A program made the position numbers and the translations under genes. Shown piece by piece: positions 1 to 64,000 of a stretch of DNA of 64,000 nucleotides; positions within the stretch are counted from its first letter, which is position 1; the number at the start of each line of letters is the position of its first letter. The stretch is taken from assembly GCF_001194135.2 (NCBI RefSeq), contig NC_069005.1, positions 34,652,110 through 34,716,109 of the forward strand, in the 5' to 3' direction. Source of the stretch: Octopus bimaculoides. Its lineage: Eukaryota. The notes beneath the pieces were generated by a model, which worked only from the letters and a program-made list of their open reading frames with translations, had not been told where the DNA came from and ran no database searches.

Positions 1-362
1 AATCTGTAGTTTTGTATGTAATGAAGATGTTTGCATATGCATACACTGAGATATATAGACATGGATTCACACACACGCGCGCGCGCGCACACATACACAC
101 ACACATACAAATGTGTGTGTGTGTGTGCAAAGCCATAGCAGTCACGTTGAAGCCTGCATGACTTTGAAGCATGTACCATGCTTTTGCTAACTGTATTAGA
201 TGCTTACGTAATTTCAAGCCGACCTAGACACCCGCTCGGTCCTCTCACCCGGGACCCAGCAGAGCATTGACGATGCGACAGTGGGAACGATAGAGTGGAA
301 ACAACCAGAACTAGTGTTTTGCTGAAGGATGCATACATATTTGTGTATGTATAAATATGTAA

Positions 363-445
<83 letters not shown>

Positions 446-676
446 TATGTATATACATATGCACATATACATATATGTTGTTGTTGAAGGGGTGGGGGAA
501 AGTAATAATAACAGTGATGGAATTATCTAGCACTGGGAGCATCGTATTTCGTATTTACGAGGTGAGGGGCGTGACTGTAACGAAAGTTTCCCCATATTAC
601 TTCTTTCTCTTTTTCTTTAGTTCATTCTTCTTTTTCTTGAACTATTTCTTCGTATTATGGTTATTATTATTGCAAA

Positions 677-880
677 GGCAGCGAGCTGGCAGAATCGTTA
701 GCACGCCGGGCGAAATGCTTAACAGTATTTAGTCTGCCTCTTCGTTCTGAGTTCATATTCCGCCGAAGTCGATTTTGCCTTTCATCCCTTTTGGGGTCGA
801 TAAATTGAGTACTGGGGTCGATTTAATCGACTATACGCCTCCCACAAATTTCAGGCCTTGTACTTATAGTAGAAAGAATT
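677..880 (+). mobile_element. tRNA-derived SINE family A (GGCGGCGAGCTGGCAGAATCGTTAGC...). Other copies: 937-1110, 12849-12950, 14310-14460, 16873-17060, 22252-22432, 33950-34110 (+); 22143-22236, 42600-42785, 42838-42960, 43020-43130 (-)
   Basis: Many dispersed near-identical copies; B-box-like GAGTTCAAATTCC. Confidence 0.85.
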
Positions 881-1855
881 ATAATTCAACGTTTGGTAAA
901 CGCCTGATGCTAATATTCGATGGGACTGAAAACGGCAAGCTGGCAGCGTCGTTACGTTCTGAGTTCAAATTCTCTCGGAGGCAACTTTGCCTGTCATCCT
1001 TTCGGGATCGATGAAATAAGTACCAGTTGAACACTGGGGTCCATGTAATCAACTAACCCCCTCACTCGAAATTGCTGGCCTTGAGCCAAATTTCGAAGTC
1101 GTTATTATGATAGGACTTATAGCCTCTCTAGTACTCCTAGCCTTAACATCACGTCGCATTCCGAGTGTTGTGCTTCGGCATTGCAAGAGCAGGAGGCAAT
1201 AACCTAATTACCTAATTGGCAAGAGACTTTGAAGCTTTTCAACTTTCAAGAAATGATCGGAAATAATGTCACATTTGTGACAAGCAGCTGTCCAAAATGT
1301 CTCTAACCCTTTTGTTGTGTAACGAGTCTGCGCTCTCCTTTGAAGTCGATGCGTCATTTTCCTAAGTAAAAAGAAAGTAATTATAATCACACGAAAGAGA
1401 CAAAAACAAGCTTTGTTACGTGACAAGGGTCAGGGTTCAAATATATTCGAACGATAGAGTCGAATAGTAATGTTGTAAGGTGGGGAATTACAAACAAACC
1501 CAGCCTTCCCCTGGGTAGTAGGCCTCACTATAAGCAACTTACAACACATTCCACATATCTATATAAACGTAAAAGGCCAATAACATGACTAGGCATTACA
1601 CTTGTTTCTGTAGTAAAACATAACTCTTGAAGTCCAAAGTTGCCAGATCCTTCTTCTATCACCCTCATTGTATTTGTTGCTCAACGTGACAAGTATTTAA
1701 TACGTAAATACTAACTTTACCCTGTATAACAGTAATCTATTAAGAAACATAAACTTCACACTATAACAATAATAAAAGGTCAAACTTACTTCCTGTGTTG
1801 ACATAAATACTAAGACTGACTGCACTAGTTTTCCAGACCCACACAGGCTTCAGCA

Positions 1856-1867
1856 GCCGCCATCTTG
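1856..1867 (-). promoter_or_regulatory. YY1 motif CAAGATGGCGGC in first exon/TSS region
   Basis: Exact YY1 consensus on the minus strand, about 70 nt upstream of a GTAAGT donor at 1789. Confidence 0.6.
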
Positions 1868-2670
1868 TTATGCTCAAGAAGGAAAAGCATCATTGGAGAT
1901 TCCGATTACACAATCCATCCATCAATGGAAACAATTTGTGATATTTTACAGATCATAACATTTTTTGTTGCCATATGGCAACTATGGGCTGTAAAGCGTT
2001 AAAGGTACAACCTTCCAATGCAATATATATTATTGCTAAAAATAACAATGTTATTTATAGGAATGGATGACCTGAGATATATATAAATATACTTCTACTG
2101 TTAAAAGCACATATAAACTAAAACAAGGAATAATGTTAGAACAATCACATCAAAATCTTTGTCGGGTGCCAACGCACCAGGCCTAATATAATTGCTACAC
2201 AAAAGAAACATTATGAACAGTTATAGAGATCAGCTGTCATACAGATGTGAACGTTTTTAATTTACCTACAGTAAACATATCCTCTTAATCCTTTACATAT
2301 GTCATGATAATCCTTGATTAAATATCTCAGTGACAGTCTCTAAAATCTGAGGTTTGTCAAGCAAAGAATGTGATCAACTAACATGCATTTCGCAAATACA
2401 GGTTTCTCTAAGAGGAACAGTGAAATTAGGCATGACTTTTCTAAAGTTCAGTATAAAATTATTCGACAATTTTTTATCTATATTCCAGAGATACAATGTC
2501 GTCCCTAAAAAAGACCAAATAATTAATAATCCTGGGATAAATCTACAGAAACCTATAGTTTTTGAACATCAGCGCAAGGAATATTAGTGGAACATTCCTA
2601 TCAAGACATTTGTCAAGTGCAAACATAACAGGATGGATATAGATATTTAAAATAAAAAAGAAAAAGTATG

Positions 2671-2878
2671 TACGTGGAGTCACTGGCTTTAAGGGTATCA
2701 CGAAAGGCCTAGCTGGAGGCCAACCTTCCGAGTTCTTTTACAGGGCTTAAAATACTGAAGGGCTGCTGCAATGTGTATGTGAATCTGAGAGGGGAATATG
2801 TTGAATAAAATCATAATTAATTGATCCTCCTGTATTTTCTTTTACTCAAGGCCAGGAACTTTTCAGCACACTCTCATA
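2671..2878 (+). mobile_element. Mariner-derived MITE (TIR ..GCCAGGAACTTTTCAGCAC..TA plus transposase C-terminal remnant)
   Basis: TA-ended mariner-type TIR; NLRGEYVE* resembles a mariner C-terminus; second copy at 48241-48433. Confidence 0.7.
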
Positions 2879-3894
2879 CCGTCATAAGGATCAAGTGCCC
2901 TGTTGATATGGATATCTCTTCGAAAATCAAAATGAAATGGGATAACTACATCAACTGCTTCGAAACCTGCAGCTTCTGTACTCAGATTATAAATTCACGT
3001 TAATACTTAGTGCATTTAGTTGTGTTAGTAAATATGTGATAATCTGGATAAGCTGGGGTTTTCAGAAAAAGAAATCAACCAGCGACTCGCACATTACGAA
3101 CACAATCTGTGAGTGGAACAGTAAAAAATATGCAAGACTTTCCTTAAGTTTGAAATGTGTCATTGTTTTTTTTTATCCACATTCCAACGATGGAATGTGT
3201 TAGAAACCAGCTCCTTCCTTATAAGAAGACTTCAAATATTCAAAAGTAGAAGAAACATATATACACACATGCATACAGACAGATAGACATATATACGTAC
3301 ACACACACACACACACATATACATACGCACGTACATACAGGCACACATGCATACATACGTACATACATGCATACATACATGCGCAAATATATACATATAT
3401 AAAAGTACTCTGTTACGTGAGAGGTGTGTTTTAACAGAAAACATTTGTGTTTGTGAAGAAAAAAATTCAAGTTCTGGTTTTCAGAGACACACACCACCAA
3501 CAACACCACAACTGTCACTCCATTATTACCTCCACCCCTTCAATACCTCCACCCCATCAATACTTTCACCCCACCACTCCCTTCCCCCTACCACCGCCAT
3601 CAGTCTCCAGTTTTAACCTTCAGTACAACAACATCCATCACACTGAGTGTTTATCCAGGTTATTCTAGCGTTATCCACATTCACCGACAACTGACAGACG
3701 GAGAGAGAGGGGGGAGAGGTGGGCGGCAGGACAATCTGAATGGAGAAAAGTTGTGAAGTGGGTTAACAGAATGGCAGGGAGTTAGGAGAACCAGTTGAAA
3801 AAAACATAATTACTCTGAAAATGTAGCCACATCTTCTTTTCAGAGGTATTAAAAGCGTCAGTGAAATGGTAAATAACGAAGTCACATGTTGCCT

Positions 3895-3936
<42 letters not shown>

Positions 3937-4029
3937 TATGGTAAAGTGTTTGCACTGGAGAAAACTGTGCATACACTTTTATCAGCTTGTATAAGATTTC
4001 AGTTAACGTTCTTAAAATGAAACCCACAC

Positions 4030-5639
4030 GCAACGTGGTTTAATAATGTACTTACTGTATTTATGAGTTCAAAAGAAAAGGCAATAAAATCCACTCGCAT
4101 GGATTTTCGATTATAAAATCGACGAGAAAAGTATATTTCTTGCTTATGTTTATTTCATTGAAGATTAACGTTTAGTTCAAGAGCTATTATTTGTAAGGCA
4201 TCTAGAAACAAACACAAAAGAGAGGCCAGTTTTTCTTGTTTGAGCAATAGATGGGACACCATCGATGGTAGTTTGTCCTCGAGGCTTCATCAGTTTATTG
4301 AAAAAGTTATATCTAGCACGTTTATAATCCACAGGCAACATCTGGCTGCAGATAATCTAAGTGGTAGACCTAACAAATCAATGAGCACTGTTATCATAGC
4401 AATAAATAAAATCAAGGCACATGCGCACAAATCCCCACTGTTTCTACTGCGCTGTTCTGAGAATAGTAACGATTATGAACGTCTGTTGTTGCCCACAGAA
4501 GTCCGACGTCTGTCAAAAAAACTGCTGGAAAGTTTCTATTCCCTTTTTAAAAGCTGTTGAATTCTTGCAAGGCTGTTATTCTGTTCTCTGTGATGAACCA
4601 TGAAACATTGCTTATACGACAGATATATTCACAAAGTTCAATGAAGCTAATTTGCAACTGCAGGGAAATGAAGTTCAACCTTATCAAAGTAAAACCAGCC
4701 GTCTCCCTGTTTCTGTCGAAGTTCATATTTTATTCAAATTTCACATAATCCGTTGTTCTTTCAGTTTCCGAGCCTCTCTGAATCGGAGAAGGGAAAGGGC
4801 ATACCAGAAGATGGCATTTAAGTGTATTGTTCACTGCGCAGGGACATGTGATAGGTTTCAGGATATTTATTTTTGATTAAAATACCAGTCTGAGTGAGTC
4901 CAAGATATCAGCTATGAAGATACAAGAAATATGGCAGAAGAACTGGTTTCACTTTAAAATTACATTTAGCAGAGGTCAAAGTTCAAAGAAGTCACGTCAG
5001 GATTTTTTATAGCAAAAGGACCTTTCTGACTGCTACCTTGCACTGTGGAACAAAGTCAAGATGTACTTTATAACCTTTCCAACGTCATGTTTTATAGAGC
5101 AGAGCTTCAGTACAGTTGCCCATATTTTTTCTAAACAAAGAAAGAAACTGAGAATTATTGAACGCGACAGGGGCGGACTGAGCCGTCGGTCAATCGGGCA
5201 CTGCCTGAGGGCCCGGAGCTCTGAGGGATCCGGACTCTACATGTTAACTCTACTAAAACACACATTCAGAGGGGCCCGGTAAAGTTATGCCCGAAGGCCC
5301 TTAATACTCTCAGTCCACCCCTGGAACGCGGGGATCTAAGTCTACTTCTTAGTACCTTTCAGTCAGGTGTTGAGAGTCTGATGTCGCTACACAATGCGCA
5401 TGTCTATCACATTAAAAATGTGGAGACAACGTAATTGCAAGTTGGGTGTAAATTTAGTCTTTCATATTGTAAAGAGGACAAAATAATTGGTTAGGTTAAG
5501 TTTTATTTGTGAAATACTGTTATTTTGAATTTGCAGTTGAAAGAGGTCTATGTTTGTTGTTGTGAAGTAGTGGGGGGCACTAGGAGCATGATGTGGGTGC
5601 CAAGGCGGTGGCAATCCGAAAAGGCTTGGGAACTACTAG
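4030..5639 (+). pseudogene. Decayed hAT/Charlie (Buster/ZBED5-like) transposon
   Basis: HRQHLAA...LLLPTEVRRLSK and FPTSCFIEQSFS...ERGDL fragments match hAT catalytic and dimerisation motifs; frameshifts and stops; Charlie-like 3' end ttgggaactactag. Confidence 0.8.
5168..5323. mobile_element. 156-bp hAT-type MITE nested in the hAT fossil
   Basis: 15-bp TIR CAGGGGCGGACTGAG / CTCAGTCCACCCCTG; 8-bp TSD gaacgcga/gaacgcgg; interrupts the IIER|GDL coding remnant. Confidence 0.85.
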
Positions 5640-5985
5640 ACTACATAGAGAAACATATGAGTTTAACAACATTATCTAGTTTTCATAAAGAGATTAAAAA
5701 TTGTGTTGACACGCTAAACGCACCCGTAAGTTTATCGTTAAATCTTATTGATCCTAGAGCTATGAAGTGCTTGTGGTGACACACGTGTGCATCTATACCA
5801 ATGCAAACATACATGCACACATGCATACATACGAAGACGGCAGGCAGACATTAAGTGACGTTACAGTTTCAACGTTCTGCAAATTCGGTCAATTCATGAG
5901 TGTTGCTGTTGTATTGTTGTTGTTATTGTTGTTGTTGTTGTCGTTTACGACATTGTTGTGGATGCTGTTGGTTGTTGGAGTTCTT

Positions 5986-6044
<59 letters not shown>

Positions 6045-6351
6045 TGATGATAATAATAATTACGATAATGTTAAAATTGATTTTGTGGACGAGTTAATGA
6101 CTATAAGGTTCTTGATAGCATGCTTTTTGTATTGCTTTTGTTGTTATAGTAATGTTATTGTAAATGATGATCATGATGACGACAACAATGATCATCATCA
6201 TCATCACTGTCATCGTCTTCGTTGTCGTCGTCATGTTATTGCGCTTAGTTTATTTTCTTTCGCTTCCTGGTCGTTTACAAATAGCTATTTATGTTAATCG
6301 TAGCAGGATATGGTGGAGAGACGAGGAAAAGAATGTGAAATGATGTTACAT

Positions 6352-6445
<94 letters not shown>

Positions 6446-6921
6446 NNNNNNNNNNNNNNNNNNNNNNNNNNNNNNNNNNNNNNNNNNNNNNNNNNNNNNN
6501 NNNNNNNNNNNNNNNNNNNNNNNNNNNNNNNNNNNNNNNNNNNNNNNNNNNNNNNNNNNNNNNNNNNNNNNNNNNNNNNNNNNNNNNNNNNNNNNNNNNN
6601 NNNNNNNNNNNNNNNNNNNNNNNNNNNNNNNNNNNNNNNNNNNNNNNNNNNNNNNNNNNNNNNNNNNNNNNNNNNNNNNNNNNNNNNNNNNNNNNNNNNN
6701 NNNNNNNNNNNNNNNNNNNNNNNNNNNNNNNNNNNNNNNNNNNNNNNNNNNNNNNNNNNNNNNNNNNNNNNNNNNNNNNNNNNNNNNNNNNNNNNNNNNN
6801 NNNNNNNNNNNNNNNNNNNNNNNNNNNNNNNNNNNNNNNNNNNNNNNNNNNNNNNNNNNNNNNNNNNNNNNNNNNNNNNNNNNNNNNNNNNNNNNNNNNN
6901 NNNNNNNNNNNNNNNNNNNNN

Positions 6922-6984
<63 letters not shown>

Positions 6985-7660
6985 CGTGGTGAAATTCGAG
7001 AGAAATGAGGGGATGTGTGTAATAGGCCTGGTAAATACAGGATTCCAAATTACGCAAGCTAATAAGATACCGCCTAGGAATTACCGCCGAAGCAATAAAT
7101 AGATACAGAAATAAAATGAAAAATCAAGAAAATTCCATCAGTCAGAGCAGACATTTGACACACAACGTTCAGGGTAGCGTTTGTGAAATTAGTAAATTTC
7201 GAATAGTTCATTTTCGCTGGTCGTTTAAAGTCACAGTTTGTTTGTTTGTTTTTTTGTTTTTTTTACGATTGCAAATCTCTAACATATTCTGACATGATAA
7301 ACATCTGTTGTTCGGTTCGGTCACAGTCACTTCTGAAATAACCACTTGAAATTGATGTTGCTGCACTTGTTTTAGCTTTTGATTTACTGAGTCAGTCGCT
7401 GACTTTCTTTCATTAAATCGTAGACAAAATGATTTACTTGGTTTAGTTTCGGTCCTCTGTGTAATGCGTTCAAACCTCGCCCAAGTTAACTTTACTACAT
7501 TTAAAGTATTAGCAGGACGCTCAGGGAAGGAAAGAATGGTGATTTTACGATTCGAGCAAAGCTCTTCTTCAGAAACAGAGGAAAATCCAATAGAAAAGGA
7601 AGACGGAGGGGAAAAATCACCAATGATTCACATGTGATTGATTACATTTTGAAAATGTAT

Positions 7661-7709
<49 letters not shown>

Positions 7710-8381
7710 NNNNNNNNNNNNNNNNNNNNNNNNNNNNNNNNNNNNNNNNNNNNNNNNNNNNNNNNNNNNNNNNNNNNNNNNNNNNNNNNNNNNNNNNNNN
7801 NNNNNNNNNNNNNNNNNNNNNNNNNNNNNNNNNNNNNNNNNNNNNNNNNNNNNNNNNNNNNNNNNNNNNNNNNNNNNNNNNNNNNNNNNNNNNNNNNNNN
7901 NNNNNNNNNNNNNNNNNNNNNNNNNNNNNNNNNNNNNNNNNNNNNNNNNNNNNNNNNNNNNNNNNNNNNNNNNNNNNNNNNNNNNNNNNNNNNNNNNNNN
8001 NNNNNNNNNNNNNNNNNNNNNNNNNNNNNNNNNNNNNNNNNNNNNNNNNNNNNNNNNNNNNNNNNNNNNNNNNNNNNNNNNNNNNNNNNNNNNNNNNNNN
8101 NNNNNNNNNNNNNNNNNNNNNNNNNNNNNNNNNNNNNNNNNNNNNNNNNNNNNNNNNNNNNNNNNNNNNNNNNNNNNNNNNNNNNNNNNNNNNNNNNNNN
8201 NNNNNNNNNNNNNNNNNNNNNNNNNNNNNNNNNNNNNNNNNNNNNNNNNNNNNNNNNNNNNNNNNNNNNNNNNNNNNNNNNNNNNNNNNNNNNNNNNNNN
8301 NNNNNNNNNNNNNNNNNNNNNNNNNNNNNNNNNNNNNNNNNNNNNNNNNNNNNNNNNNNNNNNNNNNNNNNNNNNNNNNNN

Positions 8382-8413
<32 letters not shown>

Positions 8414-8828
8414 ATTTCCTATTTCCTATAGGTTCGGGTCGACCCATACTTTGTGAGTGAAACTGTGTAGAAGGAATCTGTATAGCAGCCCATCGGCTGT
8501 AATTGCACAAGTACAGCCTTGTCACTCACTGTCACTCGCTGATTCTGCCTGAGAATTATGTTAAGGGTACACATGTCTGTGAGATACTCAGCCATTTATG
8601 CCTTAATTCTGGAGCAGAGAATTCAACTGATCGAAAATTAAATCCTCATTGTTTAATGAAGGAGACCCACCACCGTCACCACCTCCACCACCATGTACGT
8701 ATAAGCATTCATTCTTCTTTATATAACCAATCAAATATATTTTAACATTACCTTTCTCAATTTCAGAGTCCCAAGTTCCATATCGCATACAGATCACATC
8801 TACTGCTTTCTAAACTGCTGCGCAATTC

Positions 8829-9642
8829 ATGGATTACGGATTATCTAACCTCTTATATTGGATTATTTGTAAGTATCCTTAGCTATTCCTGGATTTACAA
8901 TTGTCTTCTTGATGTGAACCATAATGTTTTATGAGAATACGCAGAACATGTTCTGGCAGTATACAGAATATTCCTGGCGGTTGTGGAATCCTTGCTGAAA
9001 CTAAAGCAACAATAAAAGAACACCAGTGCAATGACAGCCAACAGCAAGTTGTACCCTGAAGTTTCCCATAAGAACGGCAAGTTAAGATAATGGAGGGATG
9101 TGAACAAAGAAACGATAGGAAGAGCCAGTCTTCAAACTTAACAACTTTAACATACATAGAATGCAACAATGAAGAAATTCTGGGTCCAAACTCCACACCA
9201 TTATTCAAGTCTATCTTAAAAGTCGGACCAATTCCTAAAATATTTCAATAGAGATTATATACAGTTCATATAGTTTTATAAAGTTCCATCTACTGTTCAA
9301 GTAAATAATCATGAGCTTTATTTAGTTTTAAAAGATAAACAATTCTAGTGCATCATACCTAAAACAAGGGTACATTATAAACAAATTCTATATCTAAGAT
9401 ACTCTAACACATTACATCTTCAAACAACAACACATTATAAACATCTTTTATACGCTGATAATTCACTCTATTAAAACTTCAACAATTGTACATTATTAAC
9501 CAGGCCGAATTGGCATTCTGTTATATTTGCACCAAGTTCTATAAATATTGTCTTTTATAAACGTTGTCTAATTTAAACATATTGCTAAAATTTATAAACA
9601 AGCACGATCGCGTGCGCGTGTGTGTGTACATATATGCGTATG

Positions 9643-9682
<40 letters not shown>

Positions 9683-10266
9683 GCGTGTGTATTTTGGAGT
9701 ATAGTTGAAGGTGGAGGATGAATGGACATGTATGCGCTTATGCATACATTTATCTGTAGGCTCAACCGCTTAAGCTTGCAATTACTCTGTCATATGTTCA
9801 TGGGGACGATTATTATATTCTATGACGTCCTTACAATTAACAACTTTAACAACAGTGAGAACTATACCAGGTGGTACTAAGTTTAACAGATCATGGAACG
9901 AAGTACACGGCGGCGCGATGGGGTTTCAGATACATAACACACACATACATATATATACGTGGCTGTGGTAAGAAGCTTGCTTACCAACCACATGCTTCCG
10001 GTGCAGTCCCACTGCGTGGCACCTTGGGCTAGTGTCTTCTACTATAGCCTCGGGCCGACCAAAGCCTTGCGAGTGGATTTGGTAGACGGAAACTGAAAAG
10101 AAGCCCGTCGTATATTACGTCCCCGTAACTTAGCGGCTTGGGAAAAGCGACCAATAAAATAAGTACTAGGCTTACAAAGAATAAGTCATGGGGTCGATTT
10201 GCTCGACTGGAGGCGGTGCTCCAGCATAACCACAGTCAAATGAGTGAAACAAGTAAAAAATAAATA

Positions 10267-10315
<49 letters not shown>

Positions 10316-12585
10316 AATACATACCCATATATATATAAAAAATTTTCTCCGTGTTTTTCTCCTTGTTTTCTCCGTATTCTTTCTGTTGAAGAGCGTAGCT
10401 CGAAACGTTAAAGACTTTCTGTATTCCCGAGCGTCAAACTAATACATCCTTTTGTTGTTCACACCACCTGTCCTCGTCTGTTGTTGTTGTTTTTTTCGTA
10501 CATTCTCCCTATACATATTATTTATTTATTGATTTTGCAGTGTTGTCAGTAATAAAGTGTGAAGCAGTCGAAGATTGCATTCCAGTAATTAATGAGACGG
10601 ATTTCAGGGTTCCAGTCAATCAGACAATTGTGGTGAGATGCCAACTGGGAACATGCCACTACAGATTTGAAGGTGTTACCTGGAAAAGACATGGCCGAAA
10701 GATAAACGATTACACAGAATCGTAAGTGACGTCATACCATTTTGTATTTCCGTCTTACGCATCCACATGTACGCTGTTGCTGCTGTTGTTGTGTGTTGGT
10801 GGAATATCTGTAGTCATTATAAACAAAGAAAGTCCACCCATGACCATCTCATCGTTTATTCAGAAACAGAATGCATAGGGCTTCCTTGTTTAATATTGTG
10901 TTCCTTTTTCCAGTTGGGAGAGTGAGATCCGAAGGATATTTGACTGCTATATTTTACAGATCGAGCGATATGCAAGTTTGTCTATCTGAATATATGCGCA
11001 TACGCGTTTGTGTTTGCATGTGCGTGCGTGTACATGAGTGTTCATGCGTGTGTAAGCACAAAATTTTAAACAGGGAACTTCTGCCCAAATTAGTGAACCT
11101 CCTCTGTTCGCCCCCCCCCCCCNNNNNNNNNNNNNNNCCCCCCTCATTCGCTTCGCCTGGACAGTATTCGCGATATTTTTGGATTCCTTATGGTCTTCGA
11201 GGAAAAGATTGAGAGTCAGGTGTATAACGCCTCCCTGCTCAGACCAGCCACTCGGTATGTCAGTTTGGTCCTCCGTTGTTCTTAGAAATGAATATCAATG
11301 ACTCTGTAGAATGCCAACATCACGTAACGATACCCAGCTACGAGTTTTCTTCCGAGTGCATCACATGATGCACTTTTGCCACAGCCTTTGTGAAAGTTTC
11401 AATGTCGGTTATGTAAATTTTATTGTTGATGTTGCTTCTGTTGTGTTGCTTGATTTGGAGCTAGCTCTGAGGCATCTTTGCAGTCCAAAATTTAGACAAA
11501 AATTATTTGAAATCTTCCTGAAAAAAGGGATCTTTCTACGAAGCTATTGTTTCTCTTCATTCTCTGATATACAGCTGATGGATTAGCAACCAACTTGTTG
11601 TCAATGCTTACGTCATTGTTGTATCTCCCACGCCATCCCTGATAACAGAAATTTCTCCATCATTTTGACTTCATGTCCTGGTGTTATTAATTTCCCTCAG
11701 AATCTGTTGGGAGTGGTAGAATCTCTGAAGCATTTTTTTAAACATAGTATGTAGTTAGTGAATGAGTTGTGTGAATTATTATCTATCATATGATAGCGTT
11801 TGAATTCCTGGTTCTGTTGCGTGGGTTGTTTACTTATTCAGGATGACCAGCGTTCAGTTAGTTTATTATCACGTACACCGCAGATGTCTCTGAAGTGTTT
11901 TTGTTCTTCTATTTATCACAATTATAGCTGAGGTATACTATCAGGTATTGACCAATATATATCCATCAAGTCATCTTCTCTGTCCATAATTATTGGGTGG
12001 GTGGGGGTACCTCGTCCATAGGTTAACTCTCATTAGAATTTCCGACTGGATTCCCAGGCGTCACCAACTAAGATTATGGATGTTATCCAGCCATCTAGGC
12101 GTGACTGTCTGGTAAGAAGCTTCCTTCCCAACTGCATGGTTCCGAGTTCAGTCTCACTGCACGAGGAGGTACCCAGATGAAGCTGGAATTTTGCAATGTT
12201 ATTTGTCTTACTTTTACATGTTTACACTTTTATTGCCTTCAAATTATTCTCCATTCCAAGCAATGCATCGGTCCAGACTCGTTTTCCACTATTCGATGCA
12301 GTGTTGGAACTCTTGCGAAGTGTTACCTTTTAACGCTTCCATCTCTCTTTCATTCATCCTCTTTCTTTTCGATTATTTCATCTTGTTAAACCGTTAATCC
12401 CTACACATGTTTTTTTCTCTCTCCGTTTTTTTCTCTCCCTCTCTATTTTTTTCCCTCTCAACCTTTTCTGTCGAAGAGCGTAGGCTCGAAGCATCAAAGA
12501 CTTTTCCATTCTTCCCGAGCGTCAAACTAATACACCTGCTTGTTGTCCCTTCACCTGTCTTTATCTTTTGCTTTCTATAAATTTG

Positions 12586-12661
<76 letters not shown>

Positions 12662-13384
12662 TGTGTTTATATTTTAGAATCAGTGAAATTCGATACCCAA
12701 ACATGACTAAACTCCGTATTTTAAGAATGAACAAATCATATGAAGGCGAGTATGTTTGTTCGAGTGAGTATTCCAGAATATCCAGAAGTATATTTATCCA
12801 TGTCAGCGGTAAGTCACTCGTAATAACCATAATTACTATTGTTATTAAGGCGGCGAGCTGACAGAATCGTTATCACAACGGGCAAAATGCTTTGCGGTAT
12901 TTCGCCCGTCGCTACGTTCTGAGTTCAAATTTCGCCGAGGTCAACTTTACTCTATGTCTATTTAGATAAATTCCTATACTAAAAGTAAATTTATTACCAT
13001 TCACACACATATATACACACATATATATGTATATTTGGTCGCCTATTAGGCGATAGATACACAGTTCGAATGGGAGTCAGTGAAAGTATTTCTGTGTTTT
13101 ATCCGAAATAGATATTCATAAAGTCTAATGTTTATTTTGTTTTTACAGAATCTTCCATAACAACAGAGCATCGAACTGGACCAACTTCACCATCAACTGG
13201 AACTGTAATGACAGAGACTACGTCATTCGACGAAATTTCCTCCTCAGATGAAAAACTAACTACATTCCCAACCACTTCTGGGGGTACTACTATCACATCA
13301 CAATGTAAAACATTTTGGCCACATGTCACACTTTTGTATACTATTCTCACACTATATTTCATAAATTGCGAACATTTCACGTAA
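8829..13384 (+). CDS. 195-aa secreted/GPI-type single Ig-domain protein with Ser/Thr mucin stalk; exons 8829-8868, 10541-10721, 12678-12808, 13149-13384
   Basis: Signal peptide MDYGLSNLLYWIILLSVIKC. Ig hallmarks: RCQ...VTWKR...LRILRMNKSYEGEYVC. Thr/Ser-rich stalk, hydrophobic C-tail. All junctions AG/GT with matching phases (1,2,1). In-frame stop upstream of the ATG. Confidence 0.82.
9959..10260 (+). mobile_element. tRNA-derived SINE family B (GGCTGTGTGGTAAGAAGCTTGCTT...GACTGAAACAAGTAAAAGA). Other copies: 14468-14852, 19430-19633, 43130-43460, 46678-46760
   Basis: Dispersed homologous copies with A/B-box-like head. Confidence 0.85.
11160..12060 (-). pseudogene. Degenerate non-LTR retrotransposon RT fragment (R4/Dong- or R2-like)
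   Basis: Minus-strand FWT..., IETFTKAV and IPSGWSEQG..L..KN fragments resemble the RT N-terminus; many stops. Confidence 0.45.
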
Positions 13385-15579
13385 CATATTAAAAATAACA
13401 TTGTGAGCTGCATATATTTCACGTTGTATTTATAAAGTTACTAAATGGTCAAACTTTACATTCACTGCAGAGCTATGAACTGCATTCTTTGTACAGAATG
13501 AAATTAAAATGTCCAGCTACAAGTTGTGCATATTTATATCAAATATGAGAATACAAAACCAATGAACTACATACATTTCATTGTCTGGTGGAAGCATATA
13601 AAGTATAAACAACAAACATTTCACATCATGATGAAAATATACGGAACAGAAACCACAAATTTTATCTTGTCTTGTTAGATTAAACCCTTCAAGACCGAGC
13701 CCCAGCATGGCCATAGTCAAATGACTAGAACAAGCATTGTTAAAGTAGCTCTTATATTTTATAGGAATAACTCGATAAATCTAGGGGTAAGGTGATTAAA
13801 TTAGTGGTAACGCTATAATTTCAGGGTTAACACAATACATTTTAGAGGTAAATTTATGTATTTTAGGATAATGCGATAGATTTCAAGGTAATCCAATATG
13901 TTTTTAGGGGTAGCGAAATCCATTTCAAGGTGACCCAATACATTTAGCCAGTTAAACTAAAGTGTACCCGATAAATTTAATGCAATTCAATTTTTAGAAA
14001 TGATTGACTAATTTATATACATATAAGACGAGAGATGTTGTGACGTATATCATGTTTTAATGACAGCACTAATGAATGAAGAGAAATCAAATTTACAACT
14101 ATAGAAATTATTTTATCGCTATTTTCTTTCTCGAATTTTATATTACATGTTTTTTAAATTTTATTTTTGAATAAATATTTTTCTTTCTTCATGTTACTTT
14201 TTCAAGATGAGAAATATAATTTAAAGCATTTTCATGTTCTTTCTCTCTCTTTTTTTTTTTTTTATAAAGAAATATAGAAAGTAATTTTTAATTCTATATA
14301 CGCGTGGCTATTACGTTCTGAGTTCAAATTCCGCCGAGGTCGATTTTGCCTTTCATGCTTTCAGGGTCGGTAAATTAAGTACCAGTTGCGTACTGGGTCA
14401 ATCTAATCGACTGCCCCCGCTCCCAAAAATTTCTGGCCTTATGCCTAGAGTAGAAAAGAATATACACGTGGCTGTATGGTAAGAAGCTTGCTTCCCAACC
14501 ACAAGGTTCCGGGTTCAGTTCCACTGCGTAGCACCTTGGTCAAGTGTCTTCCACTATATACTTAGGCCGACCAAAGCCTTGTGAGTGGATTCGGTAGACG
14601 GAAACTGAAAGAAGCCTGTCGTATGTATGTGTGTGAGTGTGTGTATCTTTGTGTCTGTGTTTGTCCTCCACTACCACTTGACAACCGGTGTTAGTGTGTT
14701 TACGTCCCCGTAATTATCAGTTCGGCAAAAGAAACCGATAGAATAAGTATCAGGCTTTGAAAAATATACTGGGGTCGTTTTGTTCGACTAAAAGACCTTT
14801 CAAGGCAGTGCATCAGCATGCCCGCAGTCAAATGACTGAAACAAGTAAAAGAAAAAGGATAGCCAAAATGGATATTGAATGGACGATCTGGCCAATGTCC
14901 TGTTTCCGTCGACCATTATGTAATAGAACAGCTGATCATGTCAATAGCTGCACAGTGTTGAACGTGAACGGAAGATGGAGCCGTATGTCTGGTCAATAGC
15001 CAATATATCTGGTCAGGAACCAAATATATCGACGATGAATTGTAAAATGAGTTATGTCCGTGTTGACCATAGATTGAATTGCTTCACTGGTCAATAACCG
15101 ATTTGTATGGGTGTATGTATGTGTAACTGGACGGGCGGCTATGAGCTGCACTTTTAATATTAGGGCAAAGAATTCTTTAACACAATCTACAAATGAATAA
15201 AATTCTGCGAAATTATTTCCACTTGAAATTAATTTTTATGATTACAATCTGAACAGAAATATCAGCTTTATCTCTGCACATCTGGATTCAATAACAAACA
15301 TATAAAATGATGTATGTTTCTTCAATTTATATATANNNNNNNNNNNNNNNNNNNNNNNNNNNNNNNNNNNNNNNNNNNNNNNNNNNNNNNNNNNNNNNNN
15401 NNNNNNNNNNNNNNNNNNNNNNNNNNNNNNNNNNNNNNNNNNNNNNNNNNNNNNNNNNNNNNNNNNNNNNNNNNNNNNNNNNNNNNNNNNNNNNNNNNNN
15501 NNNNNNNNNNNNNNNNNNNNNNNNNNNNNNNNNNNNNNNNNNNNNNNNNNNNNNNNNNNNNNNNNNNNNTTCATTTTTA

Positions 15580-15934
15580 AGGCGGCGAGCTGGCAGAAAC
15601 ATTGGCACGCCGGGCGAAATGCTTAGCGGTATTTCGTTTGCCGTTACGTTCTGAGTTCAAATTCCGCCGAGGCCGACTTTGCCTTTCATCCTTTCGGGGT
15701 CGGTAAATTAAGTACCAGTTGCGTACTGGGGTCGATCTAATCGACTTGCCCCCTCCCCAAAAATTTCAGGCCTTGTGCCTAGAGTAGAAAAGAATATGCA
15801 AGTTCCGCCGAGGTCGACTTGGCCTTTCATCCTTTCGGGGTCGATAAATTAAGTACCAGTTGCATACTGGAGTCGAGCTAATCGACTGGCCCCCTCCCCC
15901 AAAATTTCGGGTCTTGTGCCTAGAGTAGAAAAGA
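15580..15934 (+). mobile_element. SINE family A copy with tandemly duplicated 3' half
   Basis: 15660-15795 repeated at 15802-15934. Confidence 0.85.
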
Positions 15935-16489
15935 ATGTCTGTGAAAGAACTGTGGACGACACAGAGACAGAAGGGATCCGACATAACTGCAGTTCTGAGA
16001 AAGAAGAAATGGATTTGTCACAAATGGCTTCTTTGTTGGAAGGGCTTCAACGTTGAAGAAATTAAATGTTTCCATCACCACGATCAACAACAACAACAGC
16101 AGCAGCACAGTTACTCTTGCCACTGCCACTTCTAGTATCACCACTACCCTCACCACTACCACCACAACAAGCGTTACCACCACCGCCACCACATCCCCTG
16201 TCACGACCGCCTATAAATTTCAACTAATAACAGCAACAACAGCAGTAAGAACATCGACAGCTTTAACAAGGTTTATCTGTCTTCTGAACGACAAACTTTA
16301 ATGAATATCGTAAGAAATATTTAGATAAGTTTAATTATTTTTATCACGAATATCATTTTGTATATGAGGGACTATATTGTCGATTGTACCCCGCCACACA
16401 CTTTTCTCGTCGGAGCTGGGCAAGTTATGGGGTGGGGGTGGATACAGCGAGGCTGTTGCAGCTATAGTGTTCTAAGTTCGTATCCCGCT

Positions 16490-16503
16490 GTTGCCATGGC
16501 AGG
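16490..16503 (+). promoter_or_regulatory. Possible RFX X-box GTTGCCATGGCAGG
   Basis: 12/14 match to GTTGCCATGGCAAC in a locally GC-richer island, upstream of an ATG and GTGAGT donor. Confidence 0.35.
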
Positions 16504-18334
16504 CTGTGATCCCAGAAAAACAATTGGAATACTTCAGGAAAAGAATTGCACAGGAACTTTCGGGATATATTTTCTGATTCAGAGATCGTCTGGTTCGCTA
16601 TGTCAGATATCAGTAGCAAGACGGTGGAGTATGGCTAAATACTTTGATGTTTTTGAAGTGAGTAATAATGGTAATTATTATTATTTCTACTAATTAGTTC
16701 CGTAAAAAGGAGACCCCCCCCCCCACCACCAACTATTATCTTACCCAAAAAGAAGACTATTTAACGGAAGATAACTTTTAACTATGTTTATTGGAGTTAC
16801 TTCCCTTATGTCATTCGTTGTTGGGTTTTAGGTGTCTTTCAAAAGCTGATAGGCTGGCCGTAGGATTATTGGGCTGGCAGAATCGTTAGCACGCCGGGCA
16901 AAATGCTTAGCGATATTTCGTCTGCTGCAAATTCCACCGAGGTCGATTTTGCCTTTCATCCTTTTGGGATCGATAAATTAAGTACCAGTTACGCACTGGG
17001 GTCGATGTAATCGACTTAATCCCTTTGTTTGTCCCCTCTATGTTTAGCCCCTTGTGGGCAGTAAAGAAACAAAAAATATTATTGTTATTATTATTATTAT
17101 GGCTGGATTCCCACCTGGGCCGTAGCAAGAAAGTCTNNNNNNNNNNNNNNNNNNNNNNNNNNNNNNNNNNNNNNNNNNNNNNNNNNNNNNNNNNNNNNNN
17201 NNNNNNNNNNNNNNNNNNNNNNNNNNNNNNNNNNNNNNNNNNNNNNNNNNNNNNNNNNNNNNNNNNNNNNNNNNNNNNNNNNNNNNNNNNNNNNNNNNNN
17301 NNNNNNNNNNNNNNNNNNNNNNNNNNNNNNNNNNNNNNNNNNNNNNNNNNNNNNNNNNNNNNNNNNNNNNNNNNNNNNNNNNNNNNNNNNNNNNNNNNNN
17401 NNNNNNNNNNNNNNNNNNNNNNNNNNNNNNNNNNNNNNNNNNNNNNNNNNNNNNNNNNNNNNNNNNNNNNNNNNNNNNNNNNNNNNNNNNNNNNNNNNNN
17501 NNNNNNNNNNNNNNNNNNNNNNNNNNNNNNNNNNNNNNNNNNNNNNNNNNNNNNNNNNNNNNNNNNNNNNNNNNACGAGGCTTCTTATGCAGCCCCGGAA
17601 AAATCCAGCAAATAATTTCAGATGGAAAAAAAGTTATTTTGTATGATGTCACGTAATTCACACTTTTTGGATCCGCTTCAAAATATTCAACGTAAATTCC
17701 AGGAAAGAAAACTAATAGTCAAACTTTTCTGTGAAAACTAAATCAAAATAATTCTTGTAACTGTTACAGCTTAGATATTTCGTTTCTGTCTGACTTTTAG
17801 TCACGTCACATCAGAACGCCCATTCTTGGATATTTACACAGAATGGTAAATAACGCGGGGGTAGGGTGGGGTCGAAAGGAATGAGAGATGTGGAACCGAA
17901 AAACGAGAAGGCCACAAGTGATAGTTTCTAAATAATCTGGCAATGAAGTGGCCAACGAGGGAAGTCCTGACATGGCAGAAATAGCTGTCAAATCTATCTC
18001 GGAACACACTACTGTCTTACGCATGAAACAATAACGATTTCAACGTAGTGGACAGACATGACAGAAATAGCAGCCAAACCTTCCACTAAACATCCATGAC
18101 TGTCTGTCTGTCTGTCTATAAGTATGTACGTATGTATGCATGTGAGTATGCGTGTATGTATGTGCCTGTGCTTGTGTGTATGCATGTGTTTGAGTGTACG
18201 TATGTGCGTGAGCATGTATGTGTGTGTATATATATATATATATATGTAGTATGTAGTATGTATGTATGTATGTATGTATGTATGTATGTATGCGTGTTTG
18301 CATGTGTGCTTTATGTGGACCTTTCTGTAGCTGT

Positions 18335-19070
18335 ATATGGACAAAGGTTAAAAATTGTCCCCAAATTCTTATGTTTAGGAAGTACTATGAGCACTTCTGG
18401 TCTTGATAATGAAATTTCTTATAGAATAAGCAAATCTAGTGATGCCTTTGATAGGCTTAACCATCACCTCTGGTCAAGCCATAACATACCTAAACAAACT
18501 AAAGTTTAAGGTTTCTAACGCCTGTTCTGCCATTACTGCCCCATGGAAGTGAGACATGGCTTATTTAAGGTAAACATTTCACGCATTTAGAACGATTCCA
18601 TCAATATTGACTTTGGAAAATTCTTAGGATAAACTGGAGAATGGCAATCGGTGAAGTAGAGGTAATTGAGAGAAGTTGTAGTAGGAATGTAGAACCGATC
18701 ATTCTGCAAAATAGTTTGAGGTGAGGTGGGCATCTGGTGAGAATAAATGATGAAAGACTTCTGGAGTAACTTATGTATGGTGAGCTGGAAGATGGTAAAT
18801 GGCCAGCACATAAAGCTAAAGACTGCCTTAAAACTGCTTTGACAGAGAGACAGGAATTTCAGATGTTAATTGGGACAGAGAAGTACAAGAGCGAAATAGA
18901 TGGAGGAAAAAGGGTTCACACAGTGGCTGCTGGAGGTTTGAAAGAGAGAGAATGAAACAGGAGAAGATCAAGAGAAAGCTTTGAAAGAATGGACCTGTGG
19001 GAAATGAAGGAGTATTGATTTTGTGGTTTGTAGGAGGCAATGCTTAGGTTGCGCAAGCCTTGTCAGCCTA
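18335..19070 (+). pseudogene. RTE-clade LINE 3' RT remnant
   Basis: VPKFLCLGSTMS...DNEISYRISKSSDAFDRL...LW...TKV; GSETW, LERFHQ and YGELEDGK fragments. Confidence 0.85.
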
Positions 19071-19706
19071 TCAAAGGAGCGACGGGAATCGAACCCTTGT
19101 AAATTATGATACAGCTATTGCTGACAAGAGAACATGGGTAACCTGTAGAAAGGATAGCCGTTCAGTTGGAGGATTAAGAAGATAAGGTCAAAAGATGTCA
19201 TACTGTGGCACCGGTGCCTTCTGCCAGCAGCCAGCACAACTGTGCAAAACTTTGGCGGGGCTCAAGTCATATAAGGGGCTCAAGAGTCATATAAGGGCCC
19301 TACATTGCATCATCGATGACTCATTTTAAGGATTCTTTCCAGCAATGGCTTCGCCTTTTATACGAGAAAGCAGTCACTATGTGTGTAAGTATGTATGTAT
19401 GTATGTATGTATGTATGCGTGTATATATTTGTGTCTGTGTTTGTTGTCCCCGCCCCCAACATCGCTTGATAACCGATGCTGGTGTGTGTTTATGTCCCCA
19501 TAACTCAGCGGTTCGGCAAAAGAGACCGATAGAATAAGTAACTAAGCTTACAAAGAATAAGTTCTGAGGTCGATTTGTTCGACTAAAGGCGCTGCTGCAG
19601 CATGGCCAGTCAAAATGACTGAAACAAGTAAAAGAATGTGTATCTCCATTACACATATACATACATATATATATACATACGTGTACATGTGTGTTATATG
19701 CATGTC

Positions 19707-19751
<45 letters not shown>

Positions 19752-19789
19752 GTATGTTTGTGTGTGTTTAGCAAACAAAATCGCTTTTG

Positions 19790-21845
19790 ATTTTTTTACA
19801 GATTTATATTTGAAAAAAGTACACCAAGGAGAAATTACGATATAATAGTTTTAACTAAATCAGTATTTTTTTTATAAAATGATAATCATTTCAGTAATTT
19901 CGTTCAAAGAACGTATTTTAACGATATAAAAAGTCAGGAAATATATTATTGATATTTTTGTTAATCAAAAATTACATTTTTCAATCATTTCTCAAGAAAT
20001 GTTTCGATTTTTTTTTGTTTGCTTTCTGACTGAGTAAACTTTTGAGGAAAGAACATGAAAGCAAACTCATTTAAAATGTCAACAAACATCAAAGATCAAT
20101 TAATATGATATAGTAGAATATATTTCGATAGATTTGATAAATTTAGTTTACCTTGAAAGCCGAGTTTAGAAGGAAAATGGTGTGAGATGCGGCAGAAAGT
20201 GGAAGAACTGCTTCAATGGTCGTCTCTGGTTTGAGAAAACTGTCGTCTGCTTTTGAAAGGCAAAACTGGAAAAGTCCGGCTCTTTCCGTATCGGTTCAGT
20301 TCAACCAATGAGTGAGTGGTTATGCATGTGAGTGTGTGTATGTGCGTATGTGTGCGCGTGTGCGTACGCGTGTGCGTGTGCGTGCGTGCGCGTGTGCGTA
20401 CGTGCGCGTGTGCGTGCGTACGTGCGCGTGTGCGTGTGCATGTGTGTCATGGAGCAAGAGATATAGGAAACAAAGTAGGAGAAAATGAGATAGTAATAAA
20501 AAAACGGAGCCCATAGACGTCTTTTTCCTGAGAAGGATATTATTTATTTAGAAAGGGAAAGCCGGGAAAGGTCCGGTTGTATGCGAAATAGTTTTGGTTT
20601 GACCATTGTATGTTTAATTCAGTGCGTATGTAACTGTGTCTATGTATAGGAGCGCGTGCGCGTGAGCATGATGAGGAGACCTTATCCGTCCATTGTAAAT
20701 TAGTGAAGGGACCTCTCAAAATTCAAAAACTTGGGGGGTTTCAGAGAAGGGAACTCTAAATACTTACGGCTCTTCTTTGACACCCTGGGCCCAGAGCCGA
20801 TGCCCATTTAATAGGTACTACTAAAGCAGCGCGGACCCAAACGCGCAGTCGCGCGTCCGCGCTAGCTAGTCTTGAGTGGTCGATCCTAACCCTAACCCTA
20901 TCCCTAACCCGCGTGTGCAAATGAATACATGTTTAGGGTTAGGGTTAGGAATAGGGTTAGGGTTAGGATCGACCACTCACGACTAGCTAGCGCGGACGCG
21001 CGACTGCGCGTTCGGGTCCGCGCTGCTTTAGTAGTACCCATTTAATAAATACAACCTTCCCCCCTTTTAGGCCCGGACAACAAATGTTGAAAAAAAGTAT
21101 CTACAAAATGACTGAAGTCAAAATATTACACAACGACTTTTCATGTTAAACCTTTGAAAGAAATAAAGAGTGAAATCAGAAAATTTGAGAAAAAGGGAAT
21201 TTAGAAAACTGTTAGCCATCAAGTTTTCCTTTCACACGTACAAATACACGCACGCACACACACACACATATAGCTTCTTGTGTGCACGGGTACACATACA
21301 TTTTTCCATATCTATTAGCAATGCTTTATTACAGTACCTCTCCCTTTCTATCTATCTATCTATCTATCTCCCATTTTGTTTCCCTTCTCTGTCTCAGCGC
21401 CATTATCCACATACACACATACATTCTCACTCACACATACACAGAGTGGTTGAACCGAGTGGCAGACGACCATTGAATTTGTTTTCCAGTTTTGTTGAAT
21501 TTCTGCCGCACAGTTTTTAATTCAAGGTAAACTAATTTAAATTCATTGAAAAATATTCTACAATATTACATTAATTTATCTTTGATATTTGTTGACATTT
21601 TAAATGAGCTAACAAGTTTCGTTTGCTCTTGTTCTTTCCTTTAAAATTTACTTTAAGAATTGATTGAAAAATTAATTTTTCAAACAAAACTTATCAAAGT
21701 TACAAAATAACTTCTTATATCGTATCATTATATGAATGAAATTACTTAATCGATCATAGTGTAAAAAAAAACAAATTTAATCTAAAACATTGTTTTGTAA
21801 TTTCTTTAAGATTTTTACTTTCATGTCATTTCAAGATATAAAGCT
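19790..21845. repeat. Diverged inverted duplication; arms about 19790-20320 and 21440-21845
   Basis: Shared TTCAAGGTAAACTAA...ATATTCTAC...ATCTTTGAT.TTTGTTGACATTTTAAATGAG...TGTTCTTTCCT...TGATTGAAAAA...TTATATCGT blocks in opposite orientation. Confidence 0.85.
20814..21038. mobile_element. 225-bp foldback/Mutator-like MITE with ~97-bp TIRs carrying (CCCTAA)/(TTAGGG) repeats
   Basis: Arms 20814-20910 and 20942-21038 differ at 3 positions; exact 9-bp TSD CATTTAATA on both sides; TIR starts GG. Confidence 0.85.
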
Positions 21846-22936
21846 CTAAAACGAACACAGAACACACATTTCTGTCTGTTCTTCTATTTGTCTCTGTCTG
21901 TTTATCCATCCAACATTTTGTGTCTATCAACTCCTCTCTTTTTTCTGTGTCTACTTCTATCCATTTATTTATCGATCTCATTACGTGTCCCTTTACTTAC
22001 AAATCGATTGATTAATGGAGATAGAGAGTGAGAAAGTCGATGGAGACAAATAGACGGGCAAACAGGTTAACAAGAGGAATATCAGATGTGAGAAATGGCT
22101 AATGGAACAAATATGATATGAGACGGTCGTTATCATAATTATCAAAAAGTAAACACCAGTCAAGTGTTGGGGGCCGATGTAATCGACTTACCCCTCCCCT
22201 CAAAAACTGCTGGGTCCTGTGCCAAAATCTGAAACCATTATATTTGTTATTAGAATCGTTAGCAGGCCGGACAAAATGCTGTGCGGCATTTCGTCCGTCT
22301 TTACGTTCTGGGATCAAATTCCGCCGAGGTCGACTTTGCCTTTCATCCTTTTGGGAACGATAAGTACCAGTGATACACTGGAGTCGATGTAATCCCCTGA
22401 AATTTCAAGCCGTGTGCCTATAGTCGAAAGGATTATGTTGCAGAATCCTAATCTCTGAAGCTCAAAACAGAGATTTGAAGAAACAACGGGTTTCAGAGTG
22501 TTAGCCGAAAATAATGGCCGCTCTGAGTGTTGTGTTTTCAAACGCAATTTTATCATCGTATTTTAATTATATTTTGGGTGAATTTCGACATACTTGGTAA
22601 TTGAAGTATGCTCTTTAATAATGTTCTACTTAATTCAGACAGAAAACATCCCTGAAGCATAGGCNNNNNNNNNNNNNNNNNNNNNNNNNNNNNNNNNNNN
22701 NNNNNNNNNNNNNNNNNNNNNNNNNNNNNNNNNNNNNNNNNNNNNNNNNNNNNNNNNNNNNNNNNNNNNNNNNNNNNNNNNNNNNNNNNNNNNNNNNNNN
22801 NNNNNNNNNNNNNNNNNNNNNNNNNNNNNNNNNNNNNNNNNNNNNNTTCTTGCATGAGTTCAAGCTTCCTAAATATAAGAATTGGCTGAAAATTTTTAAC
22901 CTTTGTCCATATACAAACTGAACTCATGCAAGAAAA

Positions 22937-23215
22937 ATAAACGAAACTGCTTGAACCATTTTTTAAGCATCTAAACACAATTTTAAGTGATAAAACTTTC
23001 AGGTCCAAACCAAAAGTGGGTTCAGCTTTCAGAGATTTCTTAGCATCAAAGCCAATAAGTTTTTATCAACAAGGCATAAAGAATCTCGTTGACCGATGGC
23101 AGAGATGCAGAGATGTTCACGGCTCATACTTTGACTAATCAAAACATTTCTACAGTGAATTTTTCCAGAACAAAATTGTTTCTAGAATTGACCATCATTT
23201 TCGGAACAACCTAAT
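22937..23215 (+). pseudogene. Mariner transposase 3' end and right TIR
   Basis: FFKHLNTILSDKTF...FYQQGIKNLVDRWQRC...GSYFD*; TIR ..TTCGGAACAACCTAATA. Confidence 0.85.
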
Positions 23216-24710
23216 AATTTCTTACTTTATTCTATAACTAGAAAATATTGGTGTAATCTAGAGCATGGGAAAAGCTGGCCCTTCATTTTCCTTTGTTGTT
23301 ATTTGAGATAATTTAGGAGGGATAGTTATGGTCGGAACAGCATGATCGTTAGTCTGCTTGACCAGGGAATGGCCTAGGGCTAAGCAACAACAACAACAAA
23401 ATACTGATAATTGTAATAGTACTCATTGACTTATGAGAACCAAGATGTAATGTTACTCTGGATATTAATGGTATTGGAAAACATTCGAGTGTCACAACTG
23501 CTTGTTTCTTCTTCAATTAAATCCAAATTGTATTTAGTCATTAAAAGAAACTAATATTAAAATCATCAAATTCTATTAGAAAACAACATCAACAAATTTT
23601 TATTTAAGCACATATGTGTGTGTCTGTGTGGCCTCGTTTTGGAAGAGGCTCACTGCATCGCTGCATGTTGTAAGAGGCAACTAAAATAGTTGGTGACAGG
23701 AGAGGCATCCAGCTGAAAAACACTTCCACACAGAAAATGTCCAACCCATGCCAGCATGGAAAAGTGGACATAAAACGCTGATAAATGAGTGTGTGTGTGC
23801 GTGTATGTATGTATATATATATATATACCTACACGTATATATATTTTTTTAAGTGTGTGTGTGTTTATTTCAAAGTTTTATTTTTTCTTGGGTGAGCTCT
23901 TCCGGATTCCAAAATACAAAACAACTCCTGTACAAAGTCTCATGTTGCTAAAATAAAGGAACAACAAACAGTTATACAAATATGTTAGTGTTAACACCAT
24001 TGTAGGATAAAAAAAAGAATATGTTTTAATTGATTATAGGTCCTAGATTAGCTTTTAAGATGTTTTGGAAAGAAATTTTTGTCTGTATGAAAAATAACTT
24101 GTGTTTCTTGTACAAAAAATACTGTAGAATCAATCAGCTGAGTAGAGAAATGGCAGTTTATTAGCTGATAGTTTTTATTTTTTTATTTTTACATTCTACT
24201 TTTTAAAAAACAAAAAGACATCAAGTCCAATACTTGGGTTTCTGTCGGATTCAAATTTACAAAAGTGTAGACATTGATGATGGTGATGAAAATAGCAAAA
24301 TTTCAATTAATATGTCTGTGTAAATTTGGTATTGATTTGTGTATGTTTGTGTGTGTGTGCATGTGCTTGTGTTATGTGTGTGTGTGTGTGTGTGCATACA
24401 TATACTTTCCATATAAAAACGTATATACACCTATATGCAGAAATATACAATCTTACATTTATAATGTTAAATAATGTCTGTGTGTGTGTGTAATGTATGT
24501 CTATACATTCAAATTCAAATAAAAAAAACACCTACATATACAATATAATCTAATGAATCTAAATCTGGATTGTTTAAAATCTTTAATAGTGTTTTCAAAG
24601 TAGTTTTAGATTCATTATCTGAATGATATGCAGATGGTTGTAACCAGAATCTTCTGAGCACATCTGTAATATAAAGATGAATGTTAACCAGTGATTATGA
24701 TGTGAATGGT

Positions 24711-24884
24711 TCAAGAAACCGTGATGACTACTTTGTTGGGCCGTTTCAGCTGGCTTTCTCGTACTAATGCTGTTAACATGCTGTTTTCATTCATTAATAA
24801 TTGAGAAGCTTTATCAAATTCCACAATTCTACCTTGGTCTAATACCATAACACGGTCATAATCATTTAGATGAGTCAGATGATG
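24711..24884 (-). CDS. SUR (ABCC8/ABCC9): SUR terminal exon HHLTHLNDYDRVMVLDQGRIVEFD...VITVS*
   Basis: 174 nt; ABCC VMVLDxGxIVEFD motif; TGA stop. Confidence 0.94.
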   Translation of the reverse strand, partial: HHLTHLNDYDRVMVLDQGRIVEFDKASQLLMNENSMLTALVRESQLKRPNKVVITVS

Positions 24885-27800
24885 CTGGAAAGTAAAGAAA
24901 ACATTGGATATAATGACAGAATTAAGAATCAAAAGACATCTTACCATAATACACCACACACACACCTTAAACAACATAACCAACACACACACACACACAG
25001 TGTTCCCACAATGCAACACTACACATCACCTTATGCAATATAACCCTATCCACAATGTAGCTGTGGTTTGAAGAAATACTTGTCAAGCTATACACAATGC
25101 CTCCAAATCTAGACACACACACACATACACATGCACAATGTAGGAGGCACTTGCATATGTGCTTAGGAAATCTGAGTTATTTCAATGAATATATGTTTAA
25201 ATGATTGGTTTTAAAATAAATTTATGTTCATTCAATCCTTTAATAGATTCAGGATTTGAAAATAAAGTGCACTCACCAAAGTCACAAGAACGGTGGAATC
25301 CCTGAACACAGTGCGGATGAGGTCCTGAATGGTTTCCTCCATCAAGGCATCATCGTTGGTGTGTTCCTGCTCCACTATAACTATTTTACTGTCTCTCATA
25401 TAAGCTCGAGCAAAACAGAAAAGCTATAAAAAAAAAAACAAGGATTACATATATTTAAGTCACCCGTATAATGAGGAATCAAACACAATGACTGTACAAG
25501 GTTGGTTTTGAACATGCGATCTTGTGGTCAATTATTTAATCTAACACCTTCATGTAATAAACATTGGCTAAAGGAACTGAACAATTAAAACATCTGAAAA
25601 TCTCACCTGTCTCTGTCCAATAGTAAATTCCTTGCCTTCATGGAGGACAACAGTTTCTGTGGAGAGAAATATCACTGGTAAAAATAACCATATAAACGAT
25701 AATTTCAACTGTTTGGGGTAACACAAATTACAAGCTACATCTGACAGTGTTTAGGGTAACACAGTTTAGAGGCTGGAGATAAGTGTTTGAGATAACACAG
25801 ATTATGCTGTAAGCTAGAATAAAGGTTGACCTGGGGCTAAACAACAACAGCAGATGTAAGCTTCCCTGTCTACCTTTGGCTTAATGTCCAAATTAATGAG
25901 ATTCCTCTGAGTAACGAACTGCTGACTGAGACAAGTAACAGGAAACCCTCCAGACTGTGTTACATTCAATCAGCATATTTAAGTGTCAAAGTAGTTTAAA
26001 ATGTCTTCTCAGAGAGCTTAAGCAAGTTAATCAGCTGTTGAAAGTACATGTAAGATCAGTTTGGAGTTTACCTATGAAGGTCAGTTTGACATTATATATA
26101 ACAAAAGGAAGGTGTGTGTGATCAGCATTATTGAAGAGTCAAGCAAAGGCAATCCTAAAAATACAACATCTCTATCAACATACCCAGTTTATGGGGAAGC
26201 TCTTGAACTGTGCTTTTCATTTGAACTGCATTCAAAGCTTCCCAAATCTCTGGATCTTTATATATGCCTTCTGGATCAAGATTGAACCTGAAAAACAAAA
26301 CATTTCTGGCATCAGCATTAACTAACTCTCTTTATGTTTGCTTGGTTTTAGTTTAATACAGGTTCACTTGATATACAAATTCATAGATTTACACAAGTTG
26401 TTCAAACAGATATTTTAATAAAATTTGATAATGCTTGTTGAGTTTGGAATAATCTAGATTTGAAATGATGAATGAGAAACTCACCTGACTGTTCCGTCAA
26501 ACATGATTGGGTCGTGGGGTACAATGGAAAGACGAGATCTCAGAACTTGGGACGGCACAACTGATATGTCCTGATAGTTTATCAAGATCTTTCCTTCATG
26601 TACATGGATCATCTTGAATAAGGATAAGATGAGAGATGATCGCCCACTCCCAGCATGTCCACAGAAGGCCACCTTGAAATATAGAAAAAACAACAAACTG
26701 CTGTGTAACTGGCAGCAACAGAAGGAATACAAACAACCACTGTCACCCTGACTAACCACCTCTAGACTAATCATCATCACAACATTAACATTACTAAATA
26801 TAACCATCAGCATCTTCAGCATCACTCCACCTTTACATAACATACACAAACAAACAAAAGAGCTGCTGTGTGGTCACGTGACCAGCTTGGTAGGGTAATG
26901 TCACATGATCATGTGACTGACCAGATTATCAAATGTTGTTATACATCACTGGTCACAATGCACTTTGCACTTTGTTTTAGCTTTCGAATTATGCCACCCT
27001 GCTTGCTAGGTGAATGGGCCAACATTCCTCGTGATCGGAAGGCTCGTCCATCATGGGGTTATTCATTTACTGTTGTATAGACTAGAGCAATATGAAATGA
27101 AGTGTTCCCAATCCGGGAATCGAACCCACTATCTAGCAATTGTAAGTGCAACACCCTAACCACTGGGTCACACACCCTCACAGATATGGTCATATAATCT
27201 TCTTGAAATGACACATTACCATCAAGACATACATTGTTTCTGAAAAGAAAAGACAGATGGTTGCAGGTGGAATGTTTTTGATCAAAAGTATGTTTGACCA
27301 GGAATATATATATATATATCATATCCCACAATATTACCAAACAAAGCTTTAAGCTATCCACCATCTTTATAGTAAGTCCTTCTCTACCAGTTTTTGCTAG
27401 ATGTATGGAAAGGGATCACTCCCAAAAATATGATCAGTTATTACCACAGTGTAAGTCTGCAATTAACCACCTCTACCATTACCATCACAAACAACAAGAT
27501 TTGTTACCTTTTCCGCATCTTTTATAGTAAAAGTGGCATCCATAACGACGGGGCTCTGTTCAGGATCATAGTTTAAGGCAATGTGTTGAAATTCAATGTC
27601 ACCAACATCTGGCCAAGACTCAGGGACCTCAATGCAATCTGTAATATAAAGACAAAAGCAAAATAACATTTTAGAATGAAGGCAAGAATGAAGAACTGTA
27701 ATTTTAAAAAAATACATAATTACTCTATTTGTTTGGCTAAATATAGTTAAAATAGCATTTCTACTTTACAAACAATAATTTAGGGAGAGAAAATGATCAG

Positions 27801-30800
27801 CACACTTTTGCATTCTGAGTTCAAATCCATCTCATGTTCACTGTAATCATCATTCTTCCGGGGTCAATAAAATAACTGCAGATTGATATAATTCACTGTT
27901 CTCTTTTCCGAATTGTTTGTCTATGAATGAGTTAGAAATTACTATTTTTCACTGTCTACGTCCATCTTGTCTTTATTGTCAGGCATTAAATTGAACATTA
28001 AATATGTACAGACAGTTTGGAATTACTGAAATGAGATCTGACCGTTATGTTGAAGCACTGATCAGGTTCCAGAGCTACTTAGAAACTCTGACATTAATTC
28101 AAGCAGAGACTTGCCAAACATTTCAAGACATTACCAGCAGCAATGTATAGAGCTGTAGGATGGCAATCAATGGTACAAGACTTCAATAAATTTTCAAACA
28201 GACAGTAAAAATGATGACACACCTGGTGGATCTACTGAAGGTGGTGTCTCACAAGCATATTCCACAACCCTCTCTAAAGACGAGATGTTGTTCTCTAGTT
28301 CTGTTGCATGACGTGCTATCATGTTCACATAAATTGGCATCTGAAATAGATAAAAATTCTACAGTGCAATGAGGGAAAAATACATCAATATTACTTCACA
28401 GATGTACAGTAAAATAATGATAAAACCATCCAAGAAATTTCTCTACTCAAGAAGAGAACCAAAGAAATATGAATTAGCATGTATATATATTATACAGGTC
28501 GTATATAAAGGTTTTACAGAAGAGTATTGGCTCAGCTGCCCTGAAAATTCCAGCATTTATCTCCAGATTAATGTTGGGCATCATAATGACATCAGTCACA
28601 TTGTTTCTGATTTCCAATTTACATTCAGAATAGACAGTGATGTTTTGTATTTTGGTCAGTGAAAAGTTTAAGATTTCTCTAAGAACTAATATTTCATTCC
28701 CTGCATCACTATCCAGTCAGAATGCAAGAGGTTAATATTGGAAATCTGATATTAAATCCCTTTTTAATTATTCAATCAGAAACTGGATGCCAGTGTTGCA
28801 TATGTGAATCAGTTACACAATTCTCCAATGCAGGTATTGTTTATCAGAAATATATAAGAGCTGACCAGTCCAGCTGGAAGGGGAATTTCAGAGACGACTT
28901 GTAGGGGTCAGCAAAACTAACAAAGGAAATGTGAGCCTGTGATTCTACCAAAACATGAAGAAATCCTCAAATTCTACTTACCATGAGAACATTCAACATA
29001 CAGAGTCCAACTAATGTGCCATTTTCTTCGTTTTGGATGGAGAAAGCCAAGCTACCAAGTGATGCCAGTAATAAAATAAGGCATCCAAGGAAATCCTGCA
29101 ATAAGAAGTTCTTGTTAGAACAAGTTAACCATTTAAGTGGACAGAAACATTATTCTGGGAAGCTTATAACCATTGTTATTACAACTGCTGAATGTGATCG
29201 ACTGGCAGAATTGTTAGCACCATGGCAAAGATACATTGAGACAGTTGTTCAGACACTTTACATTCTTAGATTTAATAAAGTAAAAGATCAGTTAAGGCTG
29301 GGGTCAACTTGATTCACTTATGCCCCCAACCCACAAAAATTGCTGGCCTAATGTTGAAATTAGAAAGAGTAACACTTACCAAACGTATGGCTAACCACCG
29401 ATTCACAGCATGAATGTACAGGAAGACAACATTGAATACGTTTATTGCATGGGTGACATAACCAGTAAACCAGTACTGTACCCTGAAAATAGAATTTAAA
29501 AACAGGCAACTACAAGTCATGTGTTCTATCAGTTGTTTGACACTGAGATACTAAAAATTAGGGACTCAACTAATTTTTAGTTTTAATTACCGTTGCATAA
29601 TCATTTACACCACTCTCCCTAATTTGACTTCAGTAATTTTTAGGTTTTTGAGAGGAGAGCTAACTTACCTTGTTATTCCACTTCAAGAAAAATACAGGTT
29701 ATGATCATGTATTTTGATATATGAATGGTAAAGGACTGGCGAAATAACTAATTAATTAAATAAAAAATTAGTAATAAGCTGATAAATTAAATTAGTTGTG
29801 ACAAAAATGAATAATGGAAAACATTCAATATACCTGTAAGCTCTAATTGTCCGAAGTCCACTAAGAATTTCTGAGAAATGGTTAAAAAGAGGCAGTTTGG
29901 TAAGATTCTGAAGACGATTGAGCTGTCTATAAAATAGAAGAGAAATAATTTGCTGTAGAGAGTAGATTAATGAAAACTAGAATACTTTACCAACTCCACA
30001 CACGTTGGTTTGTGTGTGTCAGTTACACTCTACTTTGCTGACAAAGTATATTCTACTCTACCTGTGTAAACTGTGGGTATGGGAGTATGATATCACATAT
30101 ATACAATAATCTATACCCTTCTCATTTTCCCCATTTGTCTCTGCTGACGGAATAACCCAGAAACAGCTGTAAGACTGAATTTTTTTCCAATAATAATAAT
30201 GTATATGACTCGAGATGTTTGCCTTGTCTTAACGTTTGTTTTCCTATAGATACTGAGAGGTAATATTTATCTTTACTTAAACAAGGATGTCCTGTTACAA
30301 TAAACTATAGAGCAATAAATACTACAAGAGAAACTCTCATATTGACTTTTGGTGCAAAAGGAACTCTTGTTTCTATCCCTAGTGATGTAAACAACATTCA
30401 TCATCATCATCATCATCATCGTTTAACGTCCGCCTTCCATCTTTCTCTATTATTCTTAATTGTACATCGAACACTTTAGCCGTACTCCATCCACTTTCAC
30501 TATTTCACATTTCCTCTACTCTTCATGTTTCCTCTTCGCTTTATATTTACAAAAAACTTGTTTGCAAAATAGTCACTCCTATTTTTTTACTATAAAGTCT
30601 GTCAAGTACATTAATTATTCAGCAAATACAGAGAGCAAAACTTATGGAAAGCCACTTTTAATTTAATGTAGTCCGTTCCTATACATACACACAAACACAC
30701 ACACACACACACAAGCATCTACCATGCATAAACAAGCCTTGTTTGACAGGAAAGCATTAAGAAAACAGGAAAAGACTAACCTGATGGAAGGTCGGTAAAA

Positions 30801-33800
30801 TTTGAAGAGCAGATAAAAGAGTATTATTATAGGAACAGTGGCCAGTACAAAATAGGGCATGGCTATAGAACAGATGACCAACACTATGATTGCTTGTAGT
30901 AAGAACCTCAACAATAACTCTATGGTTGTTGGTAGGATCTGAAATAAACAGGATAGAAGTGGATATAAAATGGTATGTAAAAGTACAAAATTATGGTGGT
31001 GCTCTAGCATGACCACAGCTACATGGCTGAAATGATTAAAAGCATATGTGTGTGTGTGAGTATACAATCAGTGTACTGAAAAGATGCTCTTGATCAAGCA
31101 CAAACAGGACATCTACTCCTTCAGTCCAGGGCAAAACTCTGAGTAGACTCAATTTTGATATAATGAACACGCAGACATACACAAAGAGAGACATATCAAT
31201 GCAGTATTCTATGGCCAGATTCCCTTCCTGATGCCAGTTGTTACTTATATCCCAATAAATAAGTTACTTATTCCACTGGAATCTGAATGGATGGATGAAT
31301 ACAAAAATCTCTCAAGTGCTTTGCGGTCAATGCCTATAGAGAGAAGCAAATGTTCATTTTCTTCATTTTGCATCCATTTTGCTGTAGTGGACAGGTTGGA
31401 GAGGTAATGTCATTTTTGACCACAGTATTTTATTATAACCAGATGATCTTCATTGCTTACCATTTTTTGTTTTACAGATAAGAAAGTTTTCATTCCATTA
31501 TTTCAAGAGCACAGTTATTGCATGAAATATTCACCAGAAACGTAAGTACATAAACAACATATTTTTTTACCCACGCAATCTCAAGCAGAAATGACAACTT
31601 TCTGCTGTACGCGTGCATACATACAGATGTAAACATAATCACAAACACATATTACCCAGTGCCTCTGCATATCTTGTGAGAAAATGGATCTATAACTAGA
31701 ATGACCCTTTCCAAGGTGCAGACGTAGATAAGGTTCGGAACACCAACCGCTTCCCATGGCACCAATGCTGAGGGAGAGAGAGAAGTGAGTGGAGGCATGC
31801 TCAGCTGACCAACACCACAGACACTCAAAACATTGAACTTACCTGGTCAACAATACGACTGTCGGCTGAGAATGTATTGAGAATAGTGGCAGGTGGTGTT
31901 GACTCAAAGTGACTGAAACAGAAAATAAAACAGTCAAGCACTCACTTATTGAATGTTGTAGTTAACAGGTAACATCAATCAGTTCTGGTCAAGATACACT
32001 TAGCACATGCTACAAGCCTTAGTTTATACTTTTAAGACATGGATTTCCCCCTGGCCTACTTAATATCCAAACATACATACAGTAGGCATATAGGCCCATA
32101 ACATATACTTGTCAAACCTTCACTCACCAACACACCACAATCACACGGATACACTATATCCTCTCGCTGCCTTTTATACTGCAACTACAACAGCTCCTGC
32201 TCACAGGAACTAAAAAGCTATCTATCAAAACTGTTTCACTTACATCACAGGTAAACTGGTCAAATAGTGAAGCATCTTCTGATGAAGTCGGTCAGCTCCT
32301 CTCACTGTAGTGAACTTTAGTAATAGACCAGTCAACACTGTGACTGCCACACAGCTTAAACAGATGACCATATATAAACCAATATAGTAGGTGTGGTTGA
32401 CAGGTGTGAGCTGCAGACAGAGAAGAAAACAAAGGATCAACATTGTTACATTTTATGTGTGATTAGACTGTAGAAGATTGTCACCAGAAATCAAATTTAT
32501 ATTTAGTGTGAAAGGGATAGACCCAAGAAGTGGGATGAAGTGGTGTGAAAGGCTCTTGAGACACTGGGCCTCACTGAGGAAATGACATGGGACCAGGAGT
32601 TGAGGTGATTTGCTGAACTTGAGAAGATGTGTCCAGTTAAGAAGAATCATGGTCATCCATACATACAGGCATGTCTTTTGCAAGTGCCAGTGCCACATGA
32701 TGTACACATGATTGAAAGGTGAAAAGAGAAAAACAAAAAAACCACCTACCTTTGGACTGGTGATGGAATTATTCTGATGTATTTCATAATGCACAGAGTG
32801 TTTTGAGTACATCCAGTTAGCAAGCCAAAGATCAGAGGTGACGATTAAAGTGTGTTTGCACAAAAGGAGTATCACCAATAATAGAACCAGTGAAGAGGAG
32901 CAGAGTTTCAGGAATTCAAAACACATGCCAGTGGAGATTGAACCAAGGTCACGCAGATCCAGTTTTAATGATGGACTTTCTTCTTCTTCATTGTCCTCTA
33001 TCAGATAACAAACAGACATCATCATCATCATATACACACACACACACATTACATAAATAGCTTTTTTTTTAGTAATACTTACTTTTACTTTTCCATTACA
33101 TGCAAACCATGTGTGTATGTATACACATACATACATACATACATGCATAAACAAACAGACTATCTACACACATGTGTACACAAATTATGAGTTAACCTTC
33201 AATATTATATCAATATCAAAATTAATTCCAGAAAATACTTTTCCAAAATATTTAGAGAGAAAGAAAGAAACATTAAAGATTACAGAGAAATCTTAGAGAT
33301 ATTCTGTAAAAGAATTGCAGATTGAGAGAAATGAATCCACACAGATTCTCCTTTGTAACACAGCAGCAATGGTGGATTTATTATCACCTTCGCCTTAGCG
33401 AAGGCAGATGTATTGTTTGCAGTCGCATTTGTTTGTTTGTCTGTGGACAAAATATCTCAAGAACCACTGGATGGAATCGGATGAAATTTTCAGGGATGTT
33501 TGGCCTTGGGATTGGCATGAACTGATTAGATCTTGGGATCAATCCGGTACCGGACAAGGATTCTGGATTATTTTACCACTTTTTTTACTTAATTTTTGAG
33601 AGCAGCTGCATTCATTTTTAGTATTCCCGTTTGTGAGAGCAGTGAAGTTTATTTCAGATATTCTTATTTTAAAAATCATCTCCGGCTAATTGTTGAGAGG
33701 ACATTGGTGTTGCCTTGGCGGGGATTTGCGCTCTCTAAGTGCTCTTGTTAATTTTGATTTGTAATTAATAAGTTGTCAGAACAGATCCATTACATTCTTT

Positions 33801-36800
33801 AAAATGAAATCATTTAGGATTCATCTTCTTAAGTTGCTACTTTGGTCAGGTGCATGTCTCAGGTAAACAATTGATAAAGAACAGGTGGAAGAGTAGAACT
33901 AAGGAGAAACGGGTTTCCTGACTCTGTAACCGCAACTACAACCACATGCTGGGCAAAATGCTTAGCAGCATTCCATCCGTCTTTACATTCCAAGTTCAAA
34001 TTCTGGCAAAGCCAACTTTGCCTTTCGTCCTTTCAGGGTCAATAAAGTAAGTACCAGCTGAGTACTGGAGGGGGGGGGGGTCAATGTAATCAACTTACCC
34101 ACTTCTCTGAAATTACTGTGTGTGTGTGTGTGTGTGTGTGTAAAATCTACAGCTCTGAATCAACTGTCAACCTTCTCCTTATATTCAGACCAGCTCAATC
34201 TTCACTCTTGCACATTGCATCTGATTCCTCTGAGACAAGTTCTTTTTTTTTTTCCCTTCGGTTCAGTTGTATTATTTAAACACTGGGAAAAAGACATCTC
34301 TTCCGACCAGAAATGTAATGTTTCTTTCCAGACAGACAAGTTTGTCAACTCTACTAGTGTCCATAAGAGAGGGACAACTAAAGAGCGTTAATATTCTGAA
34401 AGAGAATAAATAGCACGTGTGTGTGTGTGTGATATGCATTAATGTGGCAGAAAAGAAGAAGGTGCATTAGTTTTGCATAAGTGTTTAAGCAGAGATTTAA
34501 CATGTGGTATACAATACAGGACGGTGCATCACTTGCAACTCTTCTACAGTGTACTACATGAAAAATACTACATATTTATATTGACTACCAGTAATAGTAG
34601 TGATAGTAGCAGTGGTAACAATAGCGAGGAGGGGAGGGTAGGAGGAGCCAGTGCAGAATACTTTACGTTCATAACATGTCTCCTTTGTGTAGTCATCAAG
34701 GGGAAGTAAATCATCTGAAAAAAGGTGACAGTTTAGAAGTGATACAGTCCAACCGTTCGGTAGTAAATACGGGCATTAACTTACCTCATAACAAGATTCC
34801 ATTTACAGAATTAACTGTTTCTGCTAAACAATTCTGGTTCTGGTCACCCCTCTCCCCTCTTTAAAAATGCTCACTATATACATAATATATACACACAACA
34901 TTATTTATATACATAATATATACACACAATATTATTTATATATATATATAAACTAGCAGTCCATCAGTTAGGACAATGAGTGTTCCAGTGGATCCAATCA
35001 ACAGAGCAGCCTGCTAATGAAATTAACATGCAAATGGCTGAGTGCTCCACAGACACACATACCCTCAATTCTCTCAAAAATATAAATGAACTTTAAATAA
35101 CTGCCATGACACTGACAACAATGCTGTAATTGTTACACAATAAATACTTTAAAAACGAAACTCTAGCTTTCTCGTCACTGTAGCAAAGAAGGAACTGCTG
35201 ACAGGTGGACGGTCAGCTTTCTCGTTCTGACTAAGTCCTTGGAAATTGGTTTATTGTATAAAAGAGTCGACAAAGACATGGGTGCATGCATAAAGGCATT
35301 CATTATGCTTGCACAAAACACATGCAAACACAGGGAAACATTCACAGATGATGATTGTGTTCATGCAAATATAGAAACCAGAAATAAACATGCATGTGGA
35401 CCCATACACACAGACACAGAACACAGGTATATACAAATCTACATACAGCCATACAAACAAACATACAAGCATACAGCTGAAATTGCTAAAAAAAATATTT
35501 AGCGTTTCTACATCAGACTTAAAACATTAAACTGTTTTCTGCAGAAAATACATGAAAATCAAATAAAATCATATTCTAAAAATATATAGTCTCCATGAAG
35601 TGTGCGTGTGGTGTATGGCAGTACCATATTTCTTCAAATAGGTAACAGTAAAGAGTAAAAACTCCCACCTCCTTTAGTCATGAATGACCATGGAATGGCA
35701 CCTAGAAAGTTCCCCTCCAAGGCACAAGTCCAAGCAAGGTTGTTTCTGGAAGACCAGCAGTAGCCCATGCATACCAACCCACCCTCTCCACACCACCAAT
35801 GTTATCCAAGGGAATGACAAAGAGCGATACAGCTTGGCACCAGTGATATCGCATCGCATTTTTACAGCTGAGTGAACTGGAGCAAAGTGAAATAAAGTGT
35901 CTTGCTCAAGAGTACAATATACAACCCGGTCTAGGAATTGAACTCACTACCTCATGATTGTGAGCCTGACACTCTAACCACTGAGCCATGTGTCTTCAAA
36001 TACAGGTAGAATATATCACAAGTTTTTTTACCCAGGTGGGCGATGGAGCATTTTTTGGCCAATAGGTAGGCAATATTGCAATTTGGCACAAAAGGTTTAA
36101 GAAACACTGCTTTAGGGTCTGGAACTGTAAAATAATTCAGATCACATCTAGCACACACACACACACACATTATATATTCAAGATGTTGTTAGTGTAGGGT
36201 GTTCCAGACAACATTAGTGACTCCGTCTACAGATGTGTCACACCAACTCAGCGATGAAACATCTATGTGGCCACTCAACTACCTGGAAGCAGGAGCCAAA
36301 TCTCCCTCAGATCACAGTCAACTATCTTGAAACACATTAGATGTTGTAGTGCCAAGATACATTGTGGCTGAATAAAAGACAAAACGGTCACAGTTAGATC
36401 ACATTTTTGTATCATTTGTTGGATTAAGGGGTGGGATTAGTGGGGGATAAACAGCACTCACATTATACTACATCCTACCATCATAACACCACAACCAGAT
36501 ATACACACACATATAATTGTGACTTTAATGTTAGACAAGATACTTACCTTCTTCCAATCCATCATCCTCAAGACTATTTTCTGTCATTACAGACATCTGT
36601 GATACCTGACGACTAATTGGTATCCCAAGGTTTGACTGAAACACAAATATATATACCAGTAATATACAGGGGTTTAAACACACAACACACAGGAAATTCA
36701 TTTGCAAGTTCAGTGAACCTACGACTAAAGATGACCTTAAATGTGTCCTTTTTTTAATATTATAAAATGTTAAGGAAGACTTAGCTACTATTTCTTGCAG

Positions 36801-39233
36801 ATTGAGCAACTATATAGAGACTCCACATTAACTCATGCCTTTAAAAGTAAATGTGAATCCACTCAGAGAAGGCTCAGCACACTTCTCACCTGTAGCCACT
36901 GCTGTCCCTTTTCATAGCTTTCTTCATGTCAATATATATGAACACACACACAAAATGATTGGAGACAACATACCTGTATAGACAGCTTGTGTACTGGTTC
37001 AGAGATATGGTCAAAACTAGTTCGCCGGTGCTTGTCAAACTCATGGTCAATATCCTGCCTGGAAGTTAACAAAAATACCACACCAATAAAATATAAACTA
37101 CACCTTGCATATATAAATAAATAATAAATGCGTTCTACTCTCTGTTTCGATGTTGGCCATACTGTCTTCCAAATGTATTACATTGTCCCCTAAGGTATCT
37201 CTTTGTAGATCTAAACCCATTCAGCATGTCAGAAATCAACTCTTCAGCATTTAAACTGACCCAAATATTCTTCCTGTTTTATGGTCAAACTGGCCAGATC
37301 CAGTCTCTCTCACCTACCCTACAATGCTAGTTCTAAAAAATATTCAATCACACAATTGAAATCTCAAAGTTACAAGATAATGCTGGATAAATTCAAAAAC
37401 ATGTGGATAAATAAATGTTACATTTGATAGAATAATCTGAATGCTATATGGTTTTAAAAGGGCAGCATCTTATTTGGAAACTGTTTTAAACTTAGATCTT
37501 TAGAATACAAGGTGACCACACTAAGCAATGATGTGGATAAATACAAACTTGCTACAAGATTAAAATATGCTTGAGGCACATTCAAATCCATAATAAAGAT
37601 GACTCACTGTGTTTTGTCACGGAGAAAATTTCTTGTCAACAGCAAGAAAATATAGTGAATGGCATTCTTACAGGTTTATTAAATATACTCCAAACAATTT
37701 AAACTGATAACGAGTTTAGATCTTTGATACTTCAGAGAGATTACATAGGAAATGAGTTGAAGTGTACATGTGTGTGTGCGCACGAGTTTAAATTTTAGAT
37801 CAACATAGAGGATAGTCACCCGAAACAATCATTGTTTGCCCTGGAACAGTTTCAAAGTTTCAGCCTAGGGTTCACACAAATGTTCTACAATAACAGTCTC
37901 AATGTACAACAATGATTGAGGGACAGACTCACACTGTACTTACGACACTGTATAGGCCATAGTAATACTGTACGTTCAAAGGACACAACATGCAATTAAA
38001 GATCACACAAGTTTGGTATGAAAATATTTTGAAGAAGATGGGGTGAAGGTAGAATAATAGAAAATAACTGTGATAAGGAATAAGAAGAAGAAAAAAAGAA
38101 AGAAATAGAGTAAAGTATTGTGATTACAAAAATAACAACAACAACAGCTGAAATATTGACTAGATGGTCATGTGACTACTTAATTCATTAGGCATATAGA
38201 ACAAAATGGTTTGGCGAGAAAGCATTATAGAATTGTTTATGAGGGGGAAATAAGAGGGTCATCTCGTTGGCTTTGCCATCCATTGCACACCCATACAACC
38301 TTTAAATTTTAAGGTCTTGCACATTTTTATTGTCCCCCAATACTGTGATTATCTCAGGTTTATGAATTATCAACAATCGAACTTCAGCCATTCATTCATC
38401 CAAATGTTTTGGTTATAATCCCTATCACATTAATAAATGGATAGAAAGTAGGACTTTGGGTGGGGTGGGGGACTAAGGGATTTGCACACTCTTCATGTAT
38501 GGCTCATGTCATCTCTTTGTTGTAGTTTTCTTACTGTGTTGATGCCGTGTGTGTGGATTTGAGTTAGCAGTTATTTTGTAATTAGCTATAAATATTTCCA
38601 GTTGTTGCTGTTGTGTTTGTTGTTAGTAAAAAAACACAACATTGAAGAAACAGAGAAGAAAAGTAACAACAGCACGTACAATACAATAATAAAAAAAAAA
38701 AATAAAACAATAATAATAATCCTTTCTGAAATTTGGTGGGGAGTAGGTAAATCAGGTACATTGATCCCAGTACTCAACTGGTACTTATTTTATTGACACC
38801 CAAAAGGATGAAAGGCAAAGTCGACCTAGGCAGAATTTGAACTCAGAACATTAAAGTCAGACGAAATACCGTTAAGTATTTTGCCCAGCATGCTAACAAC
38901 TCTACCGGCTCACTGCCTTAACAATAATAAGAATAATAATAATAATAAAAAAAATAATAGTGGTAAGAACCTGGTCAGAAAGAACACAAAAGTACATATA
39001 TACATATATATATATACATATATACATACATATATATATATATATATAAGAATAAGAAAGCATTCACAGAAGTAATACCTCTCAGCCAAACTGGATCTCC
39101 TGAAATCAAAGAATCAACAGATTAAATATTCCCCAACAGAACTTGACCAACATTCTTCAGAATAAAGTTGCACAACAGAATAAATAAGGATATATGTATG
39201 TTTGTATGTATATATGTAAGATAGATAGATATG

Positions 39234-39299
<66 letters not shown>

Positions 39300-42266
39300 T
39301 GAAAATAGTTTCATTCACTGAAAGTTCTGGCCTTCCCTGTTGTTATTGAGTCTCTTGTTACTGTTTTGTTATTTAAAACAACTTCAAGAACCTCAGAGAA
39401 ACAAGAAATCTTGAGTAGCAACAGGATGGAGTTCAAGATCCAAATGAATTGCTTAAACTTTATGCTTACTAAATACTTTTCTCTCTTCTTTGTACACCCA
39501 TACATATAACAAAGTGTGTGTGTGTATCTTATATGTCACTGGTCTCTTCATGTGTAAAGAAGATGTCCATTTATAGCTCTTCAGCCTTTTAAAATGGTTC
39601 TTCTCAATTTTGTAAAGTAGGGACAGCGAGCACCCACTCACTCCCATCTTCTGCCTCTCACTGGGATATGAGAATGAATACACAGCTACTCACATTGAAA
39701 GGTACACATACATACTCCCTACCAAACCAACTACAATAACTCTTTCCTAGGCATTACAACCAAAAAAAAAAGAGAAAAAGAAAAAAGAAAAAAACAATGG
39801 AACAAGTTCCCCTGAGAAACAAAGACAAACTTTTCAGAATTCAATGCCACAATTAGTATCTGTTATGACTGTACATAGATTTACCAAAACAATTATAGAT
39901 GCAGCTAAAAATATATTCATTAAGGCAATACAAGACATACAACTCTGATTACAAGACTGAAACCGTCAAACTGATAATGAACGGAGACAACCCCAGACAC
40001 TAAAACCAGAAATGTAGATATATATATATATATATATATAAATTTAAATACTAAGGGTGAAAAATTGAGTATTAATTTAATTAATATCAATTTAAAACCA
40101 GTGGCCTAGCATATTGAAAAATCTGAAGATTCAGAAAAATTATATTACATACATATACGAGGGATGACCACTAAGTGGACATCCATTATGCTAGAAGACC
40201 ACCTATGGTCTGACCATTAAGAAGAGATTGTTCTCAAGAAAAAGTATAGTTCCAAAGTTACCAATCACATGCAGCAGGTAACACTCTTGTTTTGCTGTGT
40301 TATGAAAGAGACATCAATAGATTAATCAAAGTGTGATTACATTAGTTTCTAAAATATCTGTGAAAACTGAAACTTCAATGAATCAACAAAAGAAGGAAAT
40401 GACACAATATTTGTATTGACTAATGAGTGATGGATGAATATGACAAAAGAGTGAATATTGAAGATAACAGATGCTTTGGGTGAGGTGTAAAAGTGATATA
40501 TGAGAGTGGACACCTCAACAAAGAGTTACAACCCCAGGCCATTTCAGTTTTTCAGTTTATATCATACTAAACATAAGTAGACAAAAAGCATGCCCTACTG
40601 CCCCTCAGGTCACCCAATACATGCACTGCACAGTCCAGAGTATTGAGCAGCATTTATAACAAAAAATGCAAGACAGAAGTAAAACCCAGTGACTTAGATA
40701 TACTCAGGTTGTGTGAGAGAGAGAGAGAGAGATCGGTTCATGAGAGAAAGAAAGAAATGTGAATACCTGGTTGGTATGTGAGAGAGAAAGAATGAGTGAA
40801 ACAGGACATACTAATGACCAAAATTCCAGAAAAGATAATAGAAACAGGAAACAGAAAAATACCTTTCTGGAAGACTTGATCTCCTCCTGGGGCAACAAAA
40901 TAAAAACAATAGCTTCATTACTGATATTTAACATGTTGTAACATGCTATTTAAGGTGATTAGAATAAATCATAGCTACATGTGATATGTTGTAATAGACT
41001 CTTAAGTTTTTCATTATTTATTCTTGTACAAGTACTTAGACCAGATCCTCAGTTTCAACAACCGACACAACAACCACATTAGTGTAGGAAGACCTTCAAA
41101 GTCATAGCTGAGAATGACAGATCATAACATACATTGAGAGGTCATAGCAAGCGAAGCGATAAGATGTATTGACAAGGCACGGAAGACCACGACAGGTTAC
41201 AACAGATCACAGGCAGTCATTGCAAACTAAAGAGATGTTGAGAGGTCATGGCACACAATGAGAAGTGACAGCAGGTCATCAGAGGTGATGACAGGCCATA
41301 GCAGACCACTGCAGGTCATAAAAGATGAAACTGACCCGGAAATAGTTAGAAGGTACTCCTCATTTGATTCCTATGCTGCAAAACCATAGACGTAGAGAGA
41401 GAGAGTATTTCACAACATGACATATAAGAGTACCTCAGTACCCAATATACAGAGAGTACCTAAAAAAGAAAAAAAGGATCAAGTGTCGTTCCTGAGCCAT
41501 AAGCTCAAGGCCAGTTTCCCAGAATCTGTGGTGTATACACCCACCCTAGATGGGACACCAGCCCACTTTAGGATTGCTCACTTTTGCCAAATGAGGGGAC
41601 TGGAACAACATGAAATGAAATGTTTTTGCTTGCCCAGTCCAGAAATTGAAACCACAATCTTATAATCATGAGTGTAACACCCTAACCACTAAGCCATGCA
41701 CCACCACAGAGAGTACCCAAGTACATGACATAGAAAGAACCTCAGTAGACAATAAATAGAGGATTCCACAACAACAAAGATGGTACCTCACTACAAAACA
41801 GGCAGAACCTTACAAAAGGATACAGAGTTCTTCATTACACAACACAAAGTAAAATTGACAACAAGATATAGGGTACGTCACTACAAGACATACAAGCAGC
41901 ACTACATGGTACAGAGTACCTCAAGACAGACAGTATAGTACCTCACTGCAAGATATAGAGTACCATGCCAAAAAAAAAACCTGATGATAGTTCATTATAA
42001 GGCATGCAGTACCACATAATAAAACATACAAAGTACCTTATTATGAAATTTAGAGTACTGCAAGGAAGACATGACTTTATTACAAGACATATGGAACCAT
42101 GCTATCAGACAGTCATGCAGTACTGCACAAGACAGAGACAAACTACTCTTGCTACTACTAATAACACTACTGATCAATACTTACTGATACTTTTGAAAAA
42201 ATATCAATATGTATTGAGTACTTCACTACAAGATCTTGTTCTGAAATATATAAAACCAAGCTGTAT

Positions 42267-42297
<31 letters not shown>

Positions 42298-42985
42298 TAT
42301 TTTGCAACATCCAGCTCACATACATACACATGCACACACAATACTCTACAGATACTGACAATATTTTACTACATCACATACATACACACACTCACAGTAT
42401 ACAGCTACAGGACAAGGACATGACCACATGACATCAATATATAAAAATCTATCAAAAAATACCTTTCAACCACATTAGTTCTTCTGGAAATAAAATTGAT
42501 ATAATAATGGAAGTTAGAAGATAAAGTAAAACTGATTAATTATTATAATTTATGTGTTCTTGACAATGATGATGATGATGTCGATAATTATTTAGGATTT
42601 AGGCCATCAATTACAAGGAGAGGGATGGTCAATTCCATCAATGAAGGGATTAAGCAATTATATCAACCCCATTTCTTCACTAGGACTTTATTTTATTGGC
42701 TCCCAAAAGAATGAAAGACAAAATCAACCTCAGTGGAATTTGAACTTACATTGTACAGAACCAGAACGAATATCACACAGTAGTTTCTTTTTTCTCACAG
42801 TCTAACAATGCTGCCACTCCACTACTATCACTACCGACATTGACCCCAGTATGCGACTGGTACCTTATTTTATTGTCTGCAGAAGGATGGACGACAAGGC
42901 AGACTTTGGCAGGATTCAAGCTCAGAACACAAAATGTCGGATTAAATGCCACTAAGCCTGTTGTACTAACAACAATTCTACCACC

Positions 42986-43022
<37 letters not shown>

Positions 43023-44335
43023 TCTACTAAAGGCACAAGGTGTAACTGGTACTTATTTCATCGACCCCCAAAAGGATAAAAAGCAAAGTCAACCTCAGTG
43101 GAATCTGAACTCAGAACATAAAGATGGACTAACCACATGGTTCCGGCATGGTACCTAGGCCAAGTGTCTTCTACTATAGTCTTGGGCTGACCAAAACCAT
43201 ATGAGTGGATTTGATAGACAGAAACTGAAAGAAGCCCATTTATATATATATATATGTATGTATGTATTTGTGTATCTGTGCTTGTTCTCCCACCATTGCT
43301 TGACAGCCAATGTGTTACATTCCCGTAACTTAGCGGTTCAGCAAAATAAACCGATAGAATAAATACTAGGCTTACAAAGAATAAGTCCTGGGGTTGATTT
43401 GTTCGACTAGAGGCGGTGCTCCAGCATGGCCGCAGTCAAATGACTGAAACAAGTAAAAGAATATATACATTATTCAGACAACATAAATACCAGAAAATAT
43501 TTGACTCCAATACAGATTTCTGGCAGCCATCTCGACGAGTTCAAATATAGACAGAAGGCCATGAAGTTGGGGAGAGGGCTAGCATTTACTTTATATACCC
43601 TGAACAAATATTAAAGATGTGCATCGCATAATTAATATAATGGCTGTAAATGGGATTAGTGAATGTCAAAGTAGAAGACACACCAAACAGAGTAAGGGAG
43701 ACTACTCGATATTGATGAAGGGAGGTAACTTGGTCTAAACAGACGTAAGTGGTCTATGTGTGACAGGGGCGGCTAATGTTGGCTAACTATACGGGGAACG
43801 AAGGAGGGTTAACACTATGTGAGGCTTCTCGGGAGACTTGTAATAATATGTGGGAGAGGGATAACATATTGTGGGTTAACACTTCATTCAAACATTATAT
43901 GGTTTGACCAACTCCTCCATTTATGTGAAGTTAATAAAACACTTAATGATTTCATGGGTTAACCCCACATCAATTATCTGGGTTAACATGACATTCAATT
44001 ATTTTAGCTTCTACAACAATAAAATAGGTTAATATCAAACACGTAATGGTTGTTACAATACAAAAAAATCAAGTGGGATAACATAAAATGTAGGCATGAC
44101 GAGAATAATCTAACCCAGATGTGGAGTGTAAAGGGGCTAACACTTACTTGTTATCCTTCAGTACCCTTCTCCAGCTTTCATAGAGATCAGGGTCAGCACG
44201 CTTTATGTCCTTCAATCTTCCCTGACATTTGATTTGGTGACGATTCACAACAATTATCTGCAGAGAAACAAAACATGTATTACTATTGTGTGGGGGGAGG
44301 GGGGTTTAGAAATTACTATCGTGTGTAAATATATG

Positions 44336-44372
<37 letters not shown>

Positions 44373-47300
44373 GACACAAATTACAGAAATATTTAGATGA
44401 CATTATATATTAAAGAAAATTCTAATTTCACGACAAATTGTTTCGTAACTTAAAAACATGTAAATAATTTATATCATATTTAATATTTAATAATAAATAA
44501 GTTACACCCAAACAAATACCCACACACATTTATACAACATGGTAACATCAACAAAAATAATGTAAAACAATGTCTGTGAAAGGAACTGACCTGATAAGCA
44601 TTGTAGATGTGAGGAATTTGTGGAGAGACAAGGATAACTGTACGTTTTCTTCTGATCATGCTGCGTACCACTGCCTCCTCAAAAACATTGCGTCCAAGGT
44701 GAGGCTCTATCTTGGAGAATGGATCATCCTGGGAACAAAACATGTTTAAAGTTCAAATCTTGTTTGAAACAACTTTTCTTTATTTCCACCCTTGGGAAAA
44801 TGAAACTGACTTAGGCCTACAATGTGTTTTTTTTTTTAATATTTAAGTTAAAGGAGGGGATAGGCAGTATCCATGACCCTTTTTAGAGCTTTCATGACCA
44901 GTTGGATGGGGGAGAGGGCTTAACCTTCAGACCAGACATTTTGTTAGAATGCTTACAACAAAGATGACACCTGTAAAGAACAGCCAAGGACCAGGTGCTG
45001 GGGTTAAACTTGCAGATGGATTGATGATGATGATGATGTGAGTTGTTAAGTTCAACTCAATCTTTAACCCCCTAAACTAGAAATGGTAGCAGCCAGTAAA
45101 TGGAATAACTGGAAGAGTCCATGTAAAGAAGGTGGGTAGATTATGCTTACCATAATAATTGTGTTTGCTGAGGAATAGAGGGCTCTCGCAAGAGAGATAC
45201 GCTGTTTCTGACCCTCTGTCAGTAAGATACCCTGAAAATAGAGACAAAGTCAAAAGTAGTAATTAGAATGGTGATGCTGTTGTTGTTTGGTTGGTTGAGC
45301 CAGTTCATACTTCTCACTTGCATCATCTTTATCTTCTGATAATATCTTTTGTGCCGTAAACCATTTACTATCAAAGGAAGGAAGGGTACCCCCTTCTTTC
45401 CCTTAATGTCCTAAACACGTGCTTATTTTGCTTAATGGATAATCTAGCGCTGGTGGAGACCCATTTTCTACTCTCGACAGACCAAATTATTCTATGGTAG
45501 CATCTCTTCATTGGCTGAACACTCAAAGTACAGCTCTAAATATAACGATAATGAGAGGATTGACTCGTTAACCTACCTGTTCACCAACTTCTGTCCGATC
45601 TTTGGCCGGCCACAAAGTCAGGTCCGTGTTCAGAGAAACAGCATGGAGTACTTTTTTATATCTGTAATAAGTAACAAATACTTTATAGAGACACACACAC
45701 AGATACCACCCAATACATTATGTACACACACCACCACTGCCACTGCCACCCAATTCGGTCCTCAATTCCTTATGGTTATCCATAGTACTTAATAATGAAG
45801 GTCTTCTCCATCATTTACGGTTTCTTTGATGAACATACATCCCAAACTGTTGTTTAATTTCATATTCTCCAAAGTTGATGTACCAATCTTGTCTCTTTCA
45901 GCAGCAGGAAAACACAAATGCCAATCACAGCAAGGAAACAGCACTGCAGCACACACACACACACACACACAGAGTTTCATAAAACATATTCAAGAAACAC
46001 TTACTTTCTATAATTGTATGGTTGACCAAAAAGTATGTTTTCTTGGACTGTGGCATTCATGAGCCAAGGTGGTTGCGAACAATATGCCAATGTACAGGCT
46101 CTGTAAGGAAACAGATTAATCGATCAGTTATAATAACAACTAAGAATGATATTAGTGAAAGAGGTTGTTGTGTTAACTTTACTGTTAGTGACTACGAATG
46201 GATAGCAAATTGTTGCAATAAAACTGTAAGATGAAGATGATGATGAAAACATATATACACACAGAGACAGAGAAACATACCTGTTCCACTCCATGACTCC
46301 AGAATCCAAGACCATTTCCCCCAACATGGCTGATAACAATGTTGATTTGCCTGACCCAGAGGGACCAGTTATTATTGTCATCTTACCTACAGAATAGAAC
46401 AACAACAGTAGTAGTAGTAGCAGCAGCAGCATGTGGTGGTGCCTACAGTAGTGATGGCACCAGAGACTACCAAATATCTCCAACATCACCATCTGTGTCC
46501 AAGTGAAGCAATATCATTCACATCCTTCACCACCCGTCCCCCATGCAAACCCTCAAATATTCTTAAAAGGTTAACCTTTCACATCACTAACCCATGCATT
46601 CTCCTCTCCAAATTAGAGAGAGAAAGAGAAAGATAAAAGGCAGAAATACTAGGAGTTATATACATAACTTTCAAAGGCGTGGCTGTATGGTAAGTAGTTT
46701 GCTTCCCAACCACATGGTTCCAGGTTCAATCCCACTGCGTGACACCTTGTCATGCATATCTACGTGTGTATACCTTTGTGTCTGTGTTTGTGGGCCCCCA
46801 CAGAAACATAGCATAACTGAGATGAAGGCCCTGTTGGTCATTTGGCCTGAATGCTATGCGACGACTGCCCAAACCGAGCTAACCTGGACCAACACAACCA
46901 CCACCATTACTACACTTTGCTGCCAAAAGTGATGACGAAGAAGAAATTTTGCAATAATATAAAAAATATGAGGGACGAACTTCTAGAAACTAAGATGCAG
47001 TTAGAGGTGAGGAGAGTAGAGATGCTGAAAGAACTTACCCAGGGGGATTTTAATGTTGATATCTTTCAAACAGGAAGATTCATCGGAGAGGTCCGTAGAG
47101 AAAGAAGCCTCGGAGATGTCAAGGGCAAGCCGGTGTTCCACGGTCGGAGCGGCTTCTGCTGCTTCTCCCTCATCTTCCATGATAGAGACGTTGCCGTTGG
47201 TATTTCGTCGACGATAATGAAACCCTCGTCTTTCGGCGATGTAGGTGTCGTTTTCAGAAGTGATTGAGTGCTGTGAAAAGCTCGGCCGACGAAAGGCAGG

Positions 47301-48769
47301 GTCAAGGATGTCCAGCACAGATGCCCCGCTGTTCTGCCGGCTGTGGTTTGGAGTGTGACCCAGGGGGGGACTACTCTCCACTGATGAGATACTTCCACGC
47401 ATCGCTCCATTGTGGAACGCCATGCTAAGCTGGTTGGTTTTTACATCATACTTCATCAGAGTGTCCAGCTTGTTCTAACAACAACAACAACATCAGTAAG
47501 AGTGACATCACAACACACACACACACACACACACACACCACAAAGAAGAAAGTGAAGGAGACGAAATAGGAGATCTCGAAACGTTTATAAAGAGTAGCAG
47601 CAAGAGGAAATGTAAAAGTTGAGGGTGTACAAAGAGTAGCAGTAAGAGGAGATATTATAATTGAAGGTGTACAGGAGGATTAGTTGAGGGTGTAAAAAGA
47701 GTAACAGTTGAGGGTGTAGAAAGAGTAGCAGTAAGAGGAAACATGACAACTGAAGGTGTACAGAAAGTAGAAATAACAGAATATGTAAGAGTTGAAGGTG
47801 TACAAAAAGTAGCAGTAAGAGGAGATGTAACAGTTAAAGGTGTAGAGAGAGTAGCAGTAAGAGGAGATGTAACAGCTGAAGGTGTACAAAAAGTAGCAGT
47901 AAGAGATATGTTATAATTGAAGGTGTAGAGAGAGCAGCAGTAAGAGATCTGTCTGGAAGAGTGGCAGTGATGTTTTTCCAAACTTACTAACATGGGTGGA
48001 ATTGATTTTGAAAATTCAGACATTTCTGCATCACTGGATCTTGAGTCCATCACCAGCAGAGTAGGAGTGGAACCTGTTGTCAGCCATGTGGACTAATTTG
48101 GTTTACAGAGGAGAAAATATCTGTAGCCCCCCTACACTACCAACTCCTGCAGAATAATGTGCCGTGCAGCCCACCTACATTGTAGGACCATAGTGTACCA
48201 TGTGGTCCACATACAATAGGACATAGTGTACCATATGGTCTACAAAGAGGTGCTAAAACGCTCCTGGCTTTAAGGGCATCGTGAAAGGCCTGGTTAAAAG
48301 CCCAATCTTCCGACTTCTTTTACAGGGCTTAGAAAGACTAAAGGACTGCTGTAATAAGTATGAGAATCTGAGAGGGGAATACGCTGAATAAAATTATAAT
48401 TAACTGATCCTCCTGCATTTTCTTTTACCCAATAGGTACAGTAGGATGTACTGTATGACGTGGTTGAACTATCATAGAACAGACTGTACCATGTGGACCA
48501 CCAGCACACCACAGTCCACCACGTGGTCCATTTTACTAGAGGACATTGGGTACAATATCCTCCTTATAAACAGAAGATTGAGTAAACAGAAAACTAAATA
48601 TATTTCACAGCAGCAGTCAGGGAACCATGAGTGTGTAAAGCACAGGCAGCAGGATTATAATAGCATGAAACTATTGGTAGCTCTTTCGGTGGTGTATTTA
48701 AATTCATATTTATCTCTCACTGGAGGGAGTACTTTTTTTCTTGACCTTACCTCTATCGGATCTGTAAAC

Positions 48770-48823
<54 letters not shown>

Positions 48824-51800
48824 TCACTGTAAGGAAAAGGTCATGTGTATGTGTATACACACACACGTCACAGTATTGAGAAGGTCATGTGTATAGAATG
48901 TGGGGTGTATATGCTGCAGGAGGGAAGGGACCACATGGCCAGATGAGACAGGGAACTTAATCCCATCTGATGATTCATTAATCCTATCTGCCATTGAAGT
49001 GTTAAGGCAATAAATCAGATGTGCAGAAACAAAGCAACAGAGTGCAGTGTATGGTGCATCATTGTGCACATCTCACCTTACAATCAATACAGGAGAACAT
49101 GGACTTGGCTGACTGGACAACTGATCGCAATCGGGATATGGAGAAGGACGACTGAAAGACAAGTTGTTACAACAATGATGATGATGATGACTATAGTGAT
49201 AGTGATGACAATATGGATGATGACGTTGATGGTGATGGTGTTACAGTAGTAAAGATGATTATAGTGATGGAGATGGTACTTTGTGGAACTGACACTGACA
49301 GTTTCAGTGGTATGTTTTAACATTGAAACAATGGTGACGGTGACGGTGTATTGTGTAATATGACTGGTGTTTCAAAAGACAAACGGTAAAACCCAAAATT
49401 ACCTCTGCTTCTTTCTGTACGTTGCTTGTCTGGTGGCACTTGGTGAAGAAGGCACTGGGGTGTTGGCATATCTGGCTGGATTGTAAGAAGGAGGTCAACT
49501 CTCGGCTGCTGCTCTTCGCATTCAGCAAAGATATGTAAATAACACAGAGGAAATAAAAAGGGTAACACATAACCTGGAAGGTGGCAGCAACAGAGAATAC
49601 TTGGCCGGGCGTCAGAACTGTTCCCTTTGAAATATGGTAGAAGAGAAAGCTCTACAAAGAAATAGAAGTGGAATATTAGAAGAGAATTCAAAGAGAATGA
49701 ATTAGTCAGCATCATCATTAAACATCTATTTTCCATGCTGGCATGGTTTGGACAGCTTGACCAGTGTTGGCAAGCCAGGAGACAGTGCCAAGCTCTATTG
49801 CCTGTTTCAGCATGGTCTCTATGCCTGGTTGCCCTCCCTAATGCCAACCGCTTCACAGAGTGGACTGGGTGTTTTTTGTGTGGCACCAGCACTGATGGGG
49901 TTACCTAGTAACTTGCAAGATAAACATTCGTCAACTCAGGGACTTCCTGTAATGGGTCTTGTCAGATAAAAATCTCTTTCTATGGTTTCTGATACCAGAA
50001 TGTGTATTCTGCTTAATGACAGCAGGGGTAGCTACAGGCCCCCCCTCCCAGGTCATATAAAGGGAGTTGGAGATGGTTCATATCCACAGGACCTGCCCCA
50101 ATGGCTGACCACCACTAGACTGGACCAAGAATATGTAGAGTCAGTTGGAGTTGTTCTTTAGAGTGACACATTAAACAAAGATATGTAAGTTAAAATCACA
50201 GGAACTTACCGCAGCTGTTGACAATAACGGGGCTGATGTAACAAGGAACTCTGCAAGAGAAACAATCAAAAGTTAATTAAGAAATCAGTAATCAATGCAC
50301 AAAAACAATAATTTGTTAGAGTCATTAGGTTATCCCATCAAAGACCTTGTGCTTTTGTGTGGCACTGGTACAAGTGCTTTTTTATGACACCAGCAGCCAC
50401 AAGCCCACAAGCAAAATTCATCGGCACACTTCTACAGCATCCCAAAAAGTGATTTCCAAAAATGTTTCCAGCAGTGGCAGGAATGCTAACAAAAGTGTGG
50501 AGACACCCAAGATGAATACTTTGAAGGAGACTGAATCAAAATGTTGAGTTTTTTTAATTTTACTTGTTTTTTGGCCAAAGGCCAAATATATGTATATATA
50601 TATATATATATATATACAAAAGAGAGAGAAAGTGTGTGTGAGTGTGAAAGCGTACAAACTGACCGATGATAGACTTGAGGTAGGCAATACGATACAACAA
50701 TTTCATCTCTTTCTTTCGATCCTTACTGACCAAACGGCTGAAACATTTCTCCCAGGCATTCAACTTGATCTGCTTGATGCCTTTTATTAGTTGTTTTACT
50801 TTCTTCACCCTCCTTTCACTGAGATTCTGAAAAAGAGAAAGAATGAGGCAGTAAGAGAGAGAGAGAGAGAAGTGGGGTATAATGGGTATAACAGAGTAAA
50901 GTGGTTGGGTCAGACAGACAGTCTAATGAAGTGGTTCTCAACTGCTGTTCATATAAGATTTTTGGGGGTCCATGCAACAAAATCGTAAATTGGGGATCCA
51001 CAATAGTATTTTAGGGGTCCCTGAAAATGTTTTGCTTTCGATGTGTCTCGTATTGGTCTGGATTGCAAGGAACAGCCAGGTTTCTTTCTCTGACATTTTC
51101 CATAATTCAACCTCCACAAGTTGATGTGTGGAAAACAAAATGGGAATTTTTGGAAGAAGTTTCTATAAAACTTGTTTTTAAACATGGAATGATTACGGGG
51201 GGTCCAGCAGAAAAGAATGGTGATCAAAGGGATCCACAGATAAGAAATAATTTGAGAACCCCTGCTCTATATAGGAGAGAAAAGCCGAGTTGAACAATGA
51301 CATATAGATGAAAGTAGAGTAGTTTGGTGTGTGGGGGAAGGGTCGGTAGTTTGGTGTGACAATGGTATTTAGGGAGTAGAGGGATAAGTAACAAGTGGAC
51401 AGTGCAGTTGAGCAATATTAACAACCACCCATATCTAACATACCATTATGCTGCCTTGGAGTCTAAACAGGTGCCGTGCAGTTGCAATGTGCATACATGT
51501 GTGCACACCAATGATGAAAAAGCCCATTACTGCACTGGAACCGAGTTTTAGGAAGACCACGATAAAACCAACAACAATCTGGAAAATAAATAAGAGAGAG
51601 AGAGAGCAACAGGTTGGATCATGGGGTAAGCATCTTGTACATGTAACTGTGGCAACAGAGTTTACTACAGGTCAGTAGTAAACTGGACATCAGCTAAAAG
51701 AGGGATAACAATAATAGAAAGGTCACTGAGTGTGGCCATGCTGGAGCACCGCCTTGAAGGGTTCTAGTCGAACAAATTGACCCCAGGACTTATTTTTTAA

Positions 51801-53712
51801 GCTTAGTACTTATTCTATTAGTCACTTTTGCAAGCACACCAACACTGGTTGTCAAACAGTGATGGGAGAACAAACACACGCACACATGCACAACAGGCTT
51901 CTTTCAGTTTCCATCTATCAAATCCACTCATAAGGCTTTGGTCAGCCTGACGCTATAGTAGAAGACATTTGCCCAAGGTGCCACACATTCGGACTGAACC
52001 CAGAGCCATGTGGTTGGGAGGCAAGCTTCTTATCACACAGCCACTCCTGCGACTATGATAATACTGATAACTGTGGAAATAGAATTGGTGAGGCAACCGG
52101 AATATGGAACAGAAACTGGAGAAGCTACAGAAGTTTTGAACTAAAATTGGTGAGGCAACCGGAATATGGAACAGAAACTGGAGAAGCTACAGAAGTTTTG
52201 AACNNNNNNNNNNGAATTGGTGAGGCAACCGGAATATGGAACAGAAACTGGAGAAGCTACAGAAGTTTTGAACTAAAATTGGTGAGGCTACAACATGTGA
52301 CTTGTCTGTGGATATTTACAACAGGTGGTTGGTCTCCACAGCCTCACCTGTTGATTAGTGTCAGTCATAATTAAATTATTCCATTTATGACATTCAACAA
52401 CTGGATCCAATGGGCAAAACTCATAGGTTCTGGTCTAAAGATGAAAACTGCCATTCTTTTAACTGGTACTTGTGATCAGTAAAACACATCTGTGGTGGCT
52501 CCACATTGGTTTGGTGTCTATGGAACGGTGAACTTAAAACCTTGCAGAATAAAAGGTTCTGTTGACAAAAACAATATTTTAATTGCAAACTCATGCCAGA
52601 CAAATACTTTGGTTGAATGTCAGGATGACTTACCTGAAGAGGTATTGCCCAGAAATAGTGCAAAAAACTGTAAATGATCATAAGGTTGTTACATTCTATT
52701 GTCACATGATTCATTATTTCAGTTTCTGTAATTCTTCCATGGGACAAAGCTTGAGTTGATAACTGTTGCACCTTGCTGTATATCATCACCTGTAAAAGAC
52801 GGGGTGTAAAGGTGAGAACAACCAATCAACTGATATTTTATTGATCACATGTTAGTGTGTGATATATACAGACTCAGTTGATTACTTAATCAATAATCAA
52901 TGACAATTAAGGAAATAAGCAAGAATATTAGTGACATAAATATGTTGAAAATGGTTGCAAGTGGGAATTAAATTAATCCTAGACTTATCCTCTCTTCAGG
53001 AATTCCTCTCTATGTCAGTGTGTGTGTGTGAAAAATATTCAGACAGTGTATATTCAAAAGAAAACTAGGTTCGGTTTACCAGCTGATTGGAAATGAGCAA
53101 CTCTAAGAACAGGAAATGGGAGCCTTTCAGTTATAATGTGTGTGTGTGTGTGTGTGTGATATTACACACACACACAAGATGTAAGAGAAGATGGACGCAA
53201 TAATAGGTGAGGACTTACCTGTATAGCAGCTTTCATCCTCATCCCTTCTCGGATGAGTATAAAAAAATGGTACTCCATGAGAGAGTACTGCAATAACATG
53301 AGTACAAACACTAAAGTGATGAGGATGTAGCCATTGGAGAAGAACTCAGTGACAGACACATTTAAGTTGTCCTGCAAAAGAGAGAGATAATGGTTATGGT
53401 GTACATGTTGTACTGGGGGGTAGGCATGGTGCACGTGGTACTGAGTAGGGGGAATGGGGGCACTATGGAAGAGGGGGCATGATATATGTTGTAATATGTA
53501 GTGGTGGCCATGGTACATGTGATTCTTTCAGCTTATCATACATGTAGTATTATGGAATTATGAGTGTGACATGTGATGTATATGTGGAGAGGAGGTAGAA
53601 GTGGGGGCTTTATGGGTGGAAGGCATGTGGTGGTGAAGGTTGTAGTTCTGTGAGAAAGACAGTGGATATGAAGGTGGTGGGGTTGCTGTTATGCAAACAA
53701 TGTGGGGAGAAG

Positions 53713-53743
<31 letters not shown>

Positions 53744-56700
53744 AATGTTTATGTAGATTCATGAGCTCACACACAAAAAAAAACTTGTGAATATTCACAC
53801 ATACACGCACAAGCACAGATACGCATACACGTATACATTCACCAACACAGAAACACCCCACACACACACAAACTAGCATACACTCACCACAAATAGACAG
53901 ACACACACCCACACACAAATCTGTACAGAGAGTATACAAACACACACACATATCCCTACCTTTTTATCCTGTAGAGACAAGAGTGCCGCCACAGTAGTCT
54001 TAATGGCGGTGGTGGCAGCAGTAGTGGTGGTGGTGGTAGCTGATCCATTGTAGATAGAATAAACAGCTCCGACCTCATCTTCCAGGGAACGTCGGGTGAC
54101 AGACACCACACGTGATGTAGCATTGTGGAGTCTTCTAGCAGAACCAATTGGTTGACTAAATTCATTACAATAGTTGAGAATATCTTCTATCCACCATGGG
54201 CCAATGAATGCCAGTAAGTCAGCCGTTAGACGAAGACAACCACTCCAGATAATGGCCGGCCACGAAGCTTTAAACATGCTCACTAACAAAGATGGCTTCA
54301 GCCCCAACCGTAATTTTGATTGCTGAAAGGACAAGAGAATAATTGCAGAAATTTCAATTAGAGAATGGGGAATACTTCATATTTGTAACATTTAAATTAG
54401 TAAAACTGTTAATCTGTAAAAACAACAACAAACCTTGTTATTCTCAAATGAAATCCAAATCTTCTTGTAGTTGTATGTAGATTTCTCTGTCTGAAATAAC
54501 AAAAGTGAAAACATTAGATAAACATTTGAAATATGAAGCAATTGGTTACAATGGTCTCTGTAAGCAACCAGGTAGTCACAAAGGCAGTTCAATAAGTTGT
54601 ATTGTAATCTGTGATCAAGGAAGAAATCACAGAATTATGTTATCCTCATCATTTAACGTCTGTTTTCCATGCTAGCATGGGTTGGACAGTTTGACAGTTG
54701 CGTACTGGGGTCAATGTGATCTGCTAACTAAAATCAGCCACCAAATAACTCTTGAATCACATTCTACTTCCTTAAAATAAAAGGGGGCACAATAAATACT
54801 GCAGTCCTAGATACACTGTGAAAATAAATGTCGGGATGAACCTTTAACGATAGGGGCTGAGAGTAACAAGTACAACCAGAACATTTTTAATCATAAATCA
54901 GTTGGATCAGAGCTGAGCCAAGCGTTAAGCAGCAACCACCACCATTACCACCACCACCATCATCATCATCATCACCCAGTCACTCAATAGTTGTCAACTA
55001 CAGAGAGATATGGGTAGATCTGGAGTGAATGATTGGTAGATTACAGTTGTTTGATGTTTAAATATCTTCCTGTCATCATCGATGGGATGGAGCATGGCTC
55101 ACAACAACAGTTAGGTTAGTTTGGAGGTTGAGGTTGGTGGTGTGTGGTGGTGAGAATGCCATGCTGGTATTACATATATCAAGGTCAGTGACGTAGAGTT
55201 GTGAGTAGAAGTGAGAGGAAGTACAGAGTTGGGGGGAAAGAGCAACAGAGAGAGAGGGGAGATTAGGAGTTACAAGAGAGGAGAGAGAGAAGATAGCAAT
55301 AGGGAAAGGGAGAGACAAAGTACAATAGAGAGAGTGGGGGGGAGTTGATAGAGAGATGGAACAAATAAGGGGAGGGGGTATTAATCCAAATCCAGTAAAT
55401 ATGACTGTTCTGGTTTTTAAGAGGATTAAAACAGTTTAGGTAGACAAAAATAATAATAATAAAAATGATAATAATACTGTCGTATTTCAGGATGGTCATT
55501 TTTTTTTTTTTTTGCCAAATAAATACACACACTAAATATTCGTTCAGCAACGAATGTCCATTGTCCGGAAATCTTTCGTCACACATCTGTGACCTCTTCA
55601 GCGACACTTTCCATCCTCATGTGTGCTCTTACTCCGCTTAGTCCATGATTGACACACAAGGTCGGAAAATGTCGTTGAAAAGGTCACAGATGTGTGACGA
55701 AAGATTTCTGGACAATGGACAGGAGTTAGAATAAGAACAGTAATAAATGAGTAAAGAACGAATCTATAGTGTATGTATTTATTTGGAAAAACAAAAAAAA
55801 AATGACCCTCCACCCCCTCCACCTTTCCAGCCCTTTCCTTTCCAAGTGGAACTTGAAAAAGTTGATGAGGGTTTGAATGAAGAGAAAAGTGTCGGCCTCA
55901 TTCTTTCAGCCTTCTCCACCAAACAACCTGTGTCACCATAACCACTAGACAGGGGAACCCCCACCTGCCCCATCTGACAGCCAGGTTCATTCTACATGCA
56001 ACAATAATGACTATGGTGGTGGTGGTGATGATGATAATGATGATGTCATAATTAGGTGAAATGGGACAGGGGACAGGGTAGTGTATTGAAACCCATTTCA
56101 GTATGTTCTATCACTGCCCATGGCATGTGTTTCTATAAGGATATCATATGTAGTAAACGTGGTGTAGTGGTGTTCATCACAGTTCAAATGATGTTAAGAA
56201 ATATCCTCCACAGATGTGATGTAATGGAGTTCATTACAGTTCTTATGGTGTTAAAGAATGCACTGTGTAGTAGATGTAATGTAGTGGTGGTCATGATGGG
56301 AGAGGTTCTGGAAGTACAGACATACAACACATTATTTAGAGACAATGGACATACATATATATATGCAATCACACATTTAGGCACACACACACACACACAC
56401 GTATTCTTTAAACACACATATTGTTTACACAAACACACACACACAGTTCTGACATCCAATGTGGGAATTTGGTGTAGTGAGTGGAGCCGTGTCATTTTAG
56501 GGTCCGATAGCCTAGAAACCATCAGCAGTGAAGTGAAGCCTTGACAAAAATGGCCACTGAGAGAGGAGTGAGGGAAGTGGAAGAGATGGAGTCAGATCCT
56601 TTACTTACCATAGGGAGTTTACCCAGGTTGTGTAACTCTATGACGTGTCGGAAACCTTTCCTTATCAAATCAGTAATCCACCAGAAGGTAATCTTTGATA

Positions 56701-57283
56701 AGAAGCTTACGTAGGGTTGGATGTATTTGAGATAAGCCAGTTCTTCAGGTGAGTGTACAGGGCATGGTTCTTGGAAAAAAGCATATTTCTGGAATGAAAA
56801 GAGAGAAGAACATTATCATGAGATCATTATGAATGACAAAGCCTTCTTGCATTAAATAACTCGATCCCTAAATACAAAAAAAAACTCTTTAAATAAAAAA
56901 AAAAGGCAATATTTACAGAAGAGCTTGATTCGCAAATGGTTGGGTAATTTAATTTGTTAATATTCAGGCTGACCTAAACAGAGCAGAATGGCAGAAATGG
57001 TATTTGGCTAAGTCTCTTTATATTCTGGAGTCCGTCTCCCAATGTTATCAACAACACCGTTTTTATGTATGTTTTGTTTCCCATTACTGGCTTGTGTTGG
57101 CCAAAGTCTTATCAAGGGACAACTCTATGACCAGAGACTCTTTCTGTTGTTGATAACCATTAACTGGCTTTCGTTCACTGAAAGTGTAGAGTTACACAAT
57201 GTCATCATGGCTGCAAACACAATGTCACTGCTTTGTTCATACTGTGTCATGCAAACAGATATAGGAGGTAAATATTCACACAG

Positions 57284-57314
<31 letters not shown>

Positions 57315-59179
57315 AACAGGGTGCAGTGAATAAATTGTTATCTAAACTACGCAAAAATGAAAATAACATTGACATCTCATTTTAACAGGTATATTTGCCA
57401 AAATTACATAAAAATATCTTAAAATACTAAAGTCTAGAGTAAATATATTCAATAAAATTGCCACTGGCTTCAACCAAGGCTTCCAGACGACTTTGGAATC
57501 TCCTGCAACTCTTCTGGACGGTCTCCTTGTTTAAATTGATGAATGCTGCCATAATCCTTGCCTTCAGTTCATCTTTGGTGTTACAAGGAGTTTTGTTGGT
57601 CTCTCGCTCAACTGCGCCCCACACATAATAATCTAGGGAGTTGCAGCCTGGGGAGTTAAGTGGCCAGGTGTTAGGGGTGATGTAGTCACAGAAATTGTCT
57701 GACAGCCATGACTGGGTTCTCCAGCTTGTGTGGCATGGTGCAGAGTCCTGTTGCCAGACTTAGGGTCTTCCAGCAGCCATCCTCTTCACCCGGGGCAGCA
57801 CTACCGCCTCCAGGCACCAATGTTATCCAAAGGAATGACAAAGGGGCCGATACAGCTTGGCACCAGTGACATCACAACTCATTTCTACAGCTGAGTGAAC
57901 TGGAGCAACGTGAAATAAAGTGTCTTGCTCAAGAACACAACAAACAGCTCGGTCCAGGAATTGAACTCACTGCCTCATGATTGTGAGCCTGATGCTCTAA
58001 CCACTGAGCCATGCACCTTCACAGTGCCTGTATCGGGGTACCTATTTACAGCTAAAAGACTGAGCCAGAAATAGTTAAGTGTCTCGTTTTATACAGTGGT
58101 GGTGGTGGTGGTTATCCATCCTTAACACCACCAGTCATTACATCAACTCCACCATTCACAATTACAATGACACACAAGAAACCTCTCTATGGGGTCACTC
58201 AAAATGCTAGAAATAGCTGCCAAATCTCATATCACAACTTAATATTTCAAAAATAAAAAAAACAAATTGAAGAATTTAAGGCAGGATGGTCATGGCTGAA
58301 ATGCCTTTGAACATAGGTGTGTTGTGACTCAAGGCAGACCTAGGGCTAAAAATAACAACAACAAAACTAAAGAGAGAGAAGTGACCTGATCATTGTTGAG
58401 TATCTAACGAGTGTATATATGTGTGTATAAGCTTCATTAATCGAACACAATTAATCTTTATTGATGAAGTAATGAAGAGAAGAGATGGCGGGAGGATAAT
58501 CATCCAATTTGGCAGTGAAAACAGATAATTAACAAACACTAACGAATAGAGAAAACATTAACCAACATTTGTTTTTAAATAAAATACAACAGAACAAGTA
58601 AATAAATAAATAAACAAAGGGTGTGTTGTGGTCCCTAATTGAAGGAGGAGGAGGAGAAGATAGGGCAATTGATTGAATTGCAGGTTGGTGTAAAAAATTA
58701 ATTTCCTTGTAATTACACAGTGTTCAAGCTAACGAACTATGAAATCTAATTTCCAATGGTGGTGGTGGTGGTGGTGGTGGTGGTGGTGTAGTGACTGCTA
58801 ACAGTAGGGATGGTGATGGTGGTGGTAACAGAGGGGTGGCTAATGACTGGTGATGGTAGTTGTGATCAAGACAATGCTAATTATTTAGTCGTGAGTTCAC
58901 ATTTCATTGCTCGTGGACATAAAGTACTAGTAATTTACTGGGGGATGATAATTGTCACCATGACAAACACACACGGAAACCAGCAACCACGAAATAACGC
59001 ATTCAGAAGGAAAGTATGCATATATACAGATCTATTCCACAACAAAATGCATACAGCACTGCACGTGTGTGTGTGTGTGTATATATATATACATACACAC
59101 ACAATACAATATATGCAGTGTTCAACTTTGAACTGAATTTAATTATAAAATACATACACACATTGCAAAATATATACTG

Positions 59180-59215
<36 letters not shown>

Positions 59216-60614
59216 CGTTATGCAATACACACATTATTCAATACACACTATTTATTATACATATTGCACTCACTCACATATATATGTGTGTGTGTGGTAC
59301 ACATGCACATACATTATATACTTTTATAACATACACACAGTTGGTTTATATGTGTTCTTATACACACTCTGAGACTTGAAGCACTCACACACACACATTA
59401 AGTGTTTATGCGTTGGGCTGTATATAAAGTATGACTCACAACCAGACAGGAAAGTAGAAGCAGAAAATGACCGGCAGTCGGGGACCTTAGTCTGGAGGTT
59501 GAGAGGGTCATTTAGAAAACCCCCACTTCCTTAGCCTTCCCAGAGGAATGTCTGGGGCAATTTATAATTTCCTGATCTTGTATGCACTTATTGGAAATTA
59601 TGCTACCCGGGTATCTGAATTAGAAAGTTGTGGTTAGTTGTTAATGATGTATCAAGAAAGTGGGGAAGAGAGAGAGAGAGGTGGGGTAGTGCAAAGGCAC
59701 CACCGACAGATGACCTCAGTTTGCTGGACATTAACAGCCAGACCCATTTTTTTTGTTTGTTTGACTAATTGTGATGACCCACTGAGGTAGTCCCTTGTCA
59801 GATTTCAGGGTAACCACAGATGATTTTGTTTTCTGCTGTAGCCTCAGGCCAACCAAAGCCTTACAAGTGAATCTGGTACATGGAAACTGAAAGAAGCCCA
59901 TCATATATATAGGAACCTGGCTATGATATAACACGTTGACACCAAAAAACTGATGAGACTCACCTGTACTCGGAGTACATCCATTTCAACAAAGATCAGG
60001 ATTCCATAGACAACAGTCACAACCCATGTCAGGTCAAGTCGAAGATCCGTGAAGTCCATGTTGTTCCTGTAGAGGGAGATCAGTTTGAAAACTCGGAGTA
60101 CAAAGGCAGCTGACCAGTAGCCGAGCAGGATGAGCAGAAATCCTGGGGAGTTCCAGATTTCAACATTGTGATAATATGTGATGCTCATAACAGATCCAAT
60201 GAGAGCAGCACAGGGGGGTATGAAGACATGATAGTTGACAGAGTCCGGATCATGGGCATCAGAGGTCAAACCCTCGGCAATCTCCATGAGGTTCACCCCA
60301 ATCAGGAAAAGGGTGACCACCCAACGAAAGGCATGCACTCGAAAATGGACCCATGTTTTCACTTTCTTAGTTCCGATCACAGATTTGCTCCAGATTATCA
60401 ATATTGGGACACTAAACAGCAGGAATATGCAATGTGGAATGATGTTGAGAACATCAATGAAACAGTCGTTCTGAAGAACACCATTTGCAACGCTCAAAGC
60501 ATCCAAACGTGAACCACAGAAGCCATAGATTTTCTTGGCAGTGACATCCTGCTTTGGTAAAGTCTTTGTTGTCATCAAAGGCCAGGTGACATTTAAAGGT
60601 GTCTGCTGGGTCAT
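24711..60614 (-). CDS. SUR (ABCC8/ABCC9): Sulfonylurea receptor (ABCC8/ABCC9-like ABC transporter subfamily C, TMD0-L0-TMD1-NBD1-TMD2-NBD2); 37 coding exons, 5409 nt, 1802 aa (1828 aa with putative upstream exon)
   Basis: All exons have AG/GT boundaries and compatible phases. SUR-type motifs: FCG..GVLQNDCFIDVLNIIPH (TMD0), QPYVSFLSKITFWW (L0), GPSGSGKST (NBD1 Walker A), NRWLAIR (TM16), WPDVGDI and RFNLDP (NBD2). Stop TGA at 24711-24713. Confidence 0.95.
25277..25423 (-). CDS. SUR (ABCC8/ABCC9): SUR exon: NBD2 Walker B LFCFARAYMRDSKIVIVEQEHTND
   Basis: 147 nt, phase 0-0. Confidence 0.93.
25607..25656 (-). CDS. SUR (ABCC8/ABCC9): SUR exon: NBD2 signature EGKEFTIGQRQ
   Basis: 50 nt, phase 1-0. 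Confidence 0.93.
26184..26287 (-). CDS. SUR (ABCC8/ABCC9): SUR exon FNLDPEGIYKDPEIWEALNAVQMK
   Basis: 104 nt, phase 2-1. Confidence 0.94.
26485..26672 (-). CDS. SUR (ABCC8/ABCC9): SUR exon: NBD2 Walker A GHAGSGRSS and Q-loop IVPHDP
   Basis: 188 nt, phase 0-2. Confidence 0.95.
27508..27638 (-). CDS. SUR (ABCC8/ABCC9): SUR exon VPESWPDVGDIEFQHIALNYD (NBD2 start)
   Basis: 131 nt, phase 1-0. Confidence 0.94.
28223..28340 (-). CDS. SUR (ABCC8/ABCC9): SUR exon ...ATELENNISSLERVVEY
   Basis: 118 nt, phase 0-1. Confidence 0.92.
28982..29095 (-). CDS. SUR (ABCC8/ABCC9): SUR exon DFLGCLIL...GTLVGLCMLNVLM
   Basis: 114 nt, phase 0-0. Confidence 0.92.
29380..29482 (-). CDS. SUR (ABCC8/ABCC9): SUR exon ...AVNRWLAIRL (TM16)
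   Basis: 103 nt, phase 2-0. Confidence 0.93.
29834..29926 (-). CDS. SUR (ABCC8/ABCC9): SUR exon QLNRLQNLTKLPLFNHFSEILSGLRTIRAY
   Basis: 93 nt, phase 2-2; canonical ABCC motif. Confidence 0.95.
30781..30938 (-). CDS. SUR (ABCC8/ABCC9): SUR exon: TM14-15
   Basis: 158 nt, phase 0-2. Confidence 0.92.
31843..31912 (-). CDS. SUR (ABCC8/ABCC9): SUR exon HFESTPPATILNTFSADSRIVDQ
   Basis: 70 nt, phase 2-0; variant of FFxTTPxGxILNRFS. Confidence 0.93.
32244..32410 (-). CDS. SUR (ABCC8/ABCC9): SUR exon: TM13 ...GADRLHQKML
   Basis: 167 nt, phase 0-2. Confidence 0.92.
32750..32997 (-). CDS. SUR (ABCC8/ABCC9): SUR exon: acidic stretch and TM12 (..DLWLANW..)
   Basis: 248 nt, phase 1-0; ABCC DxWLAxW motif. 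Confidence 0.92.
33378..33748 (+). mobile_element. Non-autonomous Helentron/HINE-like element
   Basis: 5' stem-loop CCTTCGC-CTTA-GCGAAGG; (TTTG)-rich tract; 3' CCTTGGCGG and GCGCTCTCTAAGTGC stem; ends CTTGT. Confidence 0.5.
35700..35998 (-). mobile_element. tRNA-head, CORE-like SINE family C; second copy 57790-58020
   Basis: TGGCTCAGTGGTTAGAG A box, GAGTTCAATTCC B box, TTGAGCAAGACACTT core; two similar copies. Confidence 0.75.
36548..36635 (-). CDS. SUR (ABCC8/ABCC9): SUR linker exon SNLGIPISRQVSQMSVMTENSLEDDGLEE
   Basis: 88 nt, phase 0-1; start of acidic ED-like stretch. Confidence 0.85.
36974..37058 (-). CDS. SUR (ABCC8/ABCC9): SUR linker exon QDIDHEFDKHRRTSFDHISEPVHKLSIQ
   Basis: 85 nt, phase 2-0; supplies the phase change needed between 44148 and 36635. 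Confidence 0.85.
38737..38905 (-). mobile_element. SINE family A copy (intronic)
   Basis: Reverse complement of the family A consensus. Confidence 0.8.
39079..39099 (-). CDS. SUR (ABCC8/ABCC9): SUR microexon 3 (21 nt): (R)RSSLAE(R)
   Basis: gattctttgatttcag|GAGATCCAGTTTGGCTGAGAG|gtatta; phase 2-2. Confidence 0.72.
40863..40886 (-). CDS. SUR (ABCC8/ABCC9): SUR microexon 2 (24 nt): (R)RRSSLPE(R)
   Basis: gtttttattttgttgccccag|GAGGAGATCAAGTCTTCCAGAAAG|gtattt; phase 2-2. Confidence 0.72.
41400..42250. repeat. Degenerate ~20-25-bp tandem array (ACAAGATATAGAGTACCTCACT-like)
   Basis: Recurring AGAGTACC/CACTACAAGA units. Confidence 0.6.
42463..42483 (-). CDS. SUR (ABCC8/ABCC9): SUR microexon 1 (21 nt): (K)RTNVVE(R)
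   Basis: caattttatttccag|AAGAACTAATGTGGTTGAAAG|gtattt; phase 2-2. Confidence 0.7.
44148..44257 (-). CDS. SUR (ABCC8/ABCC9): SUR exon: end of NBD1 IIVVNRHQIKCQG...VLKDN
   Basis: 110 nt, phase 0-2; GTAAGT donor. Confidence 0.92.
44591..44728 (-). CDS. SUR (ABCC8/ABCC9): SUR exon: NBD1 Walker B/D-loop DDPFSKIE...RTVILVSPQ
   Basis: 138 nt, phase 0-0. Confidence 0.95.
45151..45231 (-). CDS. SUR (ABCC8/ABCC9): SUR exon: NBD1 signature GILLTEGQKQRISLARALY
   Basis: 81 nt, phase 0-0. Confidence 0.95.
45577..45661 (-). CDS. SUR (ABCC8/ABCC9): SUR exon YKKVLHAVSLNTDL...TEVGEQ
   Basis: 85 nt, phase 2-0. Confidence 0.93.
46005..46100 (-). CDS. SUR (ABCC8/ABCC9): SUR exon: NBD1 Q-loop AYCSQPPWLMNATVQENILFG
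   Basis: 96 nt, phase 2-2; canonical ABCC motif. Confidence 0.95.
46281..46386 (-). CDS. SUR (ABCC8/ABCC9): SUR exon: NBD1 Walker A GPSGSGKST
   Basis: 106 nt, phase 1-2. Confidence 0.95.
47039..47474 (-). CDS. SUR (ABCC8/ABCC9): SUR exon: linker plus NBD1 start (..RRPSFS..HYRRRNT..LDISEASF..LKDINIKIPL)
   Basis: ORF 47001..47456; 436 nt, phase 0-1; GTAAGT donor. Confidence 0.9.
47620..47945. repeat. Intronic minisatellite, ~42-bp period (TTGAAGGTGTACAxAxAGTAGCAGTAAGAGGAGATGTAACA)
   Basis: About 7-8 degenerate tandem units. Confidence 0.85.
47988..48092 (-). CDS. SUR (ABCC8/ABCC9): SUR probable linker exon STWLTTGSTPTLLVMDSRSSDAEMSEFSKSIPPML
   Basis: 105 nt, phase 0-0, open frame, GTAAGT donor; moderate acceptor; no homology support, could be skipped. 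Confidence 0.6.
48241..48433 (+). mobile_element. Second copy of the mariner-derived MITE
   Basis: Clearly homologous to 2671-2878 (ctggctttaaggg...aatctgagaggggaata...gatcctcctg). Confidence 0.7.
49403..49651 (-). CDS. SUR (ABCC8/ABCC9): SUR exon: TM11 and start of TMD1-NBD1 linker
   Basis: LTPGQVFSVAATFQ...LTSFLQS; 249 nt, phase 0-0. Confidence 0.9.
50210..50250 (-). CDS. SUR (ABCC8/ABCC9): SUR exon (E)FLVTSAPLLSTAA
   Basis: tttctcttgcag acceptor, GTAAGT donor, 41 nt, phase 1-0. Confidence 0.88.
50664..50826 (-). CDS. SUR (ABCC8/ABCC9): SUR exon NLSERRVK...KGIKQIKLNAWE
   Basis: ABCC-type GIKxxKLxAWE motif; 163 nt, phase 0-1. Confidence 0.93.
50929..51264. mobile_element. hAT-Charlie (MER-like) MITE
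   Basis: TIR (C)AGTGGTTCTCAAC / TTTGAGAACCCCTG; both flanks NTCTA.., matching the Charlie target preference. Confidence 0.7.
51444..51578 (-). CDS. SUR (ABCC8/ABCC9): SUR exon IVVGFIVVFLKLGSSA...LQGSIM
   Basis: ttattttccag acceptor, GTATGT donor, 135 nt. Confidence 0.9.
51730..52050 (-). mobile_element. SINE family B copy
   Basis: Reverse complement of family B. Confidence 0.8.
52083..52290. repeat. 62-bp tandem repeat (3+ units) spanning a 10-N gap
   Basis: Identical units at 52083, 52145 and 52215. Confidence 0.8.
52634..52789 (-). CDS. SUR (ABCC8/ABCC9): SUR exon VMIYSK...YFWAIPLQ
   Basis: cttttacag acceptor, GTAAGT donor, 156 nt. Confidence 0.92.
53219..53371 (-). CDS. SUR (ABCC8/ABCC9): SUR exon DNLNVSVTEFFSNGY...REGMRMKAAIQ (TM7)
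   Basis: ctcttttgcag acceptor, GTAAGT donor, 153 nt. Confidence 0.92.
53960..54322 (-). CDS. SUR (ABCC8/ABCC9): SUR exon: TM6 plus long Thr-rich extracellular loop
   Basis: GCLRLTADLLAFIGP motif; 363 nt, phase 0-0. Confidence 0.88.
54434..54490 (-). CDS. SUR (ABCC8/ABCC9): SUR exon TEKSTYNYKKIWISFENNK
   Basis: ttgttatttcag acceptor, GTTTGT donor, 57 nt, phase 0-0. Confidence 0.85.
55555..55721. repeat. 167-bp imperfect palindrome (long hairpin) in the SUR intron between the 56609 and 54490 exons
   Basis: 41-bp arms with one mismatch, extending to ~58 bp and loosely ~70 bp; no TSD found. Confidence 0.9.
56609..56788 (-). CDS. SUR (ABCC8/ABCC9): SUR exon: L0/lasso KYAFFQEP...SKITFWWITDLIRKG...LGKLPM
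   Basis: ttttcattccag acceptor, GTAAGT donor, 180 nt, phase 0-0. Confidence 0.93.
57317..57765 (-). pseudogene. DD37D (maT-like) Tc1/mariner transposase 3' remnant with TIR
   Basis: WQQDSAPCH...WPLNSPGCNSLDYYVWGAVE...RRFQSRLEALVEASGNFIE; TA-CAGGGTG terminus. Confidence 0.85.
59964..60614 (-). CDS. SUR (ABCC8/ABCC9): SUR exon: whole TMD0 (217 codons)
   Basis: ORF 59901..60614; five hydrophobic segments; donor CAG|GTGAGT. Confidence 0.95.
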
Positions 60615-62021
60615 GTTGTTGCTGTTGCTGTTGAATCAATAACCAAAATACACTGAATGTTACAGCACGAAGCTAACACGACAGCTGATCAGATGTGTGT
60701 GTGTGTGGAAATGTCACAGATATTTTGGTAAATGTTGGTGGAGCTGGCAGCACTGGGGGGGTGTGTATGCCAACCCCCCATAGCAGCTTACTTATTGGCA
60801 ATCTATAAGGTGAGTCTTGGGATAGAAAGGAGAGGGGCGGGATACCAGACAGACAAACAGCTAAGTAGATATAGGGTGGGGGGAGTGTTGAAGGATGGGG
60901 GAGGGGAGGATTCTAAAAGATGTAATCACTAATTCTTAAGAAAGTAGAGAAAAAATAGATTTTTTTATTTTTTTTTATTTGTGACAAATAATTTCATTTT
61001 ATATTTTCTACATTAAGATATCATCATCATGTCAGTAGTAGTAGTAGTGGTAGTAGTAGATAATACTATTTCATTAGTATTTTCACTTTGATTGTGTCTG
61101 TGTTTTGTGTGTGTGTGTGTTGAGGTATTTCGTTCTTTTCTTGAGAGAGGTATGTTGAGGAAAAGTGTTGGAGGGACAGCACCAATAATGATTTTAAACA
61201 ATCAAATAAATAAATTTAGTTCAGAAAAGGTAATATTTTCCTTTTAACAGGTGTCTATGAAGGCCATCCAAAAATTTTACCACTCTAACCTCCAGCATCC
61301 ATCAAGAAAATTAGAGAAACCAAGAAAACACCTTAAATATATAAAGAAAATCTTTTCTGGGGTGGAGGGAGGGGTGTCTCTTGGTTTTGGTTTATTTTGA
61401 AGTTTGTTTCTTGTTCTTTTTTTACATTTGAAAGCAATGAAGTGAAACGATGCGCGAAGCCAAAACAGTTGACATGTGCAATGGAGCGATTAACTGGAAC
61501 AGATTGGTGCATGGCACAGTGCCACACCTCCACCTCTTCTTAATATTTGTGCCAAGGTTGGGTTGCTGGGGAAATCAATCCTTTTCACTCTTCATCGATG
61601 CAATCCAGAGGATAGCAAAGTCTACATATATTTATATATATATATATATATATATNNNNNNNNNNNNNNNNNNNNNNNNNNNNNNNNNNNNNNNNNNNNN
61701 NNNNNNNNNNNNNNNNNNNNNNNNNNNNNNNNNNNNNNNNNNNNNNNNNNNNNNNNNNNNNNNNNNNNNNNNNNNNNNNNNNNNNNNNNNNNNNNNNNNN
61801 NNNNNNNNNNNNNNNNNNTGTGTGTGTGTGTGTGTGTGTGTGTGTTTCTGTCACGTAGACGTTTGAAGCTAGCGGGGTGTGGGCAGGTCGAGGAAGAAAG
61901 ACTGCACAATATTAATCTGGTTTATGATGATGGTACTACTGTTGATGATGATGTTGTTACTGCTGTGTTAGCAGCAGCAGCAGCAGTTAGTTGTAGTCAA
62001 GGCTAACAACAACAACAACAC

Positions 62022-62086
62022 CTGCCGCTGCTGCTGCTGCTGTGGTAGGTGTTGAGCGAGGGCTGTGAGTCCAGCGTAATATCCAT
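62022..62086 (-). CDS. SUR (ABCC8/ABCC9): SUR putative upstream coding exon (exon spans 62022-62171): MDITLDSQPSLNTYHSSSSSG, phase 2
   Basis: Strong acceptor (ccttttatttctattcttctatttcag) ending 62172. ATG in gacATGG context with an in-frame TAA upstream. Donor CAG|GTGTTG. Joins in frame to the acceptor 13 nt before the 60614 ATG. Confidence 0.55.
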
Positions 62087-63524
62087 GTCGTCCAGTTACA
62101 ACGGAGACAGAGTGAAGCTATGTCCAGTCTTGTTCACACAAAAGTACAACGGGAGAGCCAAGGTAAACAGACTGAAATAGAAGAATAGAAATAAAAGGTT
62201 AATTAATTAACTAACAGGTTAACATATAAGACTCATTAACATCAATAGCATTAATTAATTAGCAATAATGAATTTTTAATTAGACACGAATACATGGGCA
62301 GGTAGAATTAAGTGTTTCACTTTGGCAGCTGCAAATAACAGTCATTGTACCTCTCATGGTATAAAAACAACAACAACAACAATAATAATCGCAACAACAA
62401 GTCAGAAGGAAAGGTCTTGTAACTTTGGCAAAAAGCCACAATGTTTAGGGAAGCAGCATTGATGTCTAATAATGATATCTCTTCATTGCTTTCTTTTTAT
62501 TTCCGTTCCGTAGTAACAATTTCCATCTGTCCAAGGACAGATGCAGGCATCAGAAAAGATGGTTGTCATCCATGGTCAACCCTTCATCCTCTCTGAGAGG
62601 TCCCTATGAACCTTATCGGAGAGAGAATGAAAACAATCGACCACTTCTGCCTTGTTTATTGACTCCAGAAAGATGAATGGCTAAGTTCACCTCGGTGGAT
62701 TACATAGAAACAGATTGCCAGATTGCATGGAACTGGTACAACTACCACAGGTCATTCCATTTCATGTGAATCTGTCAATTCACAGCCCTTAGGATGTTTT
62801 TCTTGTTTTTTTTATTCATTTAGGAATAAGGACCCCAGGAGCTGATTGGTCTTTTATTGACAACAGAAGGATGAACAGTGAGGCCAAACCCTGCAGAATT
62901 TCCACTCAGAACAGAAAGGGTTACAACGAAATAGTAAGTTGTGTGTGTGTGTGTGAGAGAAAGTTACTGTTTCGTTGCTTTGACATCACATGATTGTTGT
63001 AAACGAGTGTCACCCTCACGCAAGTGATGTCCTTGATTTCCCATCTTCCATGAAGACATGTCTGGTCATGGAGAAATATTACTTTACTCAGAAATAGGTG
63101 AGCGTTGGTGACAGGAAGGGCATCCAGTTGTAGAAAAATCTTCCACAAGTTCCATGTGATCCATGGCTAGCAGGGAAAAGTGGATGTCGACATGATCTCA
63201 CACACACACACACACACACACAGACAGACACTCTACCACTCCTTTAGTCTCATATGCTACCTTATCTGTTGCTCCACCACCACCACCTTATAAGAAAGAG
63301 AAAAACTATAACATGGGGGCTCTCCTGATTAGTAGGGTTGTATACATGACAGATCACAAACTAGGGTGTTTAGAAGTGTGGTTAAGAAGTTTGCTAAGCA
63401 AGTGCATGGTTTCAATCCCAACACACAGCATCTTGCACTAATGTCTTCTACAAAAGTCTCAGGTAAACCAAACTTTTATAAGCGTCTCAAGTCCAAATTG
63501 GTAGATTTAATCCACCCAGAAATC

Positions 63525-63705
63525 ATCATTTAATGTCCACTTTCCATGCTGGCATGGGTTGGATAGCTCGACATGGAGCTGTCCAGCCTCCAACTGTCTG
63601 TTGTGGCATGGTTTCTATGGCTGGATGCCCTTCCTAACACCAGCCACTTTACAGATTGTGCTGGGAGCATTTTATGTGGCACTGGTACAGGTGCATTTAC
63701 TCCAC
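63525..63705 (+). repeat. Dispersed repeat family D (TTTAATGTCCACTTTTCCATGCTGGCATGGGTTGGA...). Other copies about 49705-49900, 54645-54695 (+); 23660-23780, 63000-63200 (-)
   Basis: Recurrent homologous segments. Confidence 0.7.
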
Positions 63706-63736
63706 GCCTGTGTGCATATATATATATATATAAAAA

Positions 63737-63959
63737 CAGGGGTTGGCCAAAAGTCACCTGACAGTAAATGAAAACCATTTGATTCCAAGATTGATTTATG
63801 TTTAACAACTGAATGAATTTAATGAAAACATCTAAATATGAAACATCGGGAAAACTGTCCTTCTTGAGTGACACATTTTTCCATTCGAATCAATACAGAA
63901 TTACAGATTGTATTTACCGAATTTTGATTTTACTGTCAGGTGACTTTTGGCCAACCTTG
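63737..63959. mobile_element. Tc1/mariner-type MITE
   Basis: ~32-bp TIR CAGGGGTTGGCCAAAAGTCACCTGACAGTAAA / TTTACTGTCAGGTGACTTTTGGCCAACCTTG followed by TA. Confidence 0.8.
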
Positions 63960-64000
63960 TAAACACACACACACACACCCATTTTGTATTTATATATATA

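What the first reader, a model, noticed from the sequence alone, without database searches (positions are those of the whole stretch)
25277..26672. NBD2 catalytic motifs are all substituted: a naturally hydrolysis-dead SUR
In ABCC proteins NBD2 normally supplies the active site (SUR consensus GRTGSGKSS, LQDP, IMDEATASID). Here Walker A is GHAGSGRSS (Lys->Arg, codon CGA at 26640-26642). The Q-loop is IVPHDP (Gln->His). Walker B is IVIVEQ (Mg-binding Asp->Glu, catalytic Glu->Gln, codons 25367-25372). The D-loop is EHTNDD and the signature FTIGQ. E->Q and K->R are standard laboratory mutations that block hydrolysis or MgADP stimulation in ABC proteins, including SUR1. The full reading frame and TM motifs are intact, so this does not look like a pseudogene. 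Inference: a pseudo-ATPase SUR acting as scaffold or regulator. A-to-I editing cannot restore Lys (CGA), Asp (GAG) or Glu (CAG).
Basis: partly seen in the sequence, partly recalled or inferred. Interest (0 to 1): 0.82.

Follow-up and report, generated by a model that had tools for sequence, protein, structure and literature searches.

The report
Octopus SUR with a dead ATPase site
Octopuses, squid and cuttlefish carry an intact, strongly conserved sulfonylurea-receptor gene whose only ATP-splitting site was disabled in their common ancestor, a natural test of whether this ion-channel regulator needs to hydrolyse ATP.

Summary
The window is Octopus bimaculoides. The gene lies on the minus strand (ATG 60614, TGA 24711). 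It has 33 constitutive exons and 5 cassette exons, all introns are GT-AG, and it reproduces RefSeq ABCC9 isoforms X1-X3 exactly. Its TMD0 matches only SUR1/SUR2 among solved structures, so it is the SUR orthologue.

In NBD2, Walker A is GHAGSGRSS (Lys to Arg), the Q-loop is PHDP, and Walker B is IVIVEQ (Asp to Glu, Glu to Gln). The partner half of the same ATP site, the NBD1 signature, is LTEGQ rather than LSGGQ. All six coleoid sequences share these states, two of them as full-length cDNA contigs. All 26 non-cephalopod SURs that I aligned are canonical.

The gene is not decaying:
- NBD2 is the most conserved domain, with dN/dS of 0.011-0.016 between two decapodiforms.
- The substituted residues persist through synonymous codon turnover (Arg is CGA, AGA or AGG).
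- The ABC core was remodelled on the coleoid stem, while TMD0-L0 was spared.

The most likely reading is a functional, non-hydrolytic regulatory SUR. Three points are untested: ATPase loss, nucleotide binding and the partner channel. FTIGQ is normal for the family, and the H-loop His is retained. I found no publication describing this.

The parts
24711..60614 (-). Whole SUR (ABCC9-like) gene of Octopus bimaculoides. It has 33 constitutive exons from ATG 60614 to TGA 24713-24711, giving 1745 aa. With 5 cassette exons it gives 1808 aa.
   Evidence: The spliced model has GT-AG at every intron and no stops. With cassette exons added it equals XP_014770068/71/72 exactly.
59964..60614 (-). Exon 1, encoding the N-terminus and most of TMD0 (the SUR-specific domain).
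   Evidence: phmmer against the PDB hits only SUR1/SUR2, at E about 1e-39. No other ABCC matched even at E up to 1.
46281..46386 (-). NBD1 Walker A exon, GPSGSGKST. Lys875 is retained (AAA at 46348-46346).
47094..47096 (-). NBD1 A-loop position. It is Thr843 where other SURs have Trp.
45151..45231 (-). NBD1 signature exon. LTEGQ (45222-45208) replaces LSGGQ. Glu963 (GAG at 45216-45214) sits at the second Gly, the position of CFTR G551. This is the NBD1 half of composite site 2.
44591..44728 (-). NBD1 Walker B/D-loop/H-loop exon. It reads (TIIM)DD, which is family-typical. The D-loop is SKIE instead of SALD. The H-loop His is replaced by Pro1020 (44623-44621).
27508..27638 (-). First NBD2 exon. 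The A-loop Tyr1505 is retained (TAT at 27570-27568).
26485..26672 (-). NBD2 Walker A and Q-loop exon. Walker A is GHAGSGRSS (26660-26634), with Arg1536 as CGA at 26642-26640. The Q-loop His1578 is CAC at 26516-26514.
26184..26287 (-). NBD2 exon encoding FNLDPEG...PHKL, the helical subdomain. RFNLDPE is shared with SUR.
25607..25656 (-). NBD2 signature exon, FTIGQ (25627-25613). This is the family-typical degenerate signature that belongs to site 1.
25277..25423 (-). NBD2 Walker B and D-loop exon. Walker B is IVIVEQ (25384-25367), with Glu1657 as GAG at 25372-25370 and Gln1658 as CAG at 25369-25367. The D-loop region is EHTNDD (25366-25349).
24711..24884 (-). Last exon. The H-loop reads (VT)LHHL, with His1689 retained (24884-24882). 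It also holds the C-terminus and the stop codon.
31843..32410 (-). TMD2 exons 21-22, holding the remodelled intracellular motif LPVIHFESTPPATILNTFSADS. Other SURs read PMRFFDTTPxGRIxNRFSxD. I take this to be an NBD-contacting loop.
49077..49151 (-). Cassette exon SSFSISRLRSVVQSAKSMFSCIDCK, lying before NBD1.
39079..42483 (-). Three tandem micro-exons in the NBD1-TMD2 linker: 42483-42463 (RTNVVE), 40886-40863 (RRRSSLPE) and 39099-39079 (RRSSLAE). They are used alternatively.
   Evidence: isoforms
34667..34714 (-). Cassette exon DDLLPLDDYTKETCYE(Q), lying before TMD2.

Best explanation
This is the single detectable SUR (ABCC8/9) orthologue of coleoid cephalopods. On the stem lineage of octopuses, squid and cuttlefish, the only catalytic ATP site of the protein was inactivated from both sides. 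That site is composite site 2, made of the NBD2 Walker A, Walker B and Q-loop plus the NBD1 signature.

- NBD2 changes: Walker A Lys to Arg, Walker B Asp to Glu, catalytic Glu to Gln, Q-loop Gln to His.
- NBD1 change: signature LSGGQ to LTEGQ.

Site 1 is already non-hydrolytic in all ABCC proteins. It additionally lost its A-loop Trp and H-loop His. The protein therefore most likely cannot hydrolyse ATP at either site (inferred).

It is nevertheless a working protein (shown). It is transcribed and alternatively spliced, and the altered NBD2 is its most strongly constrained domain.

The most likely mechanism (inferred) is that it acts as a purely regulatory, non-enzymatic ABC subunit. The normally evolving TMD0-L0 module still couples it to a partner channel. 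The remodelled ABC core no longer runs a MgATP-hydrolysis/MgADP cycle. Instead it switches by some other means, or is held in one conformation. Candidates are nucleotide binding without hydrolysis (A-loop Tyr, P-loop backbone and H-loop His are kept), new protein-protein contacts across site 2, or phosphorylation of the alternatively spliced RRSS linker cassettes.
For: - Motifs and codons were read directly from the sequence.
- The gene is intact and matches RefSeq isoforms exactly.
- SUR identity: NBD2 scores best against SUR2 (216 bits), then SUR1 (200), ABCC5 (193), ABCC4 (190) and MRP1 (169). TMD0 hits only SUR1/2.
- All 6 coleoid sequences share every substituted state, and 26 other SURs do not.
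- cDNA contigs from two decapodiform RNA-seq runs carry the same motifs.
- dN/dS between two decapodiforms is 0.011-0.016 for NBD2. It is 0.04-0.05 for TMD0-L0, NBD1 and TMD2, and 0.07-0.11 for TMD1.
- Octopod versus decapodiform identity is 86.8% in NBD2, the highest of any domain.
- The substituted residues are kept through synonymous turnover: Arg is CGA/AGA/AGG, Glu is GAG/GAA/GAA, Gln is CAG/CAG/CAA.
- The ABC core was accelerated on the coleoid stem. NBD2 identity is 43-44% between cephalopods and gastropods or bivalves, against 58.8% between gastropods and bivalves. TMD0-L0 shows no such gap (about 49-50% in all comparisons).
- Conserved positions replaced in all coleoids: NBD2 28/84, TMD2 16/48, NBD1 18/71, TMD1 7/29, TMD0-L0 1/19.
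[quoted passage not shown] Every substitution tested at the human SUR1 catalytic Glu (E1506) reduces MgADP activation and causes disease (PMC3114383).
Against: - No ATPase, nucleotide-binding or channel assay exists for any cephalopod SUR.
- Lys to Arg and Asp to Glu are conservative. The A-loop Tyr and H-loop His are kept, so slow or unconventional hydrolysis is not excluded.
- The partner protein is unknown, and I could not search the octopus proteome for a Kir6-like channel.
- The absence of a canonical paralogue rests on database searches, not on a full genome scan.
- Nautilus and the other mollusc classes were not sampled, so the timing is only 'after the split from gastropods and bivalves, before the octopod-decapodiform split'.
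Confidence: 0.7

Rival explanations
1. NBD2 no longer binds nucleotide at all. Site 2 has become a fixed protein-protein interface, for example a salt bridge between the new Walker A Arg1536 and the new signature Glu963. The NBDs would then be constitutively associated and the protein would be a nucleotide-independent scaffold.
For: - Both halves of site 2 changed together and are invariant in all coleoids.
- A Glu at the second signature Gly, the position of CFTR G551D, should repel the gamma-phosphate (established knowledge).
- The two D-loops and an intracellular TMD2 motif, PMRFFDTTP, were also remodelled.
Against: - The A-loop Tyr1505, the glycine and serine scaffold of the P-loop, and the H-loop His are conserved. 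That is most easily explained by continued nucleotide contact.
- No structure or model of the dimer could be computed here, because the full-length protein exceeds the size limit for structure prediction.
Confidence: 0.15
2. Site 2 still hydrolyses ATP through a non-canonical catalytic arrangement. For example, Glu1657 at the Walker B Asp position, or His1578 or His1689, could act as the general base. The protein would then remain a slow ATPase or MgADP sensor.
For: - Very strong purifying selection acts on exactly these residues.
- An acidic residue is still present in Walker B, and the H-loop His is retained.
Against: - Lys to Arg and Glu to Gln each abolish or nearly abolish hydrolysis in the ABC proteins studied, and here they occur together (established knowledge; PMC7756269, PMC4699857).
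- They co-occur with loss of the Q-loop Gln and disruption of the signature.
Confidence: 0.1
3. This is a neofunctionalised duplicate. A canonical SUR paralogue elsewhere in coleoid genomes carries out the ancestral Mg-nucleotide-sensing role.
For: - The ABC core is accelerated, as is often seen after duplication.
- The searches used are not full genome scans.
Against: - An exhaustive HMMER search of 1.84 billion representatives and a word-indexed search returned only one cephalopod SUR lineage.
- Among the 88 retrieved proteins with a SUR-type TMD0, every full-length cephalopod entry has the degenerate motifs. No intermediate or canonical cephalopod entry appears.
- TMD0-L0 evolves at the ordinary rate, as expected for the orthologue.
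Confidence: 0.04
4. This is a pseudogene, relaxed selection, or an assembly or sequencing artefact.
For: The assembly is a draft with N-runs in the window.
Against: - There are no stops or frameshifts across 33 exons, and all splice sites are canonical.
- No N-run falls in an exon.
- The same residues appear in independent genomes and cDNA assemblies, with different codons.
- dN/dS is about 0.01-0.02.
Confidence: 0.01

Closest known systems
Vertebrate sulfonylurea receptors SUR1/SUR2 (ABCC8/ABCC9), the regulatory subunits of KATP channels
   Same: - The architecture is the same: TMD0-L0-TMD1-NBD1-TMD2-NBD2.
- TMD0 is homologous only to SUR among solved structures.
- NBD2 is closest to SUR2 and SUR1.
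- Site 1 is degenerate in the family-typical way, with a Walker B Asp-Asp in NBD1 and an FSxGQ-type signature in NBD2.
- RefSeq names the gene ABCC9.
   Different: - The consensus site 2, which hydrolyses MgATP and binds MgADP in SUR, is substituted at the Walker A Lys, the Walker B Asp and Glu, the Q-loop Gln and the NBD1 signature.
- NBD1 lacks the A-loop Trp and the H-loop His.
- 24-33% of the deeply conserved ABC-core positions are replaced.
- The partner channel and the pharmacology are unknown.
SUR orthologues of other molluscs (gastropods, bivalves) and of Lingula, echinoderms, a hemichordate and amphioxus
   Same: They belong to the same orthogroup. TMD0-L0 is about 50% identical between cephalopods, gastropods and bivalves in all pairings. 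They share linker motifs such as SQMSVMTE.
   Different: All of them keep GRTGSGK[ST]S, IIPQDP, DEAT[AS]S[IV]D, AHR and LSGGQ. Only coleoids carry the substituted set.
Laboratory and disease mutants of site 2 in ABCC proteins: SUR1 Walker A Lys and Walker B Asp mutants, SUR1 E1506 variants, and CFTR K1250, E1371Q and G551D
   Same: The same residues are hit. The site-2 Walker A Lys, the catalytic Glu (changed to Gln) and the second Gly of the NBD1 signature (changed to an acidic residue) match classic loss-of-hydrolysis or loss-of-gating mutations (PMC4699857, PMC3114383; the CFTR part is from my own knowledge).
   Different: Here the changes are natural and combined. They have been fixed in a whole clade for its entire crown-group history, and they come with many co-adapted changes in both NBDs and in TMD2.
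Asymmetric ABC exporters with one degenerate and one consensus site (MRP1, CFTR, TM287/288, TmrAB)
   Same: They follow the same principle: a nucleotide site can lose catalysis and take on a structural or regulatory role (PMC7756269).
   Different: Those proteins keep one active ATPase site that drives the cycle. In this protein neither site has a consensus catalytic set.
CFTR R domain (a phosphorylation-controlled linker between NBD1 and TMD2)
   Same: The linker at the same position carries dibasic-Ser motifs (RRSSL), here on alternatively spliced micro-exons.
   Different: There is no sequence homology to the R domain. Phosphorylation was not shown, and the resemblance is one of position and motif only.

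Membership tests
SUR / ABCC8-ABCC9 orthogroup (membership by descent) | Long ABCC architecture: TMD0-L0, TMD1, NBD1, TMD2, NBD2 | tested here: met
   The 1745-aa model is collinear with SUR over its whole length. Pfam finds ABC_membrane and ABC_tran twice each in the orthologues.
SUR / ABCC8-ABCC9 orthogroup (membership by descent) | SUR-type TMD0, distinct from the TMD0 of the MRPs | tested here: met
   The exon 1 peptide hits only SUR1/SUR2 chains in the PDB, at E 3e-39 to 6e-38. No MRP1, MRP2 or Ycf1 chain matched even at E up to 1.
SUR / ABCC8-ABCC9 orthogroup (membership by descent) | NBD2 and the whole protein are closest to SUR rather than to other ABCC members | tested here: met
   SUR2 scores 216 bits and SUR1 200, against ABCC5 193, ABCC4 190 and MRP1 169. 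The nearest named relatives are all annotated ABCC8/9-like.
SUR / ABCC8-ABCC9 orthogroup (membership by descent) | Family-typical degenerate site 1: NBD1 Walker B Asp in place of the catalytic Glu, and an FSxGQ-type NBD2 signature | tested here: met
   The window has IIMDD and FTIGQ; decapodiforms have FSVGQ.
Functional KATP-type SUR (Mg-nucleotide-activated, ATP-hydrolysing regulator) | Consensus site 2: NBD2 Walker A Lys, Walker B Asp-Glu, Q-loop Gln, and NBD1 LSGGQ | tested here: not met
   The residues are Arg1536, Glu1657-Gln1658 and His1578, and the NBD1 signature is LTEGQ. This holds in all six coleoids.
Functional KATP-type SUR (Mg-nucleotide-activated, ATP-hydrolysing regulator) | Assembly with Kir6-type pore subunits, MgADP activation, and sulfonylurea or opener binding | not testable with these tools
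   This needs co-expression electrophysiology and binding assays.
Asymmetric ABC exporters (one degenerate plus one catalytic site) | One consensus, hydrolysis-competent nucleotide-binding site | tested here: not met
   Neither composite site has a full consensus set.
Pseudogene | Disrupted reading frame or splice sites, and neutral evolution (dN/dS near 1) | tested here: not met
   The ORF is open and all 32 introns are GT-AG. dN/dS is 0.011-0.016 in NBD2 and 0.05-0.07 over the whole protein.

The most novel reading that the evidence does not exclude
In coleoid cephalopods the SUR engine has been rebuilt so that ATP no longer glues the NBDs together at site 2. The co-fixed pair of Walker A Arg1536 (NBD2) and signature Glu963 (NBD1) would form a direct salt bridge that takes the place of the gamma-phosphate. 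Control of the regulator would shift from the ATP/ADP ratio to phosphorylation of the alternatively spliced RRSS micro-exon cassettes in the NBD1-TMD2 linker. That would make it a CFTR-like, kinase-gated SUR without any ATPase. The Lys to Arg change (AAR to AGR, then CGA in octopus) could even be a hard-wired former A-to-I editing site.
Probability: 0.1. Interest if true: 0.85.

Novelty: new variant of a known kind. Interest (0 to 1): 0.62.

Why it matters
SUR proteins couple cell metabolism to membrane excitability. They do so through Mg-nucleotide binding and hydrolysis at NBD2. Whether hydrolysis itself is needed has been debated since the 1990s (PMC4699857). In humans, mutations at the same catalytic Glu cause hyperinsulinism or neonatal diabetes (PMC3114383).

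Coleoids have kept a SUR with the combined loss-of-hydrolysis genotype (Lys to Arg, Glu to Gln, and an acidic residue in the partner signature), under the strongest constraint of any domain. That makes them a natural experiment.
- It shows that a SUR scaffold can be useful without a catalytic site.
- It provides a ready-made set of co-adapted substitutions for structural and electrophysiological comparison with canonical molluscan SURs.
- It raises the question of how cephalopod excitable cells sense energy state.

To my knowledge it would also be the first ABCC protein in which neither nucleotide site is catalytic.

Tried and rejected
- A word-indexed protein search with the NBD2 peptide alone returned only short, unrelated ABC fragments at 46% identity or less. 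Longer queries were needed.
I used the cuttlefish fragment P0072 instead.
- To find exons without a reference, I concatenated minus-strand ORFs and searched the PDB. This located the TMD2 exons but was costly. I dropped it once the Argonauta orthologue P0192 allowed tblastn.
- Octopus versus decapodiform dS is saturated: NG86 is undefined and ML gives 3-8. I took dN/dS from the two decapodiform cDNAs instead.
- Pseudogene and artefact readings were rejected (see the rival explanations).
- I considered whether echinoderm-like 'ABCC9-like' clusters with weaker TMD0 similarity might hide a cephalopod paralogue. They are all deuterostome.
- Rfam found nothing in the window.
- The 24 kb downstream of the gene holds only simple repeats, N-runs and no recognisable ORF.
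- Four literature searches for cephalopod or invertebrate SUR degeneracy, or for ABC proteins with both sites inactive, found nothing relevant. A fifth, for ABC-transporter surveys in octopus, also found nothing.
- I did not run structure prediction. The full protein exceeds the 1200-aa limit, and the tool returns no coordinates to measure the Arg-Glu distance.
Full report
**What is at the coordinates.** The window is eukaryotic DNA of about 37% GC with introns and eight N-runs. On the minus strand, 26672-24711 holds five exons that encode an ABC nucleotide-binding domain from its Walker A motif to the stop codon. The motifs are as follows.
- Walker A is GHAGSGRSS at 26660-26634. The Arg is CGA at 26642-26640.
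- The Q-loop is IVPHDP. The His is CAC at 26516-26514.
- The signature is FTIGQ at 25627-25613.
- Walker B is IVIVEQ at 25384-25367. The Glu is GAG at 25372-25370 and the Gln is CAG at 25369-25367.
- The D-loop region is EHTNDD.

One correction applies. The last exon begins at 24884, so the H-loop reads TLHHL and its histidine is retained.

**The gene.** I located exons in three steps. First I searched concatenated minus-strand ORFs against the PDB. Then I ran tblastn with a full-length orthologue. Finally I ran an explicit search for splice junctions.

The result is a 33-exon gene from ATG 60614 to TGA 24711. All 32 introns are GT-AG, and the open frame is 1745 aa. No N-run falls in an exon. 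Adding five cassette exons reproduces Octopus bimaculoides RefSeq 'ATP-binding cassette sub-family C member 9' isoforms X1, X2 and X3 residue for residue. The cassette exons lie at 49151-49077, 42483-42463, 40886-40863, 39099-39079 and 34714-34667. The window is therefore O. bimaculoides, and the locus is an annotated, alternatively spliced gene.

**Is it a SUR?** NBD2 scores best against SUR2 (216 bits) and SUR1 (200). ABCC5 (193), ABCC4 (190) and MRP1 (169) follow. The decisive evidence comes from TMD0. The exon 1 peptide matches only SUR1 and SUR2 chains in the PDB, at E about 1e-39, and no other ABCC matched even at E up to 1. Its closest named relatives across molluscs, brachiopods, echinoderms, hemichordates, amphioxus and vertebrates are all ABCC8/9-like. 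By descent it is the SUR orthologue.

[quoted passage not shown] The partner of the NBD2 Walker motifs is the NBD1 signature. Here that signature reads LTEGQ (45222-45208) instead of LSGGQ, with a Glu at the second glycine. From my own knowledge, that is the position of CFTR G551D.

NBD1 keeps its Walker A Lys (GPSGSGKST) and its Q-loop Gln. It has the family-typical Walker B Asp-Asp. It has lost the A-loop Trp (Thr843), the SALD D-loop (now SKIE) and the H-loop His (Pro1020). So site 2 is disabled from both sides, and site 1, which is non-catalytic in all ABCC proteins, has drifted further. FTIGQ belongs to site 1 and is normal for the family: other SURs read FS[VIQM]GQ.

**Distribution.** A motif table from a 24-sequence alignment gives the picture.
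- All six coleoid sequences share every substituted state. They are O. bimaculoides, O. sinensis, O. vulgaris, Argonauta hians and two decapodiform lineages. One of the decapodiform lineages clusters with Acanthosepion pharaonis.
- All nine gastropods, all six bivalves, two amphioxus sequences and a vertebrate SUR1 have the canonical NBD2 motifs: GRTGSGK[ST]S (GKTGSGKSS in one amphioxus paralogue), PQDP (LQDP in the vertebrate SUR1), DEAT[AS]S[IV]D and AHR. All but that amphioxus paralogue also have LSGGQ.
- Lingula, four echinoderms, a hemichordate and a skate are likewise canonical.
- Among the 88 retrieved proteins with a SUR-type TMD0, GHAGSGRS and IVIVEQEH occur in all 26 full-length cephalopod entries and in no other entry.
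- No canonical cephalopod paralogue appeared in an exhaustive HMMER scan of 1.84 billion representatives or in the word-indexed search.

The substitutions are therefore a coleoid synapomorphy. They arose after the split from gastropods and bivalves and before the octopod-decapodiform split. Nautilus was not available.

**Is it under selection?**
- Two decapodiform orthologues exist as intron-less RNA-seq contigs. L002 is 6517 nt and L003 is 5514 nt, and each carries the complete ORF. This is cDNA evidence that the gene is expressed with these motifs.
- Between those two contigs dS is 1.1-1.8. dN/dS is lowest in NBD2, at 0.011-0.016. TMD0-L0, NBD1 and TMD2 give about 0.04-0.05, and TMD1 gives 0.07-0.11.
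- Octopus versus decapodiform dS is saturated. Even so, NBD2 is 86.8% identical, the highest of any domain, while third codon positions are only 44% identical.
- The substituted residues are maintained through synonymous turnover. The Walker A Arg is CGA, AGA or AGG. The Walker B Glu is GAG, GAA or GAA. The Gln is CAG, CAG or CAA. The signature Thr is ACA, ACT or ACG, and the signature Glu is GAG, GAG or GAA.

Together these results exclude decay, relaxed selection and assembly error.

**What happened on the coleoid stem.** TMD0-L0 identity is the same (48-50%) for cephalopod-gastropod, cephalopod-bivalve and gastropod-bivalve comparisons. In the ABC core, however, cephalopods are much further from both groups than those groups are from each other.

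| Domain | Cephalopod vs gastropod or bivalve | Gastropod vs bivalve |
|---|---|---|
| NBD2 | 43-44% | 58.8% |
| NBD1 | 48-49% | 62.9% |
| TMD1 | 32-34% | 49.8% |
| TMD2 | 33% | 51.5% |

I then counted positions conserved in at least 92% of 26 non-cephalopod SURs and asked how many are replaced in all six coleoids.

| Domain | Replaced / conserved |
|---|---|
| NBD2 | 28/84 |
| TMD2 | 16/48 |
| NBD1 | 18/71 |
| TMD1 | 7/29 |
| TMD0-L0 | 1/19 |

For NBD2 against TMD0-L0, Fisher's exact test gives p = 0.012. The TMD2 changes cluster in the intracellular PMRFFDTTPxGRIxNRF motif, which here reads PVIHFESTPPATILNTF. So the whole ATP-driven engine was remodelled and then frozen. The module that docks SUR to its channel in vertebrates evolved normally throughout.

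**Mechanism.**
- Shown: the gene is an intact, expressed and strongly constrained SUR orthologue whose consensus site lacks every canonical catalytic residue.
- Inferred from established mutagenesis: it cannot hydrolyse ATP. In SUR1, mutating the site-2 Walker A Lys or Walker B Asp impairs both MgADP and MgATP activation, and mutating catalytic residues impairs ATPase (PMC4699857). Substitutions of the human catalytic Glu E1506 all reduce MgADP activation and cause disease (PMC3114383). In asymmetric ABC exporters the consensus site is the one that powers the cycle (PMC7756269).
- Inferred: the protein works as a non-enzymatic regulatory subunit. The retained A-loop Tyr, P-loop scaffold and H-loop His suggest that nucleotide may still bind. 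The acidic signature residue argues against a normal ATP sandwich. Which of these holds is open, and I give the nucleotide-free scaffold variant about 0.15.

**Comparison with what is known.** It is a SUR by descent. It fails the functional definition of a KATP-type SUR, which requires a consensus site 2. It also fails the definition of the asymmetric ABC class, which requires one active site. The closest analogues are laboratory and disease mutants of SUR1 and CFTR, but here the changes are natural, combined, co-adapted and clade-wide. Literature searches found nothing on cephalopod SUR or on ABCC proteins with both sites inactive. RefSeq names the gene ABCC9 without comment.

**Verdict.** It is a new variant of a known kind and is of moderate to high interest.

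Noticed in passing
window 45208-45222, 47094-47096, 44705-44716, 44621-44623 (minus strand): NBD1 of the same gene is also altered. The signature is LTEGQ instead of LSGGQ. The A-loop Trp is Thr, the D-loop SALD is SKIE, and the H-loop His is Pro. The Walker A Lys and the Q-loop Gln are kept. The signature change completes the inactivation of composite site 2.
   Followed up: yes
window 42483-42463, 40886-40863, 39099-39079 (minus strand): Three tandem, phase-preserving micro-exons of 21, 24 and 21 nt lie in the NBD1-TMD2 linker. They encode RTNVVE, RRRSSLPE and RRSSLAE, and the RefSeq isoforms use them alternatively. The RRSS motifs look like PKA-type sites, at the same position as the CFTR R domain.
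   Followed up: partly
window 49151-49077 and 34714-34667 (minus strand): There are two further cassette exons: SSFSISRLRSVVQSAKSMFSCIDCK before NBD1 and DDLLPLDDYTKETCYE before TMD2. Isoforms without them exist in O. vulgaris and Argonauta.
   Followed up: partly
window 32410-31843 (TMD2 exons 21-22): The deeply conserved intracellular motif PMRFFDTTPxGRIxNRFSxD reads PVIHFESTPPATILNTFSADS in all coleoids, and six of its conserved positions are replaced. This suggests that the NBD-TMD coupling interface was remodelled together with the NBDs.
   Followed up: partly
whole gene, domain comparison: TMD0-L0 evolved at the ordinary molluscan rate, while TMD1, NBD1, TMD2 and NBD2 were all accelerated on the coleoid stem. 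After that, NBD2 became the slowest-evolving domain.
   Followed up: yes
window 26640-26642; L002 and L003 Walker A codons: The Walker A Arg is AGA or AGG in decapodiforms and CGA in octopus. AGR is one A-to-G step from the ancestral Lys codon AAR. That is the same change A-to-I editing would mimic, so a formerly edited site may have become hard-wired. This is pure speculation.
   Followed up: no
proteins P0361, P0362, P0221 (Branchiostoma ABCC9-like paralogue): An amphioxus SUR-like paralogue has an altered NBD1 Walker A (GPHDSGKTS) and signature (WLTPGQKRR) but a canonical NBD2. This would be an independent, partial erosion of the same composite site.
   Followed up: no
protein P0455 / P0193 (Lingula anatina ABCC9 models): The Lingula gene models contain duplicated NBD1 and NBD2 segments. 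This is probably an assembly or annotation artefact, so I did not use them for rate estimates.
   Followed up: no
window 1-24000 and N-runs at 6446-6921, 7710-8381, 11123-11137, 15336-15569, 17137-17574, 22665-22846, 52204-52213, 61656-61818: Downstream of the gene there are only microsatellite-like repeats (CA, TA, GA), assembly gaps and no recognisable ORF or Rfam RNA. The one gap inside the gene (52204-52213) is intronic.
   Followed up: partly

Follow-up and report, generated by a model that had tools for sequence, protein, structure and literature searches.

A sulfonylurea receptor gene with microexons in the NBD1-TMD2 linker

The stretch of Octopus bimaculoides DNA analysed here (64 kb, hereafter the window) carries on its minus strand a gene named ABCC9-like in databases, with 33 constitutive coding exons, five cassette exons and GT-AG boundaries at every intron (Table 1). 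Translations spliced from the window exactly match XP_014770068.1, XP_014770071.1, XP_014770072.1 and A0A0L8HSP2. The best relatives of the protein in a phmmer search of the PDB were SUR2B (3.7e-63) and SUR1 (6.9e-63), with plant ABCC2 (6e-54) and CFTR (~1e-53) ranking lower. The full models of 1745–1808 aa fit a TMD0-L0 plus two TMD-NBD halves (~1550–1800 residues), and their Pfam domains follow the order ABC_membrane, ABC_tran, ABC_membrane, ABC_tran, with ~240 residues N-terminal to them. These comparisons place the gene in the sulfonylurea receptor (SUR; ABCC8/ABCC9) subfamily, with SUR1 and SUR2 as its relatives over MRP or CFTR. No Kir gene lies within the window.

The intron 44147..37059 hosts three microexons, ME1–ME3, of 21, 24 and 21 nt, all multiples of three, stop-free and within the limit of 27–30 nt or less for cassette microexons. 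With their splice context they read ttatttccag-AAGAACTAATGTGGTTGAAAG-gtattttt (ME1), gttgccccag-GAGGAGATCAAGTCTTCCAGAAAG-gtattttt (ME2) and ttgatttcag-GAGATCCAGTTTGGCTGAGAG-gtattact (ME3). A re-reading of the sequence bore out the coordinates, splice signals and phases given for these segments in the preliminary description. The G at +5 is absent from all three microexon donors (GTATT) versus 3 of the 32 constitutive donors. With every microexon joined, the reading is KDN-K-RTNVVE-R-RRSSLPE-R-RSSLAE-R-QDID, each microexon forming a 7- or 8-residue module that ends in Glu/Asp and whose trailing AG is completed to an Arg codon by the exon that follows; where ME3 is spliced after ME1 or ME2, this AG/G junction codon supplies the first Arg of RRSSL.

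The exon before the microexons encodes a peptide that aligns to ...LYEHWKTLMNR of SUR1/SUR2, and LEDDGLEEEDNEEEES, directly before TMD2, aligns with acidic stretches found in SUR1 and SUR2, being shorter and interrupted relative to SUR2. This alignment, the exact RefSeq match and the isoform models described below support the earlier proposal of genuine SUR microexons that keep the frame, are alternatively used and lie in the NBD1-TMD2 linker.

Table 1. Features of the O. bimaculoides SUR gene and of its Argonauta hians alignment (window coordinates; L001 is the A. hians locus).
Feature	Position	Strand	Details
ABCC9-like (SUR) gene, whole	24711..60614	minus	model built against Argonauta protein P0121
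Exon ending NBD1 (IIVVNRHQ...LYESWRRVLKDN), constitutive	44148..44257	minus	phase 2 end (..AAC AA), GTAAGT donor
ME1, 21 nt, phase 2-2, (K)RTNVVE(R)	42463..42483	minus	donor AG/GTATTT
ME2, 24 nt, phase 2-2, (R/K)RRSSLPE(R)	40863..40886	minus	acceptor context CAG/GAGGAG
ME3, 21 nt, phase 2-2, (R/K)RSSLAE(R)	39079..39099	minus	first Arg of RRSSL from junction codon
Exon after microexons (QDIDHEFDKHRRTSFDHISEPVHKLSIQ), constitutive	36974..37058	minus	initial G completes split codon
Conserved island, ME1	42424..42505	minus	= L001 31268-31352, 74% identity (blastn HSP)
Conserved island, ME2	40856..40924	minus	= L001 34188-34247, 78% identity (blastn HSP)
Conserved island, ME3	39060..39129	minus	= L001 37502-37574, 76% identity (blastn HSP)

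Annotated isoforms use the microexons in all combinations

The models spliced from the window are identical to RefSeq X1 (XP_014770068.1), which includes ME1, ME2 and ME3, X2 (XP_014770071.1), in which ME2 is the only microexon, and X3 (XP_014770072.1), which has none. Across O. bimaculoides, O. sinensis and O. vulgaris, all eight inclusion combinations and all ten possible junctions are annotated, as had been foreseen in the figure of up to eight isoforms; this count is of models from three Octopus species (14 beyond the window-spliced ones) rather than reads, and such models are computational, so that Gnomon-like pipelines may have assembled full-length combinations from junctions with local support, not every one of which need be real. 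ME1 is present in XP_014770068.1 and in isoforms of O. sinensis and O. vulgaris, including as the sole microexon, while ME3 is the only microexon of O. sinensis isoform X7. Annotated transcripts therefore do not all join the exon ending at 44148 directly to that beginning at 37058, since they include the microexons.

Gene predictors had been expected to miss these exons. Two annotation sets do omit them, namely the original gene set of O. bimaculoides (A0A0L8HSP2) and the model of Argonauta hians; NCBI Gnomon recovered them in X1 and X2. The tandem acceptor proposed for ME2 was likewise borne out only in part: CAG/GAG/GAG is present, but the 21-nt form that it would produce occurs in none of the 15 models listed, six other members of the cluster lying outside that list, and every ME2-containing model listed reads RRSSLPE after the junction codon. 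The motif is found in both Octopus and Argonauta, but it also codes for Arg-Arg, so its conservation is uninformative about tandem acceptor use. GAG splice acceptors are disfavoured.

The microexons are the conserved islands of the intron

In blastn comparison with the orthologous 10.7-kb intron of Argonauta hians, ME1–ME3 were the only collinear non-microsatellite HSPs. Alignable intron extends 22 nt upstream and 39 nt downstream of ME1, 38 and 7 nt around ME2, and 30 and 19 nt around ME3, giving 45–61 nt of conserved flank per microexon against 8–30 nt at nine neighbouring constitutive exons; a tenth neighbour, the exon that starts TMD2 (34 nt upstream), is not comparable because its alignment stops inside the exon. 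The segments are hence far more conserved than the surrounding intron, being its sole conserved islands in 7–10 kb. Neither of the refuting conditions set in the preliminary description, skipping in all transcripts or conservation no higher than that of the intron, applies. The neighbouring constitutive exons have pS of 0.65–0.79, and therefore synonymous sites are near saturation and introns are not alignable.

The Argonauta orthologue of ME1 (L001 31293-31313) encodes RTNLVE, with five of its six nucleotide differences synonymous; that of ME2 (L001 34217-34240) is identical at 21 of 24 nt and encodes RRCSLPE, and that of ME3 (L001 37530-37550) encodes RSSLVD and has the donor GTAGCA. The weak microexon donors are retained in this species. 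For the concatenated microexons, pS was 0.625 and pN 0.094 in the claimed frame (Fisher p = 4e-5), whereas the other two frames gave pN above pS or stop codons. Exon 44257..44148 encodes a peptide 100% identical to that of Argonauta (pS 0.79, pN 0.012), and exon 37058..36974 retains 27 of 28 residues (pS 0.65, pN 0.015); the microexon pN is about six times that of these flanking exons, and so constraint on the microexons looks looser. We conclude that ME1–ME3 are almost certainly real, selected and alternatively used coding exons, conserved at least across incirrate octopods. The conserved flanks, together with donors that lack +5G, may be read as signs of regulated splicing.

Cassette microexons that are conserved and neurally enriched measure 3–27 nt (Irimia et al. 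2014, as cited in PMC8395343). ME1–ME3 resemble them in being at most 27 nt long and a multiple of three, in inserting into a surface or disordered region, in having unusually conserved flanking introns and, for ME2, in a UGC near the 3′ splice site; TGC occurs upstream of the acceptor AG at ME2 only, at -8 in Octopus and -6 in Argonauta. They differ in comprising three tandem paralogues used in all combinations, which is unusual, and in having weak rather than strong donors.

Similarity among the microexons and their origin

Splice signals on their own do not discriminate the microexons, as the intron holds 289 in-frame AG..GT candidates, a simple filter lets seven of them through, and the donor of ME3 reaches a score of just 5/9. 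The sequence GARAGGTATT, however, occurs three times on both strands of the window, exactly at the three microexon ends, where 0.36 sites are expected; three sites were reached in 0 of 100 shuffles. When 54,160 pairs of stop-free 21-nt AG..GT candidates from the window were screened for at least 5/6 identical residues, ME2/ME3 was the sole pair that was neither a microsatellite nor a transposon copy. These two share 15 of 21 nt yet 5 of 6 residues, their differences being skewed toward synonymous sites: ME2 carrying six random substitutions showed at most one amino-acid change in just 0.5–0.6% of trials.

For each pair of microexons, the best local alignment comprises the microexon and its splice sites, in register. 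ME1 is identical to ME2 at 11 of 21 nt (hand count in the 21-nt register) and to ME3 at 13 of 21 nt (implied by eight differences over a 24-nt padded frame), and it has acceptor and donor surroundings in common with both. The in-register alignments and the synonymous bias between ME2 and ME3 support the paralogous origin by exon duplication that had been suggested; judged from sequence similarity, tandem duplication is strongly supported for ME2/ME3 and less so for ME1. The duplication is older than the Octopus-Argonauta split, since a collinear orthologue exists for each of the three copies. As in classic tandem exon duplication, the copies agree in size class, phase and splice-site context, lie 1.6–1.8 kb apart and are similar only in the exon and its proximal signals. 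Classic duplicates, however, are usually mutually exclusive swaps of a folded segment, whereas the octopus microexons are additive, freely combinable and located in a disordered linker.

Kinase-site motifs in the linker

The preliminary description counted two RRxS sites in the repeated units, and only ME2 and ME3 carry this motif. ME2 carries a PKA-type R-R-x-S-L motif (RRSSL) with Pro at +2, and ME3 reads RRSSL after ME1 or ME2 and KRSSL otherwise; the translation of ME1 (RTNVVE) contains no RRxS and no kinase consensus. The linker has a single RRxS-phi site that is constitutive, RRTSF, which lies in exon 37058..36974, and all three sites (RRSSL, RRSSL, RRTSF) fit R-R-x-S-phi. For comparison, the PKA substrate Kemptide is LRRASLG. 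Since ME2 and ME3 each bring one R-R-x-S-L, isoforms have one, two or three sites within ~30 residues. The motifs are retained in Argonauta as RRCSL (ME2) and RRSSL (ME3), the residue that varies between species being at the x position, with Ser and Leu unchanged. Across the 1808-aa protein, RRx(S/T) has six matches against 0.69 expected, all in two disordered inserts. ME1 is motif-free yet equally conserved, and so phosphosite number cannot be the full explanation.

Comparison with the regulatory linkers of vertebrate SUR and CFTR

In SUR2A, the R helix (E929-Y938) on the NBD1-TMD2 linker wedges between the NBDs, and a six-residue insertion in it relieves inhibition (Ding et al. 2023, PMC10276813); the ED-domain of the SUR2B linker is also autoinhibitory (PMC8694068). 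The octopus segment belongs to the same family, occupies the same linker within ~15–25 residues of the conserved ...LYE-x-W... end of NBD1, and is similarly basic and Arg-rich (V-E-R-R-R-S-S-L-P-E-R, compared with E-R-K-T-L-R-R-A-M-Y in SUR2A). The vertebrate SUR1/SUR2 difference is built permanently into two paralogous genes, whereas in the octopus one gene varies the linker by splicing, in 7- or 8-residue steps. Residue by residue, homology between the microexon segment and the vertebrate R helix is insecure, as HMMER alignments disagree, one setting VVERRRSSLPER on TVTERKATEPPQG and another shifting the whole linker. We know of no phosphorylation of the SUR R helix.

In CFTR and Ycf1p, inhibition by the R region is relieved by phosphorylation, and CFTR activity is graded by the number of phosphorylated sites (PMC8640958, PMC10276813); the R region is described as a feature of CFTR alone (PMC8640958). 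Like these regions, the octopus linker (~115–155 residues) joins NBD1 to TMD2 in an ABCC protein, is disordered and bears several dibasic R-R-x-S sites. The CFTR R domain, however, is a constitutive insertion of ~200 residues with eight sites, compared with one to three in the octopus, two of them on optional microexons. We rejected membership of the octopus linker in the CFTR-type R domain, there being no sequence homology and no ~200-residue homologous insertion; only the NBD part aligns confidently to CFTR by phmmer. By analogy, the linker may nevertheless work like an R domain.

Proposed mechanism and alternatives

The explanation that we consider best, and probably correct, is a set of combinatorial, duplicated coding microexons combined with a phospho-tuned linker. 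A basophilic kinase, PKA or a relative, would phosphorylate serines of ME2, ME3 and the linker. The autoinhibitory element would be the NBD1-TMD2 linker, with the modules inserted in its disordered stretch immediately after NBD1, and the number of modules would set how far phosphorylation, linker length and charge loosen autoinhibition of NBD dimerisation. Mg-nucleotide activation of the octopus KATP channel would then be tuned by tissue or state, in effect by a small counterpart of the CFTR R domain, adjustable by splicing and placed at the position of the SUR2 R helix. The phospho-regulatory step, which draws on analogy, is plausible at just under an even chance; its boldest form, in which a combinatorial code of eight isoforms sets both the PKA-site number (1–3) and the length of the autoinhibitory, R-helix-equivalent segment of an invertebrate sulfonylurea receptor as a convergent 'mini R domain', is doubtful.

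The modules could instead act without phosphorylation, resetting linker autoinhibition by altering how long the R-helix-equivalent segment is, how it is charged (each module brings +2 to +3 Arg and -1 Glu) and its helical register, much as the six-residue SUR1/SUR2 difference does in vertebrates. A six-residue insertion in the SUR2A R helix suffices to raise Mg-nucleotide activation (PMC10276813), ME1 is conserved (RTNVVE/RTNLVE) and alternatively used without a kinase site, and every module has the identical charge pattern of an E/D end followed by R. We nevertheless consider this unlikely: the residues invariant between species and paralogues are exactly R-R-x-S-L with x free, which points to motif recognition over bulk length or charge, and the RRx(S/T) matches concentrate strongly in the disordered inserts.

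A trafficking switch is more improbable still. RKR retention signals and their masking by 14-3-3 are established for vertebrate Kir6.2/SUR1 assembly, and the ME1-ME2 junction creates an Arg-based, RXR-type sequence (ERRRSS) that could serve as an ER-retention signal, so that splicing might control surface delivery rather than gating, with phosphorylated ME2 (R at -3 and P at +2 of the second Ser) recruiting 14-3-3 and masking the retention signal. RRR is formed solely where ME1 is joined to ME2, and RRSSLP with its +2 Pro is retained in Argonauta as RRCSLP; but ME3 has no +2 Pro, ME1 no motif, and ME2-alone isoforms begin KRRSS, without an RXR. The argument is, moreover, purely at the level of motifs, and disordered linkers often contain short Arg-rich motifs.

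That the segments are pseudo-exons arisen by chance, duplicates in decay or products of noisy splicing, with no coding function, would fit the unremarkable splice signals, the donors without +5G and the omission of the exons from two annotation sets, but this reading is effectively refuted by the exact RefSeq match and presence in O. vulgaris CDS models, the Argonauta islands, the strong synonymous excess in one frame only and the common 10-mer unique to the three microexon sites in the window.

Significance

How its disordered NBD1-TMD2 linker controls SUR, and hence KATP, is still being worked out; cryo-EM revealed the R helix and ED-domain only in 2021–2023. In the literature we found no reports of phosphorylation, expression or electrophysiology for any cephalopod SUR. 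The exons themselves were already present in RefSeq models; what is new is their interpretation, and their function is undescribed in the literature. We grade the case as real, tidy and moderately interesting. The microexon trio is a clean example of microexon birth through tandem duplication and shows annotation pipelines diverging on exons of 21–24 nt. Whether phosphorylation controls the SUR linker as it does in CFTR and Ycf1p is explicitly an open question (PMC10276813), on which the octopus gene supplies an allelic series made by nature: eight isoforms, identical except for 7- or 8-residue modules in the linker, two of the modules being optimal PKA-type motifs under purifying selection. 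If the combinatorial-code form of the mechanism, which we consider doubtful, were correct, octopus tissues would use splicing to adjust how a single KATP channel gene responds to cAMP and Mg-nucleotides, a convergent route to what vertebrates obtain from two SUR genes and CFTR from a fixed R domain.

Three microexons in the SUR linker

The minus strand of window 36900-44400 was read and each claimed element derived anew. ME1, ME2 and ME3, three microexons of 21, 24 and 21 nt in the NBD1-TMD2 linker of the ABCC9-like (SUR) gene, are each preceded by a pyrimidine-rich CAG and followed by GTATT. Their positions, acceptors, donors and split-codon frame came out as in the preliminary description, as did the joined peptide it had proposed, ...KDN-K-RTNVVE-R-RRSSLPE-R-RSSLAE-R-QDID....

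Features of the SUR gene region in Octopus bimaculoides (window positions), with counterparts in Argonauta hians (acceptor, exon and donor, then peptide; L001, genomic locus of the orthologous gene, BAAFZT010000066.1:14962920-15022891)
Feature	Position	Strand	Sequence or product	Argonauta hians
Complete gene model	60614..24711	-	33 constitutive exons	
Constitutive TMD1 exon, 41 nt	50210-50250	-	EFLVTSAPLLSTAA	
Cassette exon, 75 nt, phase 0-0	49077-49151	-	SSFSISRLRSVVQSAKSMFSCIDCK	
Exon with NBD1 insertion	47039-47474	-	RRPSF, RRRNT	RRPSM, RRRNT
Upstream constitutive exon	44257..44148	-	IIVVNRHQIKCQGRLKDIKRADPDLYESWRRVLKDN; two surplus bases AA, then GTAAGT	
SINE-like copies	38776-38854, 42679-42757, 42855-42933, 43044-43122			
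ME1	42483..42463	-	AAGAACTAATGTGGTTGAAAG	ttttttcag GCGAACCAATCTTGTGGAAAG gtatttt; RTNLVE
Conserved intronic block	42424-42462	-	ATATTGAT..CATGTGG.CAT	L001 31314-31352
ME2	40886..40863	-	GAGGAGATCAAGTCTTCCAGAAAG	ttttgccag GAGGAGATGCAGTCTACCAGAAAG gtatttt; RRCSLPE
ME3	39099..39079	-	GAGATCCAGTTTGGCTGAGAG	tttgatttcag ACGCTCCAGCTTGGTTGACAG gtagcaa; RSSLVD
(TA)n/(TATG)n microsatellites	38984-39054, 39221-39300			(TA)n, L001 37220-37274, 37418-37454
Downstream constitutive exon	37058..36974	-	first base G completes split codon	
Cassette exon, 48 nt, phase 1-1	34667-34714	-	DDLLPLDDYTKETCYEQ	

Among solved structures, the NBD1-linker translation best matched SUR2B (3.7e-63) and SUR1 (6.9e-63). When the TMD2-start exon (window 32750-32995) was used in an exhaustive protein search, it matched a 1760-aa protein, GAB1608174.1 ('ABCC9-like isoform X4', Argonauta hians), whose genomic locus was retrieved. 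Using this protein as a guide, we built a complete gene model in which all introns are GT-AG, and whose 1745-aa skip-all translation equals the UniRef entry A0A0L8HSP2, from the original O. bimaculoides gene set, letter for letter. The model fails to close without a 41-nt TMD1 exon that tblastn missed and only a targeted peptide search found. The spliced linker (199 aa) matched nothing in a word-indexed protein search, the index apparently being without long eukaryotic proteins, and the same kind of search with a 398-aa NBD1-linker query returned distant ABCC fragments (Saccoglossus, arthropod-like Logan contigs) and no close relative. Spurious ORFs of the window that overlap ME2 and exon 37058 were likewise without a match in an exact look-up. 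Collections of metagenomes and prokaryote genomes contained no match to a degenerate ME2 pattern at the DNA level, and scanning the metagenomes with a protein guide also gave none. Assembly gaps (runs of N; for example at about 61.7, 22.7, 17.3, 15.5, 8 and 6.7 kb) and plentiful TG/TA/AG microsatellites are present in the window, and the SUR coding exons are free of both.

Chance versus duplication

The 7,089-nt intron that bears the microexons holds 289 in-frame, stop-free AG..GT segments of 9-51 nt. A simple filter on polypyrimidine tract and donor keeps seven of them, ME1 and ME2 included but not ME3, and a score of this kind cannot tell the microexons apart from decoys. Splice signals are thus unconvincing by themselves, and it is the mutual similarity of the three microexons that carries weight. 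The 10-mer GARAGGTATT occurs three times in the window, counting both strands (0.36 expected), at the three microexon ends, a count reached in none of 100 shuffles, and a 29-nt consensus with up to three mismatches matches only the three microexon sites (0.00 expected).

Among 54,160 pairs of 21-nt candidates, ME2 and ME3 share five of six residues yet only 15 of 21 bases, whereas all other pairs with at least 5/6 identical residues are microsatellite or repeat copies with 16-20 of 21 bases identical. By the Nei-Gojobori method, the six differences between ME2 and ME3 in the claimed frame comprise sd = 4 and nd = 2 (S = 5.5, N = 18.5 sites), or five synonymous changes and one non-synonymous on the shortest path; the +1 frame gives sd = 1 and nd = 5, and the +2 frame a stop. 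When six random substitutions were simulated, at most one residue changed in 0.5-0.6% of trials.

When the microexons were aligned locally in pairs, each with ±150 nt of flanking sequence, the similarity took in the microexon, about 12 nt on its upstream side and 5-13 nt on its downstream side, and went no further. A search for a large tandem duplication of the intron found none. The microexons are therefore old duplicates, preserved at the exon and its adjacent signals and not beyond. Repeat families in the intron are microsatellites and a SINE-like element, none of which contains a microexon; the SINE-like repeat, about 80 nt long, is present there in four copies (66-85% identical) that nowhere overlap the microexons.

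Conservation in Argonauta hians

The Argonauta protein GAB1608174.1 skips all three microexons (...VLKDNK joined to QDIDHELDKHRRTSF...), but the genome carries intact in-frame orthologues of each, with splice sites, so that their absence from the protein is probably an annotation omission. Comparing the Octopus region with the orthologous 10.7-kb intron by blastn yielded five collinear HSPs, namely the two flanking exons, ME1, ME2 and ME3; the remaining matches are microsatellites and one non-collinear repeat. The microexons, as the sole collinear matches besides the flanking exons, are therefore more conserved than the surrounding intron.

Between the two species, the concatenated microexons show 15 nucleotide differences over 69 nt and 4 residue differences over 23, with pS 0.625 and pN 0.094 (Fisher p = 4e-5); other frames give pN > pS or stops. 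In the flanking constitutive exons, pS is 0.65-0.79 and pN 0.012-0.015, and the introns cannot be aligned between the species because synonymous sites are near saturation. These rates indicate purifying selection on the protein sequence of the microexons, with a constraint about six times looser than that on the neighbouring exons. In the R-R-x-S-L core, Octopus and Argonauta vary only at x.

Isoform usage and splicing

The 90% protein cluster has 21 members, of which 15 were listed and 14 fetched, and we tabulated the segment from VLKDNK to QDIDHE. All three microexons are included in O. bimaculoides X1 and O. sinensis X1, X8 and X10, ME1+2 in O. sinensis X2, ME2+3 in X3, ME1+3 in X4, ME2 in O. 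bimaculoides X2 and O. sinensis X5, ME3 in O. sinensis X7 and none in O. bimaculoides X3; three O. vulgaris models have none, ME1+3 and ME1, respectively. Therefore, the proposal that any subset can be skipped, giving up to eight isoforms, is borne out by annotated coding models, which hold all eight subsets and all ten junctions; these are computed models, and their full-length combinations may be partly combinatorial. Each annotated junction is presumably backed by transcript evidence, and the inclusion of microexons in these computed Octopus models shows that 44148 is not always joined straight to 37058. The 21-nt form of ME2 predicted from a tandem acceptor is absent from all models listed (15 of the 21 cluster members).

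The window, spliced with the microexons and two other cassette exons, reproduces XP_014770068.1, XP_014770071.1 and XP_014770072.1 (X1-X3) exactly. The 75-nt cassette exon, flanked in the protein by ...VQKEAE and NKLDTLMKYD..., sits shortly before the NBD1 insertion. RefSeq X1-X3 include it; O. sinensis X10, A0A0L8HSP2, and the models from O. vulgaris and Argonauta lack it. The 48-nt cassette exon, which the models from O. vulgaris and Argonauta, A0A0L8HSP2 and O. sinensis X8 leave out, lies in the NBD1-TMD2 linker directly N-terminal of an acidic ED-like run, bringing the optional exons of the linker to four.

Conserved islands around the microexons take in 45-61 nt of intron, compared with 8-30 nt at nine neighbouring constitutive exons; at the tenth, the TMD2-start exon, 34 nt upstream are conserved and the alignment ends inside the exon. 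Donors lacking the +5 G are found in 3/3 microexons versus 3/32 constitutive exons, the weak microexon donors are retained in Argonauta, and TGC stands close upstream of the ME2 AG in both species. Long flanking conservation, weak donors and a TGC near the acceptor are typical of regulated cassette exons, and together these features hint at regulated splicing of the microexons, short of proof. Every microexon has an Rbfox-type GCATG in the 300 nt that follow it, but this was dropped: with 12 copies per 7 kb, chance alone would produce it in about 6% of cases.

An intronic block 20-40 nt downstream of ME1, present in both species, may be a splicing regulatory element. ME3 is bracketed by microsatellites forming 69-nt inverted-repeat arms (83% complementary), with (TA)n tracts upstream of Argonauta ME3 at the matching place; the arms could be either a looping structure affecting splicing or a coincidence.

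Kinase motifs and linker function

RRx[ST], a PKA-type motif, occurs six times in the 1808-aa isoform against 0.69 expected, always in the insertion before the NBD1 Walker A or in the NBD1-TMD2 linker. The linker motifs are a constitutive RRTSF and an RRSSL in each of ME2 and ME3, ME1 having no R-R-x-S-phi motif; splicing of the optional ME2 and ME3 therefore shifts the R-R-x-S-phi count from 1 to 3. The NBD1 insertion, about 140 residues, Ser/Pro-rich, probably disordered and without a vertebrate SUR counterpart, appears to form a second such cluster of motifs for basophilic kinases.

In SUR2A, the basic R helix (E929-Y938) on the NBD1-TMD2 linker is wedged between the NBDs and inhibits activation, and a six-residue SUR1-like insertion lifts this inhibition; the authors of that work regard SUR-linker phosphorylation as an open question, the R regions of CFTR and Ycf1p being relieved by phosphorylation (PMC10276813). 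Further along the linker, the acidic ED-domain of SUR2B is autoinhibitory (PMC8694068), and in CFTR, activity is graded with how many sites are phosphorylated (PMC8640958). Given their location and chemical character, the octopus modules would be well placed to tune linker autoinhibition via length, charge and phosphorylation. Alternatively, they may serve as an RXR/14-3-3 trafficking switch, consistent with the RRR at the ME1-ME2 junction and, in ME2, R at -3 and P at +2, or they may remodel the linker independently of phosphorylation. One HMMER alignment, together with ER[KRW] motifs seen in fragments from Saccoglossus and arthropods, hints that ME1/ME2 are homologous to the TVTERK/R-helix segment of vertebrates; this is no more than a lead, because a second alignment contradicts the first.

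Taken together, the microexons are real, and their earlier interpretation is largely right. Gene predictors had been expected to miss them; the original O. bimaculoides set and the Argonauta annotation do omit them, but NCBI models include them and have done so for years, so this is no discovery of unannotated exons. A literature search found no paper on cephalopod SUR or SUR-linker microexons, and one of limited extent found none on SUR2 PKA sites. The case combines a tandem-duplicated cassette microexon with a PKA-motif-bearing ABCC linker, both of known kinds, and offers a clear experimental path for the octopus SUR linker microexons.
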